Source: an uncultured Gammaproteobacteria bacterium | GTDB lineage: Bacteria > Pseudomonadota > Gammaproteobacteria > Steroidobacterales > Rariloculaceae | Length of the DNA: 64,000 bases | Reading direction: 5' to 3' | Assembly (NCBI GenBank): GCA_964457725.1 | Contig: CAYWGQ010000002.1 | Coordinates: 45,023-109,022 of the forward strand | Shown here: one piece after another, positions 1 through 64,000 of the stretch | How positions within the stretch are numbered: position 1 is the stretch's first letter | Layout of the letters: each line of letters starts with the position of its first letter | Made by a program: the position numbers and the translations under genes | The notes under the pieces: model-generated | Database searches by the model: none | What the model saw: only the letters and a program-made list of their open reading frames with translations | What the model was told of the DNA's origin: nothing

Positions 1-525
1 TCCGGCTTCAGCGAGGACGGCTACGAACGGGAGCTCAGACGGCTCGCGAAGGCGATGCGCGAGAGCTGGCCGACGACGATCGTGCGTATTCCCGCGAACT
101 GGGGGCTCGAGGAGCCGCGTCTCGCAAGCTTCATCGAGTATCTCGCCGCGAACGGGCTCGGCGCCGGCAACCCGGACATCTGTCCGACCTGCAACATGGC
201 GGCCGACCGCATCATCCGCGGCGCCGCAGGGCGCAAGGACTATCGCGGACTGATCGCAAACGTGATGGGCGTCGAGAGCTCGACGCTCGGCTACGACGCG
301 GTCGGCCCGAAGGGCGGGTTCAGCGTGCAAGAGGTGTTCGCGTTCGCACACGATCTGCAGCGAGCCACGCACATTCTGTGGGATCGAAACGTTCACGTCG
401 GCAACGAGAGCCCGGACCCTGCGGTCGGGCAACGCTGGCCCGCGATGCTGCGGCTCTTCTCGACGCATCCCGTGACGAATACCGCCTGCCCGAAAGCGTT
501 CGCCGGCGGCTGCTCGTCGAACTGA
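1..525 (+). CDS. hypothetical protein, 5' end outside window
   Basis: Frame 1 is open from base 1 to the TGA at 523-525; the track lists only the part from ATG 55. Codons are G/C-ending throughout. No motif recognised. Confidence 0.45.
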   Translation, partial: SGFSEDGYERELRRLAKAMRESWPTTIVRIPANWGLEEPRLASFIEYLAANGLGAGNPDICPTCNMAADRIIRGAAGRKDYRGLIANVMGVESSTLGYDAVGPKGGFSVQEVFAFAHDLQRATHILWDRNVHVGNESPDPAVGQRWPAMLRLFSTHPVTNTACPKAFAGGCSSN

Positions 526-537
526 CGAGGCGGCCCG

Positions 538-1380
538 TCACAACGAAGGCTGCCCGATGCGGCCAGGCCGCCGGGCGCGCTTCGACGGAAAGACGGCGTT
601 GCGCAACGCGCGCGCCAACGGCAACAAGGGACGCGGCACGAGCTTGATGGCCCTATCGCGCCTCGTCATGAACAGGTTGTCCGGAAACCAGCGAGAGTCG
701 AACGAGAACAGCAGCTCCGGATACTTTACGTAGCGCTCGTCGAAGCCGAGGCTCGGCACGAGATCGTTGCGCACGAAGATCAAATTGCCCGTGTGGCAGA
801 CCAGCGTATAGCCCTTGTCCCGGCCGACGTTCAGCGTGGCGCTGAACGTGTTGTACGGCGTCCTCGGCGTGTGCCGCCACAGTATCCCCGGGGGCACGCT
901 GCTATTGATCTCGATGACGACGATCTTCGGCGAGTAGTCCGTCAGGCTCTCCCAGATATCGAGGTCGTACGAGTCGACGTCGATCGACAGCAGCTCGAAG
1001 TCGGCGGGGATCGCGGAGCGCTTCAGCAGATTGTCGAGCGAGCTGGGATCCTCCTTCGGAAAGCCCACGAACGCTTGCAGGGCGGTGATGCGGGGGAACC
1101 GCGCCGCGGTGTCCTGCAGATCGCGGAAGCGGCTCGCGTCCCCCTCGATGTAGACGGCATTCCACCCTCGCTCGACGAGGGCGAACGTGTTGCTCAGATA
1201 GATTCCGTCCCAGGCACCGAATTCGACGCACCAGCGGTCGCGATCGTCGATGCCGGTGCGCCGGAGGATCTCGCGAATGACGCCGTCCTCGCCGTTCTGC
1301 GAGTGCACGTTGCTGCGGTACTGATCGAAGGGAGGACGGCGGACGCTTACGGTGCCGGTCGCGGTCGTCGAGTTAGTCAT
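538..1380 (-). CDS. FkbM-family-like methyltransferase
   Basis: 280 aa ORF. The N-terminal SQNGEDGVI motif and overall layout are typical of FkbM-type methyltransferases, and the neighbour is a glycosyltransferase. Confidence 0.55.
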   Translation of the reverse strand: MTNSTTATGTVSVRRPPFDQYRSNVHSQNGEDGVIREILRRTGIDDRDRWCVEFGAWDGIYLSNTFALVERGWNAVYIEGDASRFRDLQDTAARFPRITALQAFVGFPKEDPSSLDNLLKRSAIPADFELLSIDVDSYDLDIWESLTDYSPKIVVIEINSSVPPGILWRHTPRTPYNTFSATLNVGRDKGYTLVCHTGNLIFVRNDLVPSLGFDERYVKYPELLFSFDSRWFPDNLFMTRRDRAIKLVPRPLLPLARALRNAVFPSKRARRPGRIGQPSL

Positions 1381-1396
1381 CGGCGATGTCGGAAAG

Positions 1397-2254
1397 TCAG
1401 CCGTTACGGCTCGAACGGAACCAGCAGGTCGCGAGCTCGCGGCAGAACATCGGCAGGAACCGCGCCGCGTCCCAAGAGTAGCGGCCGAGCAGGCGGCGGG
1501 GTTCCGTGATCACGCGGAACAGCCACTCCGCGCCGATCCGTTGGGCCCACCGGGGCGCGCGCGTCTTGTGCCGGGCGAGATAGTCGATCGTCGCTCCCGC
1601 GCAGATCGCGACCCGCACGTCGAGCTCTTTCGCATGCGCGGCAATCCACGATTCCTGCTTCGGCGGACTGATGCCGAGGACGAGCAGATCCGGACGGGCG
1701 GCGTTCACGGCCGAGACGATTTTGCGCGACTCCTCGGCGGAGCGCTCGAAGCCGACGGGCGGGCTGTAGGTTCCAACGACGTCGATCCACGGCCACGTGC
1801 GGGCGATGTTGTCGCGGGCCCGCTCAGCGACGCCGGGCAACGCGCCGAGCAGGAATACGCGCAGGTTTCTGCCGCGCGCCGCCTCGAGCAGCGCCGGCAC
1901 GAGATCGCTGCCGTTGATCGGGCCGCGTAGCGGCCGGCCGAGGAGCGCGGCGGCCGCGACGATGTAGCGGCCGTCCGGCAGGACGAGCGATGCGTCCTCG
2001 TAGGCCTTCCTGAAGCTCGGATCGCTCTGATGGAGCACCACGTGGTTGATGTTCGGCGTGACGATGTAGCGGCAGCGGCGCTCGCCGGCCGCGAGCCATC
2101 TCCAGATCGCCGCGAGCGCCTCGTCGAAGGACAGCGCGTCGACGCGAATGCCGAACAGCCGAAGCTGCCTGGCGCGCTCGGCGCTCTGCGGCGGCGCGGT
2201 AGATCGGGGCAGCCTGGAAGCAACGTCGCGATGGCTGCCGGTGTTCGTTCTCAT
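1397..2254 (-). CDS. WecB/TagA/CpsF-family glycosyltransferase
   Basis: 285 aa. Contains the strings VTPNINHVV, LPDGR, ISPPKQE, GATIDYLAG-like and AEWLFR characteristic of WecG/TagA enzymes. Confidence 0.8.
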   Translation of the reverse strand: MRTNTGSHRDVASRLPRSTAPPQSAERARQLRLFGIRVDALSFDEALAAIWRWLAAGERRCRYIVTPNINHVVLHQSDPSFRKAYEDASLVLPDGRYIVAAAALLGRPLRGPINGSDLVPALLEAARGRNLRVFLLGALPGVAERARDNIARTWPWIDVVGTYSPPVGFERSAEESRKIVSAVNAARPDLLVLGISPPKQESWIAAHAKELDVRVAICAGATIDYLARHKTRAPRWAQRIGAEWLFRVITEPRRLLGRYSWDAARFLPMFCRELATCWFRSSRNG

Positions 2255-2476
2255 TCTGGATATAGCCCATCGGCGGCTGCGTAGCCGCGCGCGTACTGAT
2301 GCAAGTTCTATTCCATTGGCCGAGAGCGTTCAGGAGACTGCAAGCGTGCCGCCATTCTTCGGCCTTCTTACCGCTTTCGCGTCTCGCGGCACGCCGCAGC
2401 GAAGCGCGGCCGTACGCCGATGGGAAACGGCCGAATCGCAAATTTTGGACGACCGGCCCCCGGGGGGCGTCGGCGG

Positions 2477-3697
2477 TCAAAGCGAGCCGGCGAGATGCTC
2501 GACCAGATCGCGCGCGTCGTCTTCCGCGCCGTGAATGAACGTCGACTTCCGCCGGCGCAGGACGGGCAGGCCGATCGCGTAGAGTCCGGGCGCGTCCGCG
2601 ATCACGCCGCCTTCGTGCCGAAGTCGGCCTTTCCGGTCGAGAACGGGCACGTCGAGCCAGCGGTAGTCCGGGCGAAAGCCGGTCGCCCAGACGATCGAGC
2701 GGATTTCGCCGCTCCCGAGATCGAGGCCGAGCCGCGGCGACGCGGGCGCGCGCGTCGGCTCGAAGCGCTCCGGCGCGCTCGAGTCGACGTCCGCCTCCCG
2801 GGCCCATTCGTCGAACGTGTCGAGAAGGCGGTTCATCTTCAGGTCCGCGAGCGCGAACAGATGCTTCAAGCCGCCGGAAAAGAGCGCGCGGCCGTCGCGG
2901 ATCGCGGCGAGCCGCCCGACGAGCTCGACGCCGGCCGCGGAAAGCGAGTTCAGGTCGAGCGTCACGCGCTCCGGCGTGCCGACGAGCTGCGGGGAGGGCA
3001 GGCTGCGCGCGCGGTCGAGATCCTCGATCTCGTCGAAGCGCTGGTTCCAGACGCCGGAGGCTTCCATCCACCAGAGCACGTCGCGGCCCCGGTACGTTCG
3101 CGGCAGCCGCACGTGCTCGCCGACCGCGAGGATCACGCGCCGGCCGGAGCGCTGGATCTCGTCCGCGAGCTGCACCCCGGTGGCAGACGCGCCGACGACG
3201 AGCACGCCGCCGTCCGGGAGGCTCGCGGGGCTACGGTAGTCGAACGGCGTGAAGCACTGGACCGACGGCGGGACGGCCGCCGCCAGCGAAGGCACGACGG
3301 GCACGTTGCAAGCGCCGCTTGCGATCACGAGCGTTCGGCAACGAATCTCGCCGCCGCTCGTGACGACTCGGTAGCCCTCGTCGAGCCGCGTGACGGAAAG
3401 CACCTCCGTGTGCGTACGGACGGGCGCACCGCTCTCTGCCGCGTACGTCGAGATGAAGTCGACGACCTGCGGCATCGTCATGAAGCCGTCCGGGTCGCCG
3501 TCGTAGCGATAGCCCGGCAGGCGGCTCTGGCTGTTCGGTGTGAGCAGCCGCAGCGAGTCCCAGCGCTCGCGGCGCCAGGAATTCGCGATCTCGCCGCGCT
3601 CGAGCACGACGTGATCGATCGAGCGCTCGGTCAGTATGCGGCTGGTCGCCAGCCCGGCGTGTCCGGCGCCGACGACGACCGTGGTGAATCGTTCGAT
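2477..3697 (-). CDS. FAD/NAD(P)-binding oxidoreductase (flavin monooxygenase / CzcO-like); start uncertain
   Basis: The track ORF is 2477..3607 (GTG start). In-frame codons upstream encode IERFTTVVVGAGHAGL (GxGxxG fold), so the N-terminus must lie near 3697. No ATG/GTG/TTG exists between the in-frame stop at 3743-3745 and 3607. A second nucleotide-binding motif is VLVVGASATG, and the family-typical string SWRRERWDSLRLLTP is present. Confidence 0.7.
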   Translation of the reverse strand: MERFTTVVVGAGHAGLATSRILTERSIDHVVLERGEIANSWRRERWDSLRLLTPNSQSRLPGYRYDGDPDGFMTMPQVVDFISTYAAESGAPVRTHTEVLSVTRLDEGYRVVTSGGEIRCRTLVIASGACNVPVVPSLAAAVPPSVQCFTPFDYRSPASLPDGGVLVVGASATGVQLADEIQRSGRRVILAVGEHVRLPRTYRGRDVLWWMEASGVWNQRFDEIEDLDRARSLPSPQLVGTPERVTLDLNSLSAAGVELVGRLAAIRDGRALFSGGLKHLFALADLKMNRLLDTFDEWAREADVDSSAPERFEPTRAPASPRLGLDLGSGEIRSIVWATGFRPDYRWLDVPVLDRKGRLRHEGGVIADAPGLYAIGLPVLRRRKSTFIHGAEDDARDLVEHLAGSL

Positions 3698-3719
3698 GGT
3701 CGGTCCCGCGGAGGGTCGC

Positions 3720-4280
3720 TCAGAGCTTGTTGACCTCGACGGTCACGTTCGTCGGGTTCGTGACGATGTCGTATACCGCGGAGCGCTTCTGCGACTGAGC
3801 AACCAATGCCTCGATCTCTTCCTTCGTCGCGTCGGCGTCGATGTCGAACGTGACCTTGATGTCCTCGTAGCCGTTGCGCACGTCGCTATCGATGCCGAGG
3901 ATGCCCTGGATGTCCATCTTGCCCTCGAGCCTCGCCTCGACGCTGCGGAGCTGGATGCCGCGGTTCTGCGCGACCGCCGCAACGCCGGCCGTGAGGCAGC
4001 TCGCGAGCCCGACGAGCACGAACTCGACCGGCGTCGCGCCGAGATCCTCGGCCGCAAACACTTCCGGGTGATCCGCCTCGAACGTGAACTCGGTCTTGTG
4101 CTTGTGCTCCTGGCCGAGGCCGTGGAAGCCTTGCACGGTCGAGCGGCTGTGGGTACCGTTGCGCCACTTGCAAGTGGCACGCCAGGTGAACACCGCGGCT
4201 TCGGGCGCTTGCTTCAGCGCCTCGCGCGCGGCTAGCAACGCTTGTACGTTGACTCCGTTATCGATCATTGCCGCAGCCAT
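3720..4280 (-). CDS. OsmC-family peroxiredoxin
   Basis: An internal ATG at 4280 is preceded by GGAGAAGGAAC. The 186 aa product carries the OsmC core (GATPVEFVLVGLASCLTAG, two conserved Cys regions). The 94 aa extension in the track ORF is Ser/Arg-rich and looks non-coding. Confidence 0.85.
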   Translation of the reverse strand: MAAAMIDNGVNVQALLAAREALKQAPEAAVFTWRATCKWRNGTHSRSTVQGFHGLGQEHKHKTEFTFEADHPEVFAAEDLGATPVEFVLVGLASCLTAGVAAVAQNRGIQLRSVEARLEGKMDIQGILGIDSDVRNGYEDIKVTFDIDADATKEEIEALVAQSQKRSAVYDIVTNPTNVTVEVNKL

Positions 4281-4390
4281 GTTCCTTCTCCCGATCGACG
4301 AGTTGGTGGGTTGCCGAGTCCTTGGGTCGCCCTGCGCCCCGAAACGGGCGTTGGATGATACCCCCGGCCCGCCGGGGTGTCTAAGGCCCC

Positions 4391-4396
4391 TATAAT
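4391..4396 (+). promoter_or_regulatory. candidate -10 box (TATAAT) 5 nt upstream of the metX ATG
   Basis: A perfect TATAAT hexamer lies at 4391-4396. There is no Shine-Dalgarno sequence before ATG 4402 and no convincing -35 at 17 nt spacing. Confidence 0.3.
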
Positions 4397-4401
4397 CGCG
4401 C

Positions 4402-5601
4402 ATGGCCTCGAGCGTGACGAGCACGGCCGCGGGTTCGGTCGGCACGGTCGAAACGCGGTTTCTCGATCTGCCGGAGCCGCTCGAGCTCGACTGCGGCCGC
4501 TCCCTCCCGCAAGTCCGCATCGCGTACGAGACGTACGGCGAGCTCGCGCCGGCCCGCGACAACGTCGTGCTCGTCTGTCACGCGCTGTCCGGCGACGCGC
4601 ATGCCGCCGGCGTTGCGCGCACTCCGCGAGCGGCGAGCGCGCGTGACGGCTTCGGGGCCGAGGAACGCGACGCGGGACGCAGTCGCGATCTCGGCTGGTG
4701 GGACGGGATGATCGGCCCGGGGAAGGCGTTCGATACCGACCGCTTCTTCGTCGTCAGCACGAACCTCCTCGGCGGCTGCGGCGGCACGACGGGACCTTCG
4801 TCCGTGAACCCGGACACCGGGCGGCCGTACGGAGGCGATTTCCCGGTCATCACGGTCGCGGACATGGTGCGCGCGGAGCGCGCGTTCCTGAAGGCGCTCG
4901 GCATCGACCGCGTCGCGGCCGTCGCCGGCGGCTCTCTCGGCGGGATGCAGGCGCTCGAGTGGGCGGCGCGTTACGGCGACGAGGTGGACGCGATCGTCGC
5001 GATCGCGAGCACCCACGCGCTTCGGCCGCAAGGCGTCGCGTGGAACGCGATCGCGCGCAATGCGATCATGGCCGATCCCGATTGGCAGGGCGGGCACTAC
5101 TACGGCACCGGCCGCGCGCCGACGCGCGGGATGGGTATCGCGCGGATGGTCGGGCACATCACGTATCTGTCGGCCGAGGCGCTCGGGAAGAAGTTCGGGC
5201 GGCGGCTGCAGTTCGCCGACGACATTCGCTACGTGCTCGAGGAGCCGGAGTTCGCGGTGGAGAGCTATCTGCGCCACCAGGCAGGCAGCTTCGTCAAGCG
5301 CTTCGACGCGAACACGTATCTGTATCTTTCCCGCGCGCTGACGTATTTCGATCTCGCGCGCGAGCACGGCGGGGGAGACCTCGTCGAGGCCGTGCGGAAC
5401 GTCTCGGCACGAACGCTTCTGATCGCGTTCAGCTCCGATTGGCTCTACCCGCCCGGGGATTCGGAGGCAATCGCGGCCGCGCTCCGTGCAGCGGGCAAGG
5501 ACGTGGAGCTGCACGTCATCGACGCGCCGTACGGGCACGACTGCTTCTTGTTGGAGGAGGCGCGGCAAACGCCTATGATCCGACGTTTCCTCGCGCGCTA
5601 G
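4402..5601 (+). CDS. metX: homoserine O-acetyltransferase
   Basis: 399 aa. Contains LVCHALSGDAHAAG, WWDGMIGPGKAFDTDRFFVVSTNLLGGCGGTTGPSS and the nucleophile elbow GGSLGGMQALEW. It is followed by metY. Confidence 0.9.
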   Translation: MASSVTSTAAGSVGTVETRFLDLPEPLELDCGRSLPQVRIAYETYGELAPARDNVVLVCHALSGDAHAAGVARTPRAASARDGFGAEERDAGRSRDLGWWDGMIGPGKAFDTDRFFVVSTNLLGGCGGTTGPSSVNPDTGRPYGGDFPVITVADMVRAERAFLKALGIDRVAAVAGGSLGGMQALEWAARYGDEVDAIVAIASTHALRPQGVAWNAIARNAIMADPDWQGGHYYGTGRAPTRGMGIARMVGHITYLSAEALGKKFGRRLQFADDIRYVLEEPEFAVESYLRHQAGSFVKRFDANTYLYLSRALTYFDLAREHGGGDLVEAVRNVSARTLLIAFSSDWLYPPGDSEAIAAALRAAGKDVELHVIDAPYGHDCFLLEEARQTPMIRRFLAR

Positions 5602-5611
5602 GGAAAGGCGA

Positions 5612-6922
5612 ATGGAAGAGTCACGGCGCTTCGGTTTCGACACCCGTCAGGTGCACGCGGGACAACGCCCCGACCCGAACACGGGCGCGCGGGCGGTGCC
5701 GATCTTCCAGACGACGAGCTACGTCTTCGAGGATCCCGAGTCCGCCGCGGCGTATTTCAATCTGCAGGAGTACGGCAACACCTACTCGCGGATCATGAAT
5801 CCCACGGTCGCCGCGTTCGAGGAGCGCATCGCGAGCCTCGAAGGGGGGTGCGGTGCCGTTGCGTTCGCGAGCGGCCTCGCCGCGCAAATGGCCGCGCTCT
5901 TCACGCTGCTCGCACCGGGCGATCACGTCGTCTCGTCCGCCGCGCTCTACGGCGGCACGGTGAATCAGCTGAAGCACGTGCTAGGCAAGATGAACGTCGA
6001 TCTGACCTGGGTCGATCCGGACGATCTGAATGCGTGGCGCGGGGCCGTGCGCGACGGCACGAAGGCGTTTTTCGCGGAGACGATCGGAAATCCGGGCGGC
6101 AACATCCTCGACATCGAGGCGGTCGCCGAGATCGCGCACGAGCACGGCGTGCCGCTGCTGGTCGACAACACCTTCGCGACCCCGTATCTCTGTCGGCCGC
6201 TCGAGTGGGGCGCGGACATCGTGCTGCACTCGGCGACGAAGTTCCTCGGCGGCCACGGGACGAGCATCGGCGGCGTCGTCGTCGACTCCGGGCAGTTCAA
6301 TTGGTCGAACGGACGCTTCCCGGTGATCGCCGAGCCGTCCCCGGCGTACCACGGCTTGAAGTTTCACGAGACGTTCGGCGTCTACGGCTATTTGATGAAG
6401 CTTCGCGCAGAGACGCTGCGCGATCTCGGCGCATGCTTGAGCCCGTTCAACGCGTTCTTGTTCTTGCAGGGCCTCGAGACGCTGTCGCTGCGCATGGCAC
6501 GGCACGTCGAGAACGCGCTCGCGATCGCGGAGTACCTCGAGCGCCACGAGCTCGCCGAGAACGTCACCTACGCCGGACTCGCGCGAAGCCGCTATCGCCC
6601 GCTCGTCGAGAAGTATCTTCCCGAGGGCCCGGGCGCGGTCTTCTCGTTCGACATCCGCGGCGGCCGCGAGGCGGGACAGGAGTTCATTCGCGGCCTGACG
6701 GTATGGTCGCATCTCGCGAACGTCGGCGACGCGAAGAGCCTCGTCATCCATCCCGCGAGCACGACGCACAGGCAGCTCGAGGAAGCCGAGCTTCTCGCCG
6801 CGGGCGTGCGTCCCGGCACGATTCGGCTGTCGGTCGGGATCGAGGACGCGGACGATCTGATCTGGGATCTCGAGCAGGGCTTCGCCCGGGCGCGGGCTCT
6901 CGCGACGGAGGTGCGCTCGTGA
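5612..6922 (+). CDS. metY: O-acetylhomoserine aminocarboxypropyltransferase (sulfhydrylase), PLP-dependent
   Basis: 436 aa. Contains [28 protein letters not shown] and [10 protein letters not shown] (PLP lysine region). A GGAAAGG RBS precedes the start. Confidence 0.9.
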
Positions 6923-7410
6923 CCGCGCCGTTCGATCTCGCGCGCTACCAGGATCCCCTGACGATCCAGCGCGTCCTTCTGAACGCGAAGACGATCGCGA
7001 TCGTCGGCTTGTCCGGGAACGCACTCCGCGCGAGCAACTTCGTCGGCTTCTATCTGCGCCGTCACGGCTATCGCGTGATTCCGGTGAATCCGCGCGAGCG
7101 CGAAATCTTCGGCGAGAAGAGCTACGCGAGCCTCGCCGACGTGCCGGAGCGAGTCGACATCGTCAACGTGTTCCGCGCGCCGGACGCGCTGCCCGAGATC
7201 GCGACCGAGGCGGTGCGAATCGGCGCCGGGTGCCTCTGGTGCCAGTTCGGCGTGATCAACGAGGAGGGCGCGCGGATCGCCGAGGAGGGCGGGCTCTCGG
7301 TGGTCATGGACCGGTGCATCAAGGTCGAGCATGCGCGCTACATCGGCCGCATGCACTGGCTCGGCTTCAACACCGAGCGCGTGACGTCCGTTCGGAGCGG
7401 GTTGCAGTAG
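6919..7410 (+). CDS. CoA-binding domain protein
   Basis: A GTG at 6919 overlaps the metY stop by 4 nt (GTGA). The 163 aa product has TIAIVGLS, GYRVIPVNP and VDIVNVFR, typical of the CoA_binding_2 family. The rest of the 520 aa track ORF is out-of-frame metY. Confidence 0.75.
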   Translation: MTAPFDLARYQDPLTIQRVLLNAKTIAIVGLSGNALRASNFVGFYLRRHGYRVIPVNPREREIFGEKSYASLADVPERVDIVNVFRAPDALPEIATEAVRIGAGCLWCQFGVINEEGARIAEEGGLSVVMDRCIKVEHARYIGRMHWLGFNTERVTSVRSGLQ

Positions 7411-7443
7411 CTGGCCGCCGCGGCGGCCAAACGGGGGAAAATC

Positions 7444-8844
7444 ATGAGCGACGAGAGCGGCGAGCGGTTGTCGCGGCGGCAGCTGTTGAAGGAAACCGCG
7501 GCCGCCGCCGCGGGCGGTGCCGCGTTGCTCGCGCAGGCGGACACCGCGCTCGGCCAGGCGCCGGCCGCTGTCACTCGGCGGCGTTTCAGGGCCTGGATCT
7601 CGCGCGGCGAGGGGCCGGGACGGACGACGCTGCAGGAGGCCACGCTCCGCCCGATCTCGGGCCGGCAGGTGCTCGTGCGGACCGAGGCGACGAATCTCTG
7701 TTACTCGAACGTGCCGGCCGTGCTCGGCGTCACCGCGCCCGCGGGAGGACCGGCCGCGCGCAGCGCGCTCGCGCCGCCCGCCGGCGGCCGACGCTTGAGC
7801 GAGATGGCGGTCATTCAAGGGCACGGCGGCGTGGGCGTCGTCGAGGCGGTGGGCCCGGAGGTGCGCCGCGTGCGCGTCGGCGATCGCGTCTGCGTATCAG
7901 GCACGCCGCACTGCGGCGCTTGCTACCGGTGCCTGCGCGGCAGGTCGGACATGTGTCAGTTCCTGAGCGCGAACGGCCCGGACGACATCGTCGCGATCGC
8001 GGACCTCGCGGACGGCACGCCGGTCTACCAGAACTCGCACATCGGCGGGCTCGCGGAGTACATGGTCGCGTTCGAGGAGTGGGTCGTGCCTATCTTCACC
8101 GACCTGCCGGCGGCCGACGTCGGCATGGTCTGCAGCTGCGTTGCCGTCGCCGGGCTCGGCGCGACGACGGCACACGCGCTCGCGGCGATCGAGCCCGCGT
8201 CGTCGGTCGCGGTCGTCGGCTGCGGCCCGCTCGGGCTGAGCGCGGTGCAGGGTGCGCGGATCGCCGGGGCGTCGACGATCATCGCGATCGATCCGGTCGC
8301 GGTCCGGCGCGAGGCCGCGCTCGCGGTCGGCGCGACGCACGTGCTCGACCCGAACGTCGAAGGCGACGGCCTCGTCGAGCGCGTACGCTCGCTCACGTCC
8401 TGGCCGACGGACCGGCTGTGGTCCGGCGGACGCAACCCGAGTGGGCGCCGCCCCGGCGCCGGCGCCGATTTCGTGATCGAGGCGGCGGGCTTCGATCACG
8501 TCCCGCCGCGAGTCGAGCAGGGGCCGGATCCGACGGGTCTGCTGCCGATGCAGCAGGCCTACCGGATGTGCGCGCTCGGCGGACACCTGATCACGACGAG
8601 CGTGATACGCGGCGACATCGTGTTGCCGGGCAATCTGTTCTCGATCGGCGGCGTCACGCACCACGCGGGTCAGGCGGGCGGTTGCAGCCCGATGCGCGAC
8701 ATCCCGCGGTTCGTCGAGCTGCTCGCGAACGGCCAGTACGACGCGAAGACCCTCGCGACGACGGTCGTGCCGCTCGAGGACATGCTCGAAGCGTACGAGC
8801 AGGTCGCCTACCGGACGACGATCACCGCGATCATGACGGCGTGA
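7444..8844 (+). CDS. zinc-type alcohol dehydrogenase family protein with twin-arginine signal
   Basis: The N-terminus is SRRQLLKETAAAAAGGAALLAQA (Tat motif plus h-region). Zn-ADH signatures are GHGGVGVVEAVG and the structural Zn loop CGACYRCLRGRSDMC. The Rossmann motif is VAVVGCGPLG. A GGGGGAAAATC RBS precedes the start. Confidence 0.8.
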   Translation: MSDESGERLSRRQLLKETAAAAAGGAALLAQADTALGQAPAAVTRRRFRAWISRGEGPGRTTLQEATLRPISGRQVLVRTEATNLCYSNVPAVLGVTAPAGGPAARSALAPPAGGRRLSEMAVIQGHGGVGVVEAVGPEVRRVRVGDRVCVSGTPHCGACYRCLRGRSDMCQFLSANGPDDIVAIADLADGTPVYQNSHIGGLAEYMVAFEEWVVPIFTDLPAADVGMVCSCVAVAGLGATTAHALAAIEPASSVAVVGCGPLGLSAVQGARIAGASTIIAIDPVAVRREAALAVGATHVLDPNVEGDGLVERVRSLTSWPTDRLWSGGRNPSGRRPGAGADFVIEAAGFDHVPPRVEQGPDPTGLLPMQQAYRMCALGGHLITTSVIRGDIVLPGNLFSIGGVTHHAGQAGGCSPMRDIPRFVELLANGQYDAKTLATTVVPLEDMLEAYEQVAYRTTITAIMTA

Positions 8845-8893
8845 CGCCGGGCTCGCCGCGGCGAGAGACCCGCCGCGCGCGGGCTCTGGTCGC

Positions 8894-9280
8894 TCACAAC
8901 GACGGGGTCGGCGTACGGTTCCGCTCCGCCCGCTCCTGACACTCGACGCAGAGCGTCGCGTGCGGCACGGCTCGCAGGCGTGCGGCCGGGATCGGCTGCC
9001 CGCAGCTCGCGCACGTCCCGTACGTTCCGCTCTTCAGCCGGCGGAGCGCGTGCTGCACCGCCCGCAGCTCGTCGAGATCGCGGTCGATCTCCGCGAGGTG
9101 CAGGTCCACCAGCAGATCCGCGGTCGCGACGTCTTGCGGATCGGGGGTTCCCTGGATCAAGTCCTCGTACTGCGAGGCGTCGTGCTTGCGAAGCTCGCGG
9201 CGAACGTCTTCCCAGAGCTCGTCGTAACGGAGCCGAAGCGTCCGCTCGATCTCGCTCGTGTCGAGCGTGTTCTCGGTCAC
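8894..9280 (-). CDS. DksA/TraR-family C4 zinc-finger protein
   Basis: A GTG at 9280 follows GGAGGACCC. The 128 aa product has a C-terminal CASCGQPIPAARLRAVPHATLCVECQ (CxxC-N17-CxxC). Confidence 0.8.
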   Translation of the reverse strand: MTENTLDTSEIERTLRLRYDELWEDVRRELRKHDASQYEDLIQGTPDPQDVATADLLVDLHLAEIDRDLDELRAVQHALRRLKSGTYGTCASCGQPIPAARLRAVPHATLCVECQERAERNRTPTPSL

Positions 9281-9987
9281 GGGTCCTCCGTGCGGTTCGG
9301 CGGGGGTGATCGGGCGAGCGCGGGCTCGCTCGGCTCGAGCAGACTCTCGTCGAACAGGCGCTCCGAGACCGCAGCGACGACCGAGTCGGCGAGCCGCTCG
9401 AACGCGGTGTCGTCCATCGTCTCCGAGCGGGCCGTCCAGACGAGCTCGTCGGTCTCGTTGTCGTACAGCGACGTTTCGACGACGACGTAGGTGTACTGCT
9501 CCCAGTAGCCCGCGGAGCGCACGACGTCGCGCGTCATGCGCCAATGCCAGTAATAGTTCCAGTGCGGGTAGTAGTACCAGAAGTACGGATGGCCGACGAT
9601 GACGCCGGGCGGCAGCGTGCCGAGATACGGCGACGCTCGTCTGAACACGCGGCGCTCGTCGACGGCGATCAGGCGGAAGATCAGCAGGGCGTCGATCTCG
9701 GCGTCGAGCAGCGCGGCTTCCATCTCCTCGTAGGTGTAGTCGCGGCTCGGCTCGAGAAACTGCCGCCCCTCGACCACGCGGACGCCGCGGCCTTCGAAAT
9801 GCTCGGCGGCCTGCCGCTCGAATGCACGGCTTTCGGCTTCCGTATCGAACAGCGCGACGACGCCGATCCGGCTGAACGGCATGCCGGAGAACGACGGGTC
9901 GGTCCATGCGGTTTCGATCGTCGTCGGCGCGACGGCGCAGCCGGCGAGGGCCGCGAGCGATGCGAGCACCAACGTCGGTCTGCACAT
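9277..9987 (-). CDS. lipoprotein (DUF4136-like)
   Basis: Lipobox LAALAGC at residues 11-17. The protein is aromatic-rich (FWYYYPHWNYYWHW). Its stop overlaps the dksA-like start by 4 nt. Confidence 0.65.
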   Translation of the reverse strand: MCRPTLVLASLAALAGCAVAPTTIETAWTDPSFSGMPFSRIGVVALFDTEAESRAFERQAAEHFEGRGVRVVEGRQFLEPSRDYTYEEMEAALLDAEIDALLIFRLIAVDERRVFRRASPYLGTLPPGVIVGHPYFWYYYPHWNYYWHWRMTRDVVRSAGYWEQYTYVVVETSLYDNETDELVWTARSETMDDTAFERLADSVVAAVSERLFDESLLEPSEPALARSPPPNRTEDP

Positions 9988-10059
9988 GGCACCGAAGGTG
10001 CAATGTCCGTGCCACGGCAGCGTGCCGCGACGCCGTCGGCCGCTCGTTAGGAAAGGCGC

Positions 10060-11619
10060 TTACTCGCTCGGCATTCGTGCAGGGGGATCGGCTGCCGCGT
10101 GGATACGCGCCGAAGCGGCGGAAAGCTCGCCTTCGACGCCGCGCCGCGTACGCATGCCGCGCCAGGCGAAGATCGCGCCGAGCGCGGCGAGCGTCGGCAG
10201 CAGCGGGTGCGCGACCGCGAGCGCGAGCGGATCGTCGAACAGGATCACGGTGTGGCGGAGCGAGCGCTCGAACATCGGCCCGAGGATGAAGCCGATTAGG
10301 AACACGATGAACGGGAACTCGAGCTTGCGCATGAAGTAGCCGAGGACGCCGAAGACGAGCGTGACGCCGACGCCGAACATCGAGCCCGCCGACACGTACG
10401 CGCCCGTCACGCAGAGGAGCGCTGTAGATGCGACGATCGCGTGCCGCGGGATCGCGAGAAACAGCGCGAAGAACCGCAAGCCGACGTTGCCGACGACGAG
10501 ATTCGCGAAGTTCGCGAGCATCAGCGACGCGAACAAACCGTAGACCACTTCCGGGTTTTCTTCGAACACGAACGGCCCGGGCGTGATTCCGTGGATCAGG
10601 AATGCGCCGACCAGGAGCGCGGCCGTCGCACTGCCGGGAATCCCGAGGGTGAGGAGCGGTATCAGGCTCGCGCCGATGACGGCGTTGTTCGCCGACTCGA
10701 CCGCCGCGACGCCCTCGAGCTTGCCCGTGCCGAACGCCTCCGGCGTCTTCGACGCGCGCCGCTCCGCGCCGTACGCGAGGAATGCGGCGACCGAGGCGCC
10801 GAGCCCCGGCAGCGCGCCGACCGCGGTCCCGATCACTGAGCCGCGCAGGATCGCCCGCGCGCAGCCCTTGAGCTCCGCGAGGCTCAGCCGATCCTTCGCG
10901 CCGCCGGAGAGGCCGAGCGGACGCGCCGTCTGCGGCGGCGGCCCGCGGAAGTACTCCTCGAGCTGCACGAGCACCTCGCCGAGCGCGAGCACGCCGATCG
11001 CGATCGCGACGAGCGGCAGCCCGTCCTGCAGCTCGAGCAATCCGAACGTGAGGCGCTCGCCGCCGGTCTCGAGATCGAGCCCGATCGTCGCGAGCAGCAT
11101 GCCGAACGCGAGCGCGAAAACGCCCTTCAGCACCGACCGGCCGAGCAGGCTCGCGATGAACGCGAACGAAAAGACCAGCACGCCGAGGATCTCCGGCGGC
11201 CCCATTCGCAGCGCGAGGACCGTCAGCGGCGCCGCGGAAACGATCAGCACGAGGTCAGCGAACACATCGCCCGCGACGGACGAGTAAAGCGACACCGACA
11301 GCGCCTTCCGCGGCTCGCCGCGCTTTGCGATCGGATGACCGTCGAGCGCCGTCAGCGCAGAGGACACTTCGCCGGGGGTGTTGATCAGGATCGAGGTGAT
11401 CGCGCCGCCGTACTCGCCGCCCTTGTGCACGCCGATCAAGAAGGCGATCGCCGACAGCGGGCTCATCGTATAGGTGAGGGGCACCCCGATCGCGATCGCC
11501 ATCGGCGCGCTCATGCCCGGAATCGCGCCGACCAGGATCCCGAGCGATACGCCGAGCACGATGAGGGCGACGTTGGTCGGTTCGAGCGCGGCGCCGATGC
11601 CGGCGAGGATCACTTCCAT
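10060..11619 (-). CDS. tctA: tripartite tricarboxylate transporter, large permease
   Basis: 519 aa polytopic membrane protein. The GAIPGMSAPMAIAIGVPLTY and GGEYGGAITSILINTPGE blocks are typical of TctA. Confidence 0.9.
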   Translation of the reverse strand: MEVILAGIGAALEPTNVALIVLGVSLGILVGAIPGMSAPMAIAIGVPLTYTMSPLSAIAFLIGVHKGGEYGGAITSILINTPGEVSSALTALDGHPIAKRGEPRKALSVSLYSSVAGDVFADLVLIVSAAPLTVLALRMGPPEILGVLVFSFAFIASLLGRSVLKGVFALAFGMLLATIGLDLETGGERLTFGLLELQDGLPLVAIAIGVLALGEVLVQLEEYFRGPPPQTARPLGLSGGAKDRLSLAELKGCARAILRGSVIGTAVGALPGLGASVAAFLAYGAERRASKTPEAFGTGKLEGVAAVESANNAVIGASLIPLLTLGIPGSATAALLVGAFLIHGITPGPFVFEENPEVVYGLFASLMLANFANLVVGNVGLRFFALFLAIPRHAIVASTALLCVTGAYVSAGSMFGVGVTLVFGVLGYFMRKLEFPFIVFLIGFILGPMFERSLRHTVILFDDPLALAVAHPLLPTLAALGAIFAWRGMRTRRGVEGELSAASARIHAAADPPARMPSE

Positions 11620-11634
11620 CGGACGGCGCCGTCG

Positions 11635-12078
11635 TTACGGCAGCGGGAAGCCGAGCACGCCGTCGAACAACAGCCACAGCGCGAGCGGGAACAGCACGGC
11701 CATGCCCGCCGTCGCCTTCCAGCTCGCACCGCCGATCGCGGTGAAGCCGCCGACGAGGACGGCGGCGCCGGCGAGATAGCCGAGGAGCTGCATCAGGACG
11801 AGCGCTCCGGCGAGCACCGCGCAGGCGGCGCCCACGAACAGCCAGCTCGGCCGGTCGAGCGGCGCCGGCTCGTCCGTCTCGGGAGCGCGGACCAGCCGCG
11901 CGACGAGGAGCAGCAGGGCGGCGGCGGTTGCGAGCACCGCGGCGACGTACGGCATGAACGCGGGGGGCAGGTCGCCGAACCCGACGTCCTGCGTCACCTG
12001 GCGCGGGATGATCACGAAGATCGTCAGAAGGCCCAGCAGGCCGAGCACGCCCGCGCTGATCAGGTCCGTCCGCCGCAT
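11635..12078 (-). CDS. tctB: tripartite tricarboxylate transporter, small membrane subunit
   Basis: 147 aa with four hydrophobic segments, positioned between tctC and tctA. Confidence 0.7.
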   Translation of the reverse strand: MRRTDLISAGVLGLLGLLTIFVIIPRQVTQDVGFGDLPPAFMPYVAAVLATAAALLLLVARLVRAPETDEPAPLDRPSWLFVGAACAVLAGALVLMQLLGYLAGAAVLVGGFTAIGGASWKATAGMAVLFPLALWLLFDGVLGFPLP

Positions 12079-12094
12079 CGCGTCCGCGGTCCGC

Positions 12095-13063
12095 CTATTC
12101 GCCGATTCGGGCGACGGCGCGGGCGAGCGTGTCGGCCTCGCTGCGCAGCGCCGCGGTCACGTCGTCCGGACCGAGGTAGTGCTCGGGATACTTCAAATTG
12201 TCGAGCAACGTGCGCATCGCGGGCGACCGGATCGCCTGCTCGAGCGCGGCCGACAACGGCTGCTTGATCTCCTCCGGCAACCCGGGCGGCGCGGAGACGA
12301 CGAACACGGAGCACGACGAGATGTCGTAGCCGAGCTCCCGCAGCGTCGGCACCTCGGGGGACGTCGCGAGCCGCGTGTCCTCGGCCGAGGCGAGCACGCG
12401 CATCTGCCCGGCGGCCACGTGGTCGACGTGCGGTCCGCCGGAGAAGCCGAAGTCGGCATGGCCGCCCAAAATCGCTTGCATCATCTCGCCGCCGCCCTGC
12501 ACCGTGATCACTCGGAACTGGACGCCGGCGACCTTCGCGATGAAGTCGGCGACGATCCTCGTCAACGGCGACTGCGATGCGAACACCGGCCGTTCGCCGC
12601 GGCGCGCGGCGGCGATCACGTCGTCGAGCGTCTCGTACGGCTTCCTCGTGCTCGTCACGAGCGCGCACTGGCCCTTCGAGACCGACGCGAGGTGCGTGAA
12701 GTCGTCGAGCGAGTAGCGCGTGACCGCGGGCATGATCACCGGATTGCCGGAGTACGCTTGCGATATCGCCATGCCGAGCGTGTAGCCGTCCGGCTTGCTG
12801 CGCGCGAGGAACGTCGCCATCACGCCGCCGCCGGCGCCCGTCCGGTTGTGCACGACGACGGGTTGCCCGAGGACCTCCTCGAGCGCCTTGGCGAGCACGC
12901 GGCCGAGCACGTCGGTGCTGCCGGCCGGCGTCGAGCCGATGTGCAAGTCGATCGCCTTCGTCGGATACTCGGCGCCCGCGGGCAGCGATGCGACCGCCAG
13001 CACGCCGGCGGCGAACGCGGCCGCGACCCGGCGGATTCCGCTCGTTCTCGGTCCTCGGATCAT
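12095..13063 (-). CDS. tctC: Bug/TctC-family periplasmic substrate-binding protein
   Basis: 322 aa with a signal peptide. Contains VVVHNRTGAGGGV, KPDGYTL and VQGGGEMMQAILGGHADFG, typical of the Bug family. Confidence 0.85.
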   Translation of the reverse strand: MIRGPRTSGIRRVAAAFAAGVLAVASLPAGAEYPTKAIDLHIGSTPAGSTDVLGRVLAKALEEVLGQPVVVHNRTGAGGGVMATFLARSKPDGYTLGMAISQAYSGNPVIMPAVTRYSLDDFTHLASVSKGQCALVTSTRKPYETLDDVIAAARRGERPVFASQSPLTRIVADFIAKVAGVQFRVITVQGGGEMMQAILGGHADFGFSGGPHVDHVAAGQMRVLASAEDTRLATSPEVPTLRELGYDISSCSVFVVSAPPGLPEEIKQPLSAALEQAIRSPAMRTLLDNLKYPEHYLGPDDVTAALRSEADTLARAVARIGE

Positions 13064-13082
13064 CGGGTCGACCGTTCCCGCC

Positions 13083-14030
13083 TCACGCAGCCGGCCGCGC
13101 CGGCCCGAGCATCTCGCCCGCGAGCGCGCGCGACGGCACGCCGTCGACGCCGACCGGCACGTCGCCGACCAGCGTCACGCGATAGAGCTGCCGATCGAAA
13201 TCGGTCTCGAACACGTCCTCGGGCGCGAGATGCGCGGTTGCGCGGTTGTCCCACATCGCGATGTCTCCCGCGTTCCAGCGGAAGCGGCAGACGAAGTCCG
13301 GCCGCACGACGTGCTCCCACAGGAGCTCGAGAAGCTGCTGGCTCTCGCGAGCGGTCAGCCCGACGATGGAGCGCAGGAACGCAGGGCTCACGTACAACGC
13401 GCGCTCGCCGGTCTCGGGATGCACGCGCACGAGCGGATGCTCGCTCGAGAAGCTCGTGCGGTTCGTCTGCGCGAGCGCGTTCCCGGTGACCTTGCCGTAG
13501 CCGTGAATGCCGCGCAGCCCGTCGACGAACCGGCGCATCGTCGGCGAGAGGGCATCGTAGGCCGCGACGAGGTTCGTGAACTGCGTGTCGCCTCCGTAAG
13601 GCGGGACGGTGACCGCACGGAGGATCGATACGGCGGGCGGATTGACGATCGTCGTCAGATCGGTATGCCAGCCGGTCCACGGCCGGATCGGGTCCGGCTC
13701 GGCGTGACTATGGCGCTCGCGTCGCTTCGCGACGGAGTACACCTCCGGGAAGCCTTCCTCGTGGCCGTAGAGGACGTGGCCGATCGTCGGCTCGCCGAGC
13801 GCGCGTGCGAAGGCGACGTGCTGCGCGTGGTCGAGGTGCTGATCGCGGAAGAACACGACTTTCCATTTGAGGAGTGCCGCGCGCACCGCGGCCACGGTCT
13901 CCCGCGACGGCGGTTGCTTGAGATCGACGCCGAAGATCTCGGCGCCGGTGAAAACCGTCATCGGCCGGACCTCGATCGTGCCCGGTGTCGTCCGCTCGTC
14001 GAGCGGCGATGCTGAAGCCATGACTCGCAT
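13083..14030 (-). CDS. TauD/TfdA-family Fe(II)/2-oxoglutarate dioxygenase
   Basis: 315 aa. Contains GAEIFGVDL, VVFFRDQHL, the WHTDLT (HxD) facial-triad motif and MWDNRATAH. Confidence 0.85.
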   Translation of the reverse strand: MRVMASASPLDERTTPGTIEVRPMTVFTGAEIFGVDLKQPPSRETVAAVRAALLKWKVVFFRDQHLDHAQHVAFARALGEPTIGHVLYGHEEGFPEVYSVAKRRERHSHAEPDPIRPWTGWHTDLTTIVNPPAVSILRAVTVPPYGGDTQFTNLVAAYDALSPTMRRFVDGLRGIHGYGKVTGNALAQTNRTSFSSEHPLVRVHPETGERALYVSPAFLRSIVGLTARESQQLLELLWEHVVRPDFVCRFRWNAGDIAMWDNRATAHLAPEDVFETDFDRQLYRVTLVGDVPVGVDGVPSRALAGEMLGPARPAA

Positions 14031-14184
14031 CCCCCTGCGGCCGAGCGCGCTTCGGCTTTACAAGCCTTTCGGCGCTCTGCTATTAGCTCCGAAGAGTGAG
14101 GCGAAAGCGACCGCCGGGTCAAGCACGGCGATGCTCGGAAGGCGGAGCGGGGCTCCGCGGGGGAACCAAGGAACTCGTTCGTAT

Positions 14185-15036
14185 ATGTCCATGTCGCGGC
14201 AGCAAGAATCCGTGGTCATCCGACCCCTGAATCCCGTCATCGGTGCGGAGCTGCACGGCTTCGACCTCAGAGAGGAGCTCACCGACGAGGACGTCGAGAC
14301 GATTCGCGCCGCGCTGAACCGCTACGGAGTCGTCTTTTTCCGCGATCAGGACATCACGCCCGAGCAGCAGCTTCGCTTCGGTCGGCGGTTCGGCGAGCTG
14401 CACGTGCATCCTTCCGTCCGCGGCAAGCCGCGTGAGGAGTGGACCGAGCTTCTCGCCGTGCACGCGGACGAGCGCACGGTGCGCGTCGTCGGCGACAAGT
14501 GGCACACCGACGTGTCCTGCGACGAGAAGCCGCCGTACGCGAGCATCCTGCACCTGCACACCGTCCCGGAAACCGGCGGCGACACGCTCTTCTCGAGCAT
14601 GTACGCGGCGTACGAGGCGCTGTCCGAGCCAATGAAGCGCTTCCTCGAACCGCTGACCGCGACGCACGACGGGGCACCGAACTACGCGGACCGCGCGCGG
14701 CGCGATCCCGAGTCGGGCAGACATCGGGTCGATCCGGTGGCGGTGCACCCCGTGATCGCGACGCACCCGTTCACGCGCCGAAAGACCATCTATGTGAACT
14801 CGATCTTCACGGTGCGGATCAACGAGCTCGAGCCGGCGGAGAGCGACGCGCTGCTCGCGTTCCTGTTCGCGCACGTCGCGCGTCCGGAATTCCAGTGCCG
14901 GTTCCGCTGGCGGCGAAACTCGATCGCCTTCTGGGACAACCGGGCCGTGCAGCATTACGCCGTCTGGGACTACTACCCGGCTGTCCGCTCCGGGCACCGC
15001 GTGACGATTCGCGGCGACCGTCCGGCCAGGGCGTGA
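14185..15036 (+). CDS. TauD/TfdA-family Fe(II)/2-oxoglutarate dioxygenase
   Basis: ATG at 14185 gives a 283 aa product. Contains GAELHGFDL, VVFFRDQDI, WHTDVSCDEKPP, GGDTLF and FWDNRAVQH. It is divergent from its paralog at 13083..14030. Confidence 0.85.
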   Translation: MSMSRQQESVVIRPLNPVIGAELHGFDLREELTDEDVETIRAALNRYGVVFFRDQDITPEQQLRFGRRFGELHVHPSVRGKPREEWTELLAVHADERTVRVVGDKWHTDVSCDEKPPYASILHLHTVPETGGDTLFSSMYAAYEALSEPMKRFLEPLTATHDGAPNYADRARRDPESGRHRVDPVAVHPVIATHPFTRRKTIYVNSIFTVRINELEPAESDALLAFLFAHVARPEFQCRFRWRRNSIAFWDNRAVQHYAVWDYYPAVRSGHRVTIRGDRPARA

Positions 15037-16337
15037 CCGACTGCGAAGTCGTCGTCATCGGCGCGGGCGCCGCGGGCCTGGCGGCAGCGGCCGAGCTCGA
15101 TCGTCGCGGCCGCAGCGTCTGCGTGCTCGAGGCGCGCTCGCGCATCGGCGGACGGATACTGACCGAACGCGCGCCTGGATTCCCGGCACCGCTCGAGCTC
15201 GGCGCGGAGTTCGTTCACGGCCGCCCGGCCGCGACCGTCGGCCGGCTCGAAGCGCATGGCGGCGCGATCGTCGACGCGGGCGGCGAGCACTGGATGCTGC
15301 ACCGCGGCCGGCTGCAGCGCGCGGAAGGCGTGTTCGCCGAGTTGAAGCGCGCGCTGCGCCGCGCGCGGGTGCCGCGCGGCGACTTGCCGTTCGCCGAGTT
15401 CCTCCGAGCGCACGGGCGCGGACTTTCCCGAGAAGCGCGGCAGCTCGCACGCCTGCTCGTCGAGGGGTTCGACGCGGCCGACGCGACGCGTGCGAGCACG
15501 CAAGCGATATTGCGCGAGTGGCGCGGGCAGGGGGCGGCCGATGCGCCGACGTATCGCCCGCTCGGCGGCTACGCCGTGCTGCTCGATGCGCTCCGCGCGG
15601 CGCTCGGCGGCGCGCGCGTCGAGCTCGAGTCGGTCGTCGAGGCGGTGCGCTGGTCGCGAGGCCGCGTCGTCGTCACGGCTACGCGCCGCGGGGAGGCGTT
15701 CGAGATCGTCGCGTCCGCTGCGGTGATCGCGTTGCCGCTCGGCGTGCTCCAGGCGGGCGTCGTGCGGTTCGATCCGGAGCTCGCGGCGAAGCGCAGCGCG
15801 CTCGAAGGCCTCGCCGCCGGTCCGGTCATCAAGGTGCTGCTGCGCTTCGGCAGCGCCTTCTGGGAGACGATCGATCGCGGCCGCTACCGGAATGCCGCGT
15901 TCTTTCAGTCCGCCGCGGCGCCGATCCCGACGTTCTGGACGGCGTTGCCGCTACGCGTGCCGCTCCTGACCGGATGGGCCGCGGGGCCGAAGGCGGCCGC
16001 GCTCGCCGGCGCGGGCGAGCGCGCGATCGTCCGCGCGGCCGTTGCGAGCCTCGAAGCGCTATTCGGCGTGCGGCGGCGTTGGGGCGCGCGGCTCGTAGCC
16101 GCGTACGTGCACGACTGGCAAGAGGACGAGCTCGCGCGCGGCGGCTACAGCTACGTCGTGAGCGGCCGCGCGGACGACGCGCGGGCCGCGCTCGCGGCGC
16201 CGCTCGAGCGGACGCTCTACTTCGCCGGCGAGGCGGCCGACACGGCCGGGGAGTCCGGAACGGTCGCCGGCGCGCTGCAGAGCGGGCTCCGCGCGGGCGG
16301 CGAGGCGGCCCGGGCCCTCGCTCGACGAGCGCGCTAG
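15033..16337 (+). CDS. flavin-containing amine oxidase family protein
   Basis: A GTG at 15033 overlaps the preceding stop (GTGA). Contains VVVIGAGAAGLAAAAEL...VLEARSRIGGR (FAD fold) and a C-terminal YFAGEA..GTVAGALQSG. Confidence 0.8.
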   Translation: MTDCEVVVIGAGAAGLAAAAELDRRGRSVCVLEARSRIGGRILTERAPGFPAPLELGAEFVHGRPAATVGRLEAHGGAIVDAGGEHWMLHRGRLQRAEGVFAELKRALRRARVPRGDLPFAEFLRAHGRGLSREARQLARLLVEGFDAADATRASTQAILREWRGQGAADAPTYRPLGGYAVLLDALRAALGGARVELESVVEAVRWSRGRVVVTATRRGEAFEIVASAAVIALPLGVLQAGVVRFDPELAAKRSALEGLAAGPVIKVLLRFGSAFWETIDRGRYRNAAFFQSAAAPIPTFWTALPLRVPLLTGWAAGPKAAALAGAGERAIVRAAVASLEALFGVRRRWGARLVAAYVHDWQEDELARGGYSYVVSGRADDARAALAAPLERTLYFAGEAADTAGESGTVAGALQSGLRAGGEAARALARRAR

Positions 16338-16350
16338 AATTGGCGACGAC

Positions 16351-17382
16351 GTGCTGCCGAATCGATCGATGCGCTTCCTTTTGCCGTTGACGCTGCTCTT
16401 GGGTGTTGCGCCGCTCGCGTCCGCGCATCATTCCCGCGCGGAGTACACCGAGGGCGCGCGCGAGATCGAGGGCACGCTCGTGCGGATCCTGTGGCGCAAT
16501 CCGCACCCGGGCTTCACGATCGAGACGGTCGAGGCCGGTCGGACGGTGACGTGGGAAGTCGAGGGATGGAGCTCGCTCTACACGTTCGATCGTGCCGGCA
16601 TCACGCGCGAGCGCTTTCGGGAGGGCGACACGGTGCGGGTCGTCGGCCTGCCGTCCGGGCGTCGTCCCGGCCGCCTGCTCGGCACGCACATCCTGCTCGC
16701 CGACGGCACCGAGGCCGTGATGAAGCGTGACGCCGAGCCGTACTGGGCGGACGGGCGGCACATCGGCGGCAGGCGAAACTGGGAGGCGGAGACGCGCGCG
16801 GCGGTCGTCGACGCGGCGGCCGAGAACCGGGGGATCTTCCGAGTCTGGAGCTACCCGTCGCCGGTCTACGAGACGCGCGAGCACGTGCGGCTGACCGCGG
16901 CGGCCGAGGCGGCGCGCGCGGCCTTCGACGAGGTCGACAATCCGATCATGGCCTGCGAACAGAAGAGCATGCCGGGCAGCATGCTGACCCCGAATCCGTA
17001 CGAGTTCGTCGACGGCGGCTCGACCATCACGATCCGCGGCTACGAGGGCGACGTGGTGCGGACGGTGTATCTAGAACAACCTTTAAATATTGATCAGATA
17101 CCATTGACCAAGCAGGGATTATCGGTCGGTCGTTGGGAGGATGCGCGGACGCTCGTGATCCACACGTCGCGAATCGACGCGCCGCACCTCGGCTTCAGCG
17201 GCGTCCCGCTCTCGGCGGCCGCGACGGTCGTCGAGCGCTATCGGCTGAGCGAGGATCAGACGCGGCTCGATTTCACGATCGTCGTGACCGATCCGGCGAC
17301 GTTCATCGAGCCCGCGACCTTCGAGTTCCATTGGCTCGCGCTCGGGGAGCGCTTCGGCCGCTACGACTGCACCGTCCACTGA
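16351..17382 (+). CDS. fusion protein: N-terminal AHHS (DUF6152-like) domain plus C-terminal partner-family domain
   Basis: Signal peptide ...PLASA then HHS, with NPH 25 aa later, as in 28884, 39840 and 47804. The C-terminal 220 aa aligns with 40248, 46557 and 48307 (GLSVGRWEDARTLVIHT, VVERY, VTDPATFIEPATF, terminal YDC). An alternative start is ATG 16369. Confidence 0.75.
   Translation: MLPNRSMRFLLPLTLLLGVAPLASAHHSRAEYTEGAREIEGTLVRILWRNPHPGFTIETVEAGRTVTWEVEGWSSLYTFDRAGITRERFREGDTVRVVGLPSGRRPGRLLGTHILLADGTEAVMKRDAEPYWADGRHIGGRRNWEAETRAAVVDAAAENRGIFRVWSYPSPVYETREHVRLTAAAEAARAAFDEVDNPIMACEQKSMPGSMLTPNPYEFVDGGSTITIRGYEGDVVRTVYLEQPLNIDQIPLTKQGLSVGRWEDARTLVIHTSRIDAPHLGFSGVPLSAAATVVERYRLSEDQTRLDFTIVVTDPATFIEPATFEFHWLALGERFGRYDCTVH
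17068..17124 (+). other. in-frame AT-rich patch (19 codons, 35% GC) inside CDS 16351..17382
   Basis: Counted by hand: 20 G/C of 57 nt, and only 6 of 19 codons end in G/C. The codons include TTA x2, ATA, CTA, AAT, ATT, CAA and GAA. Flanking codons almost all end in G/C. Confidence 0.9.
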
Positions 17383-17424
17383 GCGCGGCTCTTCCGCGGA
17401 CGCGCTCGCCGTGGCGGGTAACGC

Positions 17425-18036
17425 TCAGCGTCCGTCGTCGTCGCCGTCGTCGTCCTTGCCGGTGAACACGAGCTCGGGCGACAGCATCTCGCCCGGCGGG
17501 GCATCGGCTTCCGCGGCATCCGCGGCGGCGGGCTCGGTGCCCTCGGGGGCCCGTCCGTCCCGCGACCACGGCGTCTCGCCGAGCAGTGCGTTGATGGTGC
17601 CGTCGTGCGTGGCTGCCGGCAGCACGCGACGCTCCGCGTGTGCGGGAGGCGCCGACCGTGCGCGCGGCTCGCGCAAGAACTCGCGATCGATGCTCGTCCG
17701 CTCGAGCTCGCGGTTCGCCGCCGCGAGCCTCGCCATCACCTCGTTGTGCTTGTCCGCAAGCTTCTCGAGCTCGGCCTCGCGCTCGGCGAGCTTCCGTGCC
17801 GCGCTCTCGGCGCGCTCGCGCGCGTCCGCGAGCTGCTTCGCGTAGCTCTTCTCCAAGACCTCGAGCTTGAACTCGAGCTGCTCGACGTTCGTTCGAAACG
17901 CGGCCGACCGCTGCCGCTCCTCCGTGAGCGCGCGCTCGAGCCGCGCGATCGCGGCGTCGCGCTCGTCCGGAGCGGCTGCGGGCTCGCCGGTCGGGGCAGG
18001 GGCGGCCGCCGCCGCCGAGGTGCGGTCGTTGCTCAT
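17425..18036 (-). CDS. coiled-coil protein with acidic C-terminus
   Basis: ATG at 18036 gives a 203 aa product. A heptad-like stretch (RLERALTEERQRSAAFRTNVEQLEFKLEVLEKSYAKQLADARERAESAARKLAEREAELEKLADKHNEVMARLAAANRELE) is followed by an acidic tail KDDDGDDDGR. Confidence 0.55.
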   Translation of the reverse strand: MSNDRTSAAAAAPAPTGEPAAAPDERDAAIARLERALTEERQRSAAFRTNVEQLEFKLEVLEKSYAKQLADARERAESAARKLAEREAELEKLADKHNEVMARLAAANRELERTSIDREFLREPRARSAPPAHAERRVLPAATHDGTINALLGETPWSRDGRAPEGTEPAAADAAEADAPPGEMLSPELVFTGKDDDGDDDGR

Positions 18037-18125
18037 CGCAAGGCGGTGATAGTCGAACCGTACGCGAGGGTACCGGGAAGCCGAGCGGCGCGCCCTGACG
18101 CCGATCACACCGGCCCCGGCGCGGC

Positions 18126-19658
18126 TCACCGCCGCAGCAACCGCCCGACCAACCGGCCCGCGCCGAGCAATTGCCGCAGCGGCCGCCGCCAGGGCCGCTT
18201 CTCGGCCGTGCCCCGCAGCACCCGCACCCAGCGTGCACGCTGCGCCTCGTCGATCGATGCCTCGATCCGCCGCCACAGAAGGTCGAGGTTCTCGGGCGGC
18301 GTGCGGTCGAGGCGCATCGGGACGATCGCGTCGTGCTCGACGCCGAGCTCAGCGGCAAGCGCGTCGATCGCCGCGGCGACGGGCTCGTCCGCCGGTCGCG
18401 GCGAATCGGCAGAAGAGGGCGCCGTCCAGTCGGCCGCTCCGGCGAGGCGATCGACATGGGTGGCCGCGACGATGACGGGCGGCGCGCGCCGCTGCGGGTT
18501 CGCGGCGAACCGGGCGCGCAGCGCCTCGAGCGCAGCGCGATCGAGCACGGGGGCCTCCTGTATCGCGGTGACCCAGATCACGAGATCGCAGGCGAACGCG
18601 CGTTTCACGAACTCGACCGTGCTCTGCTCGTCGTCGATGCCGGGCGAGTCGATCAGATAGGCGGGCGGCAGATCCGCGTCGCGAAGCTCGTAGCCTTGGA
18701 AGGCGGCCGTGAACGGCTTGACCTCGACGTCGCCGCCGATCGCGCCGAGCATCGCCCGGACGAGCGTCGACTTGCCGGCGTGCGTGCGGCCCGCGACCAG
18801 CATCCGCAACGATCCGGGCGGTGCGACCGCGGTGGCCGCGCCCTTCAGCCCCTCGGACGCGGCCTCGCGCTCGAGCGCTTCCGCGTCGACCCGCAGGCGC
18901 CCGGAGTAGAGCTCGATCGCTGCACGGCCGACCTCCTCGATCCACAGCCGCACGATGCGCCGCCGCACATTGCTCTGCACCGTGTCGAGCAAGTCGCCGA
19001 GCAGATGGTCGCGCACCTCGGCCGCGACCGCGTGCAGCGGGCTCACCGCACGCGCGATGCGGACGACGGAGTAGAGTCTGCGGCCGTGCTCGACGCCGGC
19101 CGCGATCAACGGCCGGTAACCCCAGGCGCGAATCAGCGATCGCGCCCGGAGGCGGTGCGACAGCGGCACGTGCTCGAGCAGCGTCAGCCGCAAGCGTGCG
19201 CTGACCCGCTCGGTGAGCAGCAACAGCTCCGGCAGCGTGAACTCGAGCGCCGGCTCGGCGTGCTCCGGATGGTAGTGCCGCGCGACCTCCTTCAGCGTCC
19301 GCTCGGCCGCGGCCACCATGCGGCGGTGGTCGTCGAGCATGTCGGGATCCGCCTCGTCCGAGAGCCGCCGTACCGCGCGCCAGGCCGCCTGCTCCTGCGG
19401 CGCCCACGTCGGATCGGGGGCCGTGATCGCGTGGTCGTCCGGTGCGGCAGGTGTGCGCTTCGGCCGATGCCGGAGCCGCAACGAGCCCCATGCGAGTAGC
19501 GTGAGCGTCGCCGCGCCGAACAGATACGGGAACAGCCAGCCGCGCTCGGTGAGCCAGGCGAGCCCGGCGACGAACAGCAGGACCAGCGGCATGAGCAGCA
19601 CGGCGACTGCCGTGATCTCGAACCACCACTTGGGCAGGATGCGACGGCGACTCCGCAT
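18126..19658 (-). CDS. membrane-anchored P-loop GTPase-domain protein
   Basis: ATG at 19658 (MRSRRRILPKWWFE). Two N-terminal hydrophobic segments. G1 is GRTHAGKST, G3 is DSPG, and ATHVD is G4-like. The track ORF extension to 20216 overlaps the YkgJ gene and is rejected. Confidence 0.65.
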   Translation of the reverse strand: MRSRRRILPKWWFEITAVAVLLMPLVLLFVAGLAWLTERGWLFPYLFGAATLTLLAWGSLRLRHRPKRTPAAPDDHAITAPDPTWAPQEQAAWRAVRRLSDEADPDMLDDHRRMVAAAERTLKEVARHYHPEHAEPALEFTLPELLLLTERVSARLRLTLLEHVPLSHRLRARSLIRAWGYRPLIAAGVEHGRRLYSVVRIARAVSPLHAVAAEVRDHLLGDLLDTVQSNVRRRIVRLWIEEVGRAAIELYSGRLRVDAEALEREAASEGLKGAATAVAPPGSLRMLVAGRTHAGKSTLVRAMLGAIGGDVEVKPFTAAFQGYELRDADLPPAYLIDSPGIDDEQSTVEFVKRAFACDLVIWVTAIQEAPVLDRAALEALRARFAANPQRRAPPVIVAATHVDRLAGAADWTAPSSADSPRPADEPVAAAIDALAAELGVEHDAIVPMRLDRTPPENLDLLWRRIEASIDEAQRARWVRVLRGTAEKRPWRRPLRQLLGAGRLVGRLLRR

Positions 19659-19855
19659 GACGGTGCAGTGTCGCAGATCGACGCGCGTCGGGGGTTCTTG
19701 CAGAGCCGAAAACAACCGTTGTCGGGAGGAGGGGAGGTGCGATTGCGGTTGGCGCTCGCCGCCACGCTCGGGATCTCGTCCGCGGCGCAGCGCGGACACG
19801 CTCGCTCGCCCCCGACGAGCACGAGCGGCCGTCCCGCCGCTCTTGCCGAGAAAGG

Positions 19856-20227
19856 TCAGGCGCTGACCGGCCGCGGCTCCGGCCGCGAGCTCGGGGGCGT
19901 CAGCGGCGGCAGGCCGTGCGCCGCGCGCGCCCGATCGCAACCATCGCTCGGCCCGCCGCCGTGCCACGATGCTTCGAGCTCCCGGCACGGTGTCGGCCGC
20001 TTCTCGTAGATCGTGCAGCGCACGTCGACGCCGACTTGCCCTTCGAGCGCGATGCAGCGAGGCGCCGAGCCGCCGCACGTGCCGCGCATCGCGACGCGGT
20101 GCGGTGTGATCTTCTCGGTGAGCTCCGGCGGGGTGACGCCGCCGAGGAAGCGCTCGGTCTCGCTCCAATGGAACGACACGCGATAGTGCGCGCAGCACGC
20201 GCCGCACGTGAGGCATGGATTCGTCAT
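19856..20227 (-). CDS. YkgJ-family cysteine-cluster protein
   Basis: ATG at 20227 gives 123 aa starting MTNPCLTCGACC (CxxCxxCC), with further Cys at RGTCGG, PRCIAL, VRCTIY and PTPC. Confidence 0.7.
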   Translation of the reverse strand: MTNPCLTCGACCAHYRVSFHWSETERFLGGVTPPELTEKITPHRVAMRGTCGGSAPRCIALEGQVGVDVRCTIYEKRPTPCRELEASWHGGGPSDGCDRARAAHGLPPLTPPSSRPEPRPVSA

Positions 20228-20328
20228 CGGGGTCAGCGGCCGTCGAGCCCGCCAGGCGGGCGCGCGATTGTGCGGCGCTTCGGCAGACGGAATCAACGGG
20301 GCGACGAGGCGCCCCGAAACGCGGCGCG

Positions 20329-20352
20329 TTTAACCGTTAGGAAACGGTTAAA
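20329..20352. promoter_or_regulatory. perfect 10-bp inverted repeat TTTAACCGTT-AGGA-AACGGTTAAA in a divergent intergenic region
   Basis: Read directly from the sequence. It is an AT-rich palindrome between the YkgJ start (20227, minus strand) and the cytochrome c'-like start (20411, plus strand). Confidence 0.5.
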
Positions 20353-20410
20353 GACTGCGATGCGCTGCAGACGGTCGCTACACTTGGCCGTGGACCACCG
20401 GAGGCGAACG

Positions 20411-20917
20411 ATGCACCCTTCAACGCTCGACGAGGCCTTCCCGTTCACGCGCACGCTCCGGCGCGCATGCAAGCCGCTCGCGGCCGCTGCCGGGCTCGCG
20501 CTGCTCGCCGCCGCGCCGCACGCGCAGCAGAGCCGCCCGCCCGCGGACGGACGGCCGCTCGTGACGATCAAGGAGCTGATGGAGAAGACCATCACGCCCG
20601 CGACGAACACGCTGTGGGCCGCGTACGAGCCGCCGACGTCCGAGGAGCAGTGGCTCGCGCTCGAGGAAGCCGCGATCACTCTGCTCGCGGCTGCGAACGT
20701 CGTCGCGCTCGGCGGCACCGGGCCGATGGACATGCAATGGGCGAAGGAGCCGGCCTGGCGAGCCTACAACGAGGCGATGACGAACGCGGGCTTCGACGCG
20801 CTCGAAGCGATCCGGGCGCGCGACCACGACGCGCTGCTCGCCGCGGGCGACGTCCTCTATCCGCCCTGCGAGGGCTGCCACCTCCAGTTCAACCCCGGCG
20901 TCGTGAACGCGCAATAA
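20411..20917 (+). CDS. cytochrome c'-like (class II) c-type cytochrome
   Basis: 168 aa with a signal peptide. A single CEGCH (CxxCH) motif lies 13 residues from the C-terminus, and the upstream sequence is helix-rich, which is the class II cytochrome c layout. Confidence 0.55.
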   Translation: MHPSTLDEAFPFTRTLRRACKPLAAAAGLALLAAAPHAQQSRPPADGRPLVTIKELMEKTITPATNTLWAAYEPPTSEEQWLALEEAAITLLAAANVVALGGTGPMDMQWAKEPAWRAYNEAMTNAGFDALEAIRARDHDALLAAGDVLYPPCEGCHLQFNPGVVNAQ

Positions 20918-21024
20918 CGGGCGTTCGCGCCGGCTCCCGGCGCGCTGCGGTTACACTTACGGCGCTTCAGGCGGCGGTGCGCGCCGCAGTGACTCGCTAT
21001 CCGCGCGGCGGAGGAGACGACGAA

Positions 21025-21951
21025 GTGCCTGCCTGTTCCCGCAGAACCTTGCTGGCGGCGGCCGTGCGCGGCGCGGCGGGGGCGGCGCTCGGCGCCGCGC
21101 TGCCGATCCGTTTGCCGGCCCAACCGGCCGAGGACGTGATCGATCTCGGCCGCGGCTTCCACGTCCTCACGCTCGACGGTAACAACGTGCTCGCGGTTGC
21201 GGCGGGCGACGGGCTCGCGCTGGTCGACGGCGGCACCGCCGCGCAGTCGCCGCGATTCCTCGAGCTCGCCGCCGCGTTGCCGGGCGGGAGACCGGTGCGG
21301 ACGCTGTTCAACACGCACTGGCATCCGGAGCAGACGGGCTCGAACGAGGCGCTCGGCCGGGCGGGCGCCGCGATCGTCGCGCACGTGAACACCCGGCTCT
21401 GGCTCACGACGGACGTCACCTGGCCGTGGAACGACGTCACCGTGGAGCCGTTGCCGGAGGTCGCGTGGCCGAGCCGCACGTTCTTCGACCGGGAGACGGT
21501 CGCGCTCGGCGACAAGCGCGTCGAGTGCGGGCACCTCAGGGATTGCCCGCACACGGACGGCGACATGTACGTGTTCTTCCCGGAAGACAACGTGATGGCC
21601 GTCGGCGGTGCCGTGACGGGGGCCGGTTGGCCGGACATCGATTGGTGGACCGGCGGCTGGATCGGCGGCATCGTCGGCGGGCTCGACATGATCCTGACCG
21701 TCGCGAACGAGGACACGCGGTTCGTGCCCGCGACCGGCCCGGTGCTCGACCGGCCGGCGCTCGTCACTCAGTATCGGATGTACAGCGCGATCTGGGAGCG
21801 GCTCGCACGGGTGCTCTACAGCGGCGGCGGCACGGAGGAAGCGCTCGCGGCCGCGCCGACGAAGGAATTCGACGACATAATGGGCGACCCGGACGCCTTC
21901 GTGCGCCGGGCGTTCCAAAGCCTCTGGGCGTACCTGTCCCCGGATGCCTAA
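21025..21951 (+). CDS. MBL-fold metallo-hydrolase with Tat-like signal
   Basis: A GTG at 21025 follows GGAGGAGACGACGAA. Contains the SRRTLL motif, NTHWHPEQTGSN at the HxHxDH position, and HTDGDMYVFF. It is a paralog of 41093..42016. Confidence 0.75.
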   Translation: MPACSRRTLLAAAVRGAAGAALGAALPIRLPAQPAEDVIDLGRGFHVLTLDGNNVLAVAAGDGLALVDGGTAAQSPRFLELAAALPGGRPVRTLFNTHWHPEQTGSNEALGRAGAAIVAHVNTRLWLTTDVTWPWNDVTVEPLPEVAWPSRTFFDRETVALGDKRVECGHLRDCPHTDGDMYVFFPEDNVMAVGGAVTGAGWPDIDWWTGGWIGGIVGGLDMILTVANEDTRFVPATGPVLDRPALVTQYRMYSAIWERLARVLYSGGGTEEALAAAPTKEFDDIMGDPDAFVRRAFQSLWAYLSPDA

Positions 21952-22020
21952 GTTTTGTCCGCGGGACGCCGACTTGCGCTCAGGGTCGGTAAAATGGGCG
22001 GGCCAACGGGGACGGAGCCT

Positions 22021-24429
22021 ATGATCCGACGGGTCGGACTGATCGCCTCGCTGCTCGCCGCTGCCGCGTGCGGCAGGCTCGGCGAGGAAGCGTCGCTCGC
22101 GGAGGCGGGTCAGCGCGAGTGGGCAACGGTCGAGCGGTACTGCACCGACTGCCACGACAGCGCCGAGCGCGCGGGCGGCCTCGCCCTCGATCGCCTCGGT
22201 CCGGAATCGGTCGCCGAGCACGCCGAGACGTTCGAGACCGCCGTTCGCAAGCTGCGCGGGCGGCTGATGCCCCCGGCGAACGAGCCTCGTCCGACCGAGG
22301 AGCAATACGCGAGCCTGATCGGCTGGCTCGAGGCGGCGCTCGATCGGGCGGCCGCGGAGTATCGCGGCGCGCCGGCGATTCCGCCGCATCGCCTGAACCG
22401 CAAGGAGTACGCCAACGCCGTCCGCGACCTGCTCGCGGTCGAGATCGATCCGGCCGAGCTCCTGCCTCAGGACGAGGTCGTCGAGCACTTCGACAACATC
22501 GCATCGGGGCTGCTGGTCTCGCCTTCTTTCATCGAGCAGTACGTCGGGGCCGCGCGAGCGGTCGCCGTGCGCGCGGTCGGCCGGCCCGACGCGCGGGCCG
22601 GCAGCCAGACCTACACGGCGGGACCCGGCAATCAGCACACGCACGTCAAAGGGCTGCCGCTCGGCACGCGCGGCGGCATGGTGGTCGAGCATTACTTCCC
22701 GTCGGACGGCGAGTACGTGATCAACATCGCCGACATGGCGAGCCACATCTGGGGCAACGACATGGAGTTCGAGAACGCCGTCGTCGTGACCCTCGACGGG
22801 ACGCCGATTTACGAGACGATCGTCGGCGGCGAAGACGACATGCGCGCCTACGACCAGATCCAGGACGGCGTGATGGAGCAGATCAACGCGCGGCTGAAGG
22901 ACATCCGCTTCGCCGCGACCGCAGGTCCCCACAAGGTCGGCGTCACGTTTCGCCGGCGGTCGTTCGCCGAATCCGATGATCAGCTGCAGATGTTCGTGCC
23001 GGGCGGCGGCCAGGATCGGGTGTACCGCGTGAGCTCGTTCGAGATCAGCGGTCCGTTCAATCCGAGCGGGCTGTCTCCGACGCCGAGCCGCGAGCGGATC
23101 TTCAGCTGTCATCCCGAGCGCGGCGACGACGCGGAGCTCTGCGCCGAGGAGATCCTGACCCGGCTCGGAACCCGCGCGTATCGGCGGCCGCTCGGCGAGG
23201 GCGATCTCGCCGACCTGCTCGCCTACTATCGCGACGGCTACGCGAGCGGCGGCTTCGAGGAGGGCATCCGCAGCGCGATCACCGGCATTCTCGCAAGCCC
23301 GTTTTTCCTCTATCGGGTCGAGCAGCCGCCCGCGCACGCGCGTCCCGGCGACGTCTACGAGATCGACGACCTCGAGCTCGCGTCGAAGCTGTCGTTCTTC
23401 CTGTGGAACTCGATTCCGGATCAGGCGTTGCTCGAGCTCGCGATTCGCGGCGAGCTAGGCGACGAGCGAACGCTTCGAGCGCAGGTCGAGCGGATGCTGA
23501 AAGACCCGCGCGCCGAGACGCTCGCGAGCAACTTCATGCATCAGTGGCTCGACATGAAGCGCCTCGAGGAGGTGGAGCCGGATCGCTCGATCTTCCCGTA
23601 CGCGTCCGGGCGCGGCGATCCGCGCGAGGACTACCTGACCGAGTTCACGCTCTTCGCGCAGAGCATCTTCGAGGAGGACCGCAGCATCCTCGACCTGATG
23701 ACCGCGAAGCACACCTATTTGAACGAGCGCGTCGCGCTGCTCTACGGCGTGCGCGACGTGAAGGGCGACAAGTTCCGCCGCGTCGAGCTCGAGGATTCCA
23801 CGCGTTGGGGGCTGCTCGGCAAGGGTGCCGTGCTGATGGCGGCCGCGTACCCGAACCGCACGTCGCCGGTGCTGCGCGGCGCGTTCATTCTCGAGCACAT
23901 CAGCGGCACGCCGCCGGCGCCGCCGCCGCCGAACGTGGAGGCGTTTCCGGAGGCCGAGATCGGCACCGAGCAGGCGCGCACGGTCCGGGAGATCATGGCG
24001 CAGCATCGCGCGAACCCGAACTGCAACGGCTGTCACGGCGTCATGGATGCGCTCGGCTTCGCGCTCGAGAATTTCGATGCCGTCGCCGTCTGGCGCGACA
24101 AGGACCGCTACGCGGGAACGCCGATCGACTCGACCGCGGAGCTTCCGGACGGCAGCGTCGTGACCGGTCCCGACGACCTGCGCGAGGCGCTGCTGCGCCG
24201 CCCGGAGCAGTTCGTGCAGACCTTCGTCGAGGGGCTCCTGAAGTACGCCCTAGGGCGCACGCTCGACTACACCGATATGCCGGCCGTGCGGGCGATCGTG
24301 CGCGAGGCCGCGAAAGACGACTACCGCTTCTCGTCGATTCTTTGGCAGGTCGTGATCAGCGAGCCGTTCCGGCTGCGGCGCGTGCCCGACGCGCCGGTCG
24401 TGACGGCGCAGGCGGAAACCGCTCCGTAA
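22021..24429 (+). CDS. DUF1592/DUF1595/DUF1587/DUF1588/DUF1585-type protein with two CxxCH motifs
   Basis: 802 aa. Has an N-terminal CTDCH followed by GGLALD, and a C-terminal CNGCH. The strings SFFLWNS, FMHQWL and NRTSPVLRG are typical of the family. Confidence 0.8.
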   Translation: MIRRVGLIASLLAAAACGRLGEEASLAEAGQREWATVERYCTDCHDSAERAGGLALDRLGPESVAEHAETFETAVRKLRGRLMPPANEPRPTEEQYASLIGWLEAALDRAAAEYRGAPAIPPHRLNRKEYANAVRDLLAVEIDPAELLPQDEVVEHFDNIASGLLVSPSFIEQYVGAARAVAVRAVGRPDARAGSQTYTAGPGNQHTHVKGLPLGTRGGMVVEHYFPSDGEYVINIADMASHIWGNDMEFENAVVVTLDGTPIYETIVGGEDDMRAYDQIQDGVMEQINARLKDIRFAATAGPHKVGVTFRRRSFAESDDQLQMFVPGGGQDRVYRVSSFEISGPFNPSGLSPTPSRERIFSCHPERGDDAELCAEEILTRLGTRAYRRPLGEGDLADLLAYYRDGYASGGFEEGIRSAITGILASPFFLYRVEQPPAHARPGDVYEIDDLELASKLSFFLWNSIPDQALLELAIRGELGDERTLRAQVERMLKDPRAETLASNFMHQWLDMKRLEEVEPDRSIFPYASGRGDPREDYLTEFTLFAQSIFEEDRSILDLMTAKHTYLNERVALLYGVRDVKGDKFRRVELEDSTRWGLLGKGAVLMAAAYPNRTSPVLRGAFILEHISGTPPAPPPPNVEAFPEAEIGTEQARTVREIMAQHRANPNCNGCHGVMDALGFALENFDAVAVWRDKDRYAGTPIDSTAELPDGSVVTGPDDLREALLRRPEQFVQTFVEGLLKYALGRTLDYTDMPAVRAIVREAAKDDYRFSSILWQVVISEPFRLRRVPDAPVVTAQAETAP

Positions 24430-24488
24430 TTTGCTATATAGAGAGTGAGCCCGCGCGGAAGGCGACTCGAGCGGGAGGGGAGAGAGGC

Positions 24489-25772
24489 ATGTATCTGACG
24501 AAAAAGCATCTGTCGCGTCGAACGGTGCTCCGGGGCGCGGGCGCCGCGATCGCACTGCCGCTCCTGGACGCGATGGTGCCGGCCGGCGTCGCATGGGCCA
24601 ACACGGCCGCGAAGACACCGCACCGGCTCGTGTTCGTCGGCTTCCCGCACGGTGCGGTGATGCGGCTGTGGTCGCCGGAGGAAACCGGCCGCGACTACAC
24701 GATGTCGCCGATCCTCGAGCCGCTCGCGAAGTACCGCGATTCGATGACGATCGTCTCGGGCTTGAGGAACAAGCCGGCCGAAAGCCCCGAGCCGCACGAG
24801 ATCATCGAGCGGACGTGGCTTTCCTGCGTTTCGCCGCAGGACGCGGGCGTCATCGCTCCCGACGCGGGCGTCACCGCCGATCAGCTCGCGGCACGCTACA
24901 TCGGCCAGGATACCCGGCTGCCGTCGCTCGAGCTGACGACCGCGCTGCGCGGGGCGCAGCTGTCCTGGCGCACGCCGACCCAGTCGTTGCCGCAGGAGGT
25001 CAATCCGCGCGCAGTCTTCTACAGGCTGTTCGGCCAGGGCGACACCGAGGAAGAACGCCGGGCGATCATGCACGAAACGGGCAGCATCCTCGATCGGGTG
25101 CAGGCCCAGGCCGCGCGATTGCAGGCGACGCTCGGCGCGCAGGACCGCGCTACTGTCGACGAGTACCTCGATTCCGTGCGCGAGATCGAGCGGCGCGTGC
25201 AGATGGCGAGCGAGCAGGACACCTCGGCGCTCGATATCCCGGAAGCGCCGATCGGCGTGCCGAACGACCTCGACGTCCACTTCAAGATGATGTTCGACCT
25301 GATGGCACTCGCGATGCAGGCCGATTTGACGCGCATCATCACGTTCTCGATGGACCGCGAGGCGAGCATGCGTACGTATACGAACGTCGGGATCAACGAG
25401 GCGTTCCATCCGCTCTCGCATCACGGCAACGACCCGGCGAAGCAGGAGCGCCTCGCGCGGATCCAGGTGTATCACACGAGGAAGTTCGCGGATTTCGTCG
25501 AGCGGCTCGCGTCGACGCCGGACGGCGACGGCACGCTGCTCGACAATTCGATGGTCATGTTCGGCAGCAACATGAGCGACAGCAATCGGCACAACAACGA
25601 CCCGTTGCCGATTGCGATCCTCGGCCGCGCGCACGGCCGCATCAAGGGCGGCCAGCATCTTCGCTACCCGCAGGACTCGCGGTTCGCCGATCTGCTGCTG
25701 ACCGTCCTCGAGCGCACCGAGATTCCGATCGAGTCGATCGGCGACAGCGGCGGCACGTTCGCGGAGGTGTGA
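24489..25772 (+). CDS. DUF1552-domain protein (Tat signal)
   Basis: 427 aa. Contains LSRRTVLRGAGAAIALPLLDAM and a C-terminal FGSNMSDSNRHNNDPLP. It directly follows the DUF1592 gene, which is the usual pairing. Confidence 0.8.
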   Translation: MYLTKKHLSRRTVLRGAGAAIALPLLDAMVPAGVAWANTAAKTPHRLVFVGFPHGAVMRLWSPEETGRDYTMSPILEPLAKYRDSMTIVSGLRNKPAESPEPHEIIERTWLSCVSPQDAGVIAPDAGVTADQLAARYIGQDTRLPSLELTTALRGAQLSWRTPTQSLPQEVNPRAVFYRLFGQGDTEEERRAIMHETGSILDRVQAQAARLQATLGAQDRATVDEYLDSVREIERRVQMASEQDTSALDIPEAPIGVPNDLDVHFKMMFDLMALAMQADLTRIITFSMDREASMRTYTNVGINEAFHPLSHHGNDPAKQERLARIQVYHTRKFADFVERLASTPDGDGTLLDNSMVMFGSNMSDSNRHNNDPLPIAILGRAHGRIKGGQHLRYPQDSRFADLLLTVLERTEIPIESIGDSGGTFAEV

Positions 25773-25776
25773 TTCG

Positions 25777-27390
25777 ATGAGGCTCCGCCTCGCGGGCATC
25801 GCGGTTCTCGCGGCCGTGGCGGCGGCACCGCTCGCCGCGGCCGAGCGCTCCCTCGTGAGCGCGGCCGAGGACGGCGATCGCCCGGCCGCCATCGCGCTCT
25901 TGCGGGAGGGGGCGGATCCGGACGTCCGCGGGCCGGACGGCTCGACCGCGTTGATGTGGGCCGCCTATCACGGCGACCTCGAGCTCGTGCAGCAGCTGCT
26001 CGCCGCCGGCGCGGACCCGAACGCGAAGAACGAGTTCGGCGCGTTCGCACTGTCGGAGGCGGCGATCATCGGCTCGACCCCGATCATCGCGGCGCTGCTC
26101 GAGGCGGGCGCCGATCCGAACGCGACGAATCCCGAGGGCGAGACGGCTCTGATGGCGGTCGCGCGAACGGGCAACGTCGAGGGCGCGAAGCTGCTGCTCG
26201 ACGCGGGCGCGGCAATCGACGCGCGCGAGCGCTGGGGCGGGCAGACGGCGTTGATGTGGGCCGCCGCGCAAGGCCACCCCGAGATGATCCGCTTCCTGAT
26301 CGATCGCGGCGCGGATCCCGACGCAAGGGGGGCCGTCCGCCAGTGGGAGCGGAAGGTCATCAAGGAGCCGCGGCCGAAGGACATGAACCAGGGCGGCTTC
26401 ACGCCGCTCTTGTACGCTGCTCGCGAGGGGTGCATCGAGTGTGCGCGCGCGCTGGTGGAAGGCGGCGCCGACATCGACAAGCCCGATCCGCACCGCGTGA
26501 CGCCGCTGAACATGGCGCTGCTGAATCTGCATTTCGACCTCGCGGTGTACCTGATCGAGGCGGGTGCGGACATCAACAAGTGGGATCTCTACGGCCGGAC
26601 CCCGCTGTACCTCGCGGCCGACACGAGCACGCTGCCGGTCATGGGCAATGGCGCGATGGTCGTGCTGCCGAGCATGGATCGGCACACGGCGCTCGACGTC
26701 GGCCGGCTGCTACTCGAGCGCGGAGCGGACCCGAACATCCAGCTGAAGCGCCGCCCGCCGTATCGCAACGTGCCGCAGGACCGCGGCGGGGACTCTATCC
26801 TGTCGCAAGGCGCGACACCGCTTCTGCGAGCCGCGCGCGCGGGCGACGCGCCGTTCGTGAAGCTGCTGCTCGAGCACGGCGCGCTCGTCGACCTGCCGAG
26901 CAATCAGGGCGTGACACCGCTGATGGCGGCCGCCGGCGTCGAGTTCGGGCTGCGCGTGACGCGCGGCCGCAACCGGACGGACGAGGGCGTGCTCGCGACG
27001 ATGCGGCTCCTGATCGACGCGGGCGCGGATGTCAACGCCCGCATGGTGACCGAGCCGAAGGGAGAATCCGCGGCGCACCTGCTCGTGATCGAGCAGCGCC
27101 TGAGCGACTTCAGCTACGACTACCGCGGTCGGCAGGTGCCGAGCCCGCGTGCGGTGCCGCACAGGACGGCGCTGCACGGCGCGGCGATGAAAGGCTTCAC
27201 GCCGTTCGTCGAGTTTCTCGTCGCGAACGGCGCAGATTTGTACGCGCGTGACGCGCACGGCATGACGCCGCTCGACCTCGCGATGGGCCGCTATGAGGAA
27301 GCCTTTTTGCGCCAGGCCGCCGAGCCGCACGTGGAGACCGTCGCGCTGCTCGAGAAGCTGATGGCCGAGAACCCGCCGCGCAAGGAATAG
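25777..27390 (+). CDS. secreted ankyrin-repeat protein
   Basis: 537 aa with a signal peptide. At least 10 repeats of the type G.TALMWAA..G..E.V..LL.AGADPNA. The start lies 4 nt after the DUF1552 stop. Confidence 0.85.
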   Translation: MRLRLAGIAVLAAVAAAPLAAAERSLVSAAEDGDRPAAIALLREGADPDVRGPDGSTALMWAAYHGDLELVQQLLAAGADPNAKNEFGAFALSEAAIIGSTPIIAALLEAGADPNATNPEGETALMAVARTGNVEGAKLLLDAGAAIDARERWGGQTALMWAAAQGHPEMIRFLIDRGADPDARGAVRQWERKVIKEPRPKDMNQGGFTPLLYAAREGCIECARALVEGGADIDKPDPHRVTPLNMALLNLHFDLAVYLIEAGADINKWDLYGRTPLYLAADTSTLPVMGNGAMVVLPSMDRHTALDVGRLLLERGADPNIQLKRRPPYRNVPQDRGGDSILSQGATPLLRAARAGDAPFVKLLLEHGALVDLPSNQGVTPLMAAAGVEFGLRVTRGRNRTDEGVLATMRLLIDAGADVNARMVTEPKGESAAHLLVIEQRLSDFSYDYRGRQVPSPRAVPHRTALHGAAMKGFTPFVEFLVANGADLYARDAHGMTPLDLAMGRYEEAFLRQAAEPHVETVALLEKLMAENPPRKE

Positions 27391-27500
27391 ACCGACAAGC
27401 ACGGCGCGCGCCGCGCACCCGGCGCGTGCCGCTCAAGGATGTCCGGGCGAACGAACAGCCGCCCGGATGCCGGTGATCCAGTCCTAGAAGGGGGAAATGG

Positions 27501-28820
27501 ATGAGTGCAATCCGCTCGACGTTCGGGGCGGCGATGTCTTCGCTTGCCTTGTTGGCCATCGGCTCGACCGCCGCGCACGCGCAGCTCGAGCCGCCGCACG
27601 TGCCGGGGCTGCGCGGCGCGCCGTTCTCGGCGCAGAACCCGCCGGCGGACGTTCCGAGCTACGGGAGCGGACCGGAGTGGGACGGCCGGCCCCCGCCCGG
27701 CATCGAGCCGCTGCCGGTCGACGTGTTCACGACGAAGGATTTCTACAAGGACCGGGATCACTGGCTCGACCAGCGGTACTGGCGCTGCAATAGCCCCCGA
27801 CAGATGGCGGACATGCGCAGCGGTGGAGCGGGCACCGGCACGACGGACCCGCGAATCGGCCGCAACCCGCCGACCTCGGCCAGGTGGGGCGACTGCAACG
27901 CGGACTGGCCGCGGGAGAACATCGTGAGCCCGTACCCGTTCGCGACCGCAAAGGAGCACTACGAGGCGCTGCTCGCCGATGCGCGCTCGAAGGGAGGTCC
28001 CACCGTGCACACGTACGAGACGATGCCGAAGTGGGACGGCGTCTACGGCGAGTACGTCCCGGACGGGCGCAGGATTTGGAACTACGGCCGCGCGAACCAG
28101 GTGCCGACCTTCCTTTCGCTGCTGACGCCCGAGTATCAGCAGCGGATGGTGCGGCAGCTCTATCACGAGGGCGTGAACGCGGCGCACCAGTGGTCGGCGT
28201 CTTACTGCTGGCCCGAAGGCTTCATGCGCCAGTGGGCGACGGGGCCGAAGCCGACGCGCATCGTCGTGACGCCGCAGGTGGTGCTGCTGCTCGGCAGCAG
28301 CAGCGGCAACATCATGCGCACCGTGCACCTCGGCCGCGAGTTTCCGCTCGGTCAGGACGTGCCGCAGTGGTACGGCGACACGATCGGCTTCTGGGACGGC
28401 GACGCGCTGATCACCTGGACGACGAACATCCAGGGGTGGACGCAGCACACGACCTGGGAGTTCAGCTACGAGCTCGAAGCGATCGAGATCCTGACGCCGG
28501 TGCATGACGCTTCCGGGAAGCTCCTCGGCCTCGACTGGGAGACGATCCTCTACGACAGCGAGGCGCTCGCGCAGCCGGTACGGATTCTCTGGCACCGTAA
28601 CTATCAGCAGGGCTGGGATACGGCGGGTCGGCTCGGTTTCGCCGAGTGCACGCGCGCGCTCTATCCGATCAACGGCTTCGCGACGCCGGTCGCGCCCGGG
28701 CAGGTGATAGAGTTCCGGGTGCCCGACATGTTCGATCGGCCGTGGGCAAAGATCTGGGAGGAGCACTTCGAGCAGGAGATGGAGCGGCCCGCGGAGGAGC
28801 TCGATCTCGGCTTCAATTGA
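27501..28820 (+). CDS. secreted hypothetical protein, long divergent member of the partner family
   Basis: 439 aa with signal peptide ...TAAHA/QL and RBS AAGGGGGAAA. The core [19 protein letters not shown] aligns with G.S.G.W.GD.L.V.T in 40248, 46557 and 48307. Conserved Cys residues are present. Confidence 0.7.
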
Positions 28821-28883
28821 ACGTCGTGACGGTTTCGATGGTGATCAACGGTCCACACGGACGAGGTAGGGGGTTCTCTGAGC

Positions 28884-29384
28884 ATGGTCAGTAAGAGTCG
28901 ATTTGCCGTCGCGGCTGCGATCGGCTTGACGTCGTTAGCGCTGCTCGCCGGCACGGCGGGCGCGCATCACTCGTACTCGATGTACGACGGCAGCATCTAC
29001 AAGGTCTTCACGGGCGTGATCGTCCGCATCGTGCCGAACGCGGCGCATTTCGAGATCCACTTCGTGCCGCTGAACGAAGAGCGCAACGCGCTCGTCCGCG
29101 ACGAGAACGGCGACCCGCTCGTCTGGGTCGTGCAGATGGAGAGCGCGGCGGAAGCGTTCCGGCACGGCATCACCCGCGAGAGCTTCCCGCAGGGCACGAT
29201 CATGAGCATGGGCGTGCATCCTCGGCGGGACGGGAAGCCGGCCGGCGATCGCGGCGAGTCGGGATTGTTCCAGTGCCCGAAGAGCACGCCGCCCGCGCCG
29301 GGCAAGCACTGCGACTCGGTCGAGGGCAGCATTGCGTTCGGCCCGGGCGTGATCCCGCCGGAAGGACCGGTCGCCAGCCACTGA
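28884..29384 (+). CDS. AHHS small periplasmic protein (DUF6152-like)
   Basis: 166 aa. The signal peptide ends GTAGA and is followed by HHSYSMYD. It aligns with 39840 and 47804, but the NPH position reads NAAH. Confidence 0.7.
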   Translation: MVSKSRFAVAAAIGLTSLALLAGTAGAHHSYSMYDGSIYKVFTGVIVRIVPNAAHFEIHFVPLNEERNALVRDENGDPLVWVVQMESAAEAFRHGITRESFPQGTIMSMGVHPRRDGKPAGDRGESGLFQCPKSTPPAPGKHCDSVEGSIAFGPGVIPPEGPVASH

Positions 29385-29408
29385 CCGCGGCGCCTCGCCG
29401 CCCGAGCA

Positions 29409-29430
29409 CCACGGGGCTTCGGCCCCGTGG
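29409..29430 (+). terminator. stem-loop CCACGGGGC-TTCG-GCCCCGTGG (no U-tract)
   Basis: A perfect 9-bp stem with a UUCG-type tetraloop sits 25 nt after the stop at 29384. No T-run follows, so intrinsic termination is uncertain. Confidence 0.4.
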
Positions 29431-29558
29431 ACTTCGCGCCCGCCCTCCGGGAGGCCAGCCCCGAGCCGTCTTCCGCAACCCGCGATGCAGGCGGGGCGCG
29501 GGCGCGGTATTCTCGAGCCGACGCAAGGGAATGCGCCGCCGAAAGGGGCGGAGGTTAC

Positions 29559-30740
29559 ATGGCAGCGCGGAGGGCGCCGCTCGTGGCCGTCGCGGCGGGA
29601 GTCGCGGCGGCGGCGTTGCTCGCGGCGGCAAGGCCGCACGATAAATCGCTGGACGTTGCGACGGCGACACCGCTCCCGGCTGCGTCGGCCGAGACTGCTC
29701 CGCCGCTCTTCGTGCTCGGCGACAGCCTCTCCGACGTCGGCAACGCCGCCGCGGCGATGGACGCGCTTCTCGGCGAGGCGTTCTTCCCGGAGCACACGGT
29801 CGGGCTCTGCAATCCCGCGGACGTCTATTTCTTCCGCCGCGATTGCGACGAGCTCTTCTACCGCAAGAGCCGCGTGACGGACGGCCCGGTCGCCGTCGAG
29901 CACCTCGCGGCGCATCTCGGTGCAGCCCTCGCGCCGTCGCTCCACACCGTGCCGGAGCCGCCCGGCTCCGGGACGAACTACGCGGTCGCGACCGCGAAGG
30001 CGATCGGAGCGGGACCGGAGGATTTTCCGCACCAGGTCGATCGGCTGCTGCTCGATCACGGACCGCAGCTGCCGCCGGCGGCCGTGGTCGTCGTCATGAT
30101 CGGCGGTAACGATGCGATCGACGCGTTGCAAACGGCGGCCGACGCTGCGGAACCGGCGGCAGCCATCGCGACCGGTGGTGCGCTCGTCGCGGAAGCGGCC
30201 GACGCGATCGCGGCGGCCGTCGAGCGGCTGATCGGCAGCGGCGCGCGGCAGCTCGTCGTCGCGAACGTCCCGGATCTGACGGCGCTGCCGGCAGTGCGAA
30301 CCCGCGCCGCCGCGACACCCGATCCCGCCGCCGCGCTGGCGGCCGCCGATACGATCGTTCGCACGATGAACGAGCGGCTCGCGGCTGCGCTCGCGCGGCT
30401 CGCGGAATCCCATCCCGCTGCGGCGATCGCGGCCTTCGACTTGCACGGGGCGCTTCGTGCCGCCCGCGCGGCGCCCGGGCGGAACCGCGAGGACGCGTGC
30501 TTCGACAGCACGAGCTATCGCTCGACGTGGAGCGCCAAGCGGACGTTTCACCCGGCCTGTGCGCCGATCGGCGAAGGCGAGCCGCGTTTTGCCGAATTCG
30601 TGTTCTGGGACGAGCTGCATCCGACCGCGGCCGTCCATGCCGCGATCGCGGAGGCGTTGATCCGCGTGTACGACGAGGCGATCGCCCCGCTGTTCGTGTC
30701 CGGCACGCATGTTGCATCGGCAACGCCCACCCAACGCTGA
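29559..30740 (+). CDS. SGNH/GDSL-family hydrolase (secreted)
   Basis: ATG at 29559 follows GGGGCGGAGG. Block I is FVLGDSLSDVGN, block III is MIGGNDA, and block V is FWDELHPT. Confidence 0.8.
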   Translation: MAARRAPLVAVAAGVAAAALLAAARPHDKSLDVATATPLPAASAETAPPLFVLGDSLSDVGNAAAAMDALLGEAFFPEHTVGLCNPADVYFFRRDCDELFYRKSRVTDGPVAVEHLAAHLGAALAPSLHTVPEPPGSGTNYAVATAKAIGAGPEDFPHQVDRLLLDHGPQLPPAAVVVVMIGGNDAIDALQTAADAAEPAAAIATGGALVAEAADAIAAAVERLIGSGARQLVVANVPDLTALPAVRTRAAATPDPAAALAAADTIVRTMNERLAAALARLAESHPAAAIAAFDLHGALRAARAAPGRNREDACFDSTSYRSTWSAKRTFHPACAPIGEGEPRFAEFVFWDELHPTAAVHAAIAEALIRVYDEAIAPLFVSGTHVASATPTQR

Positions 30741-30751
30741 GGAGAGAGGCT

Positions 30752-31627
30752 ATGGCAACCGTCGTACACGACCGGCCGCACGGCGAGCGTCGTTACCACG
30801 AGCGCCGGCGGAACTGGAATCCGGCGTTTCTCCGCTCCGACGGGATGCGCGTGTCCTGGGGCGGCGTCTTCAGCGGCGTCCTGATCGCCGTGGGGTTGCT
30901 GCTCTTGCTGACCGCGCTCGGCGTCGCCATCGGCATCTCGGCCGCCGATCCCGGGCAGACGGACGCCGGCACGCTGGGCACCGGCGCGGGCATCTGGGGC
31001 GCACTGTCGTTGCTCGTCTCGCTGTTCGTCGGGGGAATGGCTGCGACGCGGCTCGCCGCGATCACCGATCGGACGACCGGCTTCTTCGAGGGGGCGCTCG
31101 TCTGGGTCGTCGCGATGCTGCTGATGCTCTACATGGCGGGCAGCGGGATCAGCATGCTCGCGAGCGGCGCGTTCAGCATGCTCGGCGGCGCGACGCAGGC
31201 AATAGGCGCTGTCGCCGGGCAGGCGCAAGGCGTGAGCATCGACACCTCGGGAACGGTGCAGCAGATCGCCGAGCGCCTCCGTGATCCGCAGACCGCGCAG
31301 CGGATCGCGAGCGTGACCGGCATGGAGGTCGGGCAGGTGCAGTCGACGCTCGACCAGACCGCGCAGCGCGTCGAGGCGAACGCGAACGATCCGGCGCGAG
31401 CCGCGCAGGAGGCGCAGCGCGGCGTCGCGCAGCTGATGCAGCAAGCGCAGCAGAGCGGCGCGCTCGCCAGGCAGGCGGAGCAGGTGCAGCCGGAGGCGAC
31501 GGCCGCGGCGTGGATCACGTTCGGCGCGCTGCTCCTGTCGCTCGCGGCCGCCGTGATCGGCGCAATGGTCGGGCGAAGGCAAGCGGAGTCGCGGCTGAGC
31601 CAGCCGCAGGCGACTGCGGCCGCTTAA
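30752..31627 (+). CDS. membrane protein, Gln/Ala-rich central region
   Basis: 291 aa with RBS GGAGAGAGG. About five hydrophobic segments flank a QQ/AQ-rich soluble stretch. Confidence 0.55.
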   Translation: MATVVHDRPHGERRYHERRRNWNPAFLRSDGMRVSWGGVFSGVLIAVGLLLLLTALGVAIGISAADPGQTDAGTLGTGAGIWGALSLLVSLFVGGMAATRLAAITDRTTGFFEGALVWVVAMLLMLYMAGSGISMLASGAFSMLGGATQAIGAVAGQAQGVSIDTSGTVQQIAERLRDPQTAQRIASVTGMEVGQVQSTLDQTAQRVEANANDPARAAQEAQRGVAQLMQQAQQSGALARQAEQVQPEATAAAWITFGALLLSLAAAVIGAMVGRRQAESRLSQPQATAAA

Positions 31628-31839
31628 AGAGGCGTGCCGGGTCCCCCGGCGGCGTTCGGTCGCCACGCCCTGGCTCGATCGCAAACATTGGGAGCGCTGC
31701 GGGCGCCGGGAACATTGCCCGGGGTCCGCGCGCTCCCGTACTCTGTTACAGTGCCCCGTCGTCGCGGCCCCGCGCGACGATTTCCCTTCCTTCTCGAACG
31801 GCTGCCGTCCGGCGGCACGACCGGTCACGCGGAGAAACC

Positions 31840-32691
31840 ATGGCGAAGTCGACGATAGCGCGCATCGTGGATGAACAGCGGAGCGACTTACTCGAGCGAT
31901 GGCTCGAGGTGCAGCAGTCCGCGCTGAAGGGGGCCGGGCTCGGAGAGAAACAGCGCAGAAAGGACGCGGAGGACTTTCTGCGGCCGTTCGCCGCCGCGCT
32001 CGGCAGCGGCAATGCCGACGTCAACTCGAGCGAGTGGAGCGAGATGCGGAACACGCTCGCCGACCTGTCGCGATCCCGTGCGAGGCTCGGCGCGACGCCG
32101 ACGGAGACGGCCTGGTTCGTCCTCTCGCTGAAGCAGCCGCTGTTCATGCTGCTCCAGCGCGAGCTGGCGGAGCCGACGCGCCTCGCCGAGGAGCTTTGGA
32201 CCTGCACGTCGCTGCTCGACGGCCTCGCTCTCTTCACGACCGAGGTGTTTCAGAAGAGCCGCGAGGACATGATCGCGCGGCAGCAACAGGAGCTGCTCGA
32301 GCTCTCGACGCCGGTCACGCGGCTCTGGGAAGGAATCCTCGCCGTGCCGCTGATCGGCACGCTCGACAGCGCGAGGACGCAGGTCGTCATGGAGTCCCTG
32401 CTGCAGGAGGTCGTGAACACGGGTGCATCGATCGCGGTCATGGACATCACCGGGGTGCCCGCGGTGGATACGCTGGTCGCACAGCATCTGCTGAAGACCG
32501 TTGCAGCGGCGAAGCTGATGGGCGCCGAATGCGTGATCAGCGGTATACGCCCGCAGATCGCGCAAACCGTCGTGCACCTCGGCGTCGACTTGGGCGACGT
32601 GGTGACGAAGGCGACACTCGCCGACGCGTTCCGCTACGCACTCGGCCGCGTGGGTTACCGGATCGTGCCGGCCGCGACGGGCGCTGCGTAG
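31840..32691 (+). CDS. RsbR-like stressosome sensor (N-terminal helical sensor domain plus STAS)
   Basis: 283 aa with RBS GGAGAAACC. The C-terminal STAS domain reads LAVPLIGTLDSART...AVMDITGVPAVDTLVAQHL...ISGIRPQIAQT. Confidence 0.8.
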   Translation: MAKSTIARIVDEQRSDLLERWLEVQQSALKGAGLGEKQRRKDAEDFLRPFAAALGSGNADVNSSEWSEMRNTLADLSRSRARLGATPTETAWFVLSLKQPLFMLLQRELAEPTRLAEELWTCTSLLDGLALFTTEVFQKSREDMIARQQQELLELSTPVTRLWEGILAVPLIGTLDSARTQVVMESLLQEVVNTGASIAVMDITGVPAVDTLVAQHLLKTVAAAKLMGAECVISGIRPQIAQTVVHLGVDLGDVVTKATLADAFRYALGRVGYRIVPAATGAA

Positions 32692-32696
32692 CCGCA

Positions 32697-33068
32697 ATGG
32701 AAAGAATCCCGATCCTTCGGCTCGGAACGACGCTCCTCGTGAGCATCCAGGTGGACTTGCACGATCGGATGGCGATGCAGCTGCAGCACGACCTCACCGA
32801 CCAGATCGTCAAGACCGGAGCGAAGGGCGTGCTGATCGACATCTCCGCCCTCGAGGTCGTCGATTCCTTCATCGGCCGTATGCTCGGCAACTTGACCGCC
32901 ATGTCGCGCGTGCTCGATGCCGACACGGTCGTCGTCGGCATGCGGCCCGCGGTAGCAATCACGCTCGTCGAGCTCGGACTCGAGCTCTCCGGCGTCAGGA
33001 CGGCCTTGAACGTCGAGCGCGGCATGCAGCTTCTCGGAGACTCGAAATTTGCGCGTACTCAAGGATGA
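32697..33068 (+). CDS. RsbS-like STAS-domain protein
   Basis: 123 aa. Contains IPILRLGTTLLVSIQ and LIDISALEVVDSFIG, with the conserved phosphorylatable Ser at position 57. Confidence 0.85.
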   Translation: MERIPILRLGTTLLVSIQVDLHDRMAMQLQHDLTDQIVKTGAKGVLIDISALEVVDSFIGRMLGNLTAMSRVLDADTVVVGMRPAVAITLVELGLELSGVRTALNVERGMQLLGDSKFARTQG

Positions 33069-33453
33069 GACGTATGAGCTCTCCGTCTCCGACGACATCG
33101 TTCGCGTGCGTCAAAGAGCCCGCGCATGGGCTGTCGAAATCGGCTTTTCGCTGGTGGACCAGACCAAGATCGTCACCGCGGCGAGCGAGCTCGCCCGTAA
33201 CACCGTCGAGCACGGTGGCGGCGGCACCGCGCGGTTTCGGCACGTCGTCGACGGCCACCGCAGCGGGCTGCGGCTCGATTTCGTGGACTCGGGACCGGGT
33301 ATCCCCGACGTGGAGCTTGCGCTGCGGGACGGCTATTCGACCGGGACGGGCCTCGGATTGGGGCTGTCGGGCTCGCGTCGGCTGATGAGCGAGTTCGAGA
33401 TCGAGTCGAGCGTGGGCACGGGCACCCGCGTGAGCGTCACGCGATGGAGATGA
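33049..33453 (+). CDS. RsbT-like serine kinase (HATPase_c switch kinase)
   Basis: 134 aa. Contains ASELARNTVEHGGGG and DSGPGIPDVELALRDGYSTGTGLGLGLSGSRRL. It overlaps rsbS by 20 nt. Confidence 0.85.
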   Translation: MRVLKDETYELSVSDDIVRVRQRARAWAVEIGFSLVDQTKIVTAASELARNTVEHGGGGTARFRHVVDGHRSGLRLDFVDSGPGIPDVELALRDGYSTGTGLGLGLSGSRRLMSEFEIESSVGTGTRVSVTRWR

Positions 33454-34463
33454 GCACCACGGCGATCCGCATCGGCGACCGGTCGAACGTTGCGGAGGTG
33501 CGGCGGGCGGCTCGGACGCACGCGGAACGGCTCGAGTGGCGCGAGGGCGACCGCGGCGATTGCGAGATCGTCGCGACCGAGCTGGCAACCAACATCGTCA
33601 AGCACGCGAGCGAGGGCGCCGTCGCCGTGACGAGCTGGGCGGAAGGCGACGCGGGCGTCGTGCTCGTCACCGCGATCGATCGCGGCCCCGGCATGAACGT
33701 CGAGCGTTGTCTCGAGGACGGCTACTCGACGGCTGGCTCGGCCGGCATCGGGCTCGGCGCGGTGCGGCGGCTTTCGAGCGCCGGCTTCGACTCGACCGAG
33801 GACGGCACCGTCATCGTCGCGGAGCTGCGGCATCCTACCGGAGCGGCCAGGAGGGCCGGGATCCTCGAGGTCGCGCGCGCGAGCCCGCCCCTCGAGGTCG
33901 GCGGCCTCGTGATGCCGATGGAGCGCGAGGCCGTCAGCGGCGATGCTTGGGCGTGCCGTCGCCGGGACGGGAGTCTCGCGGTGCTCGTCAGCGACGGCCT
34001 CGGACATGGACAGGCCGCGCACGAAGCGTCGATGCGTGCGATACGCGAGTTTTGCGAGGCCGCATGGCGCACGCCTCGCGAGGGCCTCGAAACCATTCAT
34101 CGCGTACTGCGCTCGACCCGCGGCGCGGCTTGTGCGCTTGCGCTGATCGAGCCCGAGCGCGCGATCGTACGATTCTGCGGAGTCGGCAACATCTCGGCGA
34201 GCCTCGTCGATGCCGACGAGACGCGCCACTTGGTGTCGCAGAACGGCATCCTCGGCGCGATGGTGCCGCGCCTGACCGAGTTCGAGTACCCGTGGTCCGG
34301 AACGGCGAGCCTCGTGCTGCACAGCGACGGGATCAACTCGCGCTGGCATCCGCGCCGCTGGCCCGGCCTATGGCGGCGGCATCCGGCGCTGATCGCAGCC
34401 GTGCTGTATCGCGACTGCGCGCGCGGGAACGACGACGTGGTTGCAGTGGTCGTGCACCCATGA
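33444..34463 (+). CDS. HATPase-like domain fused to PP2C/SpoIIE-type phosphatase (RsbX-like)
   Basis: 339 aa. The N-terminal half contains ATELATNIVKHA...DRGPGM...GYSTAGSAGIGLGAVRR. The C-terminal half contains SGDAW, VSDGLGHG and LHSDGI (PP2C metal ligands). Confidence 0.8.
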   Translation: MEMSTTAIRIGDRSNVAEVRRAARTHAERLEWREGDRGDCEIVATELATNIVKHASEGAVAVTSWAEGDAGVVLVTAIDRGPGMNVERCLEDGYSTAGSAGIGLGAVRRLSSAGFDSTEDGTVIVAELRHPTGAARRAGILEVARASPPLEVGGLVMPMEREAVSGDAWACRRRDGSLAVLVSDGLGHGQAAHEASMRAIREFCEAAWRTPREGLETIHRVLRSTRGAACALALIEPERAIVRFCGVGNISASLVDADETRHLVSQNGILGAMVPRLTEFEYPWSGTASLVLHSDGINSRWHPRRWPGLWRRHPALIAAVLYRDCARGNDDVVAVVVHP

Positions 34464-36550
34464 CGCCCCTCTTTCGCGCGTCGTTCGGCCCGGAGCCGGA
34501 CCTGATCGAGATTCGCCGGGTGACGCGCACGGTCACGCGCGTGCTCGGGTACGACTATCGCGATCAGATCAGGATTGCGACCGGCGTGTCCGAGCTCGTG
34601 CGCGCGGCGCTCGACACGGATCGCCGGGATGGCGGCTCGGTCGAGCTCGCCGTGATCGATGACACGGAGCCGCAGCTGTTCGCCGTGTCCGTTTCAGGCG
34701 CCGGGCTCGCAGCCGCCCCCGGGTCGAGCGCCTACGCGAGCGCGGCGGCCGCCGAGCGGCTGCTCGATCGTTTCGCACGGGCATCGGCCGACGAGCCGAC
34801 GACGTGGCGGGCGTGCCGCGCGCTGCCCGCCGACACACCGCGAATCACGCCTTCCCGCGTCGCCGTCATCCGTGCGCAGCTTGCGCCGGCGCCGCGCGAT
34901 CGCGACCGCGAGGAGCTCGAACGGCAGACTCGCGACCTCTCGGCGGCGTTGCTCGAGCTCGATGCAAAGCAGCAAGAGCTCGTTCGTCTGAACACCGAGC
35001 TCGCCGACACGAACCGCGGCGTCATGGCGCTCTACGCCGAGCTCGATGAGCGCGCGAATCACCTGCGCCGGGCGAACGAGCTGAAGTCGCGGTTTTTCTC
35101 CTACATCAGCCACGAGTTCCGCACTCCGTTGAGCTCGATCGTAGCCCTGTCCCGGTTGCTCCTCGGGCGCACGGACGGCGAGCTCAACGACGAGCAGGAC
35201 AGGCAGGTGCGGCTGATTCGCGACAGCGCGTCGGAGCTGCTCGATCTCGTCGGTAACCTGCTCGACCTCGCGAAGGCCGACGCCGGGAAGGTGGACGTCA
35301 CTGTCACGCGGTTCTCGCTCGTCGCGCTCTTCGGTGCGCTGCGCGGCATGATCCGGCCGCTGCTCGGAACGTCCTCCGTGCGCCTCGAGTTCGCTCCGGT
35401 CGAGCGCTTACCGCCGCTCATCACCGACGAGGGCAAGCTCGCGCAGATCCTGCGCAACTTTTTGTCGAATGCGGTCAAGTTCACCGAGCGGGGCGAGATC
35501 ACGGTGACCGCGGACGTAGTACCGGCGGGGACCGCGCCGGCACCCGGGCGCGATCTCGTGGCCGAGGAGAGCGTTCTCTTCTGCGTCTCCGATACCGGCA
35601 TCGGTATCCGTCCGGAGGACCAGGGGACGATCTTCGACGAGTTCTCGCAGGTGAGGCACGGCTTGCAGCGTCGAGTGCGCGGCACGGGTCTCGGCCTCTC
35701 GCTCTGCCGCAAGTTGGCGGCGCTCCTCGGCGGCGACGTGTGGATGACGAGCGCCGTCGGCCGCGGCTCGCAGTTCTACTGCCTCGTGCCTCGTGTGCAC
35801 CGGCGCGCGGAGGAAGAGGGCGGATGGTCGGCCGTGCACGGCGTTCCGCTGCTGCTCGTCGCGGGCGACACTGAACGCCTCGCGTTGCTCGAGAACGCGT
35901 TCGCGGACACTCCGTTCCACGTCGTGCCGGTCGTCTCCGGGGAGCTGACCGAGGAGCGAGTCGGCGCGATCGCTCCGGTCGGAGCCGTCGTCGATGCGCA
36001 CGAGGGCTGCTCGCCGGACGAGCTGCTGCTCCGCCGCTTGCAGGTCCCGATCCTCGCAGGACCGCTCCGCGGCGAGCCGGTGGATGCGCTCGTGCCTGCA
36101 ACGTATCGCGCAGCCGCGCCGGGCAGACCGGGGTGCGTGCTCGTCGTCGACGACGATCGCCGTTTCCTGACCGTGATCGAGCGGAGCCTGCACGGGCTGT
36201 GCGACGAGGTCGTCGCGACCGAGGATCCGCACGAGGCGCTCGCCGTCGCGGGGGACGGCCGGGCGGATTGCGCGATCCTCGATTTGCTGATGCCGAGCGT
36301 CGACGGCTTCGAGCTCCTCGCGAGACTGCGGGCGGGCTCGCAGACGGCGAAGATGCCGATCGTCATCTGCAGCTCCAAGGCGTTGACGCCGGAAGAGCGA
36401 ACGCTGCTGCACCGGCAGCACACGAGCTTCATCGCGAAGGACGAGCTCGTGCCGGAGCGGCTCGAGATCGCGCTGCTCGAGGCGCGCTTGAGCGCCGCCG
36501 CGCTCGAGCGTGTGCCGCTCGACGGCTCGCGGGGGGCGGAGGTGCGATGA
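34460..36550 (+). CDS. hybrid sensor histidine kinase / response regulator
   Basis: ATG at 34460 overlaps the preceding stop (ATGA). The H-box is SYISHEFRTPL, the N-box is NFLSNAVKFT, and the G-box is DTGIGI...GTGLGLSLC. The C-terminal receiver contains VLVVDDD...ILDLLMPSVDG. Confidence 0.85.
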   Translation: MTPLFRASFGPEPDLIEIRRVTRTVTRVLGYDYRDQIRIATGVSELVRAALDTDRRDGGSVELAVIDDTEPQLFAVSVSGAGLAAAPGSSAYASAAAAERLLDRFARASADEPTTWRACRALPADTPRITPSRVAVIRAQLAPAPRDRDREELERQTRDLSAALLELDAKQQELVRLNTELADTNRGVMALYAELDERANHLRRANELKSRFFSYISHEFRTPLSSIVALSRLLLGRTDGELNDEQDRQVRLIRDSASELLDLVGNLLDLAKADAGKVDVTVTRFSLVALFGALRGMIRPLLGTSSVRLEFAPVERLPPLITDEGKLAQILRNFLSNAVKFTERGEITVTADVVPAGTAPAPGRDLVAEESVLFCVSDTGIGIRPEDQGTIFDEFSQVRHGLQRRVRGTGLGLSLCRKLAALLGGDVWMTSAVGRGSQFYCLVPRVHRRAEEEGGWSAVHGVPLLLVAGDTERLALLENAFADTPFHVVPVVSGELTEERVGAIAPVGAVVDAHEGCSPDELLLRRLQVPILAGPLRGEPVDALVPATYRAAAPGRPGCVLVVDDDRRFLTVIERSLHGLCDEVVATEDPHEALAVAGDGRADCAILDLLMPSVDGFELLARLRAGSQTAKMPIVICSSKALTPEERTLLHRQHTSFIAKDELVPERLEIALLEARLSAAALERVPLDGSRGAEVR

Positions 36551-37686
36551 CCGGCAAATCGCTCGCACGCGGCCTCGTTCTCGTCGTCGACGATACGGCG
36601 GCGTCGCGTTACGTGAACGCGCGGACGCTTCGCTCGGCCGGTTTCGAGACGCTCGAGGCCGGCACCGGGGCCGAGGCGCTCGAGCTCGCGCGGCGGGAGC
36701 TGCCGGAGCTCGTGCTCCTCGACATCAAGCTGCCCGACTTCGACGGGTTCGAAGTCTGCCGTCGGCTGCGCGAGGACCCCGCGACTGCCTCGATGGCCAT
36801 CGTGCAAATCTCCGCGACCTTCGAGTCGGCCGAGTATCAGGTTCGCGGGCTCGAGGGCGGGGCCGACACGTTTCTGCTTTCGCCGGTCGAGCCGACAGTG
36901 CTCGTCGCGAACGTGCGCGCGATGCTGCGTCTCAGGCGGGCGGAGGGAGAGCTGCGCGAGTTCGACAAACGCAAGGACGAGTTTCTGGCAACCGTCGCGC
37001 ACGAGCTGCGCAACCCGCTCGCGCCGCTGCGCTACTGCCTGCACATGCTCGAGGGCTCGCGAGAGCCGCCGCTGCTCGAGCACTGCTTGCCGATCATGCG
37101 GCGGCAGACGGAGCATCTGGTCCGGCTCGTCGACGACCTCACCGACATGAGCCGGATCACACAGAACAAGCTTCGCCTGCGGCTCGAGCGGGTGGATCTC
37201 GCGCAAACCATCGGCGCGGCCATCGAGGCGCAGCGCCCGGAGATCGAGGCGAACGGGCTCGCGCTCGAGGTCGCGTTGCCGAGCGAGCGGCTCGAGGTGC
37301 GCGCCGATCCCGTACGGCTCGCGCAAGTGTTCGGCAACCTGCTCGCGAACGCGGTGAAATACACGCCCTCGGGCGGGCACGTACGGGTCGGTGCACGGCT
37401 CGAGTCGCCCGATCAGGTCGCCGTCATCGTGCAGGACGACGGACGTGGCATCGAGGCCGAGAGCCTCGAGCGCATCTTCGACCTATTCGTGCAAGTCGGC
37501 GACGGCGGCAAGGGGCTCGGTATCGGCCTCGCGCTCGTCGCGCGGCTCGTGTCGATGCACGGCGGGTCGGTCGAGGCGCACAGCGACGGCGTCGGGCGCG
37601 GCAGCACGTTCACGGTGCGCCTTCCGCTCGCTGCGCGGGCGAGCGCAAGCGCTCACGTCTCGAACATCCGCCACTCCGGCATGTAG
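36547..37686 (+). CDS. response-regulator receiver fused to histidine kinase
   Basis: ATG at 36547 overlaps the preceding stop. The receiver contains VLVVDDT...[11 protein letters not shown], the H-box is [11 protein letters not shown], and the ATPase contains [10 protein letters not shown]...DDGRGI...GLGIGLALV. Confidence 0.85.
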
Positions 37687-38687
37687 TTGAGCCCCAGCCT
37701 GACGATCCGCGCGATCAGCGCCTCGTAGTCGATACCGGCGGCGGCGGCGGACTCCGCGAGATCTTCGCCCATCGCGAGCTCCGGGTTCGCGTTCGCCTCG
37801 AGCACGAAGACACGCCCGTCCTCGCGGAGCCGCACGTCCATTCGCGCGAAGCCGCTCATGTAGAGCGCACGGTAGACGCGCTTCGCGAGCTTGGCGAGCC
37901 GCTGCTCGACGTCGGCGGGCAAGTCCGCCGCGCGGCCCGTCGTGATGCCGTGCTTCTCCCGATACTTGCGGTCCCATTTGACCTTGCGGGTCGCGATGCC
38001 GGTCTGCACCTTCGAGAGCGTGCCGAAGTCCATCTCCCATGCGGGCAGGGCCGTCAGCCGCGTGTTGCCGAGCACGCCGATATAGAGCTCGCGGCCGTCG
38101 ATGTACTCCTCGACCAGCGCGTCCGATTGCACGTGCTCGTGGATGAATTCGACGCGCTCTTTCAGGCTGCGCATGTCCTCGACGATCGAGGCCTGCGAGA
38201 TCCCGAGCGACGCCTCCTCGGTGGCCGACTTCACGATCAGCGGAAAGTCGAGCCGCTTCGGCTCGACGAATCGGCGTCCGTAGGGGAAGAGCCGGAAGGC
38301 GGGCGTCGCGATTCGATGCCACGCGAGCATCTGCTTCGTCAGCACCTTGTCGCGGGACATCATCATCCCGCGGGGATTGCAGCCGGTGTAAGGCTGGCGC
38401 ATGAGCTCGAGGTGTGCGACGACGTAGGAGTCGTACGACGCGATCCCCGAGAACTCGTTCAGCAGGTTGAACACGAGGTCCGGCCGCCACTCGGCGAGCG
38501 CTTCGGACAGCACGGAGAGCCGGTCGCCGAGCCCGAGCGGCCGCACGTCGTGGCCGAGGTCCGAAAGCGTCGTCAGCACGTCGTACTCGGTGCGGAACGG
38601 CTCGATTTCCTCGTCCGTCAGGGAGTCGGCGTTGTCCGGCGGCACGAGATCCTCGTGCACGAGCAGCAGTATCTTCAATCGCTTCAT
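37653..38687 (-). CDS. ATP-grasp enzyme, D-alanine--D-alanine ligase-like family
   Basis: 344 aa. Contains FPLIVKSATEEASLGIS, VEEYIDGRELYIGVLG and RMDVRL..DGRVFVLEANANP. Confidence 0.8.
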   Translation of the reverse strand: MKRLKILLLVHEDLVPPDNADSLTDEEIEPFRTEYDVLTTLSDLGHDVRPLGLGDRLSVLSEALAEWRPDLVFNLLNEFSGIASYDSYVVAHLELMRQPYTGCNPRGMMMSRDKVLTKQMLAWHRIATPAFRLFPYGRRFVEPKRLDFPLIVKSATEEASLGISQASIVEDMRSLKERVEFIHEHVQSDALVEEYIDGRELYIGVLGNTRLTALPAWEMDFGTLSKVQTGIATRKVKWDRKYREKHGITTGRAADLPADVEQRLAKLAKRVYRALYMSGFARMDVRLREDGRVFVLEANANPELAMGEDLAESAAAAGIDYEALIARIVRLGLNYMPEWRMFET

Positions 38688-39718
38688 CTGACGAAGTGCT
38701 CCCGATTCCGGCGCAGGAGATCACGAATCAAATCCGCGTGCAGTGCCGCGAGTCGCCGTTCCGCGCTCCGGCCCGTCGGCGGCGCGAGACCGAGCTCGTC
38801 CGCCCGCTGCGCCACGACGCGGAGCACGTGCTCGACGACGTAGGGATGGAAGCCCGCCTGGCGGAGCTGCCGGCGCAGCGCCGGTGCGTGCCCGGCGAGC
38901 GTCCGTTCGCCCCGTGCGCCGGCACGCGGACGGAGAAGTGCGCGAAGGGCCGCGTCCCAGCGCGACTCGACGTCCGCGTAGCGCCGTTGCTTGTGCCGGT
39001 AATGCGCGCGCAGCGTGCGGCGGTTCGTGTGCAGCGGCGCGATCGTCGTGCGGTCCCGGTTCCGAGGCGGGGTGCCTGCGATCTCGCTCATCAGCCGGTC
39101 GACGAGCTCGAGCTTCTCGAGCGCCGGCCAGCCGGCGTATTCCCGCCGCCAGCGCCGCTTCGGCCCGAGCCAGACGGCGAAGGTTTCCGCGAAGTCCTCG
39201 GTCGGGTGGCTTTGCGCGTACCACGAGGGCAGGTGCAGCACGTAGTCGCGGCTCGCCGGGCGGGCGACGTAGACGCGGGGGTAGGGCTGCGAGACGCGCC
39301 CGAACACGCGGCGGAAATCCGCACGCCGGCGCAGCCGGTACGCGGTGTCGAGCGCGTGCCCCGCCTCGTGCCGCAGGAGCTGCATGCGCCAGCGGCCGCT
39401 GCCGCCTTCGGCTTCGCCGATCAGTCGCCGCTCGAGGCGACAGAGGCGCGGCTGAGCCGCGAAGAACGGCACGGCGATGCCGGGCACGCCGTCCGGAGAG
39501 AACCACGAATCGCTGAGCCAGACGTGCGGGCGAAACGCGATGCCGCGGCGCGCGAGCTCGCCGTACAGGCGTTCGACGTCGGCCTCGACGGTGCTGCCGC
39601 GCACCCGCAACCCGAGGTCGCAGAGCCGCAGATCGAGCAGTGCCTCGTCGTCCCAGTCGGCCCAGCGGGGCGAGCGCTGGCCGGGCCGGCGGGCGGCGCT
39701 CGAATGAGAGTTCTTCAT
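38684..39718 (-). CDS. putative zinc metallopeptidase (HExxH)
   Basis: ATG at 39718 gives a 344 aa product. Contains LLRHEAGHALD (HExxH) plus a downstream HPTEDFAETFAVWL. Its stop overlaps the ATP-grasp start by 4 nt. Confidence 0.65.
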   Translation of the reverse strand: MKNSHSSAARRPGQRSPRWADWDDEALLDLRLCDLGLRVRGSTVEADVERLYGELARRGIAFRPHVWLSDSWFSPDGVPGIAVPFFAAQPRLCRLERRLIGEAEGGSGRWRMQLLRHEAGHALDTAYRLRRRADFRRVFGRVSQPYPRVYVARPASRDYVLHLPSWYAQSHPTEDFAETFAVWLGPKRRWRREYAGWPALEKLELVDRLMSEIAGTPPRNRDRTTIAPLHTNRRTLRAHYRHKQRRYADVESRWDAALRALLRPRAGARGERTLAGHAPALRRQLRQAGFHPYVVEHVLRVVAQRADELGLAPPTGRSAERRLAALHADLIRDLLRRNREHFVR

Positions 39719-39839
39719 GCGAGCGCGATCGTAACGTATCGAGGGGCGTAACCGTCCCGTGCCCAGCACTGCAGCGGGACGCGGGACCATAGTAGAATCG
39801 GTTCGTCCGCAGGCCGGCAGCCCAAGGGGGGAGCAGCAC

Positions 39840-40238
39840 ATGGGCAGACGCACTCAGGTCGCCGCAGCACTGGTTCTCGCGCTCGCAGGCGCATCCGCCG
39901 CCGCGCATCACTCGTTCACGGCCACTTACTTCGAGGACCGGACGATCGAGATCGAGGGGAAGCTGCTCCAGTTCATGTTCCGCAATCCGCACTCGTTCGT
40001 GCACGTCGAGGCGCCGGACGAGAACGGGCAGCCACAGCGCTGGGCCGTCGAGTGGGGCGGGGCCGGGCAGCTGTCGAGCCAGGGGGTCACGAACCAGACG
40101 CTGCGCCCCGGCGACATCGTGACGATCACCGGCAATCCGGGCCGCGATCCGAAAGATCATCGGATCCGCATGCTCTATCTGAAGCGCAATTCCGACGGCT
40201 TCGACTGGGGCCGGCGCCCCGGCGAGACCTTCAACTAG
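39840..40238 (+). CDS. AHHS small periplasmic protein (DUF6152-like)
   Basis: ATG at 39840 follows AAGGGGGGAG. The 132 aa product has a signal peptide ending SAAA, then HHSFTATYF, RNPHSFVHVE, WAVEWGG and GDIVTITG. Confidence 0.75.
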   Translation: MGRRTQVAAALVLALAGASAAAHHSFTATYFEDRTIEIEGKLLQFMFRNPHSFVHVEAPDENGQPQRWAVEWGGAGQLSSQGVTNQTLRPGDIVTITGNPGRDPKDHRIRMLYLKRNSDGFDWGRRPGETFN

Positions 40239-40247
40239 CGCTTCGCC

Positions 40248-41096
40248 GTGCGTGCGCTCCTTCTCGCCGCGTCGCTAGCGCTCGCGGCCGCGCCTGCAAC
40301 CGGGCAATTGAGCCTCGTCGGGGAGTGGGCGGGCCGCTACCACGAGGATCAGGCGGACCGCATCCCGGGCGACGTCCAGGGCGATTTCACCGGGGTGCCG
40401 CTGAACGACGCGGCGCGGCGCTACGCCGAGGCGTTCGACGTGACCCGCGTCGCCGTGCTCGAGCACCAGTGCCAGCCGTACAACGTCGCGCACATCTACC
40501 GGGGGCCGCTGCAGTTCCGGATCTGGGAAGAGAAGGATCCGGCGACGCAGGAGATCGTCGCCTACCGCCAGTATCTCGGCACTTACCAGCAGTGGCGCAC
40601 GATCTGGATGGACGGCCGCCCGCATCCGCCGGACTACGTCCCGCACACGTTCATGGGCTTCTCCACCGGCCGCTGGGACGGCGACATCCTCACCGTGCAC
40701 ACCACGCACATCAAGAAGGAGTTCTACCGGCGCAGCGGCATCCCGAGCAGCGACCAGACGACGATGGTCGAGCACTACATTCGCCACGGCGACCTGCTGT
40801 CGCACGTGATGATCATCACGGACCCGGTATATCTGACGGAGCCGTACGTGAACAGCCAGGAGTTCGTGCTGATGGAGCGCGGCAACCAGAACTGGCTCTA
40901 CAACTGCGAGTACGTGATGGAAGTGCCGATGCCGAAGCACGACGTGCCGCACTACCTGCCCGGTCAGAATCCGTTCATCGAGGATTTCGCGCAGAAGTTC
41001 GGGCTGCCGTTCGAGGCGGTGTTCGGCGGTGCGGAGACGCTCTATCCGGAGTATCAGCCGCGGCTCGAGGCGCTGATGAACGGCGGCGGACGATGA
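40248..41096 (+). CDS. secreted hypothetical protein, partner family
   Basis: A GTG start lies 9 nt after the 39840 gene stop. The 282 aa product has a signal peptide and contains VPLNDAARRYAEAFD, DGRPHPP, GFSTGRWDGDILTVHTT, MVEHY, ITDPVYLTEPY and the Cys pair HQC/YNC. Confidence 0.75.
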   Translation: MRALLLAASLALAAAPATGQLSLVGEWAGRYHEDQADRIPGDVQGDFTGVPLNDAARRYAEAFDVTRVAVLEHQCQPYNVAHIYRGPLQFRIWEEKDPATQEIVAYRQYLGTYQQWRTIWMDGRPHPPDYVPHTFMGFSTGRWDGDILTVHTTHIKKEFYRRSGIPSSDQTTMVEHYIRHGDLLSHVMIITDPVYLTEPYVNSQEFVLMERGNQNWLYNCEYVMEVPMPKHDVPHYLPGQNPFIEDFAQKFGLPFEAVFGGAETLYPEYQPRLEALMNGGGR

Positions 41097-42016
41097 CGCG
41101 CGCGACTCGGGTATCCGCCGCGGTCGCCGCGCTGCTCGCCGCGGTCGCGCTCGATGCGAACGCGCAGCGCGGCGGGATCGACACCTACCACGTGCAAGGC
41201 AACGTCTACATGCTGATCGGGGCGGACGCGAACGTCGCCGTCCAGATCGGCGAGGAAGGCATCCTCGTCGTCGACACGGGCGGCGCGGCGACGCGCGACG
41301 CCGTTCTCGCAGCGATCCGCACCCTGTCGGACAAGCCGATTCGCTGGATCGTGAACACCCACGCGGACGTCGACCACACCGGCGGCAACGAGACCATTTC
41401 CCAGGCGGGCATGACCGTCAACGGCAACCCTGCCGCGATCATCGCGCACGAGCGCGTGCTCACGCGGATGTCCGAGGAAGACCGGCCGATCACCGAGTGG
41501 CCGCTAAACACGTTCTTCGAGTCGCAGCGCGACTTCAGCTTCAACGGCGAGGCGATCTTCCTGTATCACGTGCCGGACGCGCACACGGACGGCGACGTGA
41601 TCGTGTACTTCCGCGGCTCCGACGTGCTCGTCGCGGGCGATCTCTTCGTCACGACCACGTATCCGGTGATCGATCGCGACTCGGGCGGCGGCGTGCAGGG
41701 TTTCATCGACGGGCTGAACCTGATGCTCGACATCGCGGTGCCGCGCTATCTCCAGGAAGGCGGGACGTACGTGATCCCCGGGCACGGGAGGCTCGGCGAC
41801 GAGGCGGACATCGTCGAGTATCGGGACATGGTCGTGATCATCCGCGATCGCGTCCGGGACATGATCGATCGCGGGATGACGCTCGAGCAGGTGCTCGCGG
41901 CGCGTCCGTCGCTCGACTACGACACGCGCTACGGCAGCGGTCGCGGCGAGTGGACGACGCGGATGTTCGTCGAGGCCGTGTACCGCGATCTGGCGGCGAA
42001 AGGAGGCAGTGAGTGA
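41093..42016 (+). CDS. MBL-fold metallo-hydrolase (secreted)
   Basis: ATG at 41093 overlaps the preceding stop. Has a signal peptide. Contains NTHADVDHTGGN at the HxHxDH position, HTDGDVIVYF and IPGHG. It is a paralog of 21025..21951. Confidence 0.8.
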   Translation: MTRATRVSAAVAALLAAVALDANAQRGGIDTYHVQGNVYMLIGADANVAVQIGEEGILVVDTGGAATRDAVLAAIRTLSDKPIRWIVNTHADVDHTGGNETISQAGMTVNGNPAAIIAHERVLTRMSEEDRPITEWPLNTFFESQRDFSFNGEAIFLYHVPDAHTDGDVIVYFRGSDVLVAGDLFVTTTYPVIDRDSGGGVQGFIDGLNLMLDIAVPRYLQEGGTYVIPGHGRLGDEADIVEYRDMVVIIRDRVRDMIDRGMTLEQVLAARPSLDYDTRYGSGRGEWTTRMFVEAVYRDLAAKGGSE

Positions 42017-42870
42017 GCGTCCGGAAGATCGCGGCCAGCGGCCGCCTCGCGGCCGGGATCGGCGCGGCGGTGCTCGCCTCGGCCGCGTTCGCGCAGAACG
42101 AGAGTGCGCAAGAGGCCGCGCGGATCGACCTGACGGGCTACTGGGTTTCCGTCGTCAGCGAGGACTGGCGCCACCGGATGGCGACGCCGCGCCGCGGCGA
42201 TTACGAGAGCGTGCCGCTGAACGACGAAGGCCGTCGCGTCGCCGATCAATGGGATCTCGAGCGCGACAACGCGGCGGGCCTCGAGTGCAAGGCGTTCGGC
42301 GTCGGCGGCTTGATGCGGCAGCCCGGCCGGTTGCGCATCGAGTGGGACGACCCGAATACGCTCCGGATCGATTTCGACGCCGGCACGCAGACGCGGCTGC
42401 TGCACTTCGATCCCGGCGTCGCGCCGCCCGCGGAGAAGACGTGGCAAGGGCATTCCGTCGCCGAATGGGTCGGGCCCCCGCGGCCGCGCGGCCAAGCGCC
42501 GGTCCGCGCGCAGATCGGCAACAGCGCCGGGCCGATCGCGCCGGGCGGCGGCGGGCGAGGGCAGCGCGGCGGGCCGCCGCCGCCGGCCTCGGTCAACGAG
42601 GGCGGCGCGCTGAAGGTCGTTACGACCGGCTTCCGCGAAGGCTACCTGCGGAAGAACGGCGTGCCGTACAGCGAATCCGCCGTGATCACGGAGTATTTCC
42701 ATCGGCTGCCGCAGCATCCGAACGGCGACACGTGGCTGCACGTCGTCACGATCGTCGAGGACCCGCTATACCTGAACGAGCCCTTTTACACGAGCACGCA
42801 TTTCAAGCTCGAGCCGAGCGGCGCACGGTGGAATCCGACTCCGTGCCGTACCGCGCCGCCGCCGCCGTAA
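42013..42870 (+). CDS. secreted hypothetical protein, divergent partner-family member with Gly/Pro-rich insert
   Basis: A GTG at 42013 (RBS AGGAGG) overlaps the MBL stop. Contains LTGYWVSVVSEDW, VPLNDEGRRVADQWD, LKVVTTGF, ITEYF and VEDPLYLNEPFY. It carries an insert, PGGGGRGQRGGPPPP. Confidence 0.7.
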   Translation: MSVRKIAASGRLAAGIGAAVLASAAFAQNESAQEAARIDLTGYWVSVVSEDWRHRMATPRRGDYESVPLNDEGRRVADQWDLERDNAAGLECKAFGVGGLMRQPGRLRIEWDDPNTLRIDFDAGTQTRLLHFDPGVAPPAEKTWQGHSVAEWVGPPRPRGQAPVRAQIGNSAGPIAPGGGGRGQRGGPPPPASVNEGGALKVVTTGFREGYLRKNGVPYSESAVITEYFHRLPQHPNGDTWLHVVTIVEDPLYLNEPFYTSTHFKLEPSGARWNPTPCRTAPPPP

Positions 42871-42921
42871 CCCTTCGCCGCGAGCGCTCGAGGCCGCAGG
42901 CGTTTGCGCGGCGCAGGCGGT

Positions 42922-45342
42922 TCAGCGGGGTGCGAACGGGGCGCGAACCGCTTCGCGAAGCCGCTCGAGGCGCACCGGCGATCCGGTGAACAGGGTTTCG
43001 GGCAGCGCCGGCGGGCGCGGCGCGAGCGCCGCGAAGATCTCGGCGGCCTCATAGCGGTTCAGCCCTTCGCCGGCGAGGTACTGGAGGCGCAAGTTGCGGT
43101 CCTGGTTCAGTGCCGCACCCCGGAGCACGGGCCCGAGCTCGGACGGGCCGGCCGCGTACGTCCCGAGCAGCGCGGTCGCCGATTCGAAGCCGACCTCCCG
43201 GAGCGACCGGGCGACCTCGGCGTAGCGCACGCTCTGCAGCAGCCGCTCGAGCCGGTCGACGTCGAGCGCTTCGCCGCCGGCCCGGCCGAGCAGCACGGCG
43301 TCGTAGCCCGCGCCGTGCACGCGATTCGCGAACAGCGCGCCGTCCGGAAAGACCTCGAAGAACGTCGCGAGCTCGCTCCGCACGGCTTCCTCGGTCGTCT
43401 CGTAGAGCTGCACGAACACGGTCACCGCGCCGCCCGGCCGGAGCCGCGAGCGCACCAGCCGCCAGAACTCGACCGTGTAGAGCGCGGCCGCCCCCTTCAC
43501 CCACGGATCGAGCGGATCGGAGGTGATCACGTCGAACGTCTCGCGCGACGTCTCGAGCAGGTGGCGGCCGTCGTCGATCACGATCCGCACTTTCGGATTC
43601 GCCGTCACGTCGAAGCTCTCGGCCGCGAAGTGCGGCGCGACGCCCCGTACCACGAGCGGCTCGAGCTCCGCGACGACGACCTGCTCGACCGCTGGATCGA
43701 TCGCGACGGCGCCCGCCGTGACGCCCGCGCCGAGCCCGATCACGAGGGCCGAGCGCGGCTCCTCGGCCGCGAGTGTCGCGAGGTGACCGAGCATCCGTTG
43801 CAGCCGCATGTCCTGCGGGTAGCTCGACGCCTGCGCCTTCCCGGCGCTGTGGAAGCTGCGCCGGCCGTCGGCGTCTTCCGTCACTGCGACGGAGGCGCTT
43901 CTGCCTTCGCCTGCGAACAGCACGCGTACGCCCTCGGCGCGCGTCGGCAGGAAGCGCCCGTAGGCGATCAGCTCGCCGGGAACGGCCGGCACGGCCGCCG
44001 CGAACGCGGCCGCTACGGCAACGGCGCCGGCGGCGAGCGCGACGCGCCGCCGCGGCGGCTCGGCTCGGTAGCCGGGCCGTGCGAGCAGCATGGCGCCAGC
44101 CGCGGCGGCGGCTGCGATCATCAGCTGCTGCGTGAGCTGGCTGCCGGCGAGCGCGACGAGCACGAATCCGGCGGCGAGCGCACCCGCGATCGCGCCGAGC
44201 GTGTTCGCGGCGTACACGTGCCCGGTCAGCCGCGCCGGATCGCCGCCCGGTGCGGCTGCCGCGGCGATCGCGAGCGGCACGCTCGCGCCCCAAGCCACCG
44301 CGGCGGGCAGCACGGCGAACGCGATCCGCATCAGATCGATCGGCAGCGCCGCGGCCGCGACCGCCGGTAGCGTCGGATCGATCGGCCAGTAGGGCAGGAG
44401 GCGCGCGATCGCGAATGCGGCCCACGCGATCGCCGCGCACGCGAGCAGCTGACAGACGCCGAGCGCTGCACCCGGGTCGAACCGCCGGCCGCACGCGGCG
44501 CCGAGCGCGGCGCCCGCGCCGAGGCCCGCGAGGACGACGGCGAGGATCAGCGCGAACGTGTAGACCGTGCCGCCGAGGAGCAGCGACAGTTGCCGCGTCC
44601 AGACGACCTCGGCCGCGAGCGCGGTCATGCCCGAGAGCGCGATCGCGACGTAGAGCGTCCCGCGCTGCGCCGTATGGCGCTCGGCCCGAGCGACGGCAGC
44701 CGCGGCTCGCGTCGGCGCAGTCGCCTGCCGCCGGCTCGATCGGCCGAGCGCGAACGCGGCCACGGCCGCTCCGCCGTTGAGCGCGGCAGCGGCGAGCGTC
44801 GCGACGGTCGTGTCGTAGACGCGCAGCAGATGGAAGCCCGCGACGATGCAGCCGAGCACGCCGCCGACGAGGTTCGCGGCGTAGAGCGCGCCGAGACCGG
44901 CCGCGCCGCGCGGCGTCGTGTCGAGCACTCGGCCGAGCGCGGGCAGCGTCGCGCCCATCAGCACGGTAGGCGGCAGCAGGCACAGTGCGGCGAGGACGGC
45001 GCGCGCGGCGAGGCCGCCGTTACCGCCCCAAGCCGCATAGGCGCTCGCGAGCGCCGGCAGCCCGAGCAGCACCGCCAGGCCTGCGAGACCGGTCGCGATC
45101 TCGAGCGTCGCGTAGACGCGGAGCGGATCGAGCCGCGCGGGCAAGACGCGCCAGCACGCGAGGCTCCCGATGCAGAGGCCCCCCATGAACGTCGCGAGCA
45201 GCACCCCGAGCGACGGCGCGGACGCGCCGATCACGAGCGCGAGGAGCTGGAACCAGACGAGCTGATAGACGAGCGCCGCCGCGCCGCTCGCGAGCGCGAG
45301 CGCCGCAAGCGCCGGCGCGGATGGAGGCTGGGCGTTCGTCAT
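42922..45342 (-). CDS. fused polytopic-membrane / spermidine synthase-like protein
   Basis: ATG at 45342 (alternative start 45360). About 480 aa of hydrophobic repeats are followed by LVIGLGAGVTAG...FDVITSDPLDPW...GGAVTVFVQ (aminopropyltransferase fold). The track ORF extension to 46413 is rejected. Confidence 0.8.
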   Translation of the reverse strand: MTNAQPPSAPALAALALASGAAALVYQLVWFQLLALVIGASAPSLGVLLATFMGGLCIGSLACWRVLPARLDPLRVYATLEIATGLAGLAVLLGLPALASAYAAWGGNGGLAARAVLAALCLLPPTVLMGATLPALGRVLDTTPRGAAGLGALYAANLVGGVLGCIVAGFHLLRVYDTTVATLAAAALNGGAAVAAFALGRSSRRQATAPTRAAAAVARAERHTAQRGTLYVAIALSGMTALAAEVVWTRQLSLLLGGTVYTFALILAVVLAGLGAGAALGAACGRRFDPGAALGVCQLLACAAIAWAAFAIARLLPYWPIDPTLPAVAAAALPIDLMRIAFAVLPAAVAWGASVPLAIAAAAAPGGDPARLTGHVYAANTLGAIAGALAAGFVLVALAGSQLTQQLMIAAAAAAGAMLLARPGYRAEPPRRRVALAAGAVAVAAAFAAAVPAVPGELIAYGRFLPTRAEGVRVLFAGEGRSASVAVTEDADGRRSFHSAGKAQASSYPQDMRLQRMLGHLATLAAEEPRSALVIGLGAGVTAGAVAIDPAVEQVVVAELEPLVVRGVAPHFAAESFDVTANPKVRIVIDDGRHLLETSRETFDVITSDPLDPWVKGAAALYTVEFWRLVRSRLRPGGAVTVFVQLYETTEEAVRSELATFFEVFPDGALFANRVHGAGYDAVLLGRAGGEALDVDRLERLLQSVRYAEVARSLREVGFESATALLGTYAAGPSELGPVLRGAALNQDRNLRLQYLAGEGLNRYEAAEIFAALAPRPPALPETLFTGSPVRLERLREAVRAPFAPR

Positions 45343-45471
45343 GGAAGGTCGCGCGAGCATAGGCGAAAGGTTCGGGCCGGGGCTAGCAGGCGGACCGGGT
45401 CCCGCCGACGCGGGCAATGCGTGGCACCGAAGTTGCAACGACGTCGCCCCCGGGACGAAGCGGAGCGAGCG

Positions 45472-46434
45472 ATGAGCAGCGCAACCGAGGTCGATCACGG
45501 CCGGATGGCGACCCGGCCGAAGGAGCTGACGAAGGACGCTTGGCTCGACATCGGCAGCCGCGTGAGGCGAGGGGTCGGCCGGGACAACCTGTCGATGATG
45601 GCGGCCGGCGCGGCGTTCTACGGCCTGTTCGCGATCTTCCCCGCGATCGCCGCGTTGGTGTCGCTGTACGGGCTGTTCACGGACGCAGCGACCGTCACGG
45701 AGCACATGCGCGCGCTCGAGGGGGTGCTGCCCGAGGAGGCACGCGGTGTCCTCGACCAGCAGCTGCGGCGCGTCAGCGGCAGCGCCGATCAGGCGCTCGG
45801 TTTCGGCGTGATCGCCGGGTTGCTGATCGCGATCTGGAGCTCCACGCGCGGCATAAAGGCGCTGATGACCGCGCTGAACGTCGTCTACAACGAGGAGGAG
45901 AAGCGCGGCTTCATCGCGCTCAACGCGACGGCGTTGCTCCTGACCGCGACGGTGCTGGTCGTCGTAGCGGTGTCGCTCGCGGCGATCGCGCTCGTGCCGG
46001 TCATCGTCGCGCAGCTGCCTCTGCCGCCGATCGCGGAGACGCTGGCACGGCTGCTGCGCTGGCCCCTGCTCGCGCTGGTCTCGCTGCTGTCGCTCGCGAT
46101 GGTCTACCGCTACGGTCCGAGCCGGACGCGCGCCCAGTGGCGGTGGGTGACGTGGGGCGCCGCCGTTGCGACGTTGCTCTGGCTGATCGTGTCGGGGCTC
46201 TTCTCGTGGTATGTGTCGAGCTTCGGCAGCTACAACGAGACGTACGGCTCGGTCGCCGCGATCGCCGTGCTGATGATGTGGCTGTGGCTGTCGGCGTTCG
46301 TGATGCTGATCGGCGGCGAGATCAACGCGGAGATGGAGCATCAGACGCGGCGCGACACGACGATCGGCCGTCCCGAGCCGCTCGGCGAGCGCGGCGCCTA
46401 CGTCGCCGACCACGTCGGCGACCCGCGCCGCTGA
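45472..46434 (+). CDS. YihY/BrkB-family membrane protein
   Basis: 320 aa. Contains MMAAGAAFYGLFAIFPAIAAL, IWSSTRGIKALMTALN and YGSVAAIAVLMMWLWLSAFVMLIGGEINAE. Confidence 0.8.
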   Translation: MSSATEVDHGRMATRPKELTKDAWLDIGSRVRRGVGRDNLSMMAAGAAFYGLFAIFPAIAALVSLYGLFTDAATVTEHMRALEGVLPEEARGVLDQQLRRVSGSADQALGFGVIAGLLIAIWSSTRGIKALMTALNVVYNEEEKRGFIALNATALLLTATVLVVVAVSLAAIALVPVIVAQLPLPPIAETLARLLRWPLLALVSLLSLAMVYRYGPSRTRAQWRWVTWGAAVATLLWLIVSGLFSWYVSSFGSYNETYGSVAAIAVLMMWLWLSAFVMLIGGEINAEMEHQTRRDTTIGRPEPLGERGAYVADHVGDPRR

Positions 46435-46556
46435 GGGTCACATCCGCTCCTGCGACGACGATCGGGCGATGGAGAAAGTCGCGGCGATCGCCTATTCTTG
46501 CGACAACGCCTTGGGGGTCGGTGCCCGCGTCCGCGCGGCGCCGTGAGGAGTCGACG

Positions 46557-47690
46557 ATGGCGAAAGCTGCACTACCGGCAGGCGCGCTCGCGGCCGCCGC
46601 TCTGATGGTTTGCTCCACGGCGGGCTTCGCGCAGGCGCCGCGGGCCGACGGCGCGGCCGAGCCGCCGCAATCGCGCCGCGTCCCCGCGGAGACCCTCGCA
46701 GCGAAGGTCCGCGACCCTTCCTGGCGTGCCCCGCGAACCTCGTGGGGGCATCCGAGCTTCGAGGGCGTCTGGAGCACGGACGACATGCGGAGCGTGCCGC
46801 TGAATCGACCGGAGGAGCTCGGCGACAACGCGAGCCTGACGCCCGAGCAGTTCGCCGAGCGCGCGCGGCGCGACGAAGGCGCGCTCGATCGGGCCGTGAA
46901 CACCGAGACGTTTCTCAGGAACGAGTGGGGCGTGCGCACGTTCGGCTACAGCTCGCTCGTGATCGATCCGCCGAACGGCCGCATCCCGCCGATGACCGAG
47001 GCCGGCCGGGCGCGAGCGGCGAACCGCGACCGCGGGACGTTCGGCCCGGGTCCGTTCGACACGTTCGAGGATTTCACGCTCTACGACCGCTGCATCACGC
47101 GCGGGGTCATCGGCTCGAAGCTGCCGGTGATCTACGGCAACGGCCTGCGAATCGTGCAGACGCCGGACTCCGTCGCGATCAGCTACGAGATGATCCACGA
47201 CACACGGATCATCCCCGTCGACGGGCGGCCGCACATGAGCGGCGACATTCGGCAGTACCTCGGGAACCCGCGCGGTCGCTGGGAGGGCGATACGCTCGTC
47301 GTCGAGACCGTGAATTTTACCGATCAGACGAGCATCGGCCCGAACGGCAACGGCACCCGGCACAGTGCGCAGATGAAGCTGACCGAGCGCTTCACGCGCA
47401 TCGATCCGGAGATGATCGAATACGTCGCGACCGTCGACGACCCCGTCGCCTACACGGCGCCTTTCACGTTGCGGCTCATGCTCACGACGCAGCCCGGCTA
47501 TCAGCTCTACGAGTACTCCTGCCACGAGGGCAACGGCGCGGTGAAGAATTCGCTCTCCGGCGAGCGAGCGTGGGAGCGCGAGGCGGCCGAAGCGGCCGCG
47601 AAGGGCCTGCCGCCGCCGCAAAGGGCCGGGAGCGTCTATGGCCCGCCCGAGGAGGGCGCCGAGGTGTTCAACATCAACCGGGGCGAGTGA
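46557..47690 (+). CDS. secreted hypothetical protein, partner family
   Basis: ATG at 46557 follows GAGGAG. The 377 aa product has a signal peptide. Contains FEGVWS, DRCITRG, DGRPHM, GRWEGDTLVVETVNF, LTERF, VDDPVAYTAPF and YSCHEGN. Confidence 0.75.
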   Translation: MAKAALPAGALAAAALMVCSTAGFAQAPRADGAAEPPQSRRVPAETLAAKVRDPSWRAPRTSWGHPSFEGVWSTDDMRSVPLNRPEELGDNASLTPEQFAERARRDEGALDRAVNTETFLRNEWGVRTFGYSSLVIDPPNGRIPPMTEAGRARAANRDRGTFGPGPFDTFEDFTLYDRCITRGVIGSKLPVIYGNGLRIVQTPDSVAISYEMIHDTRIIPVDGRPHMSGDIRQYLGNPRGRWEGDTLVVETVNFTDQTSIGPNGNGTRHSAQMKLTERFTRIDPEMIEYVATVDDPVAYTAPFTLRLMLTTQPGYQLYEYSCHEGNGAVKNSLSGERAWEREAAEAAAKGLPPPQRAGSVYGPPEEGAEVFNINRGE

Positions 47691-47724
47691 CGCCGCGCGA
47701 GGCGGTCGACCGTCCACAAAAACG

Positions 47725-47760
47725 AAGGCCGCGGCGCCGTCGGTGCCGCGGCCTTTTTCG
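47725..47760. terminator. bidirectional rho-independent terminator
   Basis: The element is AAGGCCGCGGC-gccgtcggt-GCCGCGGCCTT followed by TTTCG, preceded by ACAAAAAC. It has a 9-bp GC stem with A/T tracts on both sides and lies between convergent genes ending at 47690 and 47804. Confidence 0.65.
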
Positions 47761-47803
47761 TCGGCGCGGGCGGGTGCGGGAAGGCCGCAGTCCGCCCGGT
47801 ACG

Positions 47804-48217
47804 TCACTCCGCGCTCGGGGCTCCTGCGCCCTCCGAGCCCATGAACAGGCTCGATCCGTCCGGCAGCCGGATCTCCCGGCCGTTGGCCCGGAACGAGCGA
47901 TCACGGGCCTGGTAGCCCTCGACGGTCACTCGAATGCCGGCCGGCACCGAGTTGCGGTTCCAGCCGCGGCGAATCAGCGCGTTCGGCGCGCCGCCCTCGA
48001 CCGCCCACTGTTGCTTCTCGCCGCTCTCGGTCGTCACTTCGATGTGCAGCCAGGAGTGCGGGTTGCTGAACTCCATTCGCGTGACGACGCCCTCGAGCAC
48101 GATCGGCCGGTTGATGTCGAACTCGGCGGCGAACGAATGATGCGCGTCGACCGGAGCGGCTGCCCATCCTGCGGCGGCGGCCGCGACGGCGCTCAGGATT
48201 TTCACTCGCATGGACAC
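47804..48217 (-). CDS. AHHS small periplasmic protein (DUF6152-like)
   Basis: 137 aa. The signal peptide ends PVDA and is followed by HHSFAAEFD, SNPHSWLHIE, WAVEGG and GIRVTVEG. Confidence 0.75.
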   Translation of the reverse strand: MSMRVKILSAVAAAAAGWAAAPVDAHHSFAAEFDINRPIVLEGVVTRMEFSNPHSWLHIEVTTESGEKQQWAVEGGAPNALIRRGWNRNSVPAGIRVTVEGYQARDRSFRANGREIRLPDGSSLFMGSEGAGAPSAE

Positions 48218-48306
48218 ATCTCCCGTGTGGTACGACGGCCGGAGACCATTCTAGTGGCCCGCGGCTGAACGGCGTCTGAATTATTGTACAGCGGCCTCGC
48301 TTCGGC

Positions 48307-49122
48307 TCATTCGAGCGGTTGCGGCGGTTCCTTCAGGAACTCTCCATAGAGCAGCGGCTCGGCGAACTCGACGCACTTGAACTCGAGCAGCTCCGCGTTC
48401 GGCTCGATGCGCCGATAGAGCGGCAGGCTGATCGTCCACGGCCGCTCGAACACGACGGGATCGTCGATCGTCGCCTCGTACTGGATATGGTCCGGCCCGA
48501 TCAGCGTGAACCGCTCCGTGACGGTCATCTGGTTGCTGTGATAATTGCCGGAACGGTCGAGCCACGTGCGGTCGTCGTTCGCGATCGTCTCGACGACCAG
48601 CGTGTCCCCGTCCCAGCTGCCGTTCGACCAGCCCATCCACAAGTCCACCGGCACCTCGTCTAGCGTGCGCACATCCTCGAAGTGCACCGCGCGGTTGGCG
48701 CTCGCGTACTCGTAGACGAACAGGATGTCGCCGTCGCCTTGGACGATCTGGAACGGATACGGCATGTACGTCGCGCGCGGGATGCCGGGCAGGTAGCAGG
48801 CCGCTTCAGGATCGCTCTTCGGCCAGCCGGCGCGATTCTCGTCGCGTTTCGCGAGCGCCTCCGGCTTGTACGGGATCTTGCCGCCGACGACGACGCTCTG
48901 TCCCGCGGGAATCGCGCCGATTGCGCCGAGCTGCCAGATCTTCTCGAACCGCGAAGCCGAGTGCGCTTCGAGGTTCCAGTGCGCGCTGCCCGCCGCCTGC
49001 CAGATGCCGTTGAAGTTCGGTCGGCCGTTGATTCGCTCCGGACGCGAGGTCTGCGCCTCCGCGTGAGTGACCGCGAGACCTGCGACGAGCGCCGCGACCG
49101 TGCCAAACACCGCTGTTCGCAT
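48307..49122 (-). CDS. secreted hypothetical protein, partner family
   Basis: ATG at 49122 follows GGGAG. The 271 aa product has a signal peptide. Contains FNGIWQ, AACYLPG, GWSNGSWDGDTLVVETI, VTERF, IDDPVVFERPW and FKCVE. Confidence 0.75.
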   Translation of the reverse strand: MRTAVFGTVAALVAGLAVTHAEAQTSRPERINGRPNFNGIWQAAGSAHWNLEAHSASRFEKIWQLGAIGAIPAGQSVVVGGKIPYKPEALAKRDENRAGWPKSDPEAACYLPGIPRATYMPYPFQIVQGDGDILFVYEYASANRAVHFEDVRTLDEVPVDLWMGWSNGSWDGDTLVVETIANDDRTWLDRSGNYHSNQMTVTERFTLIGPDHIQYEATIDDPVVFERPWTISLPLYRRIEPNAELLEFKCVEFAEPLLYGEFLKEPPQPLE

Positions 49123-49387
49123 CTCCCGATCCCCCTCGACACCGTATACGTCGTCGGCTTGAACGCGGGCCGGCGGCCTCGCCGGCACGGCCGGAATTCT
49201 ACGTGCGCCCGGAGCCCGAGCACCATCTTTTCGGAGTCGACGCGAGGCGCGCCGCGTTCTTCGAAGCTCTTCTATGTGAACTCCTTCGTCGTGTCAAACG
49301 CCGCTTCGCTCGAGCAGACGCGGCCCGTGATTTCGTTTAGCCTTGAGAAACGCCGGTGCAGGCCGGCACTCCGGGGGGAGGACTCAG

Positions 49388-51115
49388 ATGCGCCGTTCAT
49401 CGATCGCAGCCGCCGTCGCGGTCGCCGCGGCCGCCGCGTGCTCGCTCACGGCGGCGGCGGAACGCGAGCTCGCGCCCGTCACCGACGAGATGCTTCGCAA
49501 TCCCGATCCGGGCGACTGGCTGATGTGGCGCCGCACGCTGGACGGCACGGGCTTCAGCCCGCTCGAGCAGATCAACGCCCGGAACGTCGGCACGCTCGAG
49601 CTCGTCTGGAGCGCGCCGCTCGGCCCGGGAATACAGGAGGCGACGCCGCTCGTCTACGCCGGCACGATGTACGTGCCGAATCACGGCGATTACGTGCAGG
49701 CGTTCGATGCGGCGACAGGGGAGCTTCTCTGGGAGTATCGCCGGCAGTATCGCGAGGGGGGCAACGCCGGCACGAACCGCAATCTCGCGATCTGGGGCAC
49801 GACGCTGATCGACGCGGGCTCGGACAACACGATGTACGCGATCGACGCCCGCACCGGCGAGCTCGTCTGGGAGACGCCGGTCCACGATGCGGCGCTCCGT
49901 GCCCGCGCGACCTCGGGGCCGATCGTCGCCGACGGCAAGGTCATCACCGGCCGGCAGTGCCAACCGGACGCGACGCACGAGGGTTGCGTGATCACCGCGC
50001 ACGACGCGAAGAGCGGCCGCGAGCTCTGGCGCACGCGGACGATTCCGCGCCCCGGCGAGCCGGGCGACGAGACCTGGGGCGATGTGCCGCTCGCGCAACG
50101 CTGGCACGTCGGCACCTGGATGGTGCCGAGCTACGACCCAGACCTCGAGCGGATCTTCATCGGCACGTCCGTGACGATCCCTGCGCCGAAGTTCATCCTC
50201 GGCGGCGTCGACAAGTCTCACCTGTACCACAACTCGACGCTCGCCCTCGACGCCGCGAGCGGCCGGATCGTCTGGCATTACCAGCACTTGATCGATCACT
50301 GGGATCTCGACCACCCGTACGAGCGGCTGCTGGTCGAGACGGCGGTCGCGCCGGATCCCGACGAGGTGCCGTGGATCAACCCGAACGTGCGCCGCGGCGA
50401 GGTTCGCAAGGTCATCACCGGGATTCCGGGCAAGACCGGCATCGTCTACACGCTCGATCGCGAGACGGGAGAGTTTCTCTGGGCGCGGCCGACCGTCATG
50501 CAGAACGTCGTCAAGTCGATCGGCGGGGACGGTAAGGTCGAGGTCGATCCCGAGCGCATCTTCACGCGCGCCGATCAGGAAATCTTCGTGTGCCCGAGCG
50601 CGAACGGCGGCAAGAACTGGCCCGCCGGCGCCTACAGCCCGGTGACGAAGGCGATGTACTTCCCGTTGCAGAACCTTTGCATGAGCGCACGGACACGGAC
50701 CGATCAGCGCGATCCGAGCCTCGTCTACGGCGTGACGCTGGATGCCGAGCTCGCGCCAGGAACCGACAACGTCGGCGCGGTGTGGGCGATCTCGGTCGAG
50801 ACGGGCAGGACGCTTTGGAAGCACGAGCAGCGCGCCGGGACCTTGTCGCTCGTCGCGACCGGCGGCGGCCTGGTCTTCGGCGGCGACGCCGCTGGCCGCT
50901 TCAGGGCGTTCGATGCCGCGACCGGCGAGGTCCTGTGGGATACGGACCTCGGCTCCCCGGTCAGCGGCTTCCCGATCAGCTTCGCCGTCGACGGCAAGCA
51001 GTACGTCGCCGTCACGACCGGGCCGTCGCTCGCCGCCATGACGTCGCGACGGCTCGCGCCCGAGCTCGCGCCGGATGCGGGCGGTGCGAGCGTGTTCGTG
51101 TTCTCGCTACGGTAG
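49388..51115 (+). CDS. PQQ-dependent dehydrogenase (quinoprotein alcohol dehydrogenase family)
   Basis: ATG at 49388 follows GGGGGGAGG. The 575 aa product has a signal peptide. Contains DWLMWRRTLDGTGFSPL, repeated W-motif propeller blades and CPSANGGKNW. There is no C-terminal cytochrome domain and no vicinal Cys-Cys. Confidence 0.85.
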   Translation: MRRSSIAAAVAVAAAAACSLTAAAERELAPVTDEMLRNPDPGDWLMWRRTLDGTGFSPLEQINARNVGTLELVWSAPLGPGIQEATPLVYAGTMYVPNHGDYVQAFDAATGELLWEYRRQYREGGNAGTNRNLAIWGTTLIDAGSDNTMYAIDARTGELVWETPVHDAALRARATSGPIVADGKVITGRQCQPDATHEGCVITAHDAKSGRELWRTRTIPRPGEPGDETWGDVPLAQRWHVGTWMVPSYDPDLERIFIGTSVTIPAPKFILGGVDKSHLYHNSTLALDAASGRIVWHYQHLIDHWDLDHPYERLLVETAVAPDPDEVPWINPNVRRGEVRKVITGIPGKTGIVYTLDRETGEFLWARPTVMQNVVKSIGGDGKVEVDPERIFTRADQEIFVCPSANGGKNWPAGAYSPVTKAMYFPLQNLCMSARTRTDQRDPSLVYGVTLDAELAPGTDNVGAVWAISVETGRTLWKHEQRAGTLSLVATGGGLVFGGDAAGRFRAFDAATGEVLWDTDLGSPVSGFPISFAVDGKQYVAVTTGPSLAAMTSRRLAPELAPDAGGASVFVFSLR

Positions 51116-51135
51116 CCGCAGTGGAGGACCGCGGA

Positions 51136-52158
51136 ATGGAAGCCGTGCAACGAAGCGGCCGCGCCGTTCGACGCAGCCCCGCGATTTACGGTGTGCTCGC
51201 TGCGCTCGCATTCGCGGCGGCCGAGGCGCAGCGCGAGCCGTTCGACGCCTGGCTCGCGCAGTTTCGCGCCGAGGCGCTCGCGGGCGGCGTGTCCGAGCGG
51301 ACGGTCAGTGCGGCGCTCGACGGCCTCGAGCCGCTGGAGCAGGTCATCGAGCGCGACCGCAATCAGCCGGAGTTCAGGCTCGACTTTGCGACGTACCTGT
51401 CGCGCGTCGTCTCGGAGCGGCGGGTCGAGCAGGGGCGGCGTGTGCTCGAGGAGCATCGCGCGCTGCTCGAGGACGTCGGGCGCCGCTACGGCATGCCGCC
51501 CGAGCTCCTGACCGCCGTCTGGGGCGTCGAGAGCAACTTCGGCGAGACGCAGGGCGACTTCCCGATCGTGCAGGCGCTCGCGACGCTCGCGTGGGAGGGC
51601 AGGCGTGGCGCGATGTTCCGCCGCGAGCTGCTGCATGCGCTGCGGATCCTCGACGGCGGGCACGTCGAGCTCGAGCGCATGAAAGGATCTTGGGCGGGTG
51701 CGATGGGCCAGCTGCAGTTCATGCCGTCGACCTTCGTCGATTACGCGAAGGACGGCGACGGCGACGGGCGCAAGGACATCTGGGGCAGCGCCGCCGATGC
51801 GCTCGAGTCCGCCGCGAGCTTCATGGCGTCGCAATGGCGGCCCGGGCTCCGATGGGGGCGGCAGGTGCGGCTGCCTGACGGCTTCGATCGCGCGCTCGCG
51901 GGGCTCGAGACGCGCAAGCCGCTCGCCGAATGGCAACGCCTCGGCGTCCGTCTGCCGGACGGCTCGGCTCTGCCGAGCGCCGACGTGTCGGCGTCGTTGA
52001 TCTTGCCGGAGGAGGGTGCGGGCGAGCCGGCGTTTCTCGTCTACCAGAACTACCGGGCGCTGCTCCGCTGGAACCGCTCGCACTTCTTCGCGCTCGCGGT
52101 CGGTCACCTCGCGGACCGCATCGCCGGCGCGCCGCCGCTCGTCGCGAGCGGCCGCTGA
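51136..52158 (+). CDS. mltB: lytic murein transglycosylase B-like
   Basis: 340 aa. Contains WGVESNFG (catalytic Glu), GAMGQLQFMPSTF, DGDGDGRKDIW and NYRALLRWNRS. Confidence 0.85.
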   Translation: MEAVQRSGRAVRRSPAIYGVLAALAFAAAEAQREPFDAWLAQFRAEALAGGVSERTVSAALDGLEPLEQVIERDRNQPEFRLDFATYLSRVVSERRVEQGRRVLEEHRALLEDVGRRYGMPPELLTAVWGVESNFGETQGDFPIVQALATLAWEGRRGAMFRRELLHALRILDGGHVELERMKGSWAGAMGQLQFMPSTFVDYAKDGDGDGRKDIWGSAADALESAASFMASQWRPGLRWGRQVRLPDGFDRALAGLETRKPLAEWQRLGVRLPDGSALPSADVSASLILPEEGAGEPAFLVYQNYRALLRWNRSHFFALAVGHLADRIAGAPPLVASGR

Positions 52159-52180
52159 CGCAGGCGCCGCCGCCGGCCCA

Positions 52181-52912
52181 TCAACGGCAGGCGGTGCGCG
52201 GCTTCAGGCCCAGGAACCGGTCGACGACCAGGACCTCCCGCGACGTCTCATCGGGCCCGGCGACCTGCTCGAGATGCGCCTCGAGCTCCGTCAGCGCGGC
52301 CGGGCCGTTGCGGTTCAACCGCCGGTGCTGGCGCAGCAGCGCCTCGTAGCCCGGCCCCGGCGCAACCTCGAGCGCGAGCCCGGTGATGCACTCGGTGAAC
52401 GCGATGCCGGAGCGCCCGACGATCGACTCGCCTTCGATGCGAAACGGGTCCGCGGGCGGGGCGGCGTCCGGGTCCCGTGTGAGCGCGTGCTCGGTCGGCG
52501 ACGCGCCTTGCAGCTCGAGCCGGTCGGGGCCGAGCTGCGCGAAGCGCCGGTCGGGGCCCGCGCCTGAGAGCACGAGCCGGCCGGTGTCGTCGTCCCAGCG
52601 CCAGAGGCCGAGCGACTGCGTCTGATAGTCCGCCGTTCCATCCTCGAGCATGTACCGCTGTCGGAACAGAGAGCGGCCGTCGGGCCGCAGCCAGAGCGTC
52701 GCTTCGATCGCCGCGCAGTTGCTGCACGGAAACGTGCCCGTGTAGATGCCCGCGAGCTCTCCAATCGGTGCGGTCCGCTCGCCGTCGCGTGCGGCCGCCC
52801 TCGATCCGCTCGGCTCGCAGCCTGCGGCGAGCACGAGGAGTGGCGAGAGCGCGAGCACGTGCAGGATTCTGTTCACTCTCGACAGAGCTGTTTCCGGTTC
52901 CGGGCCGGGCAC
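52181..52912 (-). CDS. NlpE-N-terminal-domain-like lipoprotein
   Basis: Lipobox LAAGC. Contains YTGTFPCSNCAAIEATLWL (the NlpE CxxC motif). A likely alternative start is GTG at 52876. Confidence 0.6.
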   Translation of the reverse strand: MPGPEPETALSRVNRILHVLALSPLLVLAAGCEPSGSRAAARDGERTAPIGELAGIYTGTFPCSNCAAIEATLWLRPDGRSLFRQRYMLEDGTADYQTQSLGLWRWDDDTGRLVLSGAGPDRRFAQLGPDRLELQGASPTEHALTRDPDAAPPADPFRIEGESIVGRSGIAFTECITGLALEVAPGPGYEALLRQHRRLNRNGPAALTELEAHLEQVAGPDETSREVLVVDRFLGLKPRTACR

Positions 52913-53063
52913 TCTCGCATCGCGGCCGGCAGTCCGGAAGTGAATGGTTCACGGCCGGAGGGTGGCCGCGCCTGCCGGCGGGACGCCGAGGCGCCTTTCG
53001 GCTACAATTCCGAACCCGGCTAAGCCGCTTCCAGGCTGTCCGGGTCCAGCCGGGAGGGGGTCG

Positions 53064-53513
53064 ATGGCCAGAGAATACGATTTCGCGGTCTCGCTCAAGA
53101 TCCGCCATCCCTCGATCGATCCCGACGAGATCACCCGCACGCTGAAGCTGATCCCGCAGCACGCCTGGAAGGCGGGGGCGGATCGGCCTGCCACTGCCGA
53201 GCGCTCGAGCGCCGGCACTTATCGCGAGACGCTCTGGATCGCTCCGCTCGGCCCGAGCCCGTACGCACCGCAGGGCCTCGAGTTCTCGCTCGACGAGGCG
53301 TTGCGCTTCGGCGCGCTGCAGGTGCAGCGCTCGCGGCCGTTCTGGAACCGCCTCGTCGCGGAAGGCGGCTCGGCCGAGCTGCTGATCGAGATATTCGGTG
53401 CCGAGACCTTCACGCTCGAGCTGACCCCGGCCACCTTCGCGTTGCTCGCCCGCTCGAAGCTCGCGATCTCGGTGCAGGTGCACTCCGGCATCCGCTCGCG
53501 CGCCGTCGCCTGA
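53064..53513 (+). CDS. hypothetical protein (DUF4279-like)
   Basis: ATG at 53064 follows GGGAGGGGG. The 149 aa product has an N-terminal FAVSLKIRHPSIDPDEITRTLKLIP that resembles DUF4279 (recalled from memory). Confidence 0.45.
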   Translation: MAREYDFAVSLKIRHPSIDPDEITRTLKLIPQHAWKAGADRPATAERSSAGTYRETLWIAPLGPSPYAPQGLEFSLDEALRFGALQVQRSRPFWNRLVAEGGSAELLIEIFGAETFTLELTPATFALLARSKLAISVQVHSGIRSRAVA

Positions 53514-53523
53514 TCCCTCGCCG

Positions 53524-53540
53524 CGGCCCCTCGGGGGCCG
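53524..53540 (+). terminator. GC hairpin CGGCCCC-TCG-GGGGCCG after the 53513 stop (no U-tract)
   Basis: A perfect 7-bp stem lies 11 nt after the stop. No T-run follows. Confidence 0.3.
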
Positions 53541-53619
53541 AGCGCCGCCCTGTAGTACCATTTCCTCGTCGACGGTAGGAGAGCTCGCCGTGCGAGCGGC
53601 GACAGGACGGGAGGTTTCG

Positions 53620-54519
53620 ATGCGCTTCACCAGACGCGACGTGATCATCGGTGCCGGCGGCGCCGCCATTGCGCCACCGCTCGTGCTTGCGCAGTCGACG
53701 ATGCCGACGCGGCCGATTCCCTCGACCGGCGAGCAGCTGCCCGTCATCGGGCTCGGCTCGAGCAAGGTCGTGCAGGAGATCGCGGAGCACGGCACCGAGC
53801 CCGTCGCGGCCGTGCTGCGGACGCTCGTCGCGAACGGCGGCCGCGTGATCGATACCTGGCCGCGCGATCCGTCGAACGACGAAGGCCTCGGCCGCGTGCT
53901 GGCGGAGCCGGATCTGCGAACGCTCTTCGTCACGAGCAAGATCGATCGGGTCGGAAAGGACGCGGGCGTCGCGCAGTTCCGCGAGACGCAGCGACTCTAT
54001 GGCCGCCGGCCGCTCGACCTGCTGCAGATTTTCAGCCTGACCGACGTCGACACGCATTGGGCGAGCCTGCAAGCGTTCAAAGCCGCCGGGGACGTGCGCT
54101 ACATCGGCGTCACCGTCGCCGAGGAGCGGCTCTACGGTGCGCTCGAGCAGTTCCTCGAGCGCGAGTCGCCGGATTTCGTGCAGTTGAACTATTCGATCAC
54201 CGAGCGCGGCGCCGAGGCGCGGCTGCTGCCGCTGCTCGCCGACCGCGGGATCGCCGTGCTGATTAACCGGCCGTTCATGAACGGCACGTACTTCCGCGCG
54301 CTCGAGGGGCGTCCGCTGCCCGACTGGGCCGCGGAATTCGATTGCACGACCTGGGCGCAGTTCTCGCTGAAGTACATCCTCGCGAACCCGCACCTGACCT
54401 GCGTGCTGACGGAGACGAGCAATCCTCGTCACATGGAGGAGAACGCGCGCACCGCGTTCGGACCGTTGCCGGACGCCGAGGCCCTCGCGCGGATGCGCGA
54501 CTTCATCGACTCGGTTTGA
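53620..54519 (+). CDS. aldo/keto reductase with twin-arginine signal
   Basis: ATG at 53620 follows GGAGG. The N-terminus is MRFTRRDVIIGAGGAAIAPPLVLAQ. The AKR blocks are IDTWP, LFVTSK, YIGVT and VLINRPF. Confidence 0.8.
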   Translation: MRFTRRDVIIGAGGAAIAPPLVLAQSTMPTRPIPSTGEQLPVIGLGSSKVVQEIAEHGTEPVAAVLRTLVANGGRVIDTWPRDPSNDEGLGRVLAEPDLRTLFVTSKIDRVGKDAGVAQFRETQRLYGRRPLDLLQIFSLTDVDTHWASLQAFKAAGDVRYIGVTVAEERLYGALEQFLERESPDFVQLNYSITERGAEARLLPLLADRGIAVLINRPFMNGTYFRALEGRPLPDWAAEFDCTTWAQFSLKYILANPHLTCVLTETSNPRHMEENARTAFGPLPDAEALARMRDFIDSV

Positions 54520-54547
54520 GCCGCCGCGCGCGGCGTCTGCCGCGCGG

Positions 54548-55294
54548 TCAGTGCGTCATGCCCCAGATCACGAAGTTCACGCCGAGCCGGAACGCGTCCG
54601 CGGCCGGCTCGAGCGGCATCCGCGCTTGCCCGTACCAGTCCCAGAAGTTCGCGAGGTCGTTGTTGTGGCCGGCCGCGATCGCGAGCTCGCCGCGTGCGTC
54701 GTCGAGGCCGAAGTAGACGATTCGCCCGCCCGGCACGTACGGCGACATGCCGTCGAGATCGCGGAGTGTGAAGCTCGCGCTGAAGACCGGATGCTCGATG
54801 TCGAGCGGCAGGAACGGCCTGTCGGGGAACGCGCGCCGGACGTGGGCGCGCATGTTCTCGAGCTGCGCCGGACCGTCGAAGTCGTCCATCAGGATGAACC
54901 CGCCGCGCTCGATGAACTCGCGCAGATTGCGCACCTCCTGCTCGGTGAGCTCCATCTCGCCCGGCTCCGAGACGTACGCGAACGGATAGAGGAACACCTC
55001 GTCGCTCGCGAGGTCGACGATGCGGTAGGAGAGGGTGTCGACGTCGATCCGAGTCGTCTGCGCAAGGAACGCGTTCAGGTTGCGATCGGACCGCGGGTAG
55101 TTGTGCGACCAGCCGGAGTGCCCGAACCAGCCGTTCGTGCCGAATCGCCAGCGCGCGACGACGAGCTCGGTCGCGGGAGGCTCGTTCTGCTGGATCCGGA
55201 GAAGGCGCCGGCCGAACCCTTGCGCCAGCGCGAGCGTGCCGCCGAGCAGCGCTGATGCCGCGATTGCGGCGACGGCGACCCGCCGCGCGGTCAC
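54548..55294 (-). CDS. DUF4159-domain protein (secreted)
   Basis: 248 aa with a signal peptide. Contains WSHNYPRSDRNL, YPFAYVSEPG and GGFILMDDF, typical of DUF4159. Confidence 0.7.
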   Translation of the reverse strand: MTARRVAVAAIAASALLGGTLALAQGFGRRLLRIQQNEPPATELVVARWRFGTNGWFGHSGWSHNYPRSDRNLNAFLAQTTRIDVDTLSYRIVDLASDEVFLYPFAYVSEPGEMELTEQEVRNLREFIERGGFILMDDFDGPAQLENMRAHVRRAFPDRPFLPLDIEHPVFSASFTLRDLDGMSPYVPGGRIVYFGLDDARGELAIAAGHNNDLANFWDWYGQARMPLEPAADAFRLGVNFVIWGMTH

Positions 55295-55295
55295 G

Positions 55296-55763
55296 TCAGC
55301 CGGTGGCGATGCCGACGATGCGGTCCCGTTGTGCGAGCAACGGGGCGTTCGTGAACTTCGAGACGTCGGCCCGCAATCCCGCCTGATGCTCGGCGGCCGC
55401 CCTGTCGAACGCCTCGGGATCCGCGATCCAGATCGTGATCGTCGCGATGTAGCGCGGCGGGGAGCCGTCCGCGCCCGGCAGTCCGCGCCGCAGCTCGAAC
55501 CGGCTGATCGAGCTGCCGTACGCGCGCATGATCCGCGGCATGTGCGTGCTCTCGTAGTAGTCGAAATCGAAGCGCACGTCCGGGCCGTTCTCGTAGACGA
55601 TCGTCATGCACTCCTGGCCGACCTCGCTCTCGGCCGCGCGCGCCACGTTGGGACCCGCGCCGGCGACCGTGGCGGCGATCCCCGCGGCAGCGGCCCGTCC
55701 GGCTCCCACGAGCAGTGAACGCCGGTCGCAGCGCTCGGCGTCGTCTCGTCGTTCGTCGCTCAT
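55296..55763 (-). CDS. EthD-family protein with Tat-like signal
   Basis: ATG at 55763 follows GAGGAG. Contains the RRSLLVGAG motif. The core FDFDYYESTHMPRIM is typical of the EthD family. Confidence 0.65.
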   Translation of the reverse strand: MSDERRDDAERCDRRSLLVGAGRAAAAGIAATVAGAGPNVARAAESEVGQECMTIVYENGPDVRFDFDYYESTHMPRIMRAYGSSISRFELRRGLPGADGSPPRYIATITIWIADPEAFDRAAAEHQAGLRADVSKFTNAPLLAQRDRIVGIATG

Positions 55764-55948
55764 CGTCGTGCTCCTCTCGGGGCGGGCGCTCGGGTCGGGC
55801 GGCCTCCGGCGGCCGCGCCTCGAAACGATGTTAGGAGAGCGCCCAGGGGCGTTCAAGGAGGCGAAGCGGGGGTGCACGTACGCGTCTCGGCCGCTGCGCT
55901 GTATGCTCTAGCGTCCCTTTCCGGGCCGCGTTGCTCTGTCGAGGTACG

Positions 55949-56185
55949 ATGCAGGAAGAATCTCTGCGCAAAGAGCTCGCCCGTCTCGAGGCGATGGACC
56001 CGAAGCCGCACATCGGCGTCGGTCTCGTCGACCGCAATCGGGTGCGTCTGCTGAACTGGAAGCTGCTCTCCGATTGCCTGGTCGAGCGCTGGCCGAGCGG
56101 CGGCCCGCGGTACCTGATCCCGCTCGGGCAAATCGTGCTGATCGAGCTTCAGGAAGGCGCCGTCGCCGACGCTACTCCACCCTGA
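55949..56185 (+). CDS. small hypothetical protein (78 aa)
   Basis: The third codon position is predominantly G/C (read codon by codon). The ATG follows GAGG. Its 3' end overlaps the convergent hsp20 gene by 14 nt. No recognisable motif. Confidence 0.35.
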   Translation: MQEESLRKELARLEAMDPKPHIGVGLVDRNRVRLLNWKLLSDCLVERWPSGGPRYLIPLGQIVLIELQEGAVADATPP

Positions 56186-56669
56186 TCTTCTGCTTCGCCG
56201 ACGTGCGCACGAGCTTCGGCAGGCGCACGCGCAGGAGCCCGCGCTTGTAGCTCGCGGTCGCGGCGGAATCGTCGACTGCGGCAGGGAGCCGGATGCGCCG
56301 CTCGAAGCGCCCGTAGGCCCGCTCCGTGAGCGAGTACTCGGCGTGGCGCTCGCGCCGCTCGATGCGCTTCTCGCCGCGCACGACGAGCTGATCGCCGACG
56401 ACTTCGATCTCGAAGTCCTGCGATTCCATGCCGGGCACCTCGAGGCAGACTTCGACGGCATCCTCGTCCTCGCGGACCTCGGCCGCAAGGATCGCCCACG
56501 GCGAGGAGTCGCGGCGCACGCGCGCCTCGACCGGCGTCTCGTCCGGCGGCGCCGACGGCTGGAACCGGGTGAGGGCGGTGCCCGCACGCTGCCAGAGCTC
56601 GTGCCAACCGGCGGCGACGGATTCCCAGGTGTCGAATAGGCCTCGCTTGATCTGCTCGAACGGGTTCAT
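56172..56669 (-). CDS. Hsp20/alpha-crystallin-family small heat-shock protein
   Basis: ATG at 56669 follows AGAGGAA. The 165 aa product contains VCLEVPGMESQDFEIEVVGDQLVVRGEK...GRFERRIRLP...ASYKRGLLRVRLPK. Confidence 0.85.
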   Translation of the reverse strand: MNPFEQIKRGLFDTWESVAAGWHELWQRAGTALTRFQPSAPPDETPVEARVRRDSSPWAILAAEVREDEDAVEVCLEVPGMESQDFEIEVVGDQLVVRGEKRIERRERHAEYSLTERAYGRFERRIRLPAAVDDSAATASYKRGLLRVRLPKLVRTSAKQKIRVE

Positions 56670-56794
56670 TGCGGTCGTTCCTCTTTCGTTCGAGCTTACC
56701 CCTCCCGGGCCGCATTTCAACGGCGCTTGCCAGGCGGCGCGCGCGCGGGCTAAAAGGTGCATCCCGGCTCGAAGCCGCACGGCCGCAGGCTGCA

Positions 56795-57586
56795 ATGAAG
56801 AAGGGATCGACGATGCGCTGGGCGTTCGCCGGCGCGGCCATCATCGCCGCGGCAGCCCTTGCCGCATGGGCGCAGCGCAGCGTCGGCGGCGGGCCGAAGG
56901 TCTGGGACGTCGCGGTGATCGCCGCCCATCCGCATGACCCAGCCGCATTCACGCAAGGGCTCGTCGTGCACGACGGACGCCTGTACGAGGGCACGGGGCA
57001 GTACGGCGCATCGACCGTGCGCCGGGTGGATCTCGAGACCGGCCGGGTCGAGCAGCAGCGGCGCCTCGCGAGCAATTTCTTCGGCGAGGGCATCACGATC
57101 CTCGGCGATCGGCTCTATCAGCTCACCTGGCAGAATCAGGTCGGCATCGTCTACGACGTCGAGACGTTCGACGTGATCGAGACCTTCACGTACCGCGGAG
57201 AGGGCTGGGGCCTCACGCACGACGGCGAGCTCCTGATCATGAGCGACGGCTCGGCGACGCTGAAGTTTCTCGATCCGAACGGCTTCGCGGTCGTGCGCGA
57301 GATCGCCGTGCGCGACGGCGGCCAGCCCGTCACCCGCCTGAACGAGCTCGAGTACATCGACGGCGAAATCTGGGCCAACGTCTGGTACGAGGACCGGATC
57401 GCCCGGATCTCGCCCGCGGACGGCGCGGTCGTCGGCTGGATCGAGGCAGGCAACCTGTATCCGCAGTCCCGGCGCGGCCGCGACGACGTGCTGAACGGGA
57501 TCGCCTACGACGCGCAGGCGCGCCGGCTCTTCCTGACCGGCAAGAACTGGCCGCAGCTCTTCGAGGTGGAGCTGGTCCGCAGATAG
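56795..57586 (+). CDS. glutaminyl-peptide cyclotransferase (beta-propeller type)
   Basis: 263 aa with a signal peptide. Contains FTQGL, LYEGTGQYG, GEGIT, LYQLTW, GWGLT, NELEYI..IWANVW and NGIAYD. Confidence 0.8.
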   Translation: MKKGSTMRWAFAGAAIIAAAALAAWAQRSVGGGPKVWDVAVIAAHPHDPAAFTQGLVVHDGRLYEGTGQYGASTVRRVDLETGRVEQQRRLASNFFGEGITILGDRLYQLTWQNQVGIVYDVETFDVIETFTYRGEGWGLTHDGELLIMSDGSATLKFLDPNGFAVVREIAVRDGGQPVTRLNELEYIDGEIWANVWYEDRIARISPADGAVVGWIEAGNLYPQSRRGRDDVLNGIAYDAQARRLFLTGKNWPQLFEVELVRR

Positions 57587-57596
57587 CCGCGCCCGC

Positions 57597-58346
57597 TCAC
57601 CGCACGAGCGGCACGAACCTGACCGGCAGCACCTCGGTGCGCACGACTTCGCCGTCCGCCGTCTTCTCGTGCACCTCGAGCGTCTGCGCACCGCGCTGAT
57701 CGCCGACCGGAATCACGAGCCGCCCGCCGGGCGCGAGCTGCTCGATCAGCGGCTGCGGCACGTGCTCGGGCGCGGCCGTCACGACGATCGCATCGAACGG
57801 TGCGTGCTCCGGCCAGCCCGCATAGCCGTCGCCGATCCGCACGTGCACGTTGTCGTAACCGAGCCGCGCGAGCGTCTCGCGGGCCTGCCTGCCGAGCGGC
57901 TCGACGATCTCGATCGTGTAGACCTCGGCCGCGATCTCCGCGAGCACCGCGGCCTGATAGCCGGACCCCGTGCCGACCTCGAGCACCGTCGAGTCGCCGT
58001 CGACACGGGCGAGCGCCGTCATCAGCGCGACGATGTAGGGCTGGGAGATCGTCTGCTCGTAGCCGATCGGCAGCGGCCGGTTCTCGTACGCGAAGTCGCG
58101 CAAATCCGGCGGCACGAACTCGTGGCGCGGCACCTCGCCGATCGCACGAAGCACCTCGCGATCGAGGCGAGTCATCCCCGTGTAGCGCGCGGTCGCGCGG
58201 ACGTCTCGCTCGATCTCGCGGACGAGGCGAGCGCGCTGTTCGGCGAACGTCTGTGCGCCGGCCGGATCGGCGCCGCCGAGGAGTGCTGCGCCGAGTGCGA
58301 GCGCGAACGCGAGCCCCGGGCGCGAAGGTGCGCGTGCGGCGAGCAT
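57597..58346 (-). CDS. pcm: protein-L-isoaspartate O-methyltransferase with N-terminal signal peptide
   Basis: ATG at 58346 gives a 249 aa product. The signal-like N-terminus is LAFALALGAALLGG..AGA. The core contains PRHEFVP, QTISQPYIVALM, VLEVGTGSGYQAAVLA and DAIVVTAA. Confidence 0.85.
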   Translation of the reverse strand: MLAARAPSRPGLAFALALGAALLGGADPAGAQTFAEQRARLVREIERDVRATARYTGMTRLDREVLRAIGEVPRHEFVPPDLRDFAYENRPLPIGYEQTISQPYIVALMTALARVDGDSTVLEVGTGSGYQAAVLAEIAAEVYTIEIVEPLGRQARETLARLGYDNVHVRIGDGYAGWPEHAPFDAIVVTAAPEHVPQPLIEQLAPGGRLVIPVGDQRGAQTLEVHEKTADGEVVRTEVLPVRFVPLVR

Positions 58347-58452
58347 GGGCCCGACTATAGCGCGTCGCTCGGCCGGGCGGTGCTGGCCGGTAGCGGCCGG
58401 TGCGCCTATATTGGAGAGAAGCGCACCGGAACGCGCTCTCGGGACTGCGCGG

Positions 58453-59946
58453 ATGCTCGTAACGCTCCTCTTGGCGCAGCTGGCCGTCGCCCCGGCGATC
58501 GGGTCGGCGTGCGAGGCGCTCGTCGATTTCCAGCTCGAGCGCGCAACGGTCGTGACGGCCGAGACCGTGCCGGCCGGCACGTTCACGCCGCCTCGGCGCT
58601 CGCCGCGCGCCGGGACGCGCGACGCGGGTGCCGCCGATCCACTGCCGGCGCACTGTCGCGTGACGATGCGCCTTCGGCCGACGCCGCGTTCCGATATTTC
58701 CGTCGAGCTCTGGATGCCGCTCGACAACTGGAACGGCAAGTTCCTCGCCGTGGGCAACGGCGGCTGGGCCGGCGAGATCCAGGGCTACGACGACATGCAG
58801 GAGGCGCTCCGGCGCGGCTACGCGACGACCGCGACCGACACGGGCCACTCGGCCGCCGACGGCCCGAACGGACTGTTCGCGCTCGGCGAGCCCGACAAGC
58901 TCGTCGATTTCGCCTACCGAGCGGTGCACGACATGGCGGTCAAGGCGAAGCGGGTGATTCAGGCGTTCTACGGCGGGCCGATCGACTACTCCTATTTCAA
59001 AGGCTGCTCGACCGGCGGCCGGCAGGGCGTCATGGCGGCGCAGCGGTATCCGGGAGATTTCGACGGGATCATCGCGGGCGCACTGGCGAACCGCCACGTG
59101 CGGATGCACACGGCGGCGGTGGCGCTCGCCGTGCGGCTGGCACGGCATCCGGACGAGGCGCTCGACGCGGACGCGGCCGCGCTCGTCAACGATGCGGTGA
59201 TGCGCGAGTGCGATACGCTCGGGGAGGGTTTCCTGAACGACCCTCGGCAATGCGGGCTCGAGCTCGCGACGCTCGCCTGTGGCAACGGGCAGGTGGACGG
59301 CTGCCTCACGGCGGGCGAGCTCCGGACCGTGGAAACGTTCTATTCCGGGCTCCGCACGGCCGACGGCGAGGCGGTCTTCGCTGGCCAAGCGATCAGCGTT
59401 CCGCTCCGCCCGATGCCGAGCAGGGCCGACGGTCCGAGCCCATTCGTGCTCGACACCGTGCGGATCCTGGCGTTTCAGGATCCGGACTACGACTGGCGCG
59501 CGTTCGATCTCGATCGCGACCTGCCGCGGATCGACGCGGCAGCCGGCTTCGTCGACGCGGTCGATCCGGATCTGCGTGCCTTCCAAGCGCACGGCGGGAA
59601 GCTGCTGCTGTACGCCGGCTGGAACGATGCAGCGATCTCACCGAAGAACACGATCGAATACTACGAGAGCGTGCTCGAGGAGATGGGGCCGGATCAGTCG
59701 GACTGGCTCAGGCTGTTCGTGGTGCCCGGCATGGAGCATTGCGGCGGCGGTCCAGGGCCGCACAGCTTCGACGCGATCGCGGCACTCGAGATGTGGCGCG
59801 AGCAGGAGATGAATCCGAACGTGATCGTCGGCCGGAACCCGGAAAGCGGGCTCGCCCGTCCGCTCTGTCCGTACCCGCGGCACGCGCGGTACGACGGTGA
59901 GGGCGACCTCCGCGACGCGTCGAGCTTCACCTGCGCGCCGGAGTGA
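58453..59946 (+). CDS. tannase/feruloyl-esterase-family hydrolase
   Basis: 497 aa. Contains NGKFLAVGNGGWAG and the nucleophile motif GCSTGGRQG. Multiple conserved Cys residues are present, with a C-terminal PGMEHCGGG. Confidence 0.8.
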   Translation: MLVTLLLAQLAVAPAIGSACEALVDFQLERATVVTAETVPAGTFTPPRRSPRAGTRDAGAADPLPAHCRVTMRLRPTPRSDISVELWMPLDNWNGKFLAVGNGGWAGEIQGYDDMQEALRRGYATTATDTGHSAADGPNGLFALGEPDKLVDFAYRAVHDMAVKAKRVIQAFYGGPIDYSYFKGCSTGGRQGVMAAQRYPGDFDGIIAGALANRHVRMHTAAVALAVRLARHPDEALDADAAALVNDAVMRECDTLGEGFLNDPRQCGLELATLACGNGQVDGCLTAGELRTVETFYSGLRTADGEAVFAGQAISVPLRPMPSRADGPSPFVLDTVRILAFQDPDYDWRAFDLDRDLPRIDAAAGFVDAVDPDLRAFQAHGGKLLLYAGWNDAAISPKNTIEYYESVLEEMGPDQSDWLRLFVVPGMEHCGGGPGPHSFDAIAALEMWREQEMNPNVIVGRNPESGLARPLCPYPRHARYDGEGDLRDASSFTCAPE

Positions 59947-59964
59947 GCCGCGCCGCCGCGGACG

Positions 59965-60504
59965 GTGCCCGAGATGAGCCGCTCGACGACGGTATATACG
60001 ATCGGCCACTCGACCCGGCCGATCGAGGATTTCGTCGCGCTCCTGAAGGAGCACGCGATCGAGCTCGTCGCGGACGTCCGGACCGCGCCCGGCTCGCGCC
60101 GCCACCCGCAATTCGGCGCAGAGAGCCTGCGGGCGAGCCTCGCGCGGGAGGGCATCGGCTATCGTCATCTGAGATCGCTCGGGGGCCTGCGGCGGCCCGC
60201 GGCCGAGTCGCCGAACACCGGCTGGCGCAACGCCTCGTTTCGCGGCTACGCGGATTACATGCAGTCAGCGGAATTCGGCGACGCGCTCGAGACGCTGATT
60301 GCGCTCGCCGCGGAGCAGCGCACGGCGGTGATGTGCGCGGAGGCCGTCCCGTGGCGTTGCCACCGCTCGCTGATCGGCGACGCGCTCCTGGTCCGCGGCA
60401 TCGAGGTCGTCGACATCCTCGGCCCGAAGCAAACCAGGCCGCACACGCTCACGCCGTTCGCCGTCGTCGAGGGCACGCACATCACCTATCCGCCGCCCCG
60501 CTGA
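59965..60504 (+). CDS. DUF488-domain protein
   Basis: 179 aa. Contains VYTIGHSTR, LVADVRTAPGSRRHPQF, GIGYRHL..LGG and MCAEAVPWRCHR. Confidence 0.75.
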   Translation: MPEMSRSTTVYTIGHSTRPIEDFVALLKEHAIELVADVRTAPGSRRHPQFGAESLRASLAREGIGYRHLRSLGGLRRPAAESPNTGWRNASFRGYADYMQSAEFGDALETLIALAAEQRTAVMCAEAVPWRCHRSLIGDALLVRGIEVVDILGPKQTRPHTLTPFAVVEGTHITYPPPR

Positions 60505-60571
60505 CGACGGTCGCGAGACTTGTGCTCCGCTGCCCCGGCCCGCAACATTACGGAGCACGGGAACGCCCACG

Positions 60572-61297
60572 ATGCCGACCGCGAAGCAGCACTACGACCA
60601 AGTCCTCGCCGACGTCTACTCGTGGATGCTCGGCGGGTTCGAGAGCGGGGTCGAGCGCAACTTGGCGTTCTTCCGCAAGCATGGGATCGAGCCGCGGGGC
60701 TCGAAGACGGCGTTCGATCTCGGTGCGGGCTGCGGCTTTCAGTCGATTCCGCTCGCGCAGCTCGGCTTCGCCGTGACGGCGGTCGACTTCGATCGCAAGC
60801 TGCTCGCGGAGCTCGTCGCGAACATGGGGGCGCACTGCGTCAGCACGGTCGAGGACGACCTGCTGAACTTCGATCGCTACACCGAAGGCCCGGTCGAGCT
60901 GATCGTCTGCATGACGGACACGCTTCTCCACCTCGAATCTCAGCACGACGTGCGGAAGCTCTTCGGCAAGGTATTCGGGGCGCTCGAGCCGGGCGGGCGG
61001 TTCGTCGTGACGTTTCGCGATCTGTCGCAGGAGCTCGTCGACCTCGACCGGTTCATTCCCGTGCGGAGCGACGACACGACGATCTTGACGTGCTTCCTCG
61101 AGTACGAGCCGCGCACCGTCAAGGTCCACGATCTCGTCTACCGGCGGGAGCAAGAGGGCTGGCGCTTGTCGAAGAGCTACTACCGCAAGCTCAGGTTGTC
61201 GTCGGACTGGGTCGTCGACGAGCTCGCAGCGGCCGGTTTCGAGGACGTCGAGGTCGAGGTCGAGCAGGGCCTCGTCACGATCGTGGCGACGAAGTGA
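60572..61297 (+). CDS. class I SAM-dependent methyltransferase
   Basis: 241 aa. Motif I is AFDLGAGCGFQS, with an acidic loop AVDFD and post-I/II blocks. Confidence 0.75.
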   Translation: MPTAKQHYDQVLADVYSWMLGGFESGVERNLAFFRKHGIEPRGSKTAFDLGAGCGFQSIPLAQLGFAVTAVDFDRKLLAELVANMGAHCVSTVEDDLLNFDRYTEGPVELIVCMTDTLLHLESQHDVRKLFGKVFGALEPGGRFVVTFRDLSQELVDLDRFIPVRSDDTTILTCFLEYEPRTVKVHDLVYRREQEGWRLSKSYYRKLRLSSDWVVDELAAAGFEDVEVEVEQGLVTIVATK

Positions 61298-62097
61298 TGC
61301 GCGGCGGACACGGACGGCGCGCGGCGCCGCGCAGTCGATGCGGCGGGCGTCTGATCGTCTCTGCGTTCGCCGCAGCGCTCGCCGTCCTCATGCTGCCGGC
61401 CGGCGCGGCGCGCGCCCAGCAGCCGCTGCGGCCGGTCGAGTTCCTCACGTGCCACTACGTCGAGGGCAAGGGCCCGGCCGATCTCGACGGGCTCGAGGCC
61501 GCGTTCAACGACTGGATGCGGACGCAGGAAGCGCCGCCGTACAGCGCCTACGTGCTGACGCCCCGCGCGTACACCCGCGACGTCGACTTCGATTTCGCCT
61601 GGATCGGTGCTTGGCCGAGCGGCGTCGCGATGGGGCAGAGCATGGCGCACTACTTCGCCGAGGGAGCGGCCCTCGCCCCGGTCTTCGACAGCGTGATGCG
61701 CTGCGATTCGAACGTGCAGTTCGCCGTGCTCACGCTGCGGCCGCCCGCAGACAGTGGCCGCTTCGGTCCGCTCGAGGTCGCCGATTGCACGCTGCGGGTC
61801 GGCGCGCGCGTCGATGCGGCGCTCGAGGCGGTCGCCGAGTGGATCGAGTACTTCGTGCGCTCGGGCTCCTCGGCCGGGCACTGGATCCTGTTCCCGGCCT
61901 ACGGCGAGCGCGGCGACGCGGGCTACAGCTTCAAATGGGCCACCGGCCACGAGTCGTACGAGGCGTTCGGGCGTGATTACGACGAGTTCTACAACGGCGG
62001 CGGCGTCGACCGCTTCGCCGAGCTGCTCGATCCGCTGCTGCGCTGCGACACGCCGCGGCTGTACTCGGTGCGACCGATCCGAGTCGAAGCGGAGTGA
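61297..62097 (+). CDS. secreted hypothetical protein
   Basis: ATG at 61297 overlaps the preceding TGA. The 266 aa product has signal peptide ...PAGAARA/QQ. Codon bias is G/C-ending. No motif recognised. Confidence 0.5.
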   Translation: MRGGHGRRAAPRSRCGGRLIVSAFAAALAVLMLPAGAARAQQPLRPVEFLTCHYVEGKGPADLDGLEAAFNDWMRTQEAPPYSAYVLTPRAYTRDVDFDFAWIGAWPSGVAMGQSMAHYFAEGAALAPVFDSVMRCDSNVQFAVLTLRPPADSGRFGPLEVADCTLRVGARVDAALEAVAEWIEYFVRSGSSAGHWILFPAYGERGDAGYSFKWATGHESYEAFGRDYDEFYNGGGVDRFAELLDPLLRCDTPRLYSVRPIRVEAE

Positions 62098-62211
62098 CGC
62101 CCCGGGCCCGGCTTGACCCCGCTCGCGCCCGAAGCCCATGATTCGACTGAAGCTCGCGGCTCGAGCCCATCCCGGTCGGCGCGCCGCGCGGCAAAGGGGA
62201 GGCACATCGTC

Positions 62212-63279
62212 ATGATCCGTCGTCTCGTCGGCACGCTCGCCGTATTGCTCCTTTCCCAAACCGTTCTCGCGCAGGGTTCCGCAGTCGCGGTGACCGAGGC
62301 GATGGTGCGGGCCGCGGAGGGCCTGCTCGCGACGGTCGATGGCGGCCGCGACGGTACCGAGCAGATGCTCGGTATCGACCGAGCCGGCATGCTCAGCCTG
62401 CCGTTCGCCAGCGACCAGCGCGAAAACTGGCAGTTCTGGCCGGCCGCGCGGGTCGGGCTGCCGCTCGAGCAAATGACGGCGGCACAGCGCAAGCTCGTGC
62501 ACGAGCTTCTGACCGCGACACTGAGCGCGAAGGGCTATCTGAAGGCCGTGCACATCATGCAGCTCGAGCAGATCCTCGACGTGCTCGACGAGGGCGGGCT
62601 GCCGCGCAGCGTCGACCACTACGTGCTGATCCTGTTCGGCGAGCCGTCGACCGCGGCGACCTGGGGCTGGCGGTTCGAGGGCCACCACGTGTCGCTGAAC
62701 GTCACCGTCGAGCCGGGCGCGGTCGGCGTCACGCCGTCGTTCTTCGGCTCGAACCCCGCGGAGGTGCGGAGCGGTCCGCTCGCAGGTTTCCGCGTCCACG
62801 GCGTCGTCGAGGACCTGGCCCGCGAGCTCGTGACGTCGCTCGACGAAGCCGGGCGGCGCACCGCGATCGTCGCGCCGATGGCGCCGAGCGAGATCTTCAC
62901 CGCGAATCTGCGCAAGCCGCGCGACCAGTGGGACGCGTGGCGGACGACGCTCGAGCCCCAGGGCGTGCGCGTCGGCGACCTGAACGAGGTCCAGCAGCAC
63001 TGGGTCAGGCTGATTCTCGACGAGGTCGTCGGGAACTATCGGCCGGAGATCGCCGCCGCGTACATGGCGAGCATCGACGTGCCGTCCCTGCAGTTCGCGT
63101 GGATGGGCTCGACGGAACGCGGCGAGCCGCACTACTTCCGGCTGCAGGGCGCCGACTTCGTCTTCGAGTACGACAACGTGCAGAACGACGGCAACCACGT
63201 GCACTCGGTGTGGCGCGACCCGCGCAGCGACTTCGCCGCGGGCGCGCTCGAGCGCCACTACCAGACGTCGCATCGCTAG
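62212..63279 (+). CDS. DUF3500-domain protein (secreted)
   Basis: ATG at 62212 follows AAGGGGAGG. The 355 aa product contains RENWQFWP, WGWRFEGHHVSLN, FFGSNPAEV and NHVHSVWRDP. Confidence 0.7.
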   Translation: MIRRLVGTLAVLLLSQTVLAQGSAVAVTEAMVRAAEGLLATVDGGRDGTEQMLGIDRAGMLSLPFASDQRENWQFWPAARVGLPLEQMTAAQRKLVHELLTATLSAKGYLKAVHIMQLEQILDVLDEGGLPRSVDHYVLILFGEPSTAATWGWRFEGHHVSLNVTVEPGAVGVTPSFFGSNPAEVRSGPLAGFRVHGVVEDLARELVTSLDEAGRRTAIVAPMAPSEIFTANLRKPRDQWDAWRTTLEPQGVRVGDLNEVQQHWVRLILDEVVGNYRPEIAAAYMASIDVPSLQFAWMGSTERGEPHYFRLQGADFVFEYDNVQNDGNHVHSVWRDPRSDFAAGALERHYQTSHR

Positions 63280-63291
63280 GGGAGCTCGCTC

Positions 63292-64000
63292 GTGGCTGCG
63301 CTCGGTTGGCTCGCAGCCGCCGCCCTGGTCGTCGCGCAAGGCCAGGCCGTGGAGCTCGCGTTCCCGCACGAGCCCGGGCTCGCCGGGGTCGAGGCGCGCT
63401 GGAGCGGCCGCGCCGTACCGTTCGTCCGCCAGGGAGAGCGCTGGGTGACGGTGCTCGGCGTCGACCTCGACGCGGCGGCGGGCGAGCACGTCGCGGAGGT
63501 CACGTTTCGCTACGACGACGGCCGCTCGCGGACCGCGAAGGAGCCGATCGCGGTGCAGAGCAAGGCGTTTCCGACGACGGAGCTGAAGGTCGAGCCCGGC
63601 TACGTCGAGCTGAGCCCCGAGAACCAGGCTCGGGCCGCCCGCGAGGCGGAGGAGACCGGGAAGATCTACGACACGCTGACACCCGAGATCTACTGGCGAG
63701 AGCCCTTCGCCTCGCCGCTGCCCGGCGTGACCGGCGGGCGCAACTTCGGCCATCGGCGCATCTTCAACGGGCAGCCGCGCGCGCCGCATTCGGGGGCGGA
63801 CCTGCGTGCGGCCGTCGGCACGCCCGTGCTCGCGGCGAATCGCGGCCGCGTCGTGCTCGCGAAAGAGCTGTTCTTCAGCGGCAACGCGGTATTCGTCGAT
63901 CACGGCCTCGGCGTCTACACGACGTATTTGCATCTATCGCGGATCGACGTCGAGCCCGGTCAAATGGTCGAACGGGGCGAGGTCCTCGGGCTCGCCGGAG
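63292..64000 (+). CDS. M23-family metallopeptidase, 3' end outside window
   Basis: This ORF is not in the track because no stop lies in the window. I translated it from GTG 63292 (RBS GGGGAG). It contains HSGADLRAAVGTPVLAA, NAVFVDHGLGVYTTYLHLS and GQMVERGEVLGLAG. Confidence 0.75.
   Translation, partial: MAALGWLAAAALVVAQGQAVELAFPHEPGLAGVEARWSGRAVPFVRQGERWVTVLGVDLDAAAGEHVAEVTFRYDDGRSRTAKEPIAVQSKAFPTTELKVEPGYVELSPENQARAAREAEETGKIYDTLTPEIYWREPFASPLPGVTGGRNFGHRRIFNGQPRAPHSGADLRAAVGTPVLAANRGRVVLAKELFFSGNAVFVDHGLGVYTTYLHLSRIDVEPGQMVERGEVLGLAG

Follow-up and report, generated by a model that had tools for sequence, protein, structure and literature searches.

The protein encoded at 16351..17382, on the plus strand of the 64,000-nucleotide stretch of DNA from an uncultured gammaproteobacterium analysed here (the window), is most directly compared with the Pfam family DUF6152 (PF19649), whose typical members are single-domain proteins of ~120-170 aa and on which no literature was found. 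The stand-alone DUF6152 proteins of the window and of sphingomonads have, as does this protein, an A|HHS mature N-terminus and an N-P-H motif; the protein differs from them in continuing into an additional C-terminal domain of ~190 aa. An N-terminal histidine exposed by signal-peptide cleavage, as predicted here, is also found in the histidine-brace proteins (LPMO, CopC and YcnI). These are built on other folds, Ig-like/FnIII for LPMO and cupredoxin-like for CopC, whereas Foldseek assigns the N-terminal domain of the fused protein to the OB-fold, and its candidate site would consist of a His-His dyad together with the histidine of the N-P-H motif.

Further partial likenesses are offered by two periplasmic proteins. 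CusF is a small OB-fold protein with histidines near its mature N-terminus, but the fused protein has nothing equivalent to its Met/Trp Cu(I) site, and the relationship was rejected as not significant (hhalign probability 1.5%, P 0.034). ZinT (YodA) of E. coli, a metal-binding protein of calycin-like fold, has a His-rich mature N-terminus (AFS|HGHHSH), but it combines this terminus and the barrel in one domain where the fusion has two, and a relationship was likewise rejected (hhalign probability 0.1% for the C-terminal and 0.2% for the N-terminal domain). The calycin barrels FABP and CRABP-II may resemble the C-terminal domain in fold; that domain differs from them in its larger size, its additional helices and its disulfide-type Cys pair, and no sequence-level relationship between it and these barrels was detected.

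Architecture of the fused protein

The fusion gene runs from a GTG start at 16351 to a stop codon at 17380-17382 and encodes 343 aa, with homologs that match over the full length; an in-frame ATG at 16369, giving 337 aa, is a plausible alternative start, as homologs begin MR.... All of the sequence motifs quoted in the initial annotation are present in this reading frame. Residues 1-25 (16351..16425) form a signal peptide with the cleavage-type site A-S-A|H-H-S at its end, where cleavage is predicted. This is the sole hydrophobic segment of the protein, with a maximum Kyte-Doolittle value of only 1.25 over residues 100-220, while every stand-alone protein of the module has an N-terminal hydrophobic segment of its own. 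The earlier observation that the second domain lacks a signal peptide is thereby borne out, and this absence marks the domain as a fused derivative rather than a stand-alone member of the partner family.

The N-terminal domain (residues 26-125, 16426..16725), initially described by its AHHS motif, proved to be DUF6152: residues 17-102 match the Pfam profile over positions 3-89 of 98, with an E-value of 6.8e-12 and a score of 45.8 bits that exceeds the gathering cut-off of 27. The family motifs are all present, namely a signal peptide followed by A|H-H-S, and W-x-N-P-H, and H26, H27, S28, W48, N50, P51 and H52 are invariant. In a Foldseek comparison the domain superposes on the anticodon-binding OB domain of LysRS over ~95 columns with an rmsd of 4.2 Å. 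It is followed by a fusion-specific linker (residues ~126-157, 16726..16821) that contains a helix at residues 140-151, is ordered in both models (pLDDT 83-97) and is conserved in family alignments.

The remainder of the protein (residues ~158-343, 16822..17379) is the partner domain, identified by hhalign and HMM, with a homologous core at residues 188-340; by Foldseek it is probably a calycin/FABP-like β-barrel. The Cys pair C202/C340 is invariant in this domain, as are R237, E295 and D314; on topology only, C202 and C340 may form a disulfide. The best solved structure found by Foldseek was CRABP-II (E ~1e-4, identity 10-12%), a fold-level match only, with a target-normalised TM of ~0.5, and searches of solved structures with a sequence profile returned no match (best E-value 0.19). 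The AlphaFold model of the mature form is compact, with an ordered linker, a pLDDT of 92.8 and a pTM of 0.88; its lowest-confidence part is the N-terminal 10 residues (mean pLDDT 68).

The module in fused and unfused form

The C-terminal domain is homologous to stand-alone proteins encoded elsewhere in the window. By BLASTP it matches the product of the gene at 40248 (33.6% identity over 107 aa, 53.5 bits) and that at 48307 (31% over 141 aa, 46 bits), and a profile built only from the C-terminal domains of the fusion family scores 72.6 bits against 48307, 68.6 against 40248, 40.0 against 46557, 27.5 against 42013 and 20.4 against 27501 (E 8.6e-6 among 525 window ORFs). The three partners named in the initial annotation (40248, 46557 and 48307) are thus all significantly matched. 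Comparison with the stand-alone partners by hhalign gave a probability of 99.8% and an E-value of 4.4e-29 over 151 columns, among which the two invariant cysteines align: C202/C340 of the fusion correspond to C75/C220 of the 40248 protein, and R237, E295 and D314 to its invariant R117, E175 and D192. Shared with proteins of the 40248 type are the Cys pair, the motif G-x-S-x-G-x-W-E/D-G-D-T-L-V-x-T, E-R and T-D-P. The fusion differs from them in that the linker takes the place of the partner's signal peptide and first ~20 mature residues, and in that it lacks their C-terminal tail. The linker also has no counterpart in the hhalign match, so that the earlier assignment of everything after residue 120 to the partner holds for the core (~158/188-340) and fails for residues ~126-157.

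The partner family has no Pfam or NCBIfam model, and no protein of the module matched an NCBIfam family. It is nevertheless very large, with 16,811 representatives at E <= 1e-3 (~17,000 clusters at 50% identity), and the family of the 40248 protein is very conserved (3558 matches at E <= 0.001 among 8000 scored candidates). Hypothetical proteins of Novosphingobium and Croceibacterium are among the members of this unnamed family. The fusion architecture itself is already in public databases, where it is labelled only DUF6152; what is new is the inference that ties DUF6152 to this very large, unnamed and model-less family.

Unfused genes of both families lie side by side at several places in the window. 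In the first, on the plus strand, a stand-alone DUF6152 gene (39837..40238, Pfam E 1e-21) opens a four-gene operon and is separated by a 9-nt spacer from a partner gene (40248..41096) whose product is, by BLASTP, HMM and hhalign, the paralog in the window that lies closest to the C-terminal domain of the fusion. There follow a secreted metallo-beta-lactamase (MBL)-fold protein (41093..42016, Pfam Lactamase_B) with the degenerate metal motif H-A-D-V-D-H and a second, divergent partner-like protein (42013..42870; HMM 27.5 bits, BLASTP to 40248 75 bits). The second pair, on the minus strand, is arranged partner-first, the partner gene (48307..49188; HMM 72.6 bits, also found by BLASTP) lying upstream of the DUF6152 gene (47804..48217, Pfam E 4.6e-33). 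A third pair on the plus strand joins a divergent partner-like gene (27501..28820, HMM 20.4 bits) to a DUF6152 gene (28884..29384; Pfam 38.8 bits against a cut-off of 27) with the mature N-terminus AGA|HHS. A further partner gene on the plus strand (46557..47690; HMM 40.0 bits, BLASTP to 48307 86 bits) runs convergently with the DUF6152 gene at 47804 and not in the same direction. The window thus holds three stand-alone DUF6152 genes (39837, 47804 and 28884) and five partner-like genes (40248, 42013, 46557, 48307 and 27501). While the initial annotation was right that the two kinds of gene occur as adjacent pairs, its inventory of three loci has to be redrawn as three pairs plus two extra partners, since the partner at 42013 and the pair at 27501/28884 had been overlooked.

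Pairing of the unfused genes extends well beyond the window. Nearly half of the stand-alone DUF6152 ORFs surveyed (28/58) have a stand-alone partner ORF <=150 nt away on their own strand; both orders occur (12 DUF6152-first, 16 partner-first). The adjacency is also seen among unrelated metagenome contigs and in the sphingomonads, cultured Alphaproteobacteria in which the stop and start codons of the DUF6152 and partner genes overlap. The operon order DUF6152-partner-MBL-partner is kept in the window and in two other loci (L084 and L087), in both of which the fourth slot is occupied by a gene of length similar to 42013 with no Pfam match. On sequence grounds, the MBL-fold protein of the operon is a relative, not a member, of the quinoprotein relay/SoxH-like families, scoring 97.3 bits against the SoxH-related TIGR04559 (cut-off 280) and 57.6 bits against TIGR04558 (cut-off 300). 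DUF6644 membrane proteins accompany the module in Novosphingobium; no DUF6644 homolog was found in the window.

The fused form is likewise widespread. Full-length homologs of the window protein fall into more than 100 protein clusters at 42-80% identity, all colinear with the window ORF and free of indels at the junction, and related loci contributed 166 fused ORFs. The search for the same fusion in other genomes that had been proposed earlier was therefore successful, and the fusion, which had been presented as occurring at one locus, is common rather than rare: it is the dominant architecture in several lineages of Gammaproteobacteria and highly paralogous there, with as many as 8 copies in a tandem array and at least 13-17 copies per genome in some genomes. 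Together with the single signal peptide, the continuous frame (GC3 is 0.76-0.96 and a single frame is kept across the domain junction) and the compact model, these homologs confirm the earlier claim that 16351..17382 is a true fusion, here of two secreted proteins, and show it to be widely conserved.

Conserved fusion of the module components argues that DUF6152 and the partner act together, and since the unfused pair recurs in the window, in the operon and in sphingomonads, the Rosetta-stone inference holds. The initial proposal of joint action is supported by the conservation of the fusion, its one signal peptide, its ordered linker, the pTM of 0.88 and the adjacency of the unfused genes elsewhere. 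The fusion would be an old, conserved covalent form of a two-protein module that the window also encodes as adjacent pairs, which would make the two families one physical and functional unit. A second fusion family, found elsewhere, joins the partner to an MBL-fold domain whose metal motif is degenerate, and it extends the same inference to the MBL-fold protein. The conserved operon and the partner-MBL fusions therefore tie both DUF6152 and the partner to a secreted protein of this fold.

DUF6152 comes first in all 166 fused ORFs (166/166). One apparent partner-first fusion was an artefact of the profile-search envelope, the protein being DUF6152-first as well. Such uniformity, despite the occurrence of both orders among unfused pairs, is what a requirement for a free DUF6152 N-terminus predicts, although a single ancestral fusion, or a small number of them, could account for it in place of selection. 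Most fusions group in one clade of a neighbour-joining tree, and the clade that includes all sampled fusions holds 45 fusions and 15 non-fused ORFs, several of them truncated. The tree is only suggestive of a single origin of the fusion, as secondary fissions and tree error are inseparable here. The family has expanded strongly in uncultured Gammaproteobacteria of marine and soil habitats.

A candidate N-terminal histidine site

Among non-gapped sequences, H26 and H27 are each invariant in 159/159 fused and 56/56 stand-alone proteins, and H52 in 165/165 and 58/58, respectively; alanine is the commonest residue at position -1 in the DUF6152 family. The invariant His-His pair, the third histidine and the fixed order of the fusion point to an N-terminal metal or ligand site, and H26/H27 are judged from topology only to lie close to H52. 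We consider it likely that the gene product is a secreted, probably periplasmic two-domain unit with a predicted N-terminal metal site. Sec signal-peptide cleavage at A-S-A|H-H-S would leave a free His-His amino terminus on the OB-fold DUF6152 domain, which the ordered linker would pack rigidly onto the calycin-like β-barrel. The working site would most likely be made up of H26 and H27 of the mature N-terminus and H52 of the N-P-H loop; it may bind a metal ion, for which Cu(II) or Zn(II) would be the chemically obvious candidates, and the barrel may provide a surface for a ligand or for protein docking. So constituted, the module would probably assist secreted metallo-enzymes or uptake systems of the envelope; delivery or modulation of a metal or small ligand would be one way of doing so. 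Secreted hydrolases are recurrent tight neighbours of the module, and no metal-homeostasis genes recur among the examined fusion-gene neighbourhoods, which are heterogeneous. We tentatively propose that DUF6152 and its barrel partner could constitute an undescribed periplasmic metalloprotein module, in which a centre formed by the His-His pair and the N-P-H histidine works against the barrel, either as a metallochaperone or regulatory subunit or as a histidine-brace-like catalyst.

The probable FABP/CRABP-like fold of the C-terminal domain also fits a metal-free carrier or binding protein, which would act in envelope uptake much as extracytoplasmic solute receptors do, with a small hydrophobic or organic ligand bound in its barrel. 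The G-x-W motif at the start of the stand-alone partners, the TonB-dependent receptors that adjoin the module in Croceibacterium and Novosphingobium, and the diversity of catabolic neighbours are consistent with such a role, and the large paralog expansion with its tandem arrays would then reflect many substrates. A carrier nevertheless seems unlikely, as it leaves unexplained both the invariant His-His N-terminus with its N-P-H histidine and the partner-MBL fusions, and the barrel match on which it draws is at fold level (TM ~0.5).

The module might instead itself be an enzyme, for example a histidine-brace-type oxidative mono-copper centre on a new fold with the barrel as substrate pocket. 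By analogy with LPMO, CopC and YcnI-type sites, the mature N-terminal histidine behind a signal peptide would be in keeping with this idea, and so would the invariant polar residues R237, E295 and D314 of the barrel and the recurrence nearby, as raw occurrences, of periplasmic oxidoreductases such as PQQ and GSDH dehydrogenases, of cupins and of a cytochrome c. The OB-fold is, however, unlike that of any known histidine-brace protein, and no support was found in the literature, so that we regard a catalytic role as rather doubtful.

In TIMPs, which have an OB-fold, the free N-terminus coordinates the metal of the target enzyme; by analogy, the OB-fold with an invariant free N-terminus could belong to a subunit that regulates or inhibits secreted metallo-hydrolases. 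MBL-fold proteins, Amidohydro_3, alkaline phosphatase and peptidase M19 recur as tight neighbours, and the partner-MBL fusions with their degenerate MBL metal motif could be read in the same way; the proposal is nevertheless purely an analogy, many fusion genes have no hydrolase neighbour, and a TIMP-like role appears very unlikely.

The invariant His-His pair, the fixed DUF6152-first order and the presence of more than 10 paralogs in some genomes yield hypotheses that are testable in cultured Novosphingobium and Croceibacterium. If the N-terminal site does bind metal, N-terminal-His metal centres of the bacterial envelope would gain a new fold.

Upstream genes and integrity of the reading frame

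Two genes lie immediately upstream of the fusion on the plus strand, encoding a TauD-family dioxygenase (14185..15036, Pfam TauD E 3e-70) and a flavin amine oxidase (15033..16337, Pfam Amino_oxidase E 3e-48). That the fusion functionally belongs to an operon with them, in sulfonate or amine catabolism, is suggested by their shared strand, by the 4-nt overlap of the TauD stop with the amine-oxidase start and by a gap of 13-31 nt before the fusion; the 13-nt distance reported in the initial annotation was recovered exactly, from the amine-oxidase stop TAG (16335-16337) to the GTG. No terminator-like site lies between the three genes. A promoter and terminator scan of 12800-18600 was uninformative: it returned no promoter-like site and a single terminator-like site, which lies on the opposite strand, a yield no higher than expected from shuffled sequence.

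Against a shared pathway stands the absence of relatives of the window TauD and amine oxidase within <=10 kb of the fusion in all 79 genome loci searched (0/79; tblastn, E <= 1e-10); the coiled-coil and GTPase proteins of the window likewise had no tblastn match in these loci. The arrangement also differs in five metagenome contexts of homologs with 65-75% identity, in none of which a relative of the window TauD or amine oxidase occurs; one of them has an amine oxidase nearby, but it is unrelated and on the opposite strand. Location argues in the same direction, as the fusion protein is secreted and neither TauD nor the oxidase carries a signal peptide. Co-transcription, as initially suggested, thus remains plausible on spacing alone, while the neighbourhood is not conserved and offers no evidence of a functional link. 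A place for the fusion in a TauD/amine-oxidase pathway, and with it a catabolic role of this kind, is improbable.

That a frameshift, a lost stop codon or an assembly chimera joined two adjacent genes at 16351..17382 is effectively refuted by the more than 100 independent, colinear full-length clusters without junction indels, the absence of an internal signal peptide, the conserved and ordered linker and the GC3 held in one frame over the junction, even though artefacts involving DUF6152 and its partner do exist in public data. Two such entries had appeared to be independent fusions of the 40248 type and were rejected: P0208 is an over-extended ORF call, and P0206 (408 aa) is frameshifted after '...GQGVT' and retains the partner's signal peptide.

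The fusion gene and its C-terminal domain

The fusion gene (16351..17382, + strand) encodes 343 aa from a GTG start. All the motifs quoted for it in the initial annotation were found in its translation, and the 13-nt gap separating its GTG from the amine oxidase stop codon (TAG, 16335-16337) was confirmed. An in-frame ATG at 16369, whose product begins MRFLL..., is an equally plausible start because the majority of homologs begin that way. Residues 17-102 matched Pfam DUF6152 (PF19649; E 6.8e-12, 45.8 bits, gathering score 27), a profile match that places the N-terminal domain in this family. The mature lengths of fused proteins cluster tightly (median 318 aa).

The C-terminal half had been claimed to align with stand-alone partner proteins, an unnamed family with several members in the window, and three comparisons bear this out. 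BLASTP of residues 126-343 gave 33.6% identity over 107 aa (53.5 bits) with partner 40248 and 31% over 141 aa (46 bits) with partner 48307. A profile HMM built from 24 fusion homologs, C-domains alone, was searched against every window ORF of 60 aa or more (525 in total) and matched 48307 (72.6 bits), 40248 (68.6), 46557 (40.0) and 42013 (27.5), as well as the ORF of gene 27501 (27477..28817; 20.4 bits, E 8.6e-6). When alignments of the fusion C-domains and of the stand-alone partners were compared profile to profile, the probability was 99.8% and the E value 4.4e-29 over 151 columns, with fusion residues 188-340 paired with residues 59-221 of 40248 and both invariant cysteines matched. The invariant residues that the fusion barrel has in common with stand-alone partners are C202, C340, R237, E295 and D314; no conserved His is found in the barrel. 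By these matches, the C-domain is a fused derivative of the partner family, save for the absent signal peptide. All stand-alone DUF6152 and partner proteins show a hydrophobic stretch at the N-terminus that bears an A-x-A-type site, and the fusion, as had been noted, has a single such stretch at its N-terminus (11-residue Kyte-Doolittle maximum of 1.25 across residues 100-220).

The junction is not a frameshift or assembly artefact, since GC3 stays at 0.76-0.96 in one and the same frame for each 150-nt block across it, and the protein is colinear with its homologs without an indel. The same fusion proved abundant in other genomes: a search of 5.8 billion proteins yielded 220 matches at E <= 0.001, and the 120 matches listed include more than 100 full-length clusters of ~330-350 aa (query coverage 93-99%, identity 42-79%), all bearing PF19649 and several stemming from complete chromosomes. 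Two public metagenome gene calls were rejected as fusions. P0206 is out of frame within its DUF6152 part and retains the partner's signal peptide, and P0208 is an over-extended ORF call with an upstream extension in the wrong frame; unlike the window fusion, both are database artefacts of an unfused pair (39837 and 40248). A spurious window ORF (40052..42016) resembles the P0208-type over-extension. The fusion is real, and the gene adds an unexceptional member to an architecture that is catalogued already but uncharacterised.

Unfused pairs and partner-MBL fusions

Three stand-alone DUF6152 genes are present in the window: 39837..40238 (+; Pfam E 1e-21), 47804..48217 (-; E 4.6e-33) and 28884..29384 (+; 38.8 bits), the last absent from the initial annotation. 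Gene 39837 is followed after a 9-nt spacer by partner 40248 (pair A), while on the minus strand partner 48307 precedes 47804 (pair B). A third, divergent pair that had been missed (27501..29384, +) encodes a 439-aa partner-like protein and then a 166-aa DUF6152 protein (AGA|HHS); directly upstream lies a gene for an ankyrin-repeat protein with a signal-peptide-like N-terminus (25777..27390). Two more partners are encoded by 42013 and by 46557, which converges on 47804. The genes of pair A open a four-gene operon (39837..42870, +) in which stops and starts overlap and the order is DUF6152, partner, secreted metallo-beta-lactamase-fold protein (MBL, 41093..42016) and second partner-like protein (42013..42870). 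This order recurs in the unrelated metagenome contigs L084 and L087, including a convergent spermine-synthase-like membrane gene (42922..46413, -, in the window). Two stretches of high AT skew relative to the rest of the window, 10001..12000 (0.247) and 44001..46000 (0.196), were noted, the second falling inside this long membrane gene.

In cultured Alphaproteobacteria, all of them sphingomonads, the module was found as well. A Novosphingobium humi plasmid has a 4-nt overlap between the stop of a gene for a partner-family protein (77.9 bits) and the start of a DUF6152 gene. In Croceibacterium atlanticum, a pair of DUF6152 genes is followed by a partner (70.1 bits) and then a TonB-dependent receptor, and Novosphingobium sp. 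KACC 22771 has a tightly packed partner-DUF6152-partner-DUF6152 array adjoined by two DUF6644 membrane proteins, two TonB-dependent receptors and one cytochrome c. Among the fetched sphingomonad plasmid loci (Novosphingobium L088, L092 and L093; Croceibacterium L089), DUF6644 membrane proteins adjoin the module in pairs in L088 and L093 and singly in L092, and TonB-dependent receptors flank it in L089 and L093, the latter additionally with cytochrome c. No DUF6644 homolog was found in the window.

In an exhaustive search with a profile HMM of partners alone, the partner family came to 16,811 representatives (one per 50%-identity cluster) at E <= 1e-3, of which 9,335 reached E <= 1e-10; Pfam and NCBIfam models gave no match to the window partners. 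Among the best 150 of the 16,811, at least 16 proteins of 583-623 aa (P0241, P0244, P0252, P0271, P0278 and 11 others) have an MBL domain C-terminal to a full-length partner of the 40248 type. Two fusion families thus involve the partner, one joining it to DUF6152 and the other to MBL, and the genes of all three lie side by side in the window operon; as read from the alignments, the second family physically links the partners to the MBL encoded beside them in the window. The MBL signal peptide is absent from these fusions, because alignment to the window MBL begins only at its residue ~20-30, and 15 of the 16 lack any hydrophobic segment in the interior (P0350 has one marginal window within its MBL domain). 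The H-x-H-x-D-H motif is degenerate, reading H-A-D-V-D-H in the window MBL and G-M-S-P-D-H and G-A-D-A-D-H in two fusions, so that the first His retained in the window protein is also lost in the fusions. The best NCBIfam match of the window MBL, far under cut-off, was the SoxH-related 'quinoprotein relay system zinc metallohydrolase 2'. Proteins such as P0242, P0246 and P0260 (~450-530 aa) have two separate partner-profile matches and no Pfam domain, and may be tandem partner-partner proteins.

Distribution and gene neighbourhood

A scan of one genome per species gave 79 loci, almost all from uncultured Gammaproteobacteria (Candidatus Rariloculaceae and Arenicellaceae among them), with many genomes contributing several. 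Tandem arrays of fused genes occur, L048 carrying 8 copies within 15 kb, and the number of fused ORFs reaches at least 13, 12 and 11 in three complete chromosomes and at least 17 in one metagenome-assembled genome. In the fetched loci plus the window, 166 ORFs carried both domains, 58 DUF6152 only and 67 the partner only; 28 of the 58 lie within 150 nt of a same-strand stand-alone partner ORF, 12 DUF6152-first and 16 partner-first. The initial annotation had described fusion at one locus and adjacent genes at three others; the unfused adjacency stands, but the implied rarity does not, as the fusion is common rather than exceptional.

Spacing makes the proposed co-transcription with TauD (14185..15036, +) and the flavin amine oxidase (15033..16337, +; 4-nt coding overlap with TauD) plausible, and a promoter and terminator scan around the three genes was uninformative. 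The link is not conserved: tblastn of both window proteins found no match within 10 kb of the fusion in the 79 genome loci, and the arrangement is absent from five metagenome contexts with homologs at 65-75% identity. TauD and the amine oxidase have no signal peptides and the fusion protein is secreted; a functional link is unsupported. Two TauD-family paralogs are divergently placed (13083..14030, -; 14185..15036, +), both under the equivalog cut-off for taurine dioxygenase.

The commonest tightly linked same-strand neighbour of fusion genes is a stand-alone partner-like protein (26 ORFs in 22 loci). Other recurrent tight neighbours are varied enzymes, mostly with signal-peptide-like N-termini: YncE/lactonase-type propeller, Abhydrolase_10, FAA hydrolase, sulfatase, Amidohydro_3, arylsulfotransferase, alkaline phosphatase and MBL. 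PQQ-type or GSDH-type periplasmic dehydrogenases repeatedly lie near DUF6152 or partner genes, a raw recurrence rather than an established enrichment. Such dehydrogenases were seen beside the module in L081, L082, L084 and L090, and the window has a PQQ-dependent one (49343..51115, +), divergent from pair B and below the cut-offs for the methanol/ethanol family and 'acido-empty-quinoprotein group A'.

Predicted structure and a candidate histidine site

The full-length fusion model (24 sequences) reached pLDDT 87 and pTM 0.80, and that without the signal peptide (84 sequences) 92.8 and 0.88. For a two-domain chain with an ordered linker, the latter pTM signifies a confident prediction of how the domains are positioned relative to each other. 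Against the PDB, Foldseek aligned the N-domain with the OB-fold anticodon-binding domain of lysyl-tRNA synthetase (~95 columns, rmsd 4.2 A) and the C-domain with the calycin-type barrel of CRABP-II (TM ~0.5, normalised to target), a modelled resemblance at fold level only; sequence profile searches found no solved relative.

The H26-H27 dyad immediately follows an Ala at -1 and would therefore form residues 1-2 of the mature protein. Among non-gapped sequences, H26, H27 and H52 (N-P-H) are conserved in 159/159, 159/159 and 165/165 fused and 56/56, 56/56 and 58/58 stand-alone proteins. Since 11 residues precede an 11-residue first strand with W-x-N-P-H at its far end, this topology suggests that the N-terminus can fold back beside H52. 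Mature residues 1-10 are the lowest-confidence block of the model (mean pLDDT 68), as would be expected if a bound metal or ligand were absent from it.

The fusion is very probably a true one-chain counterpart of a periplasmic complex made of two proteins, which upholds the main inference of the initial annotation that the two proteins act together. In the most likely mechanism, the OB domain would use its free N-terminal His-His and H52 to form a metal or ligand site held against the barrel. The chances that this candidate site binds a metal are evenly balanced, and each specific role (metallochaperone or regulator for secreted metallo-enzymes, ligand carrier, catalyst) is individually doubtful. 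The fusion matters chiefly as a lead, defining a large unnamed envelope module of DUF6152 and barrel partner, sometimes with MBL, that has a clear candidate active site and is testable in cultured sphingomonads. CusF and ZinT, periplasmic metal binders with His-rich mature N-termini, gave no significant profile match to the fusion domains when the authentic E. coli proteins were compared. Histidine-brace proteins have only the exposed N-terminal His in common with the fusion and differ in fold. No paper mentioning DUF6152, PF19649 or DUF6644 was found in the literature.

All 166 fused ORFs are DUF6152-first, whereas unfused pairs occur in either order. This asymmetry fits a functional need for a free N-terminus, because a partner-first fusion would bury it, although most of the fusions may trace back to a small number of events. 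In a neighbour-joining tree, the clade that takes in every sampled fusion comprises 45 fusions plus 15 non-fused ORFs and excludes the stand-alone partners of the window.

Follow-up and report, generated by a model that had tools for sequence, protein, structure and literature searches.

An AT-rich patch of rare codons in a loop of a secreted DUF6152 protein, possibly a relic of short-patch import

Described systems and how the locus compares with them

Short tracts whose composition or codon usage departs sharply from that of their surroundings can be set beside several well-known phenomena. The mosaic genes of the naturally transformable species Streptococcus pneumoniae and Helicobacter pylori include micro-recombination imports of some tens of base pairs; in GC-rich Streptomyces there is translational control through TTA codons (the bldA type) and through clusters of rare codons; and the xenogeneic silencers H-NS, MvaT and Lsr2 bind AT-rich DNA. 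A further mechanism, SPDIR, in which ectopic DNA annealed at microhomologies replaces 3 to ~100 bp, has a wild-type frequency of ~1e-13 to 1e-12, and natural examples are said to be scarce (10.1101/2023.11.22.568220).

The locus considered here lies in a stretch of 64 kb (the whole of the DNA that was analysed, referred to below as the window), and consists of a gene and a short patch within it:

16369..17382, + strand: host gene, encoding a secreted DUF6152 protein of 337 aa from ATG 16369 (open reading frame; Pfam PF19649, E = 6.8e-12)
17068..17124, + strand: AT-rich rare-codon patch, 19 codons encoding YLEQPLNIDQIPLTKQGLS, residues 240-258 (343-aa numbering)

As in mosaic genes, a short tract of foreign composition sits in a native gene as an in-frame, homologous replacement, with sharp boundaries in conserved flanks. 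Unlike in mosaic genes, however, searches gave no donor lineage for it and no patch-free allele occurs among the sampled assemblies, while classical homologous recombination tolerates nothing like the divergence implied between donor and recipient (~40% at the nucleotide level). The size class of SPDIR is matched (36 nt for the core of the anomaly, 57-75 nt for the whole of it), as are its clustered, highly variable polymorphisms, but the usual SPDIR donors are unrelated, whereas the loop that this tract encodes is homologous and has the residues of the family; the only candidate for a heterologous donor is a borderline match of 29/32 nt to LR756504.1, to which we return below. The resemblance to bldA-type control lies in the clustering of the rarest codons (TTA twice, ATA and CTA, all within the 19 codons of the patch), although this cluster is not conserved at the same position in GC-rich orthologs; moreover, bldA-type control belongs to Streptomyces, while the host here is apparently a proteobacterium, since the relatives of its DUF6152 family are Gammaproteobacteria MAGs. 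As to silencer targets, the patch contains ~36 nt at 28% GC, with TpA steps, and nowhere else do the 64 kb of 70% GC DNA become strongly AT-rich, but silenced islands are typically far longer, and this stretch lies inside a gene. The patch is best regarded as a curiosity rather than as a new system.

The patch, its boundaries and its host gene

The letters at 17068-17124 agree exactly with those quoted in an earlier sequence-only reading, and their G+C content of 20/57 lies ~5.8 sd below the window mean (0.698, sd 0.063). When every 57-nt stretch of the 64-kb window is considered, the GC minimum falls at 17066-17122 (19/57 = 0.33) and the runner-up has 28/57 = 0.49; the GC scan revealed no other AT-shifted loop in the window. 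Only 6 of the 19 codons end in G or C (GC3 0.32), as against a GC3 of 0.87 for the gene (binomial P = 4e-8), and the description of the codon usage as foreign is borne out when the window's own usage is taken as reference: the patch is the worst of ~15,800 19-codon stretches, its synonymous-choice log10 probability of -19.1 being the window minimum. It forms a cluster of rare codons, containing two of the six TTA codons present in the window (~16,600 codons counted) together with CTA, ATA, CCA, CCT and GGA, and is the most extreme compositional outlier of the window.

Maximum-scoring-segment analysis puts the codon anomaly at 17068-17142, with 37.8 bits (the second segment of the host gene has 6.3 bits), and two parts can be told apart within it:

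17068..17103, + strand: core of the anomaly from per-codon scores, 12 codons, 28% GC, 1/12 codons ending in G or C
17104..17142, + strand: shoulder, with scattered atypical codons TTG, GGA, TTA, GGT, CGT and GAT

Of these 37.8 bits, some 29 come from the core, whose single codon ending in G or C has a binomial P of 2e-9. The discontinuity thus has boundaries that can be defined, though not equally well on both sides: the left edge is sharp, directly 3' of ACG GTG, whereas the right boundary is uncertain, anywhere from 17124 to 17142, because the atypical codons of the shoulder are scattered over the family-conserved residues L-T-K-Q-G-L-S-V-G-R-W-E-D. Part of the shoulder (GTC..GAT) may be native, since GTC GGT CGT TGG GAG GAT occurs verbatim in a homolog of 61% GC (L007). 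Without the core, the shoulder scores ~8.9 bits, close to the background maximum of 6.3 for the gene, and one TTA dominates that score; an extension of the tract as far right as 17142 is uncertain, GGT and CGT being atypical for this genome but present verbatim in L007.

A further feature of the core is a run of palindromes, all of them found at the positions previously reported:

17070..17096, strand not applicable: four palindromic hexamers, TCTAGA at 17070, TTTAAA at 17082, AATATT at 17086 and TGATCA at 17091

The first three of these have no further copy in the 64 kb. For the composition of the patch ~1.0-1.2 palindromes would be expected against the 4 observed (P = 0.02-0.03, in what is of course a post hoc test).

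The mechanical open reading frame of the host gene opens at GTG 16351, from which the 343-aa numbering derives, while public gene calls give the 337-aa form; the patch is in frame within the ORF 16351/16369..17382, and the gene downstream is convergent. In the protein, a Sec-type signal peptide ending ...PLASA/HHSRAEY precedes an OB-like DUF6152 domain (N-terminal) and a lipocalin-like barrel of 8 strands (C-terminal). An AlphaFold2 model (pLDDT 87.5, pTM 0.82) gives Foldseek matches to the OB domain of LysRS and to CRABP-II, and in this model the patch encodes the loop joining strands 235-240 and 257-264 of the C-terminal barrel, predicted to be the long connection from beta-strand 3 to beta-strand 4. 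The window also holds three paralogs:

40248..41096, + strand: paralog consisting of the lipocalin-like domain only, equivalent loop ...DGRPHPPDYVPHTFMGFS
46557..47690, + strand: paralog with the same C-terminal domain, loop ...DGRPHMSGDIRQYLGNP
42013..42870, + strand: third, more divergent paralog of the same domain

The equivalent loop in relatives

From RT[IV] to GRW the host protein has 26 residues and the paralogs at 40248 and 46557 have 27, as had been stated earlier, and the accompanying proposal that a segment was replaced rather than inserted also stands, an equivalent loop being present in all orthologs with its length kept. At the position of the patch most orthologs have 18-19 residues, the overall range being 17 to ~40 (some loops have PADPAAQ-like repeat expansions), and the sequence of the loop is variable. 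Within this variability the patch retains the family-conserved P-L-T-[KR]-Q-G-x-S, as well as Y/H and L/M at the start of the loop, and in position, length and conserved residues it is homologous to the segment it replaced. Since atypical codons (CCA, TTG and GGA) also cover conserved residues, a homologous template seems indicated rather than random filler.

Comparison with the closest ortholog for which there is DNA (P0001) gives the direction of the change. Inside the patch there are 23 GC-to-AT differences and 1 AT-to-GC difference, as against 50 and 63 respectively in the rest of the gene (Fisher P = 1.7e-6), and nucleotide identity is 46% inside and 79% outside; the differences from orthologs inside the patch mix transitions and transversions. 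Among the six GC-rich orthologs with DNA, loop GC3 ranges from 0.53 to 0.90, and none approaches the 0.32 of the patch. Five of them lie at 0.72-0.90; the exception is P0003, whose loop is moderately AT-shifted (GC3 0.53 vs 0.81 for the gene, P = 0.008). The same AT-rich codons in equally GC-rich relatives, which the sequence-only reading would have taken as a sign of conserved function, were not found in the orthologs with readable DNA, and its suggestion of a rare-codon pause is not borne out as a property of the family, given normal loop codons in 5/6 of these orthologs and only a moderate shift in P0003.

At the protein level, the closest loop among ~150 family members is that of P0095 (YLDSSLNPQDQPLTLQGFS, 10/19 identical), which comes from a contig of 54.5% GC and belongs to a distant, lower-GC clade, while the GC-rich nearest orthologs share 3-6/19 loop residues with the patch. 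For proteins that are 60% identical overall, 10/19 is ordinary, and neither figure departs from the scatter of loop identity against flank identity that is normal in this family; the phylogenetic incongruence of the tract is accordingly weak. The reciprocal nearest relative, P0122 (a fragment, known as protein only), is 84% identical in the flanks and has the loop YLDETLEVEEKPLSKQGIS, with 9/19 residues identical to the patch plus conservative changes, a loop likewise poor in G/A/R/P; because P0122 carries a related loop, the loop type may predate the split between the window and P0122. In homologs generally, loop GC follows gene GC, and the GC floor of the family among its known members is ~47-48%. 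One lower-GC member, L016, has a gene GC of 0.476, a loop GC of 0.40 and a loop GC3 of 0.37. The best family loop matches the patch DNA at 31/57 positions.

Origin of the patch

The patch is not a product of one assembly. Both the 337-aa protein and the 57-mer recur without a single change in 8 contigs that were assembled independently of one another and stem from at least 6 accession series (Logan SRR29457794/5, SRR18680875, SRR26389758, DRR731770 and SRR17041388/9; ENA ERZ27256727), each with 99.95-100% identity to the window across 1.9-11.4 kb, and the patch is found again in protein fragments of a ninth data set, SRR5690606; no patch-free allele exists among the 8 assemblies, and the 90% protein cluster has no variant members. 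An assembly chimera or contamination, which had been put forward earlier, is ruled out by the recurrence of the same patch in 8 contigs from separate runs and pipelines. Even if an engineered linker is allowed for along with these, the chance that an artefact produced the patch is close to negligible: a short, sharp-edged tract rich in restriction sites (XbaI, DraI, SspI, BclI) might well arouse such a suspicion, but it is in frame, preserves the length of the loop, keeps family-conserved residues and has no match in a plasmid collection (blastn of 17050-17140). A 57-bp in-frame linker scar or polylinker was considered specifically and rejected, as there is neither a transposon mosaic end nor a NotI site, family residues are present and the sources are wild metagenomes. 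More generally, suspicions of chimerism that are based on composition can be tested in this way against independent public assemblies.

The reading tentatively preferred here, with a probability put at roughly 45%, is that the patch is what remains of a short tract imported from a homolog of lower GC, the loop being a permissive site for it. The coding sequence of the loop would have been overwritten by DNA of far lower GC through short-patch recombination, with a tract of ~36-75 nt that may from the outset have been the homologous loop of some family member of lower GC or may have been cut down to the loop by later recombination in the flanks. It could have survived through the tolerance of the loop for almost any sequence and length, in which case its present effects (the cluster of TTA twice, CTA and ATA, and the one spot of the 64 kb that is strongly AT-rich) would probably be incidental. 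Lower-GC members of the family are plausible donors to judge by the patch-like composition of loops such as that of L016. Short-patch recombination, one of several possibilities named in the sequence-only reading, is in fact the best single explanation, but the donor that it calls for did not emerge from either DNA or protein searches. Back-translated with degenerate codons, LNIDQIPLTKQG had 0 matches in genome and metagenome contigs, the pattern EQPLNIDQ had no relative in a metagenome scan, and searches with the full-length protein, with a 144-aa region or with P0095 (~200 family clusters) did not bring up a closer loop. A 42-aa search of 50% representatives returned, from the family, P0122 and P0074 only, plus low-complexity noise, in a library that reduces the family to a few representatives and in which individual loops cannot be ranked. 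No donor lineage was found in these searches.

Two further points weigh against import. Two in-frame, length-preserving crossovers at ~60% identity would be mechanistically rare, and the degree of amelioration (calculated from 4-fold sites) is not what might be anticipated: an import that predated the P0122 split, from a donor with GC3 0.37, should have reached ~0.54 today, for which the probability of 6/19 or fewer is 0.04 and that of 1/12 or fewer in the core is 0.001. This mismatch speaks for a donor far richer in AT, for a recent date, or for selection.

The last of these leads to a different account, in which an AT-rich or rare-codon island has been inherited vertically in the clade of the window and P0122 and is maintained by selection on DNA or RNA, possibly as a nucleation site for an H-NS/MvaT-like protein, as an accessible AU-rich stretch at which RNase E or an sRNA could act, or as a rare-tRNA gate (through TTA twice, ATA and CTA). 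This is considered unlikely, though it has several points in its favour: P0122 shares the loop type and the composition poor in G/A/R/P, a core GC3 of ~0.1 is hard to square with import before the split, save from an extremely AT-rich donor, all 8 assemblies have the same patch, which holds a third of the window's TTA codons, the palindromes are mildly enriched (P ~0.02), and the loop of P0003 is AT-shifted too. It is nevertheless not a family-wide property, normal codons being the rule in 5/6 GC-rich orthologs, and the signals looked for did not turn up. The embedded or antisense promoter that had been suggested is not supported (0 sigma-70-like sites on either strand in 16300-17500), and an internal promoter is in any case not needed, because the downstream gene is convergent; neither promoters nor terminators were found within the patch, Rfam has no match across the whole window, and the hairpin GUAUCUAGAACAA...UUGAUCAGAUAC is not significant (RNA z = -1.66, with 13/200 shuffles folding as well; DNA z = -1.60). 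The peptide of P0122 cannot encode TTTAAA, AATATT or TGATCA, and a sequence-specific site would accordingly appear not to be conserved, since three of the four palindromes are incompatible with it. Nor would a co-translational folding pause have any obvious role, given the Sec-type signal peptide.

Two other accounts involve, respectively, unrelated DNA and no imported DNA at all. The first of these turns on a single database match:

17071..17102, + strand: megaphage-like stretch of 32 nt, 29/32 identical to LR756504.1 (blastn, E = 5e-3, 46 bits)

LR756504.1 is an uncultured megaphage of 636 kb, and this is the sole, borderline phage match to 17050-17140; the reading frame is shared (LEQPLNIDQIP in the window, LKQHLNIDQIP in the phage), and the junctions show microhomologies of just CT (left) and CC (right). 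It is in principle conceivable that ~32-36 nt of unrelated, phage-like DNA took the place of the 5' part of the loop by way of these microhomologies, in the manner of SPDIR, leaving the 3' part (PLTKQGLS) native and its TTA to be explained by a single change from F(TTC) to L(TTA). The matching stretch and the core of the codon anomaly coincide, at each of the three mismatches the phage has A where the window has G or C, as amelioration would lead one to expect, and three codon-shuffled controls did less well (two without a phage match, one with a best E of 0.2 and 39 bits); the 3' shoulder, at ~8.9 bits alone, is near background, and SPDIR accepts any source of DNA over 3 to ~100 bp (10.1101/2023.11.22.568220). 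Such a replacement is nonetheless distinctly improbable. After correction for AT composition, one borderline match of this kind has an estimated expectation of ~0.01-1, the matching 21-mer is confined in IMG/VR to that one phage lineage, and the group to which the phage belongs has been described from other environments (PMC9723777), with no ecological link found to the compost/soil in which the bacterium carrying this gene has been seen. The 5' half also fits features of the family (Y1, L2, acidic 3, L6 and N7, as in P0095) and resembles P0122 position by position (BLOSUM sum ~+11 over 9 positions), while exact preservation of the loop length would have to be a coincidence; the match to LR756504.1 is probably due to chance. 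In the second account the patch arose by mutation in situ, either in a GC-to-AT burst (error-prone repair or deamination) or through relaxed constraint exposing an AT bias. The strongly directional differences (23 to 1), the weak protein constraint on the loop and the somewhat AT-shifted loop of P0003 would all suit this, but it would mean that ~40% of positions changed within 57 nt while neighbouring codons were left untouched and the left edge stayed sharp. The mixture of transitions and transversions leaves no deaminase signature, and since the synonymous sites of the loop remain GC-rich in the other GC-rich orthologs, relaxed constraint alone would be insufficient; mutation in situ is accordingly very unlikely.

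Were short-patch import from a lower-GC homolog the true explanation, this would be a clean natural case of mosaicism on the micro-scale, in which a few dozen bases rewrote a surface loop of a protein and became the sole allele in the sampled assemblies, even though classical homologous recombination would require a tract far longer and less divergent. It would also mean that the hypervariable loop of a lipocalin-like barrel can accept foreign sequence. Evidence for short patches in nature is scarce, and the contrast of 33% with 70% GC makes this tract unusually easy to delimit. If, on the other hand, selection keeps the patch AT-rich, a compact cis-element or codon gate would be hidden within the gene.

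Some more specialised possibilities can be dealt with briefly. A diversity-generating retroelement was rejected, there being no second copy of the patch in the window (allowing up to 3 mismatches); a blastn-short search of 17038-17154 against the window for a template repeat gave chance 9-14-mers only, and no flanking direct repeats or target-site duplication were found at the patch. The window contains no tRNA genes. Lastly, reading the sequence in the zero frame reveals a heptamer of the canonical slippery form X_XXY_YYZ:

17082..17088, + strand: heptamer T_TTA_AAT

Programmed -1 frameshifting was rejected as a function, as the -1 frame from the heptamer reads TTT AAA TAT TGA, stopping after two codons (TGA at 17091-17093), and no significant stimulatory structure lies 3' of it at the usual spacing. 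The heptamer is most likely a by-product of AT-richness.

Composition of the patch and structure of the host protein

The stretch at 17068–17124 reads exactly as quoted in the sequence-only reading, and is in frame, as stated there, within ORF 16351..17382. Its G+C count is 20/57; the lowest-GC 57-nt stretch of the 64-kb window is 17066–17122 (19/57), the runner-up anywhere having 28/57, and relative to the window mean for such stretches (0.698, sd 0.063) the patch is about 5.8 sd lower. Across the whole window, the minima for stretches of 30, 40, 80 and 100 nt also fall at the patch. The reported 6 G/C-ending codons out of 19 are likewise correct, GC3 for the whole gene being 0.87 (P = 4e-8), and when scored on the codon usage of the window's own high-GC3 ORFs the patch is the least probable of some 15,800 stretches of 19 codons; two of the six TTA codons among the window's ~16,600 codons occur in it, together with CTA, ATA, CCA, CCT and GGA. 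A maximum-scoring-segment analysis (uniform versus native synonymous usage) places the anomalous segment at 17068–17142 with 37.8 bits, the gene's next best segment reaching 6.3 bits. Its 12-codon core (17068–17103; ~29 bits) has a GC content of 28% and a single codon ending in G/C, and the left edge is sharp while the right is blurred by scattered atypical TTG, GGA, TTA, GGT, CGT and GAT codons.

Upstream of the host gene are two genes of the TauD family and one for an amine oxidase, and the gene that follows is convergent with it. A mechanical ORF call starts at GTG 16351, whereas all public gene calls start at ATG 16369, giving 337 residues (MRFLLPL...) and a more typical signal peptide; this ends in …PLASA and is followed by HHSRAEY. 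The N-terminal domain is DUF6152 (PF19649, E = 7e-12), of which a literature search found no mention. An AlphaFold2 model with 42 homologs as input is confident (pLDDT 87.5, pTM 0.82), and the Foldseek matches are OB folds (anticodon-binding domains from lysyl-tRNA synthetases) for its N-terminal part and, for the C-terminal part, the calycin/lipocalin-like barrel of CRABP-II. In this model the patch (residues 240–258) starts on the final residue of strand 235–240, covers a 16-residue loop including a one-turn helix (247–249), and ends with the first residues of strand 257–264.

Genes for DUF6152 or the lipocalin-like barrel are multi-copy. The window holds three barrel-only paralogs (40248–41096, 42013–42870 and 46557–47690), which have only that domain in common with the host protein, at 26–31% identity, and the earlier comparison of segment lengths from RT[IV] to GRW (26 versus 27 residues) holds. 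In related genomes several DUF6152 genes are found near one another (e.g. 4010–5155 and 19650–20066 of contig L005; also 1173–2276 of L066), often near PQQ-dependent dehydrogenase genes. Within the family, an N-terminal HHS following the signal peptide and two cysteines (C202 and C340) are invariant.

Occurrence of the patch and variation of the loop

One fragment in the protein collection reproduces the last 150 residues exactly, including the patch, and its cluster holds the full 337-residue protein starting at ATG 16369. This protein was traced to eight contigs, independent assemblies from different sequencing runs:

Contigs encoding the full 337-residue protein
Logan, seven contigs: SRR29457794/5, SRR18680875, SRR26389758, DRR731770, SRR17041388/9
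ENA assembly, one contig: ERZ27256727

The exact 57-mer is present in 8/8 contigs, which are 99.95–100% identical to the window over 1.9–11.4 kb, a SNP at 16716 in a single contig being the sole difference within the gene; no patch-free allele, nor any variant at ≥90% identity, was found in the protein collection. The suggestion of an assembly chimera is therefore excluded, as is contamination, for practical purposes, and an artefact keeps only a negligible probability: the original observation is confirmed, and the patch truly belongs to the genome. The same organism (loci L053–L060, window 7253–19710) occurs at 99.95–100% nucleotide identity in eight runs, which represent six or more unrelated accession series, a remarkably low diversity across runs for an environmental bacterium. 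A paper on thermophilic compost (PMC9009411) cites one run, SRR17041389, and the soil protein catalogue SRR5690606 also holds fragments.

The family comprises ~200 clusters in the protein collection, the top match to the host protein being 79% identical; relatives placed in genomes are Gammaproteobacteria MAGs (e.g. Ca. Rariloculaceae) with ≤66% identity. A loop is present at the patch position in every member, usually 18–19 residues long and conforming to [HY]-[ML]-x-D-x-x-[DN]-P-x-x-x-P-x-[ST]-x-Q-G-[FYW]-S, and its sequence is highly variable. In some lineages PADPAAQ-like repeats lengthen it to ~40 residues, which marks it as a hotspot for change in both length and sequence; tandem repeats give loops of 26–40 residues in P0033, P0035, P0036, P0041, P0059 and others (P0059 being HLVGATDPAAQPADATAQPADPAAQPADTETQPYTDQGY). 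The peptide encoded by the patch, YLEQPLNIDQIPLTKQGLS, is of standard length, keeps Y/L at its start and ends in P-L-T-K-Q-G-L-S, the closest ortholog (P0001) having VPLTRQGYS there. It follows that a homologous loop has been replaced rather than a segment inserted, as had been proposed; with family residues conserved at both ends, random filler was rejected.

In some 25 homologous loci the GC of the loop follows that of its own gene within ~0.1, and in six GC-rich close orthologs (P0001, P0002, P0003, P0004, P0012, P0013) loop GC is 0.57–0.75 and GC3 0.53–0.90. Relative to P0001, the patch shows 23 GC-to-AT and one AT-to-GC differences, versus 50 and 63 in the rest of the gene (Fisher P = 1.7e-6), and nucleotide identity is 46% in the patch and 79% elsewhere; synonymous positions of conserved residues are shifted too (CCG to CCA, CTG to TTG, GGC to GGA). 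Only P0003 among the six is noticeably shifted (9/17 G/C-ending codons; loop GC3 0.53 versus gene GC3 0.81, P = 0.008). Its loop (in L065) includes TCA TTG GCT GCT GAA, its motif HMDDSL resembles the loops of lower-GC clades, and its ENA assembly number is close to that of the assembly with the window's strain; P0003 may be another instance of this phenomenon, though a weaker one.

Origin of the patch

The best-supported explanation, to which we give a probability of about 45%, is that the patch is a relic of short-patch import, by which a lower-GC homologous loop would have entered a permissive, hypervariable surface loop. The GC (0.35) and GC3 (0.32) of the patch are close to those of loops in the lowest-GC family members (L014, L016 and L050, genes ~48% GC), namely 0.40–0.47 and 0.37; amino-acid composition, taken as a proxy, suggests that nothing in the family lies much below ~48% GC. 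Neither degenerate DNA patterns in genome and metagenome collections nor protein searches of protein collections yielded a donor. The best loop match in the family, P0095 (on a 54.5% GC contig; YLDSSLNPQDQPLTLQGFS), shares 10/19 residues and 31/57 nucleotides, which is ordinary for proteins 60% identical overall, and the 3–6/19 shared with the nearest clade falls towards the bottom of the family's normal scatter but within it; judged from these identities, the signal of phylogenetic incongruence is weak. P0122, a 144-residue fragment (protein sequence only), originates in a soil data set that has fragments of the window's protein as well; across the flanks the two are each other's nearest relatives (84% identity, versus ≤82% for all others). 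The loop of P0122, YLDETLEVEEKPLSKQGIS, shares 9/19 residues with the patch, most of the remaining positions differing conservatively, and G, A, R and P are scarce in both, so that this loop type would seem to predate the split of the two lineages. What is new is the instance of mosaic micro-replacement, the type of event being already known, and its interest is modest, mainly because the compositional contrast makes the case unusually clean.

The main tension in the import explanation is that the patch is more AT-rich than a donor resembling low-GC members predicts. Silent sites are not saturated, as the window gene and P0001 agree at 66% of four-fold degenerate sites, where saturation would leave 44%. 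On a rough amelioration estimate (relaxation factor ~0.67 along the window's lineage) a donor with GC3 0.37 would now give ~0.54, for which P(≤6/19) = 0.04 and, in the core, P(≤1/12) = 0.001; if an old import came from a donor that was extremely AT-rich, GC3 could be ~0.3 today. This excess keeps alive the principal rival, itself unlikely, that selection maintains an AT-rich, rare-codon island. Four palindromic hexamers do occur where originally reported, TCTAGA, TTTAAA and AATATT each being unique in the window, and four exceed the ~1.1 expected for the patch composition (P = 0.02–0.03 in a post hoc test), but the P0122 peptide could not encode three of them, which argues against a conserved sequence-specific site.

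Heterologous short-patch replacement (SPDIR), in which ectopic DNA annealed at microhomologies replaces 3 to ~100 bp and may come from any source (bioRxiv 10.1101/2023.11.22.568220), is improbable, and an in-situ mutational accident more so. For the former there is a phage match: blastn of 17050–17140 against 2.3 Gb of phage genomes gave a single hit, to LR756504.1, a 636-kb uncultured megaphage, with 29/32 nt of 17071–17102 matched (E = 5e-3) and the reading frame shared (LKQHLNIDQIP versus LEQPLNIDQIP), within an unrelated ORF. The matched interval corresponds to the core, and at each of the three mismatches the phage has A and the window G/C. Of three codon-shuffled controls two gave no match and one a best E of 0.2. 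An exact 21-mer scan of IMG/VR recovered only the same phage. However, with query and database both AT-rich the nominal E-value is optimistic, and since the 5' half of the patch looks like P0122 and shows traits of the family (L6-N7, shared with P0095), while a heterologous source would make the equal loop length a coincidence, the match is probably due to chance. The group of this megaphage is discussed in a marine study (PMC9723777), and no ecological link from it to compost or soil was found. The phage ORF (L061, LR756504.1 573875–575106; also L062, L063) reads ...ELAEQMAQYILKQHLNIDQIPSALSVGEDP... and then has a long acidic low-complexity tail; besides LNIDQIP, LSVG and ED of the window protein recur in it in unchanged order, with gaps, probably by coincidence.

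Candidate signals within and near the patch

An embedded or antisense promoter, also suggested initially, finds no support, a sigma-70-like site being absent from both strands of the patch. The patch has no terminator, the whole window no Rfam family and no tRNA, and neither a further copy or template repeat of the patch nor direct repeats on its flanks were found in the window. An imperfect hairpin at 17067–17101 folds no better than shuffles (RNA z = -1.66, with 13/200 shuffles folding as well; DNA z = -1.60). A canonical slippery heptamer, T_TTA_AAT, lies in frame at 17082–17088, the -1 frame (TTT AAA TAT TGA) reaching a stop two codons on; it is probably a by-product of AT-richness.

Among the window's next-lowest-GC spots is a perfect 10-bp inverted repeat at 20329–20352 (TTTAACCGTT-AGGA-AACGGTTAAA), containing two of the window's five TTAA sites. 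Lying in a divergent intergenic region, between a minus-strand gene start at 20216 and a plus-strand gene start near 20412, it looks like a putative operator for a dimeric regulator.

Follow-up and report, generated by a model that had tools for sequence, protein, structure and literature searches.

The window, the whole stretch of 64,000 nucleotides analysed here, encodes four proteins of the family DUF6152 that are predicted to begin, once exported and processed, with two adjacent histidines, which together with a third histidine are the only invariant residues of the family. The best explanation, to which we give a probability of about one in two, is that DUF6152 would bind metal as the OB-fold subunit of an accessory module that consists of two proteins and works in the periplasm. 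The clustering of conserved His, Glu and Trp residues, the zero spacing between the His-His pair and the predicted cleavage site, the N-terminal place of DUF6152 in fusion proteins and the precedent of the protein YcnI together make a candidate metal site on the mature N-terminus the preferred reading.

Four DUF6152 genes in the window

A Pfam search placed all of genes A, B, C and D in DUF6152 (PF19649), each above the gathering threshold of 27 bits (Table 1). PF19649 is the sole Pfam family above the gathering cut-off for these genes; none of the four has an NCBIfam match, and their RefSeq relatives carry the label "DUF6152 family protein". An HMM scan of all ORFs in the window found exactly four copies. 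All four lie within 32 kb and each has a partner gene of its own, an arrangement that fits poorly with a housekeeping metallochaperone. Gene C is preceded by a GGGGGAG Shine-Dalgarno sequence, has a GC3 of 0.86 and starts at the same codon as the public gene call.

The initial annotation spoke of four small proteins. All four ORFs exist, but gene A is a fusion and not small: DUF6152 occupies about residues 1-150, followed by about 190 residues that share homology with the proteins encoded next to B, C and D. The same annotation credited three of the four proteins with a further conserved histidine, whereas the alignment shows that all four keep it; in gene B it stands within PNAAH, where NAAH replaces NPH, and the histidine aligns with that of the other three. 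As genes A-D are paralogues, their agreement counts as one observation rather than four, and the real test of the motif therefore lies in the wider family.

Table 1. Features of the four DUF6152 loci, with window positions
Feature	Position	Strand	Evidence or remark
Gene A: 343 aa, DUF6152 (N-terminal, LASA/HHS) fused to partner domain	16351..17382	+	PF19649 45.8 bits, E = 7e-12
Gene A partner domain	about 16699-17379	+	Partner HMM E = 4.7e-33, C-terminal half
pB: partner family, 439 aa, directly upstream of B	27501..28820	+	Partner HMM E = 8e-43
Gene B: DUF6152, 166 aa, TAGA/HHSY subtype	28884..29384	+	PF19649 38.8 bits, E = 1e-9
Gene C: DUF6152 precursor, 132 aa	39840..40238	+	ORF; PF19649 77.3 bits, E = 1e-21
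Gene C predicted signal peptide	39840-39905	+	Predicted mature protein from 39906
Gene C His23-His24 codons (cat cac), predicted mature H1-H2	39906..39911	+	
Gene C Asn49-Pro50-His51 codons, mature N27-P28-H29, β1-β2 loop	39984..39992	+	
Gene C Trp68-Ala-Val-Glu71 codons, mature W46...E49, end of β3	40041..40052	+	
pC: partner family, 282 aa, secreted	40248..41096	+	Starts 10 nt after C; homologous to pB, pD, pD2 and the C-terminus of A
Secreted metallo-β-lactamase-fold (MBL) protein, motif H-A-D-V-D-H	41093..42016	+	PF00753 E = 1.5e-20; overlaps pC by 4 nt
pC2: second, divergent partner-family protein, last in the C operon	42013..42870	+	Partner HMM E = 8.7e-18; no Pfam match
pD: partner family, 377 aa, convergent with D	46557..47690	+	Partner HMM E = 2e-113
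Gene D: DUF6152, 137 aa, PVDA/HHSFAAEFD subtype	47804..48217	-	PF19649 113.6 bits, E = 5e-33
pD2: partner family, directly upstream of D	48307..49188	-	Partner HMM E = 8e-110
PQQ-dependent dehydrogenase, divergent from pD2-D	49388..51115	+	PF01011 E = 1.7e-60

Predicted signal peptides and the mature N-terminus

In each of the four proteins, a positively charged n-region precedes a hydrophobic core. The junctions proposed in the initial annotation (LASA/HHS, TAGA/HHS, SAAA/HHS and PVDA/HHS) agree with the residues found, with Ala at position -1 and Ala or Val at position -3 in all four. The N-terminus of the gene C protein, MGRRTQVAAALVLALAGASAAA/HHSF, corresponds to a Sec-type signal peptide. 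The gene C protein, unlike the other three, has additional AxA-type sites after A18, A20 and A21, 1-4 residues ahead of this junction, at which cleavage is also possible. Export by the Tat pathway was considered and rejected; an RR pair occurs in C only, and the orthologues of C lack it.

When 1.84 billion representatives of 50%-identity clusters were searched with a profile, 14,544 matched DUF6152 at E ≤ 1e-3. Among the best-scoring 150 representatives, all mutually less than 50% identical, HH is present in every sequence that spans the N-terminus, at about position 22-24. The motif reads HHS in 125 of the 150 and HHT in one; most of the remaining 24 have HHA and one has HHP, the others being truncated or frameshifted fragments. 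A cleavage-site logo was computed from the 140 representatives with at least 12 residues ahead of HH. It has Ala at -1 in 133/140 sequences, A, V or L at -3, a variable -2 and an enrichment of Pro at -4, in addition to hydrophobic L/A/V residues at -10 to -8, and from +1 onwards it reads H, H, S/A, F, x, A, x, Y/F. HH occupies +1/+2, with zero spacing from the predicted cleavage site, in all 140. The region ahead of HH reads as a textbook signal-peptidase I c-region, and it is a strong prediction that His is residue 1 of mature DUF6152, with a free α-amine.

Three invariant histidines on an OB-fold

Alignment of 132 sequences leaves H1, H2 and H29 (mature numbering) as the only invariant columns, and Met is absent from the invariant and near-invariant columns of the same alignment. 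In an HMM alignment of 250 diverse members, H1 and H2 are each found in 245/245 sequences and H29 in 250/250; 96 of the 250 were fetched by the pattern AHHSFAA, which biases these counts for H1 and H2, whereas the 150 representatives described above are unbiased. The other strongly conserved positions in the alignment of 250 are Ala(-1) (238/244), G18 (247/249), N27 (242/250), P28 (247/250), E49 (242/250) and W46 (232/250).

The AlphaFold2 model of the mature gene C protein, computed with 132 diverse sequences, has a pLDDT of 95.1 and a pTM of 0.87, the lowest pLDDT being that of the first two residues. Its β-strands span residues 14-24, 31-37, 43-49, 71-79 and 86-94, and a helix (53-57) is inserted between β3 and β4. 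We confidently assign this predicted topology of 110 residues to the OB-fold. Structural similarity search using Foldseek gave generic OB domains as the best PDB matches, namely those of LysRS (anticodon-binding), SSB and ExoVII, with TM-scores of about 0.5-0.57 and E-values of about 2e-4, and no sequence relative of DUF6152 was found in the PDB.

Mean-field DCA of 361 sequences (Neff 194) recovered the strand pairings expected for an OB-fold. Strands β2 and β3 pair through E35-R45, D38-Q44, H33-A47 and P37-P43, in the register 31↔49, and the remaining pairings are β1-β4 (E17-I71), β1-β2 (L20-V32), β4-β5 (G76-I87) and β3-β5 (V48-M89). Couplings between invariant columns (H1/H2-H29 and H1/H2-G18) are pseudocount artefacts and were ignored. 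The segment that follows the two N-terminal histidines is coupled to the corner formed by NPH and E49, via the pairs F4-A53 (rank 5), A6-N27 (rank 20), F4-G69 (rank 21) and T5-G51 (rank 31), and the pair P28-E49 has rank 36. Since residues 4-6 couple to N27, G51 and A53, and P28 couples to E49, H1 and H2 should lie close to H29 and E49, as suggested by a coevolution signal that is indirect and partly confounded by subfamily structure.

Tandem DUF6152-DUF6152 proteins show what happens to the motif away from a chain terminus. HHSY is kept in 4/6 internal second domains, where it is not N-terminal, and three of these four have lost the equivalent of H29. The presence of HHSY without a free N-terminus weakens the case for an absolute need of the free α-amine, and internal domains that have HH and lack H29 indicate that HH can be selected without either of the two.

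A partner family linked to DUF6152

The window contains six partner domains, those of pB, pC, pC2, pD and pD2 and the C-terminus of gene A; the C-terminal half of gene A matches pC by blastp at 7e-12. None of 106 diverse partner members has a Pfam match, and the searches of NCBIfam and of PDB sequences gave no relative of the family. A profile search with the partner returned mostly the same close orthologues. The invariant residues of the partner are one Cys, Gly, Glu and Asp, and the near-invariant ones a second Cys, Arg, Trp and Pro; no His, Met or Tyr is invariant in the family.

The AlphaFold2 model of pC, built on a shallow alignment, has a moderate overall pLDDT of 70.8 and a β core of about nine strands with pLDDT 85-95. 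In the PDB, Foldseek ranks the calycins CRBP1 and FABP4 highest, at a weak E-value of 2e-3 and a target-normalised TM-score of 0.58. Calycins are antiparallel β-barrels of 8-10 strands around a ligand cavity, and the model tentatively depicts the partner as a β-barrel with a weak likeness to them.

The linkage between the two families was quantified in 80 genome loci from Gammaproteobacteria MAGs, Vicinamibacterales, Bryobacterales and sphingomonads, a set gathered with a D-type alignment and biased towards the AHHSFAA subtype. A partner lies within 400 nt of 84 of the 96 DUF6152 genes in these loci (88%), upstream on the same strand in 59 cases, downstream on the same strand in 14, on the opposite strand in five and within one shared ORF in six. 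Five of the six shared ORFs are true fusions. DUF6152 comes first in all true fusions (gene A, P0232, L026, L054, L009, L049 and L078). Two apparent exceptions to this order, P0356 and L048, were rejected, as an internal signal peptide identifies them as read-through artefacts.

Gene neighbourhoods of the modules

The C operon has the order C, pC, MBL-fold gene, pC2. This order is kept in a 446-kb JGI contig, and the synteny with the MBL-fold gene is the same in locus L001. Moreover, true fusions of the partner with an MBL domain, joined by a Pro-rich linker, occur in other genomes (P0399).

The commonest neighbour of D-type modules is a PQQ-dependent dehydrogenase, with 27 genes in 22 of the 80 loci. 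The genes often stand in the order PQQ dehydrogenase, partner, DUF6152, with a second, divergent partner gene, and operons of this order are found at no fewer than eight loci. The D locus of the window is composed of the same parts, namely the PQQ dehydrogenase, pD2, D and pD. No gene for a CXXCH cytochrome was found near these operons. The other immediate neighbours include serine β-lactamase-type hydrolases, FMN dehydrogenases, GSDH, SGL lactonases and esterases, in addition to TonB-type outer-membrane proteins and Lipocalin_5 proteins. Upstream of gene A lie a TauD-type dioxygenase and an amine oxidase, and upstream of gene B a DUF1592/DUF1552 pair and an ankyrin protein. The membrane proteins of DUF6644, which flank DUF6152 in sphingomonads, are absent from the window and were rejected as part of its system.

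The initial annotation argued from the neighbouring redox enzymes that a metal- or redox-related role is plausible. This argument holds, but the neighbour that is actually conserved is the partner protein, which had not been linked to the site. None of 131 immediate neighbours, and none of the main neighbour clusters, belongs to a copper-homeostasis family. A role in copper trafficking is unsupported; the surrounding genes speak against it, as does the large number of paralogous modules in each genome.

A candidate metal site at the mature N-terminus

We propose that DUF6152 would be exported by the Sec pathway and cut by signal peptidase I after the conserved Ala, to leave a mature OB-fold that starts with His-His-Ser. 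The N-terminal segment would then fold back to the corner of the barrel where the β1-β2 loop (Asn-Pro-His) meets the end of β3 (Trp...Glu), and H1, H2, H29 and probably E49 would form one mononuclear metal site. The metal would most likely be copper, in which case H1 would contribute its α-amine and imidazole and H29 its imidazole, with H2 and/or E49 as further ligands. Copper in such a histidine-brace-like geometry is the leading candidate, and we are less certain of it, and of ligation by the α-amine of H1, than of the site itself. Of the earlier proposal of an N-terminal-histidine metal site, a functional site on the mature N-terminus is supported in silico by the invariance of H1, H2 and H29, the zero spacing, the DUF6152-first fusions and the coevolution; its copper and amine components fare less well, given that copper-trafficking genes are absent nearby and that 4/6 internal domains keep HHSY.

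The same residues could instead build a side-chain-only centre of three histidines and one carboxylate, with Zn, Fe(II), Ni or Mn in a structural or catalytic role, in which the α-amine would be no ligand and the N-terminal position would merely reflect packing of the segment. We regard this as unlikely but worth serious consideration. H1, H2, H29 and E49 are all conserved, the internal second domains have HHSY without a free N-terminus, the copper gene context is absent, and metal-dependent enzymes, the MBL-fold protein and the TauD-type dioxygenase, are among the neighbours. However, the zero spacing of HH in 140/140 representatives, an Ala(-1) frequency of 95-98% and the placement of DUF6152 at the front of every true fusion would be hard to explain if the terminus were unimportant.

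The operons that combine a PQQ dehydrogenase with a partner and DUF6152 bring a different ligand into question. Type I quinoproteins normally require a cytochrome, as in the ExaA/ExaB and MxaF/MxaG systems, and the lack of a CXXCH cytochrome gene nearby would be accounted for if HH and H29 ligated a b-type haem, a quinone or another organic cofactor where DUF6152 meets the partner and thereby made a cytochrome-like acceptor for the dehydrogenase. The likeness of the partner core to ligand-binding calycins and the recurrence of Lipocalin_5 proteins nearby point the same way. We consider this very unlikely: none of the invariant residues of the partner is a His, Met or Tyr, its similarity to calycins is weak, and many modules adjoin hydrolases rather than dehydrogenases.

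A role for the histidines with neither metal nor cofactor, in partner docking, pH-dependent switching or general acid/base chemistry, has a similarly slim chance. It draws on the predicted nature of the metal site and on the persistence of HH in internal domains that lack H29. Against it, a small secreted domain in which three invariant His gather with Glu and Trp at a single corner carries a classic metal-site signature, no other residue is invariant, and YcnI provides a precedent.

Slimmer still is the chance that the N-terminal His-His is inserted into the metal site of a neighbouring enzyme or of the partner, in TIMP-like regulation or as a chaperone that inserts metal into MBL or PQQ enzymes: the OB-fold with a functional N-terminus recalls the TIMP N-domains, one enzyme, two partners and one DUF6152 form a recurrent set, and the invariant Glu and Asp of the partner could share a metal, but the neighbouring enzymes are too varied for one specific inhibitor, and the H29/E49 corner coevolves with the N-terminal segment of the same domain, which points to an intramolecular site.

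With a metal site on the mature N-terminus as the preferred reading, DUF6152 and its partner would form a two-subunit periplasmic module, present as a single chain in gene A, whose second part would be a disulfide-containing, weakly calycin-like β-barrel. The module would be an accessory to the neighbouring periplasmic enzyme, the PQQ dehydrogenase in the D type and the MBL-fold protein in the C type, with a plausible role in electron transfer or in the handling of a small ligand or metal. A bolder version, which we consider quite unlikely, is that DUF6152 and the barrel are a new and very widespread class of periplasmic copper redox module with a histidine-brace-type centre on an OB-fold. It would take electrons directly from PQQ/GSDH-type dehydrogenases, replacing a c-type cytochrome, and could spend them on the oxidation of a small hydrophobic substrate bound inside the barrel of the partner. 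If true, such a module would be a soluble bacterial counterpart of the pairing between PQQ dehydrogenases and LPMOs.

Implications

Our literature search on DUF6152, PF19649 and DUF6644 found no publication. The N-terminal His-His/His signature, the OB-fold as a scaffold for such a site, the partner family and the link to PQQ dehydrogenases all appear to be undescribed. To our knowledge, all known N-terminal-histidine copper sites are built on β-sandwich or cupredoxin-like folds and belong to few families (LPMOs, pMMO, CopC, PmoF, X325 and YcnI). Should DUF6152 bind metal in the predicted way, the OB-fold would become a new scaffold for N-terminal-histidine sites, and these sites would gain a family whose more than 14,000 sequence clusters come from soil Gammaproteobacteria, Acidobacteriota and sphingomonads, together with an obligate partner family absent from databases. 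The proposal, if true, would also give the first functional handle on two large families of "hypothetical proteins" together, and a link to the metabolism of periplasmic quinoproteins that can be tested. The system is open to experiment in cultured hosts, namely Altererythrobacter fulvus KACC 19119, Sphingomonas sp. MMS24-J13, Novosphingobium humi and Croceibacterium atlanticum.

Comparison with known systems

The OB-fold is also the scaffold of the N-terminal domain of TIMP, in which the amine and carbonyl of residue 1 chelate the zinc of a protease. DUF6152 resembles it as an OB-fold that would use a processed N-terminus as its functional element. However, TIMP is eukaryotic, starts with a Cys1 engaged in disulfides, and acts on the metal site of another protein without a site of its own.

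Among the periplasmic OB-folds, CusF is a Cu(I)/Ag(I) metallochaperone with a Met2-His site and a Trp cation-π contact in the middle of its sequence. Both proteins are small periplasmic OB-folds with conserved His and Trp on the barrel. Compared to the Met-based site of CusF, DUF6152 has no conserved Met and its candidate site lies on the N-terminus; the CusCBA context is also absent.

The histidine brace, as defined previously (PMC10952591), is a T-shaped N3 site to which a second His gives an imidazole nitrogen; in DUF6152 the candidates for this His are H29 and H2. The brace was invoked in the initial annotation as an analogy and not as homology, and the OB-fold, which is not the fold of LPMO, CopC or YcnI, bears out this caution. 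Genes A-D have no Pfam matches to DUF1775, CopC (PF04234), LPMO or CusF. LPMOs (AA9-AA17) have an N-terminal His after the signal peptide, as is predicted for DUF6152, and a PQQ-dependent pyranose dehydrogenase (AA12) drives LPMO action (PMC5960967), to which the linkage of DUF6152 to PQQ/GSDH-type dehydrogenases offers a parallel. In structure they differ greatly, as LPMOs are Ig/FnIII-like β-sandwiches with a flat substrate surface, whereas DUF6152 is predicted to be a 110-residue OB-fold and is devoid of carbohydrate-binding modules.

Proteins of the CopC/PmoF1 type share with DUF6152 a small periplasmic β structure, in which an N-terminal His, a distal His and a carboxylate could close a Cu(II) site (ligand pattern: PMC10952591, PMC8424229). 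Their histidine brace is of the canonical kind, has a fourth ligand from the protein and lies on a fold that differs from that of DUF6152. An adjacent second His is no hallmark of CopC, and DUF6152 is found without CopD or a copper-resistance context.

The closest precedent for the present line of reasoning is YcnI (DUF1775). Here too a conserved His was predicted to be residue 1 of the mature protein, alongside a conserved Glu and Trp, and YcnI turned out to be a mono-histidine brace for Cu(II) (PMC8424229). Both are secreted proteins from domains of unknown function with a predicted residue-1 His and nearby conserved Glu and Trp, and both lead by the same route from sequence to a proposed metal site. 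YcnI differs from DUF6152 in its cupredoxin-like fold, as opposed to an OB-fold, and in its one His, as opposed to three invariant ones. In addition, YcnI adjoins CopC, CopD and PCuAC, whereas DUF6152 adjoins an uncatalogued partner and catabolic periplasmic enzymes. Altogether, the fold and HMM tests place DUF6152 outside the LPMO, CopC, YcnI and CusF families, and DUF6152 may still work in a way similar to theirs.

Partner family and its association with DUF6152

The six copies of the secreted partner family in the window share the consensus ...W.G.S.G.WEGDTLVVET...ERF...DP...P...C, in which one Cys, Glu and Asp are invariant and a second Cys is near-invariant. No relatives were found in Pfam, NCBIfam or PDB. 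The family always occurs together with DUF6152, either as a gene pair or as a fusion. A recurrent gene set combines one periplasmic enzyme (a PQQ dehydrogenase or an MBL-fold protein) with two partner paralogues and one DUF6152 protein, and no c-type cytochrome (CXXCH) genes were found near the PQQ-linked loci.

Four of the six tandem DUF6152-DUF6152 proteins retain HHSY in their internal second domain, but the NPH histidine of that domain is usually lost. The window DUF6152 gene B (HHSY...YD) is similar to this internal domain type. In sphingomonads and one Vicinamibacterales contig, DUF6152 is adjoined by paired small DUF6644 membrane proteins, which show weak similarity to DUF2214 and conserve His within their transmembrane helices; none is encoded in the 64-kb window.

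Locations of the features
Feature	Location	Strand
TauD/TfdA-type dioxygenase, flavin amine oxidase	13918-16337	+
Genes 5' of pB-B	21049-27390	+
Stressosome-like cluster	31840-37686	+
ATP-grasp protein, Peptidase_Mx	37653-39718	-
Partner family	16699-17379; 27501-28820; 40248-41096; 42013-42870; 46557-47690	
Partner family	48307-49188	-
Secreted MBL-fold protein	41093-42016	+
Spermine/spermidine-synthase-domain protein	42922-45360	-
Same, related contig	L001 11079-13607	
Recurrent gene set	46557-51115; loci L010, L017, L022, L042, L045, L065, L075, L080	
NlpE N-terminal-domain protein	52181-52912	-
DUF6644 pairs	L065 895-1527; L069 3845-4904; L080 897-1400; L084 3328-4303; L072	
Tandem DUF6152 proteins	P0124, P0140, P0153, P0164, P0171, P0173	

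Genomic neighborhood

The fusion gene A lies directly 3' of the dioxygenase and flavin amine oxidase genes with a gap of 13 nt, and the three genes probably form one operon. Upstream of the partner-DUF6152 pair pB-B are a second MBL-fold gene of the window, an 811-residue DUF1592/1588/1585/1587/1595 protein that carries a cytochrome c domain, the DUF1552 (HXXSHH) protein that usually accompanies it, and a 537-residue ankyrin-repeat protein; a GDSL lipase gene comes after B. The stressosome-like cluster encodes RsbR-type (RsbRD_N+STAS) and RsbS-type STAS proteins, an RsbT-type kinase, a HATPase+SpoIIE phosphatase and two hybrid histidine kinase/response regulators.

Divergent from gene C are an ATP-grasp protein of the D-Ala-D-Ala ligase C-terminal type and the putative zinc peptidase Peptidase_Mx, the latter adjacency being seen again in a second contig (L083). 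The C operon is convergent with the 812-residue spermine/spermidine-synthase-domain gene, a layout kept in a related JGI contig. The NlpE family is linked to copper and envelope stress; the NlpE N-terminal-domain protein lies ~4 kb from module D (D, pD and pD2).

MBL-fold protein of the C operon

The secreted MBL-fold protein encoded in the C operon carries the metal motif H-A-D-V-D-H, corresponding to D-A-D-A-D-H in fused partner-MBL proteins of other genomes (P0399). The H-A-D-V-D-H motif is non-canonical, and the two sequences suggest that the metal site is unusual. The protein also weakly matches the ODP family.
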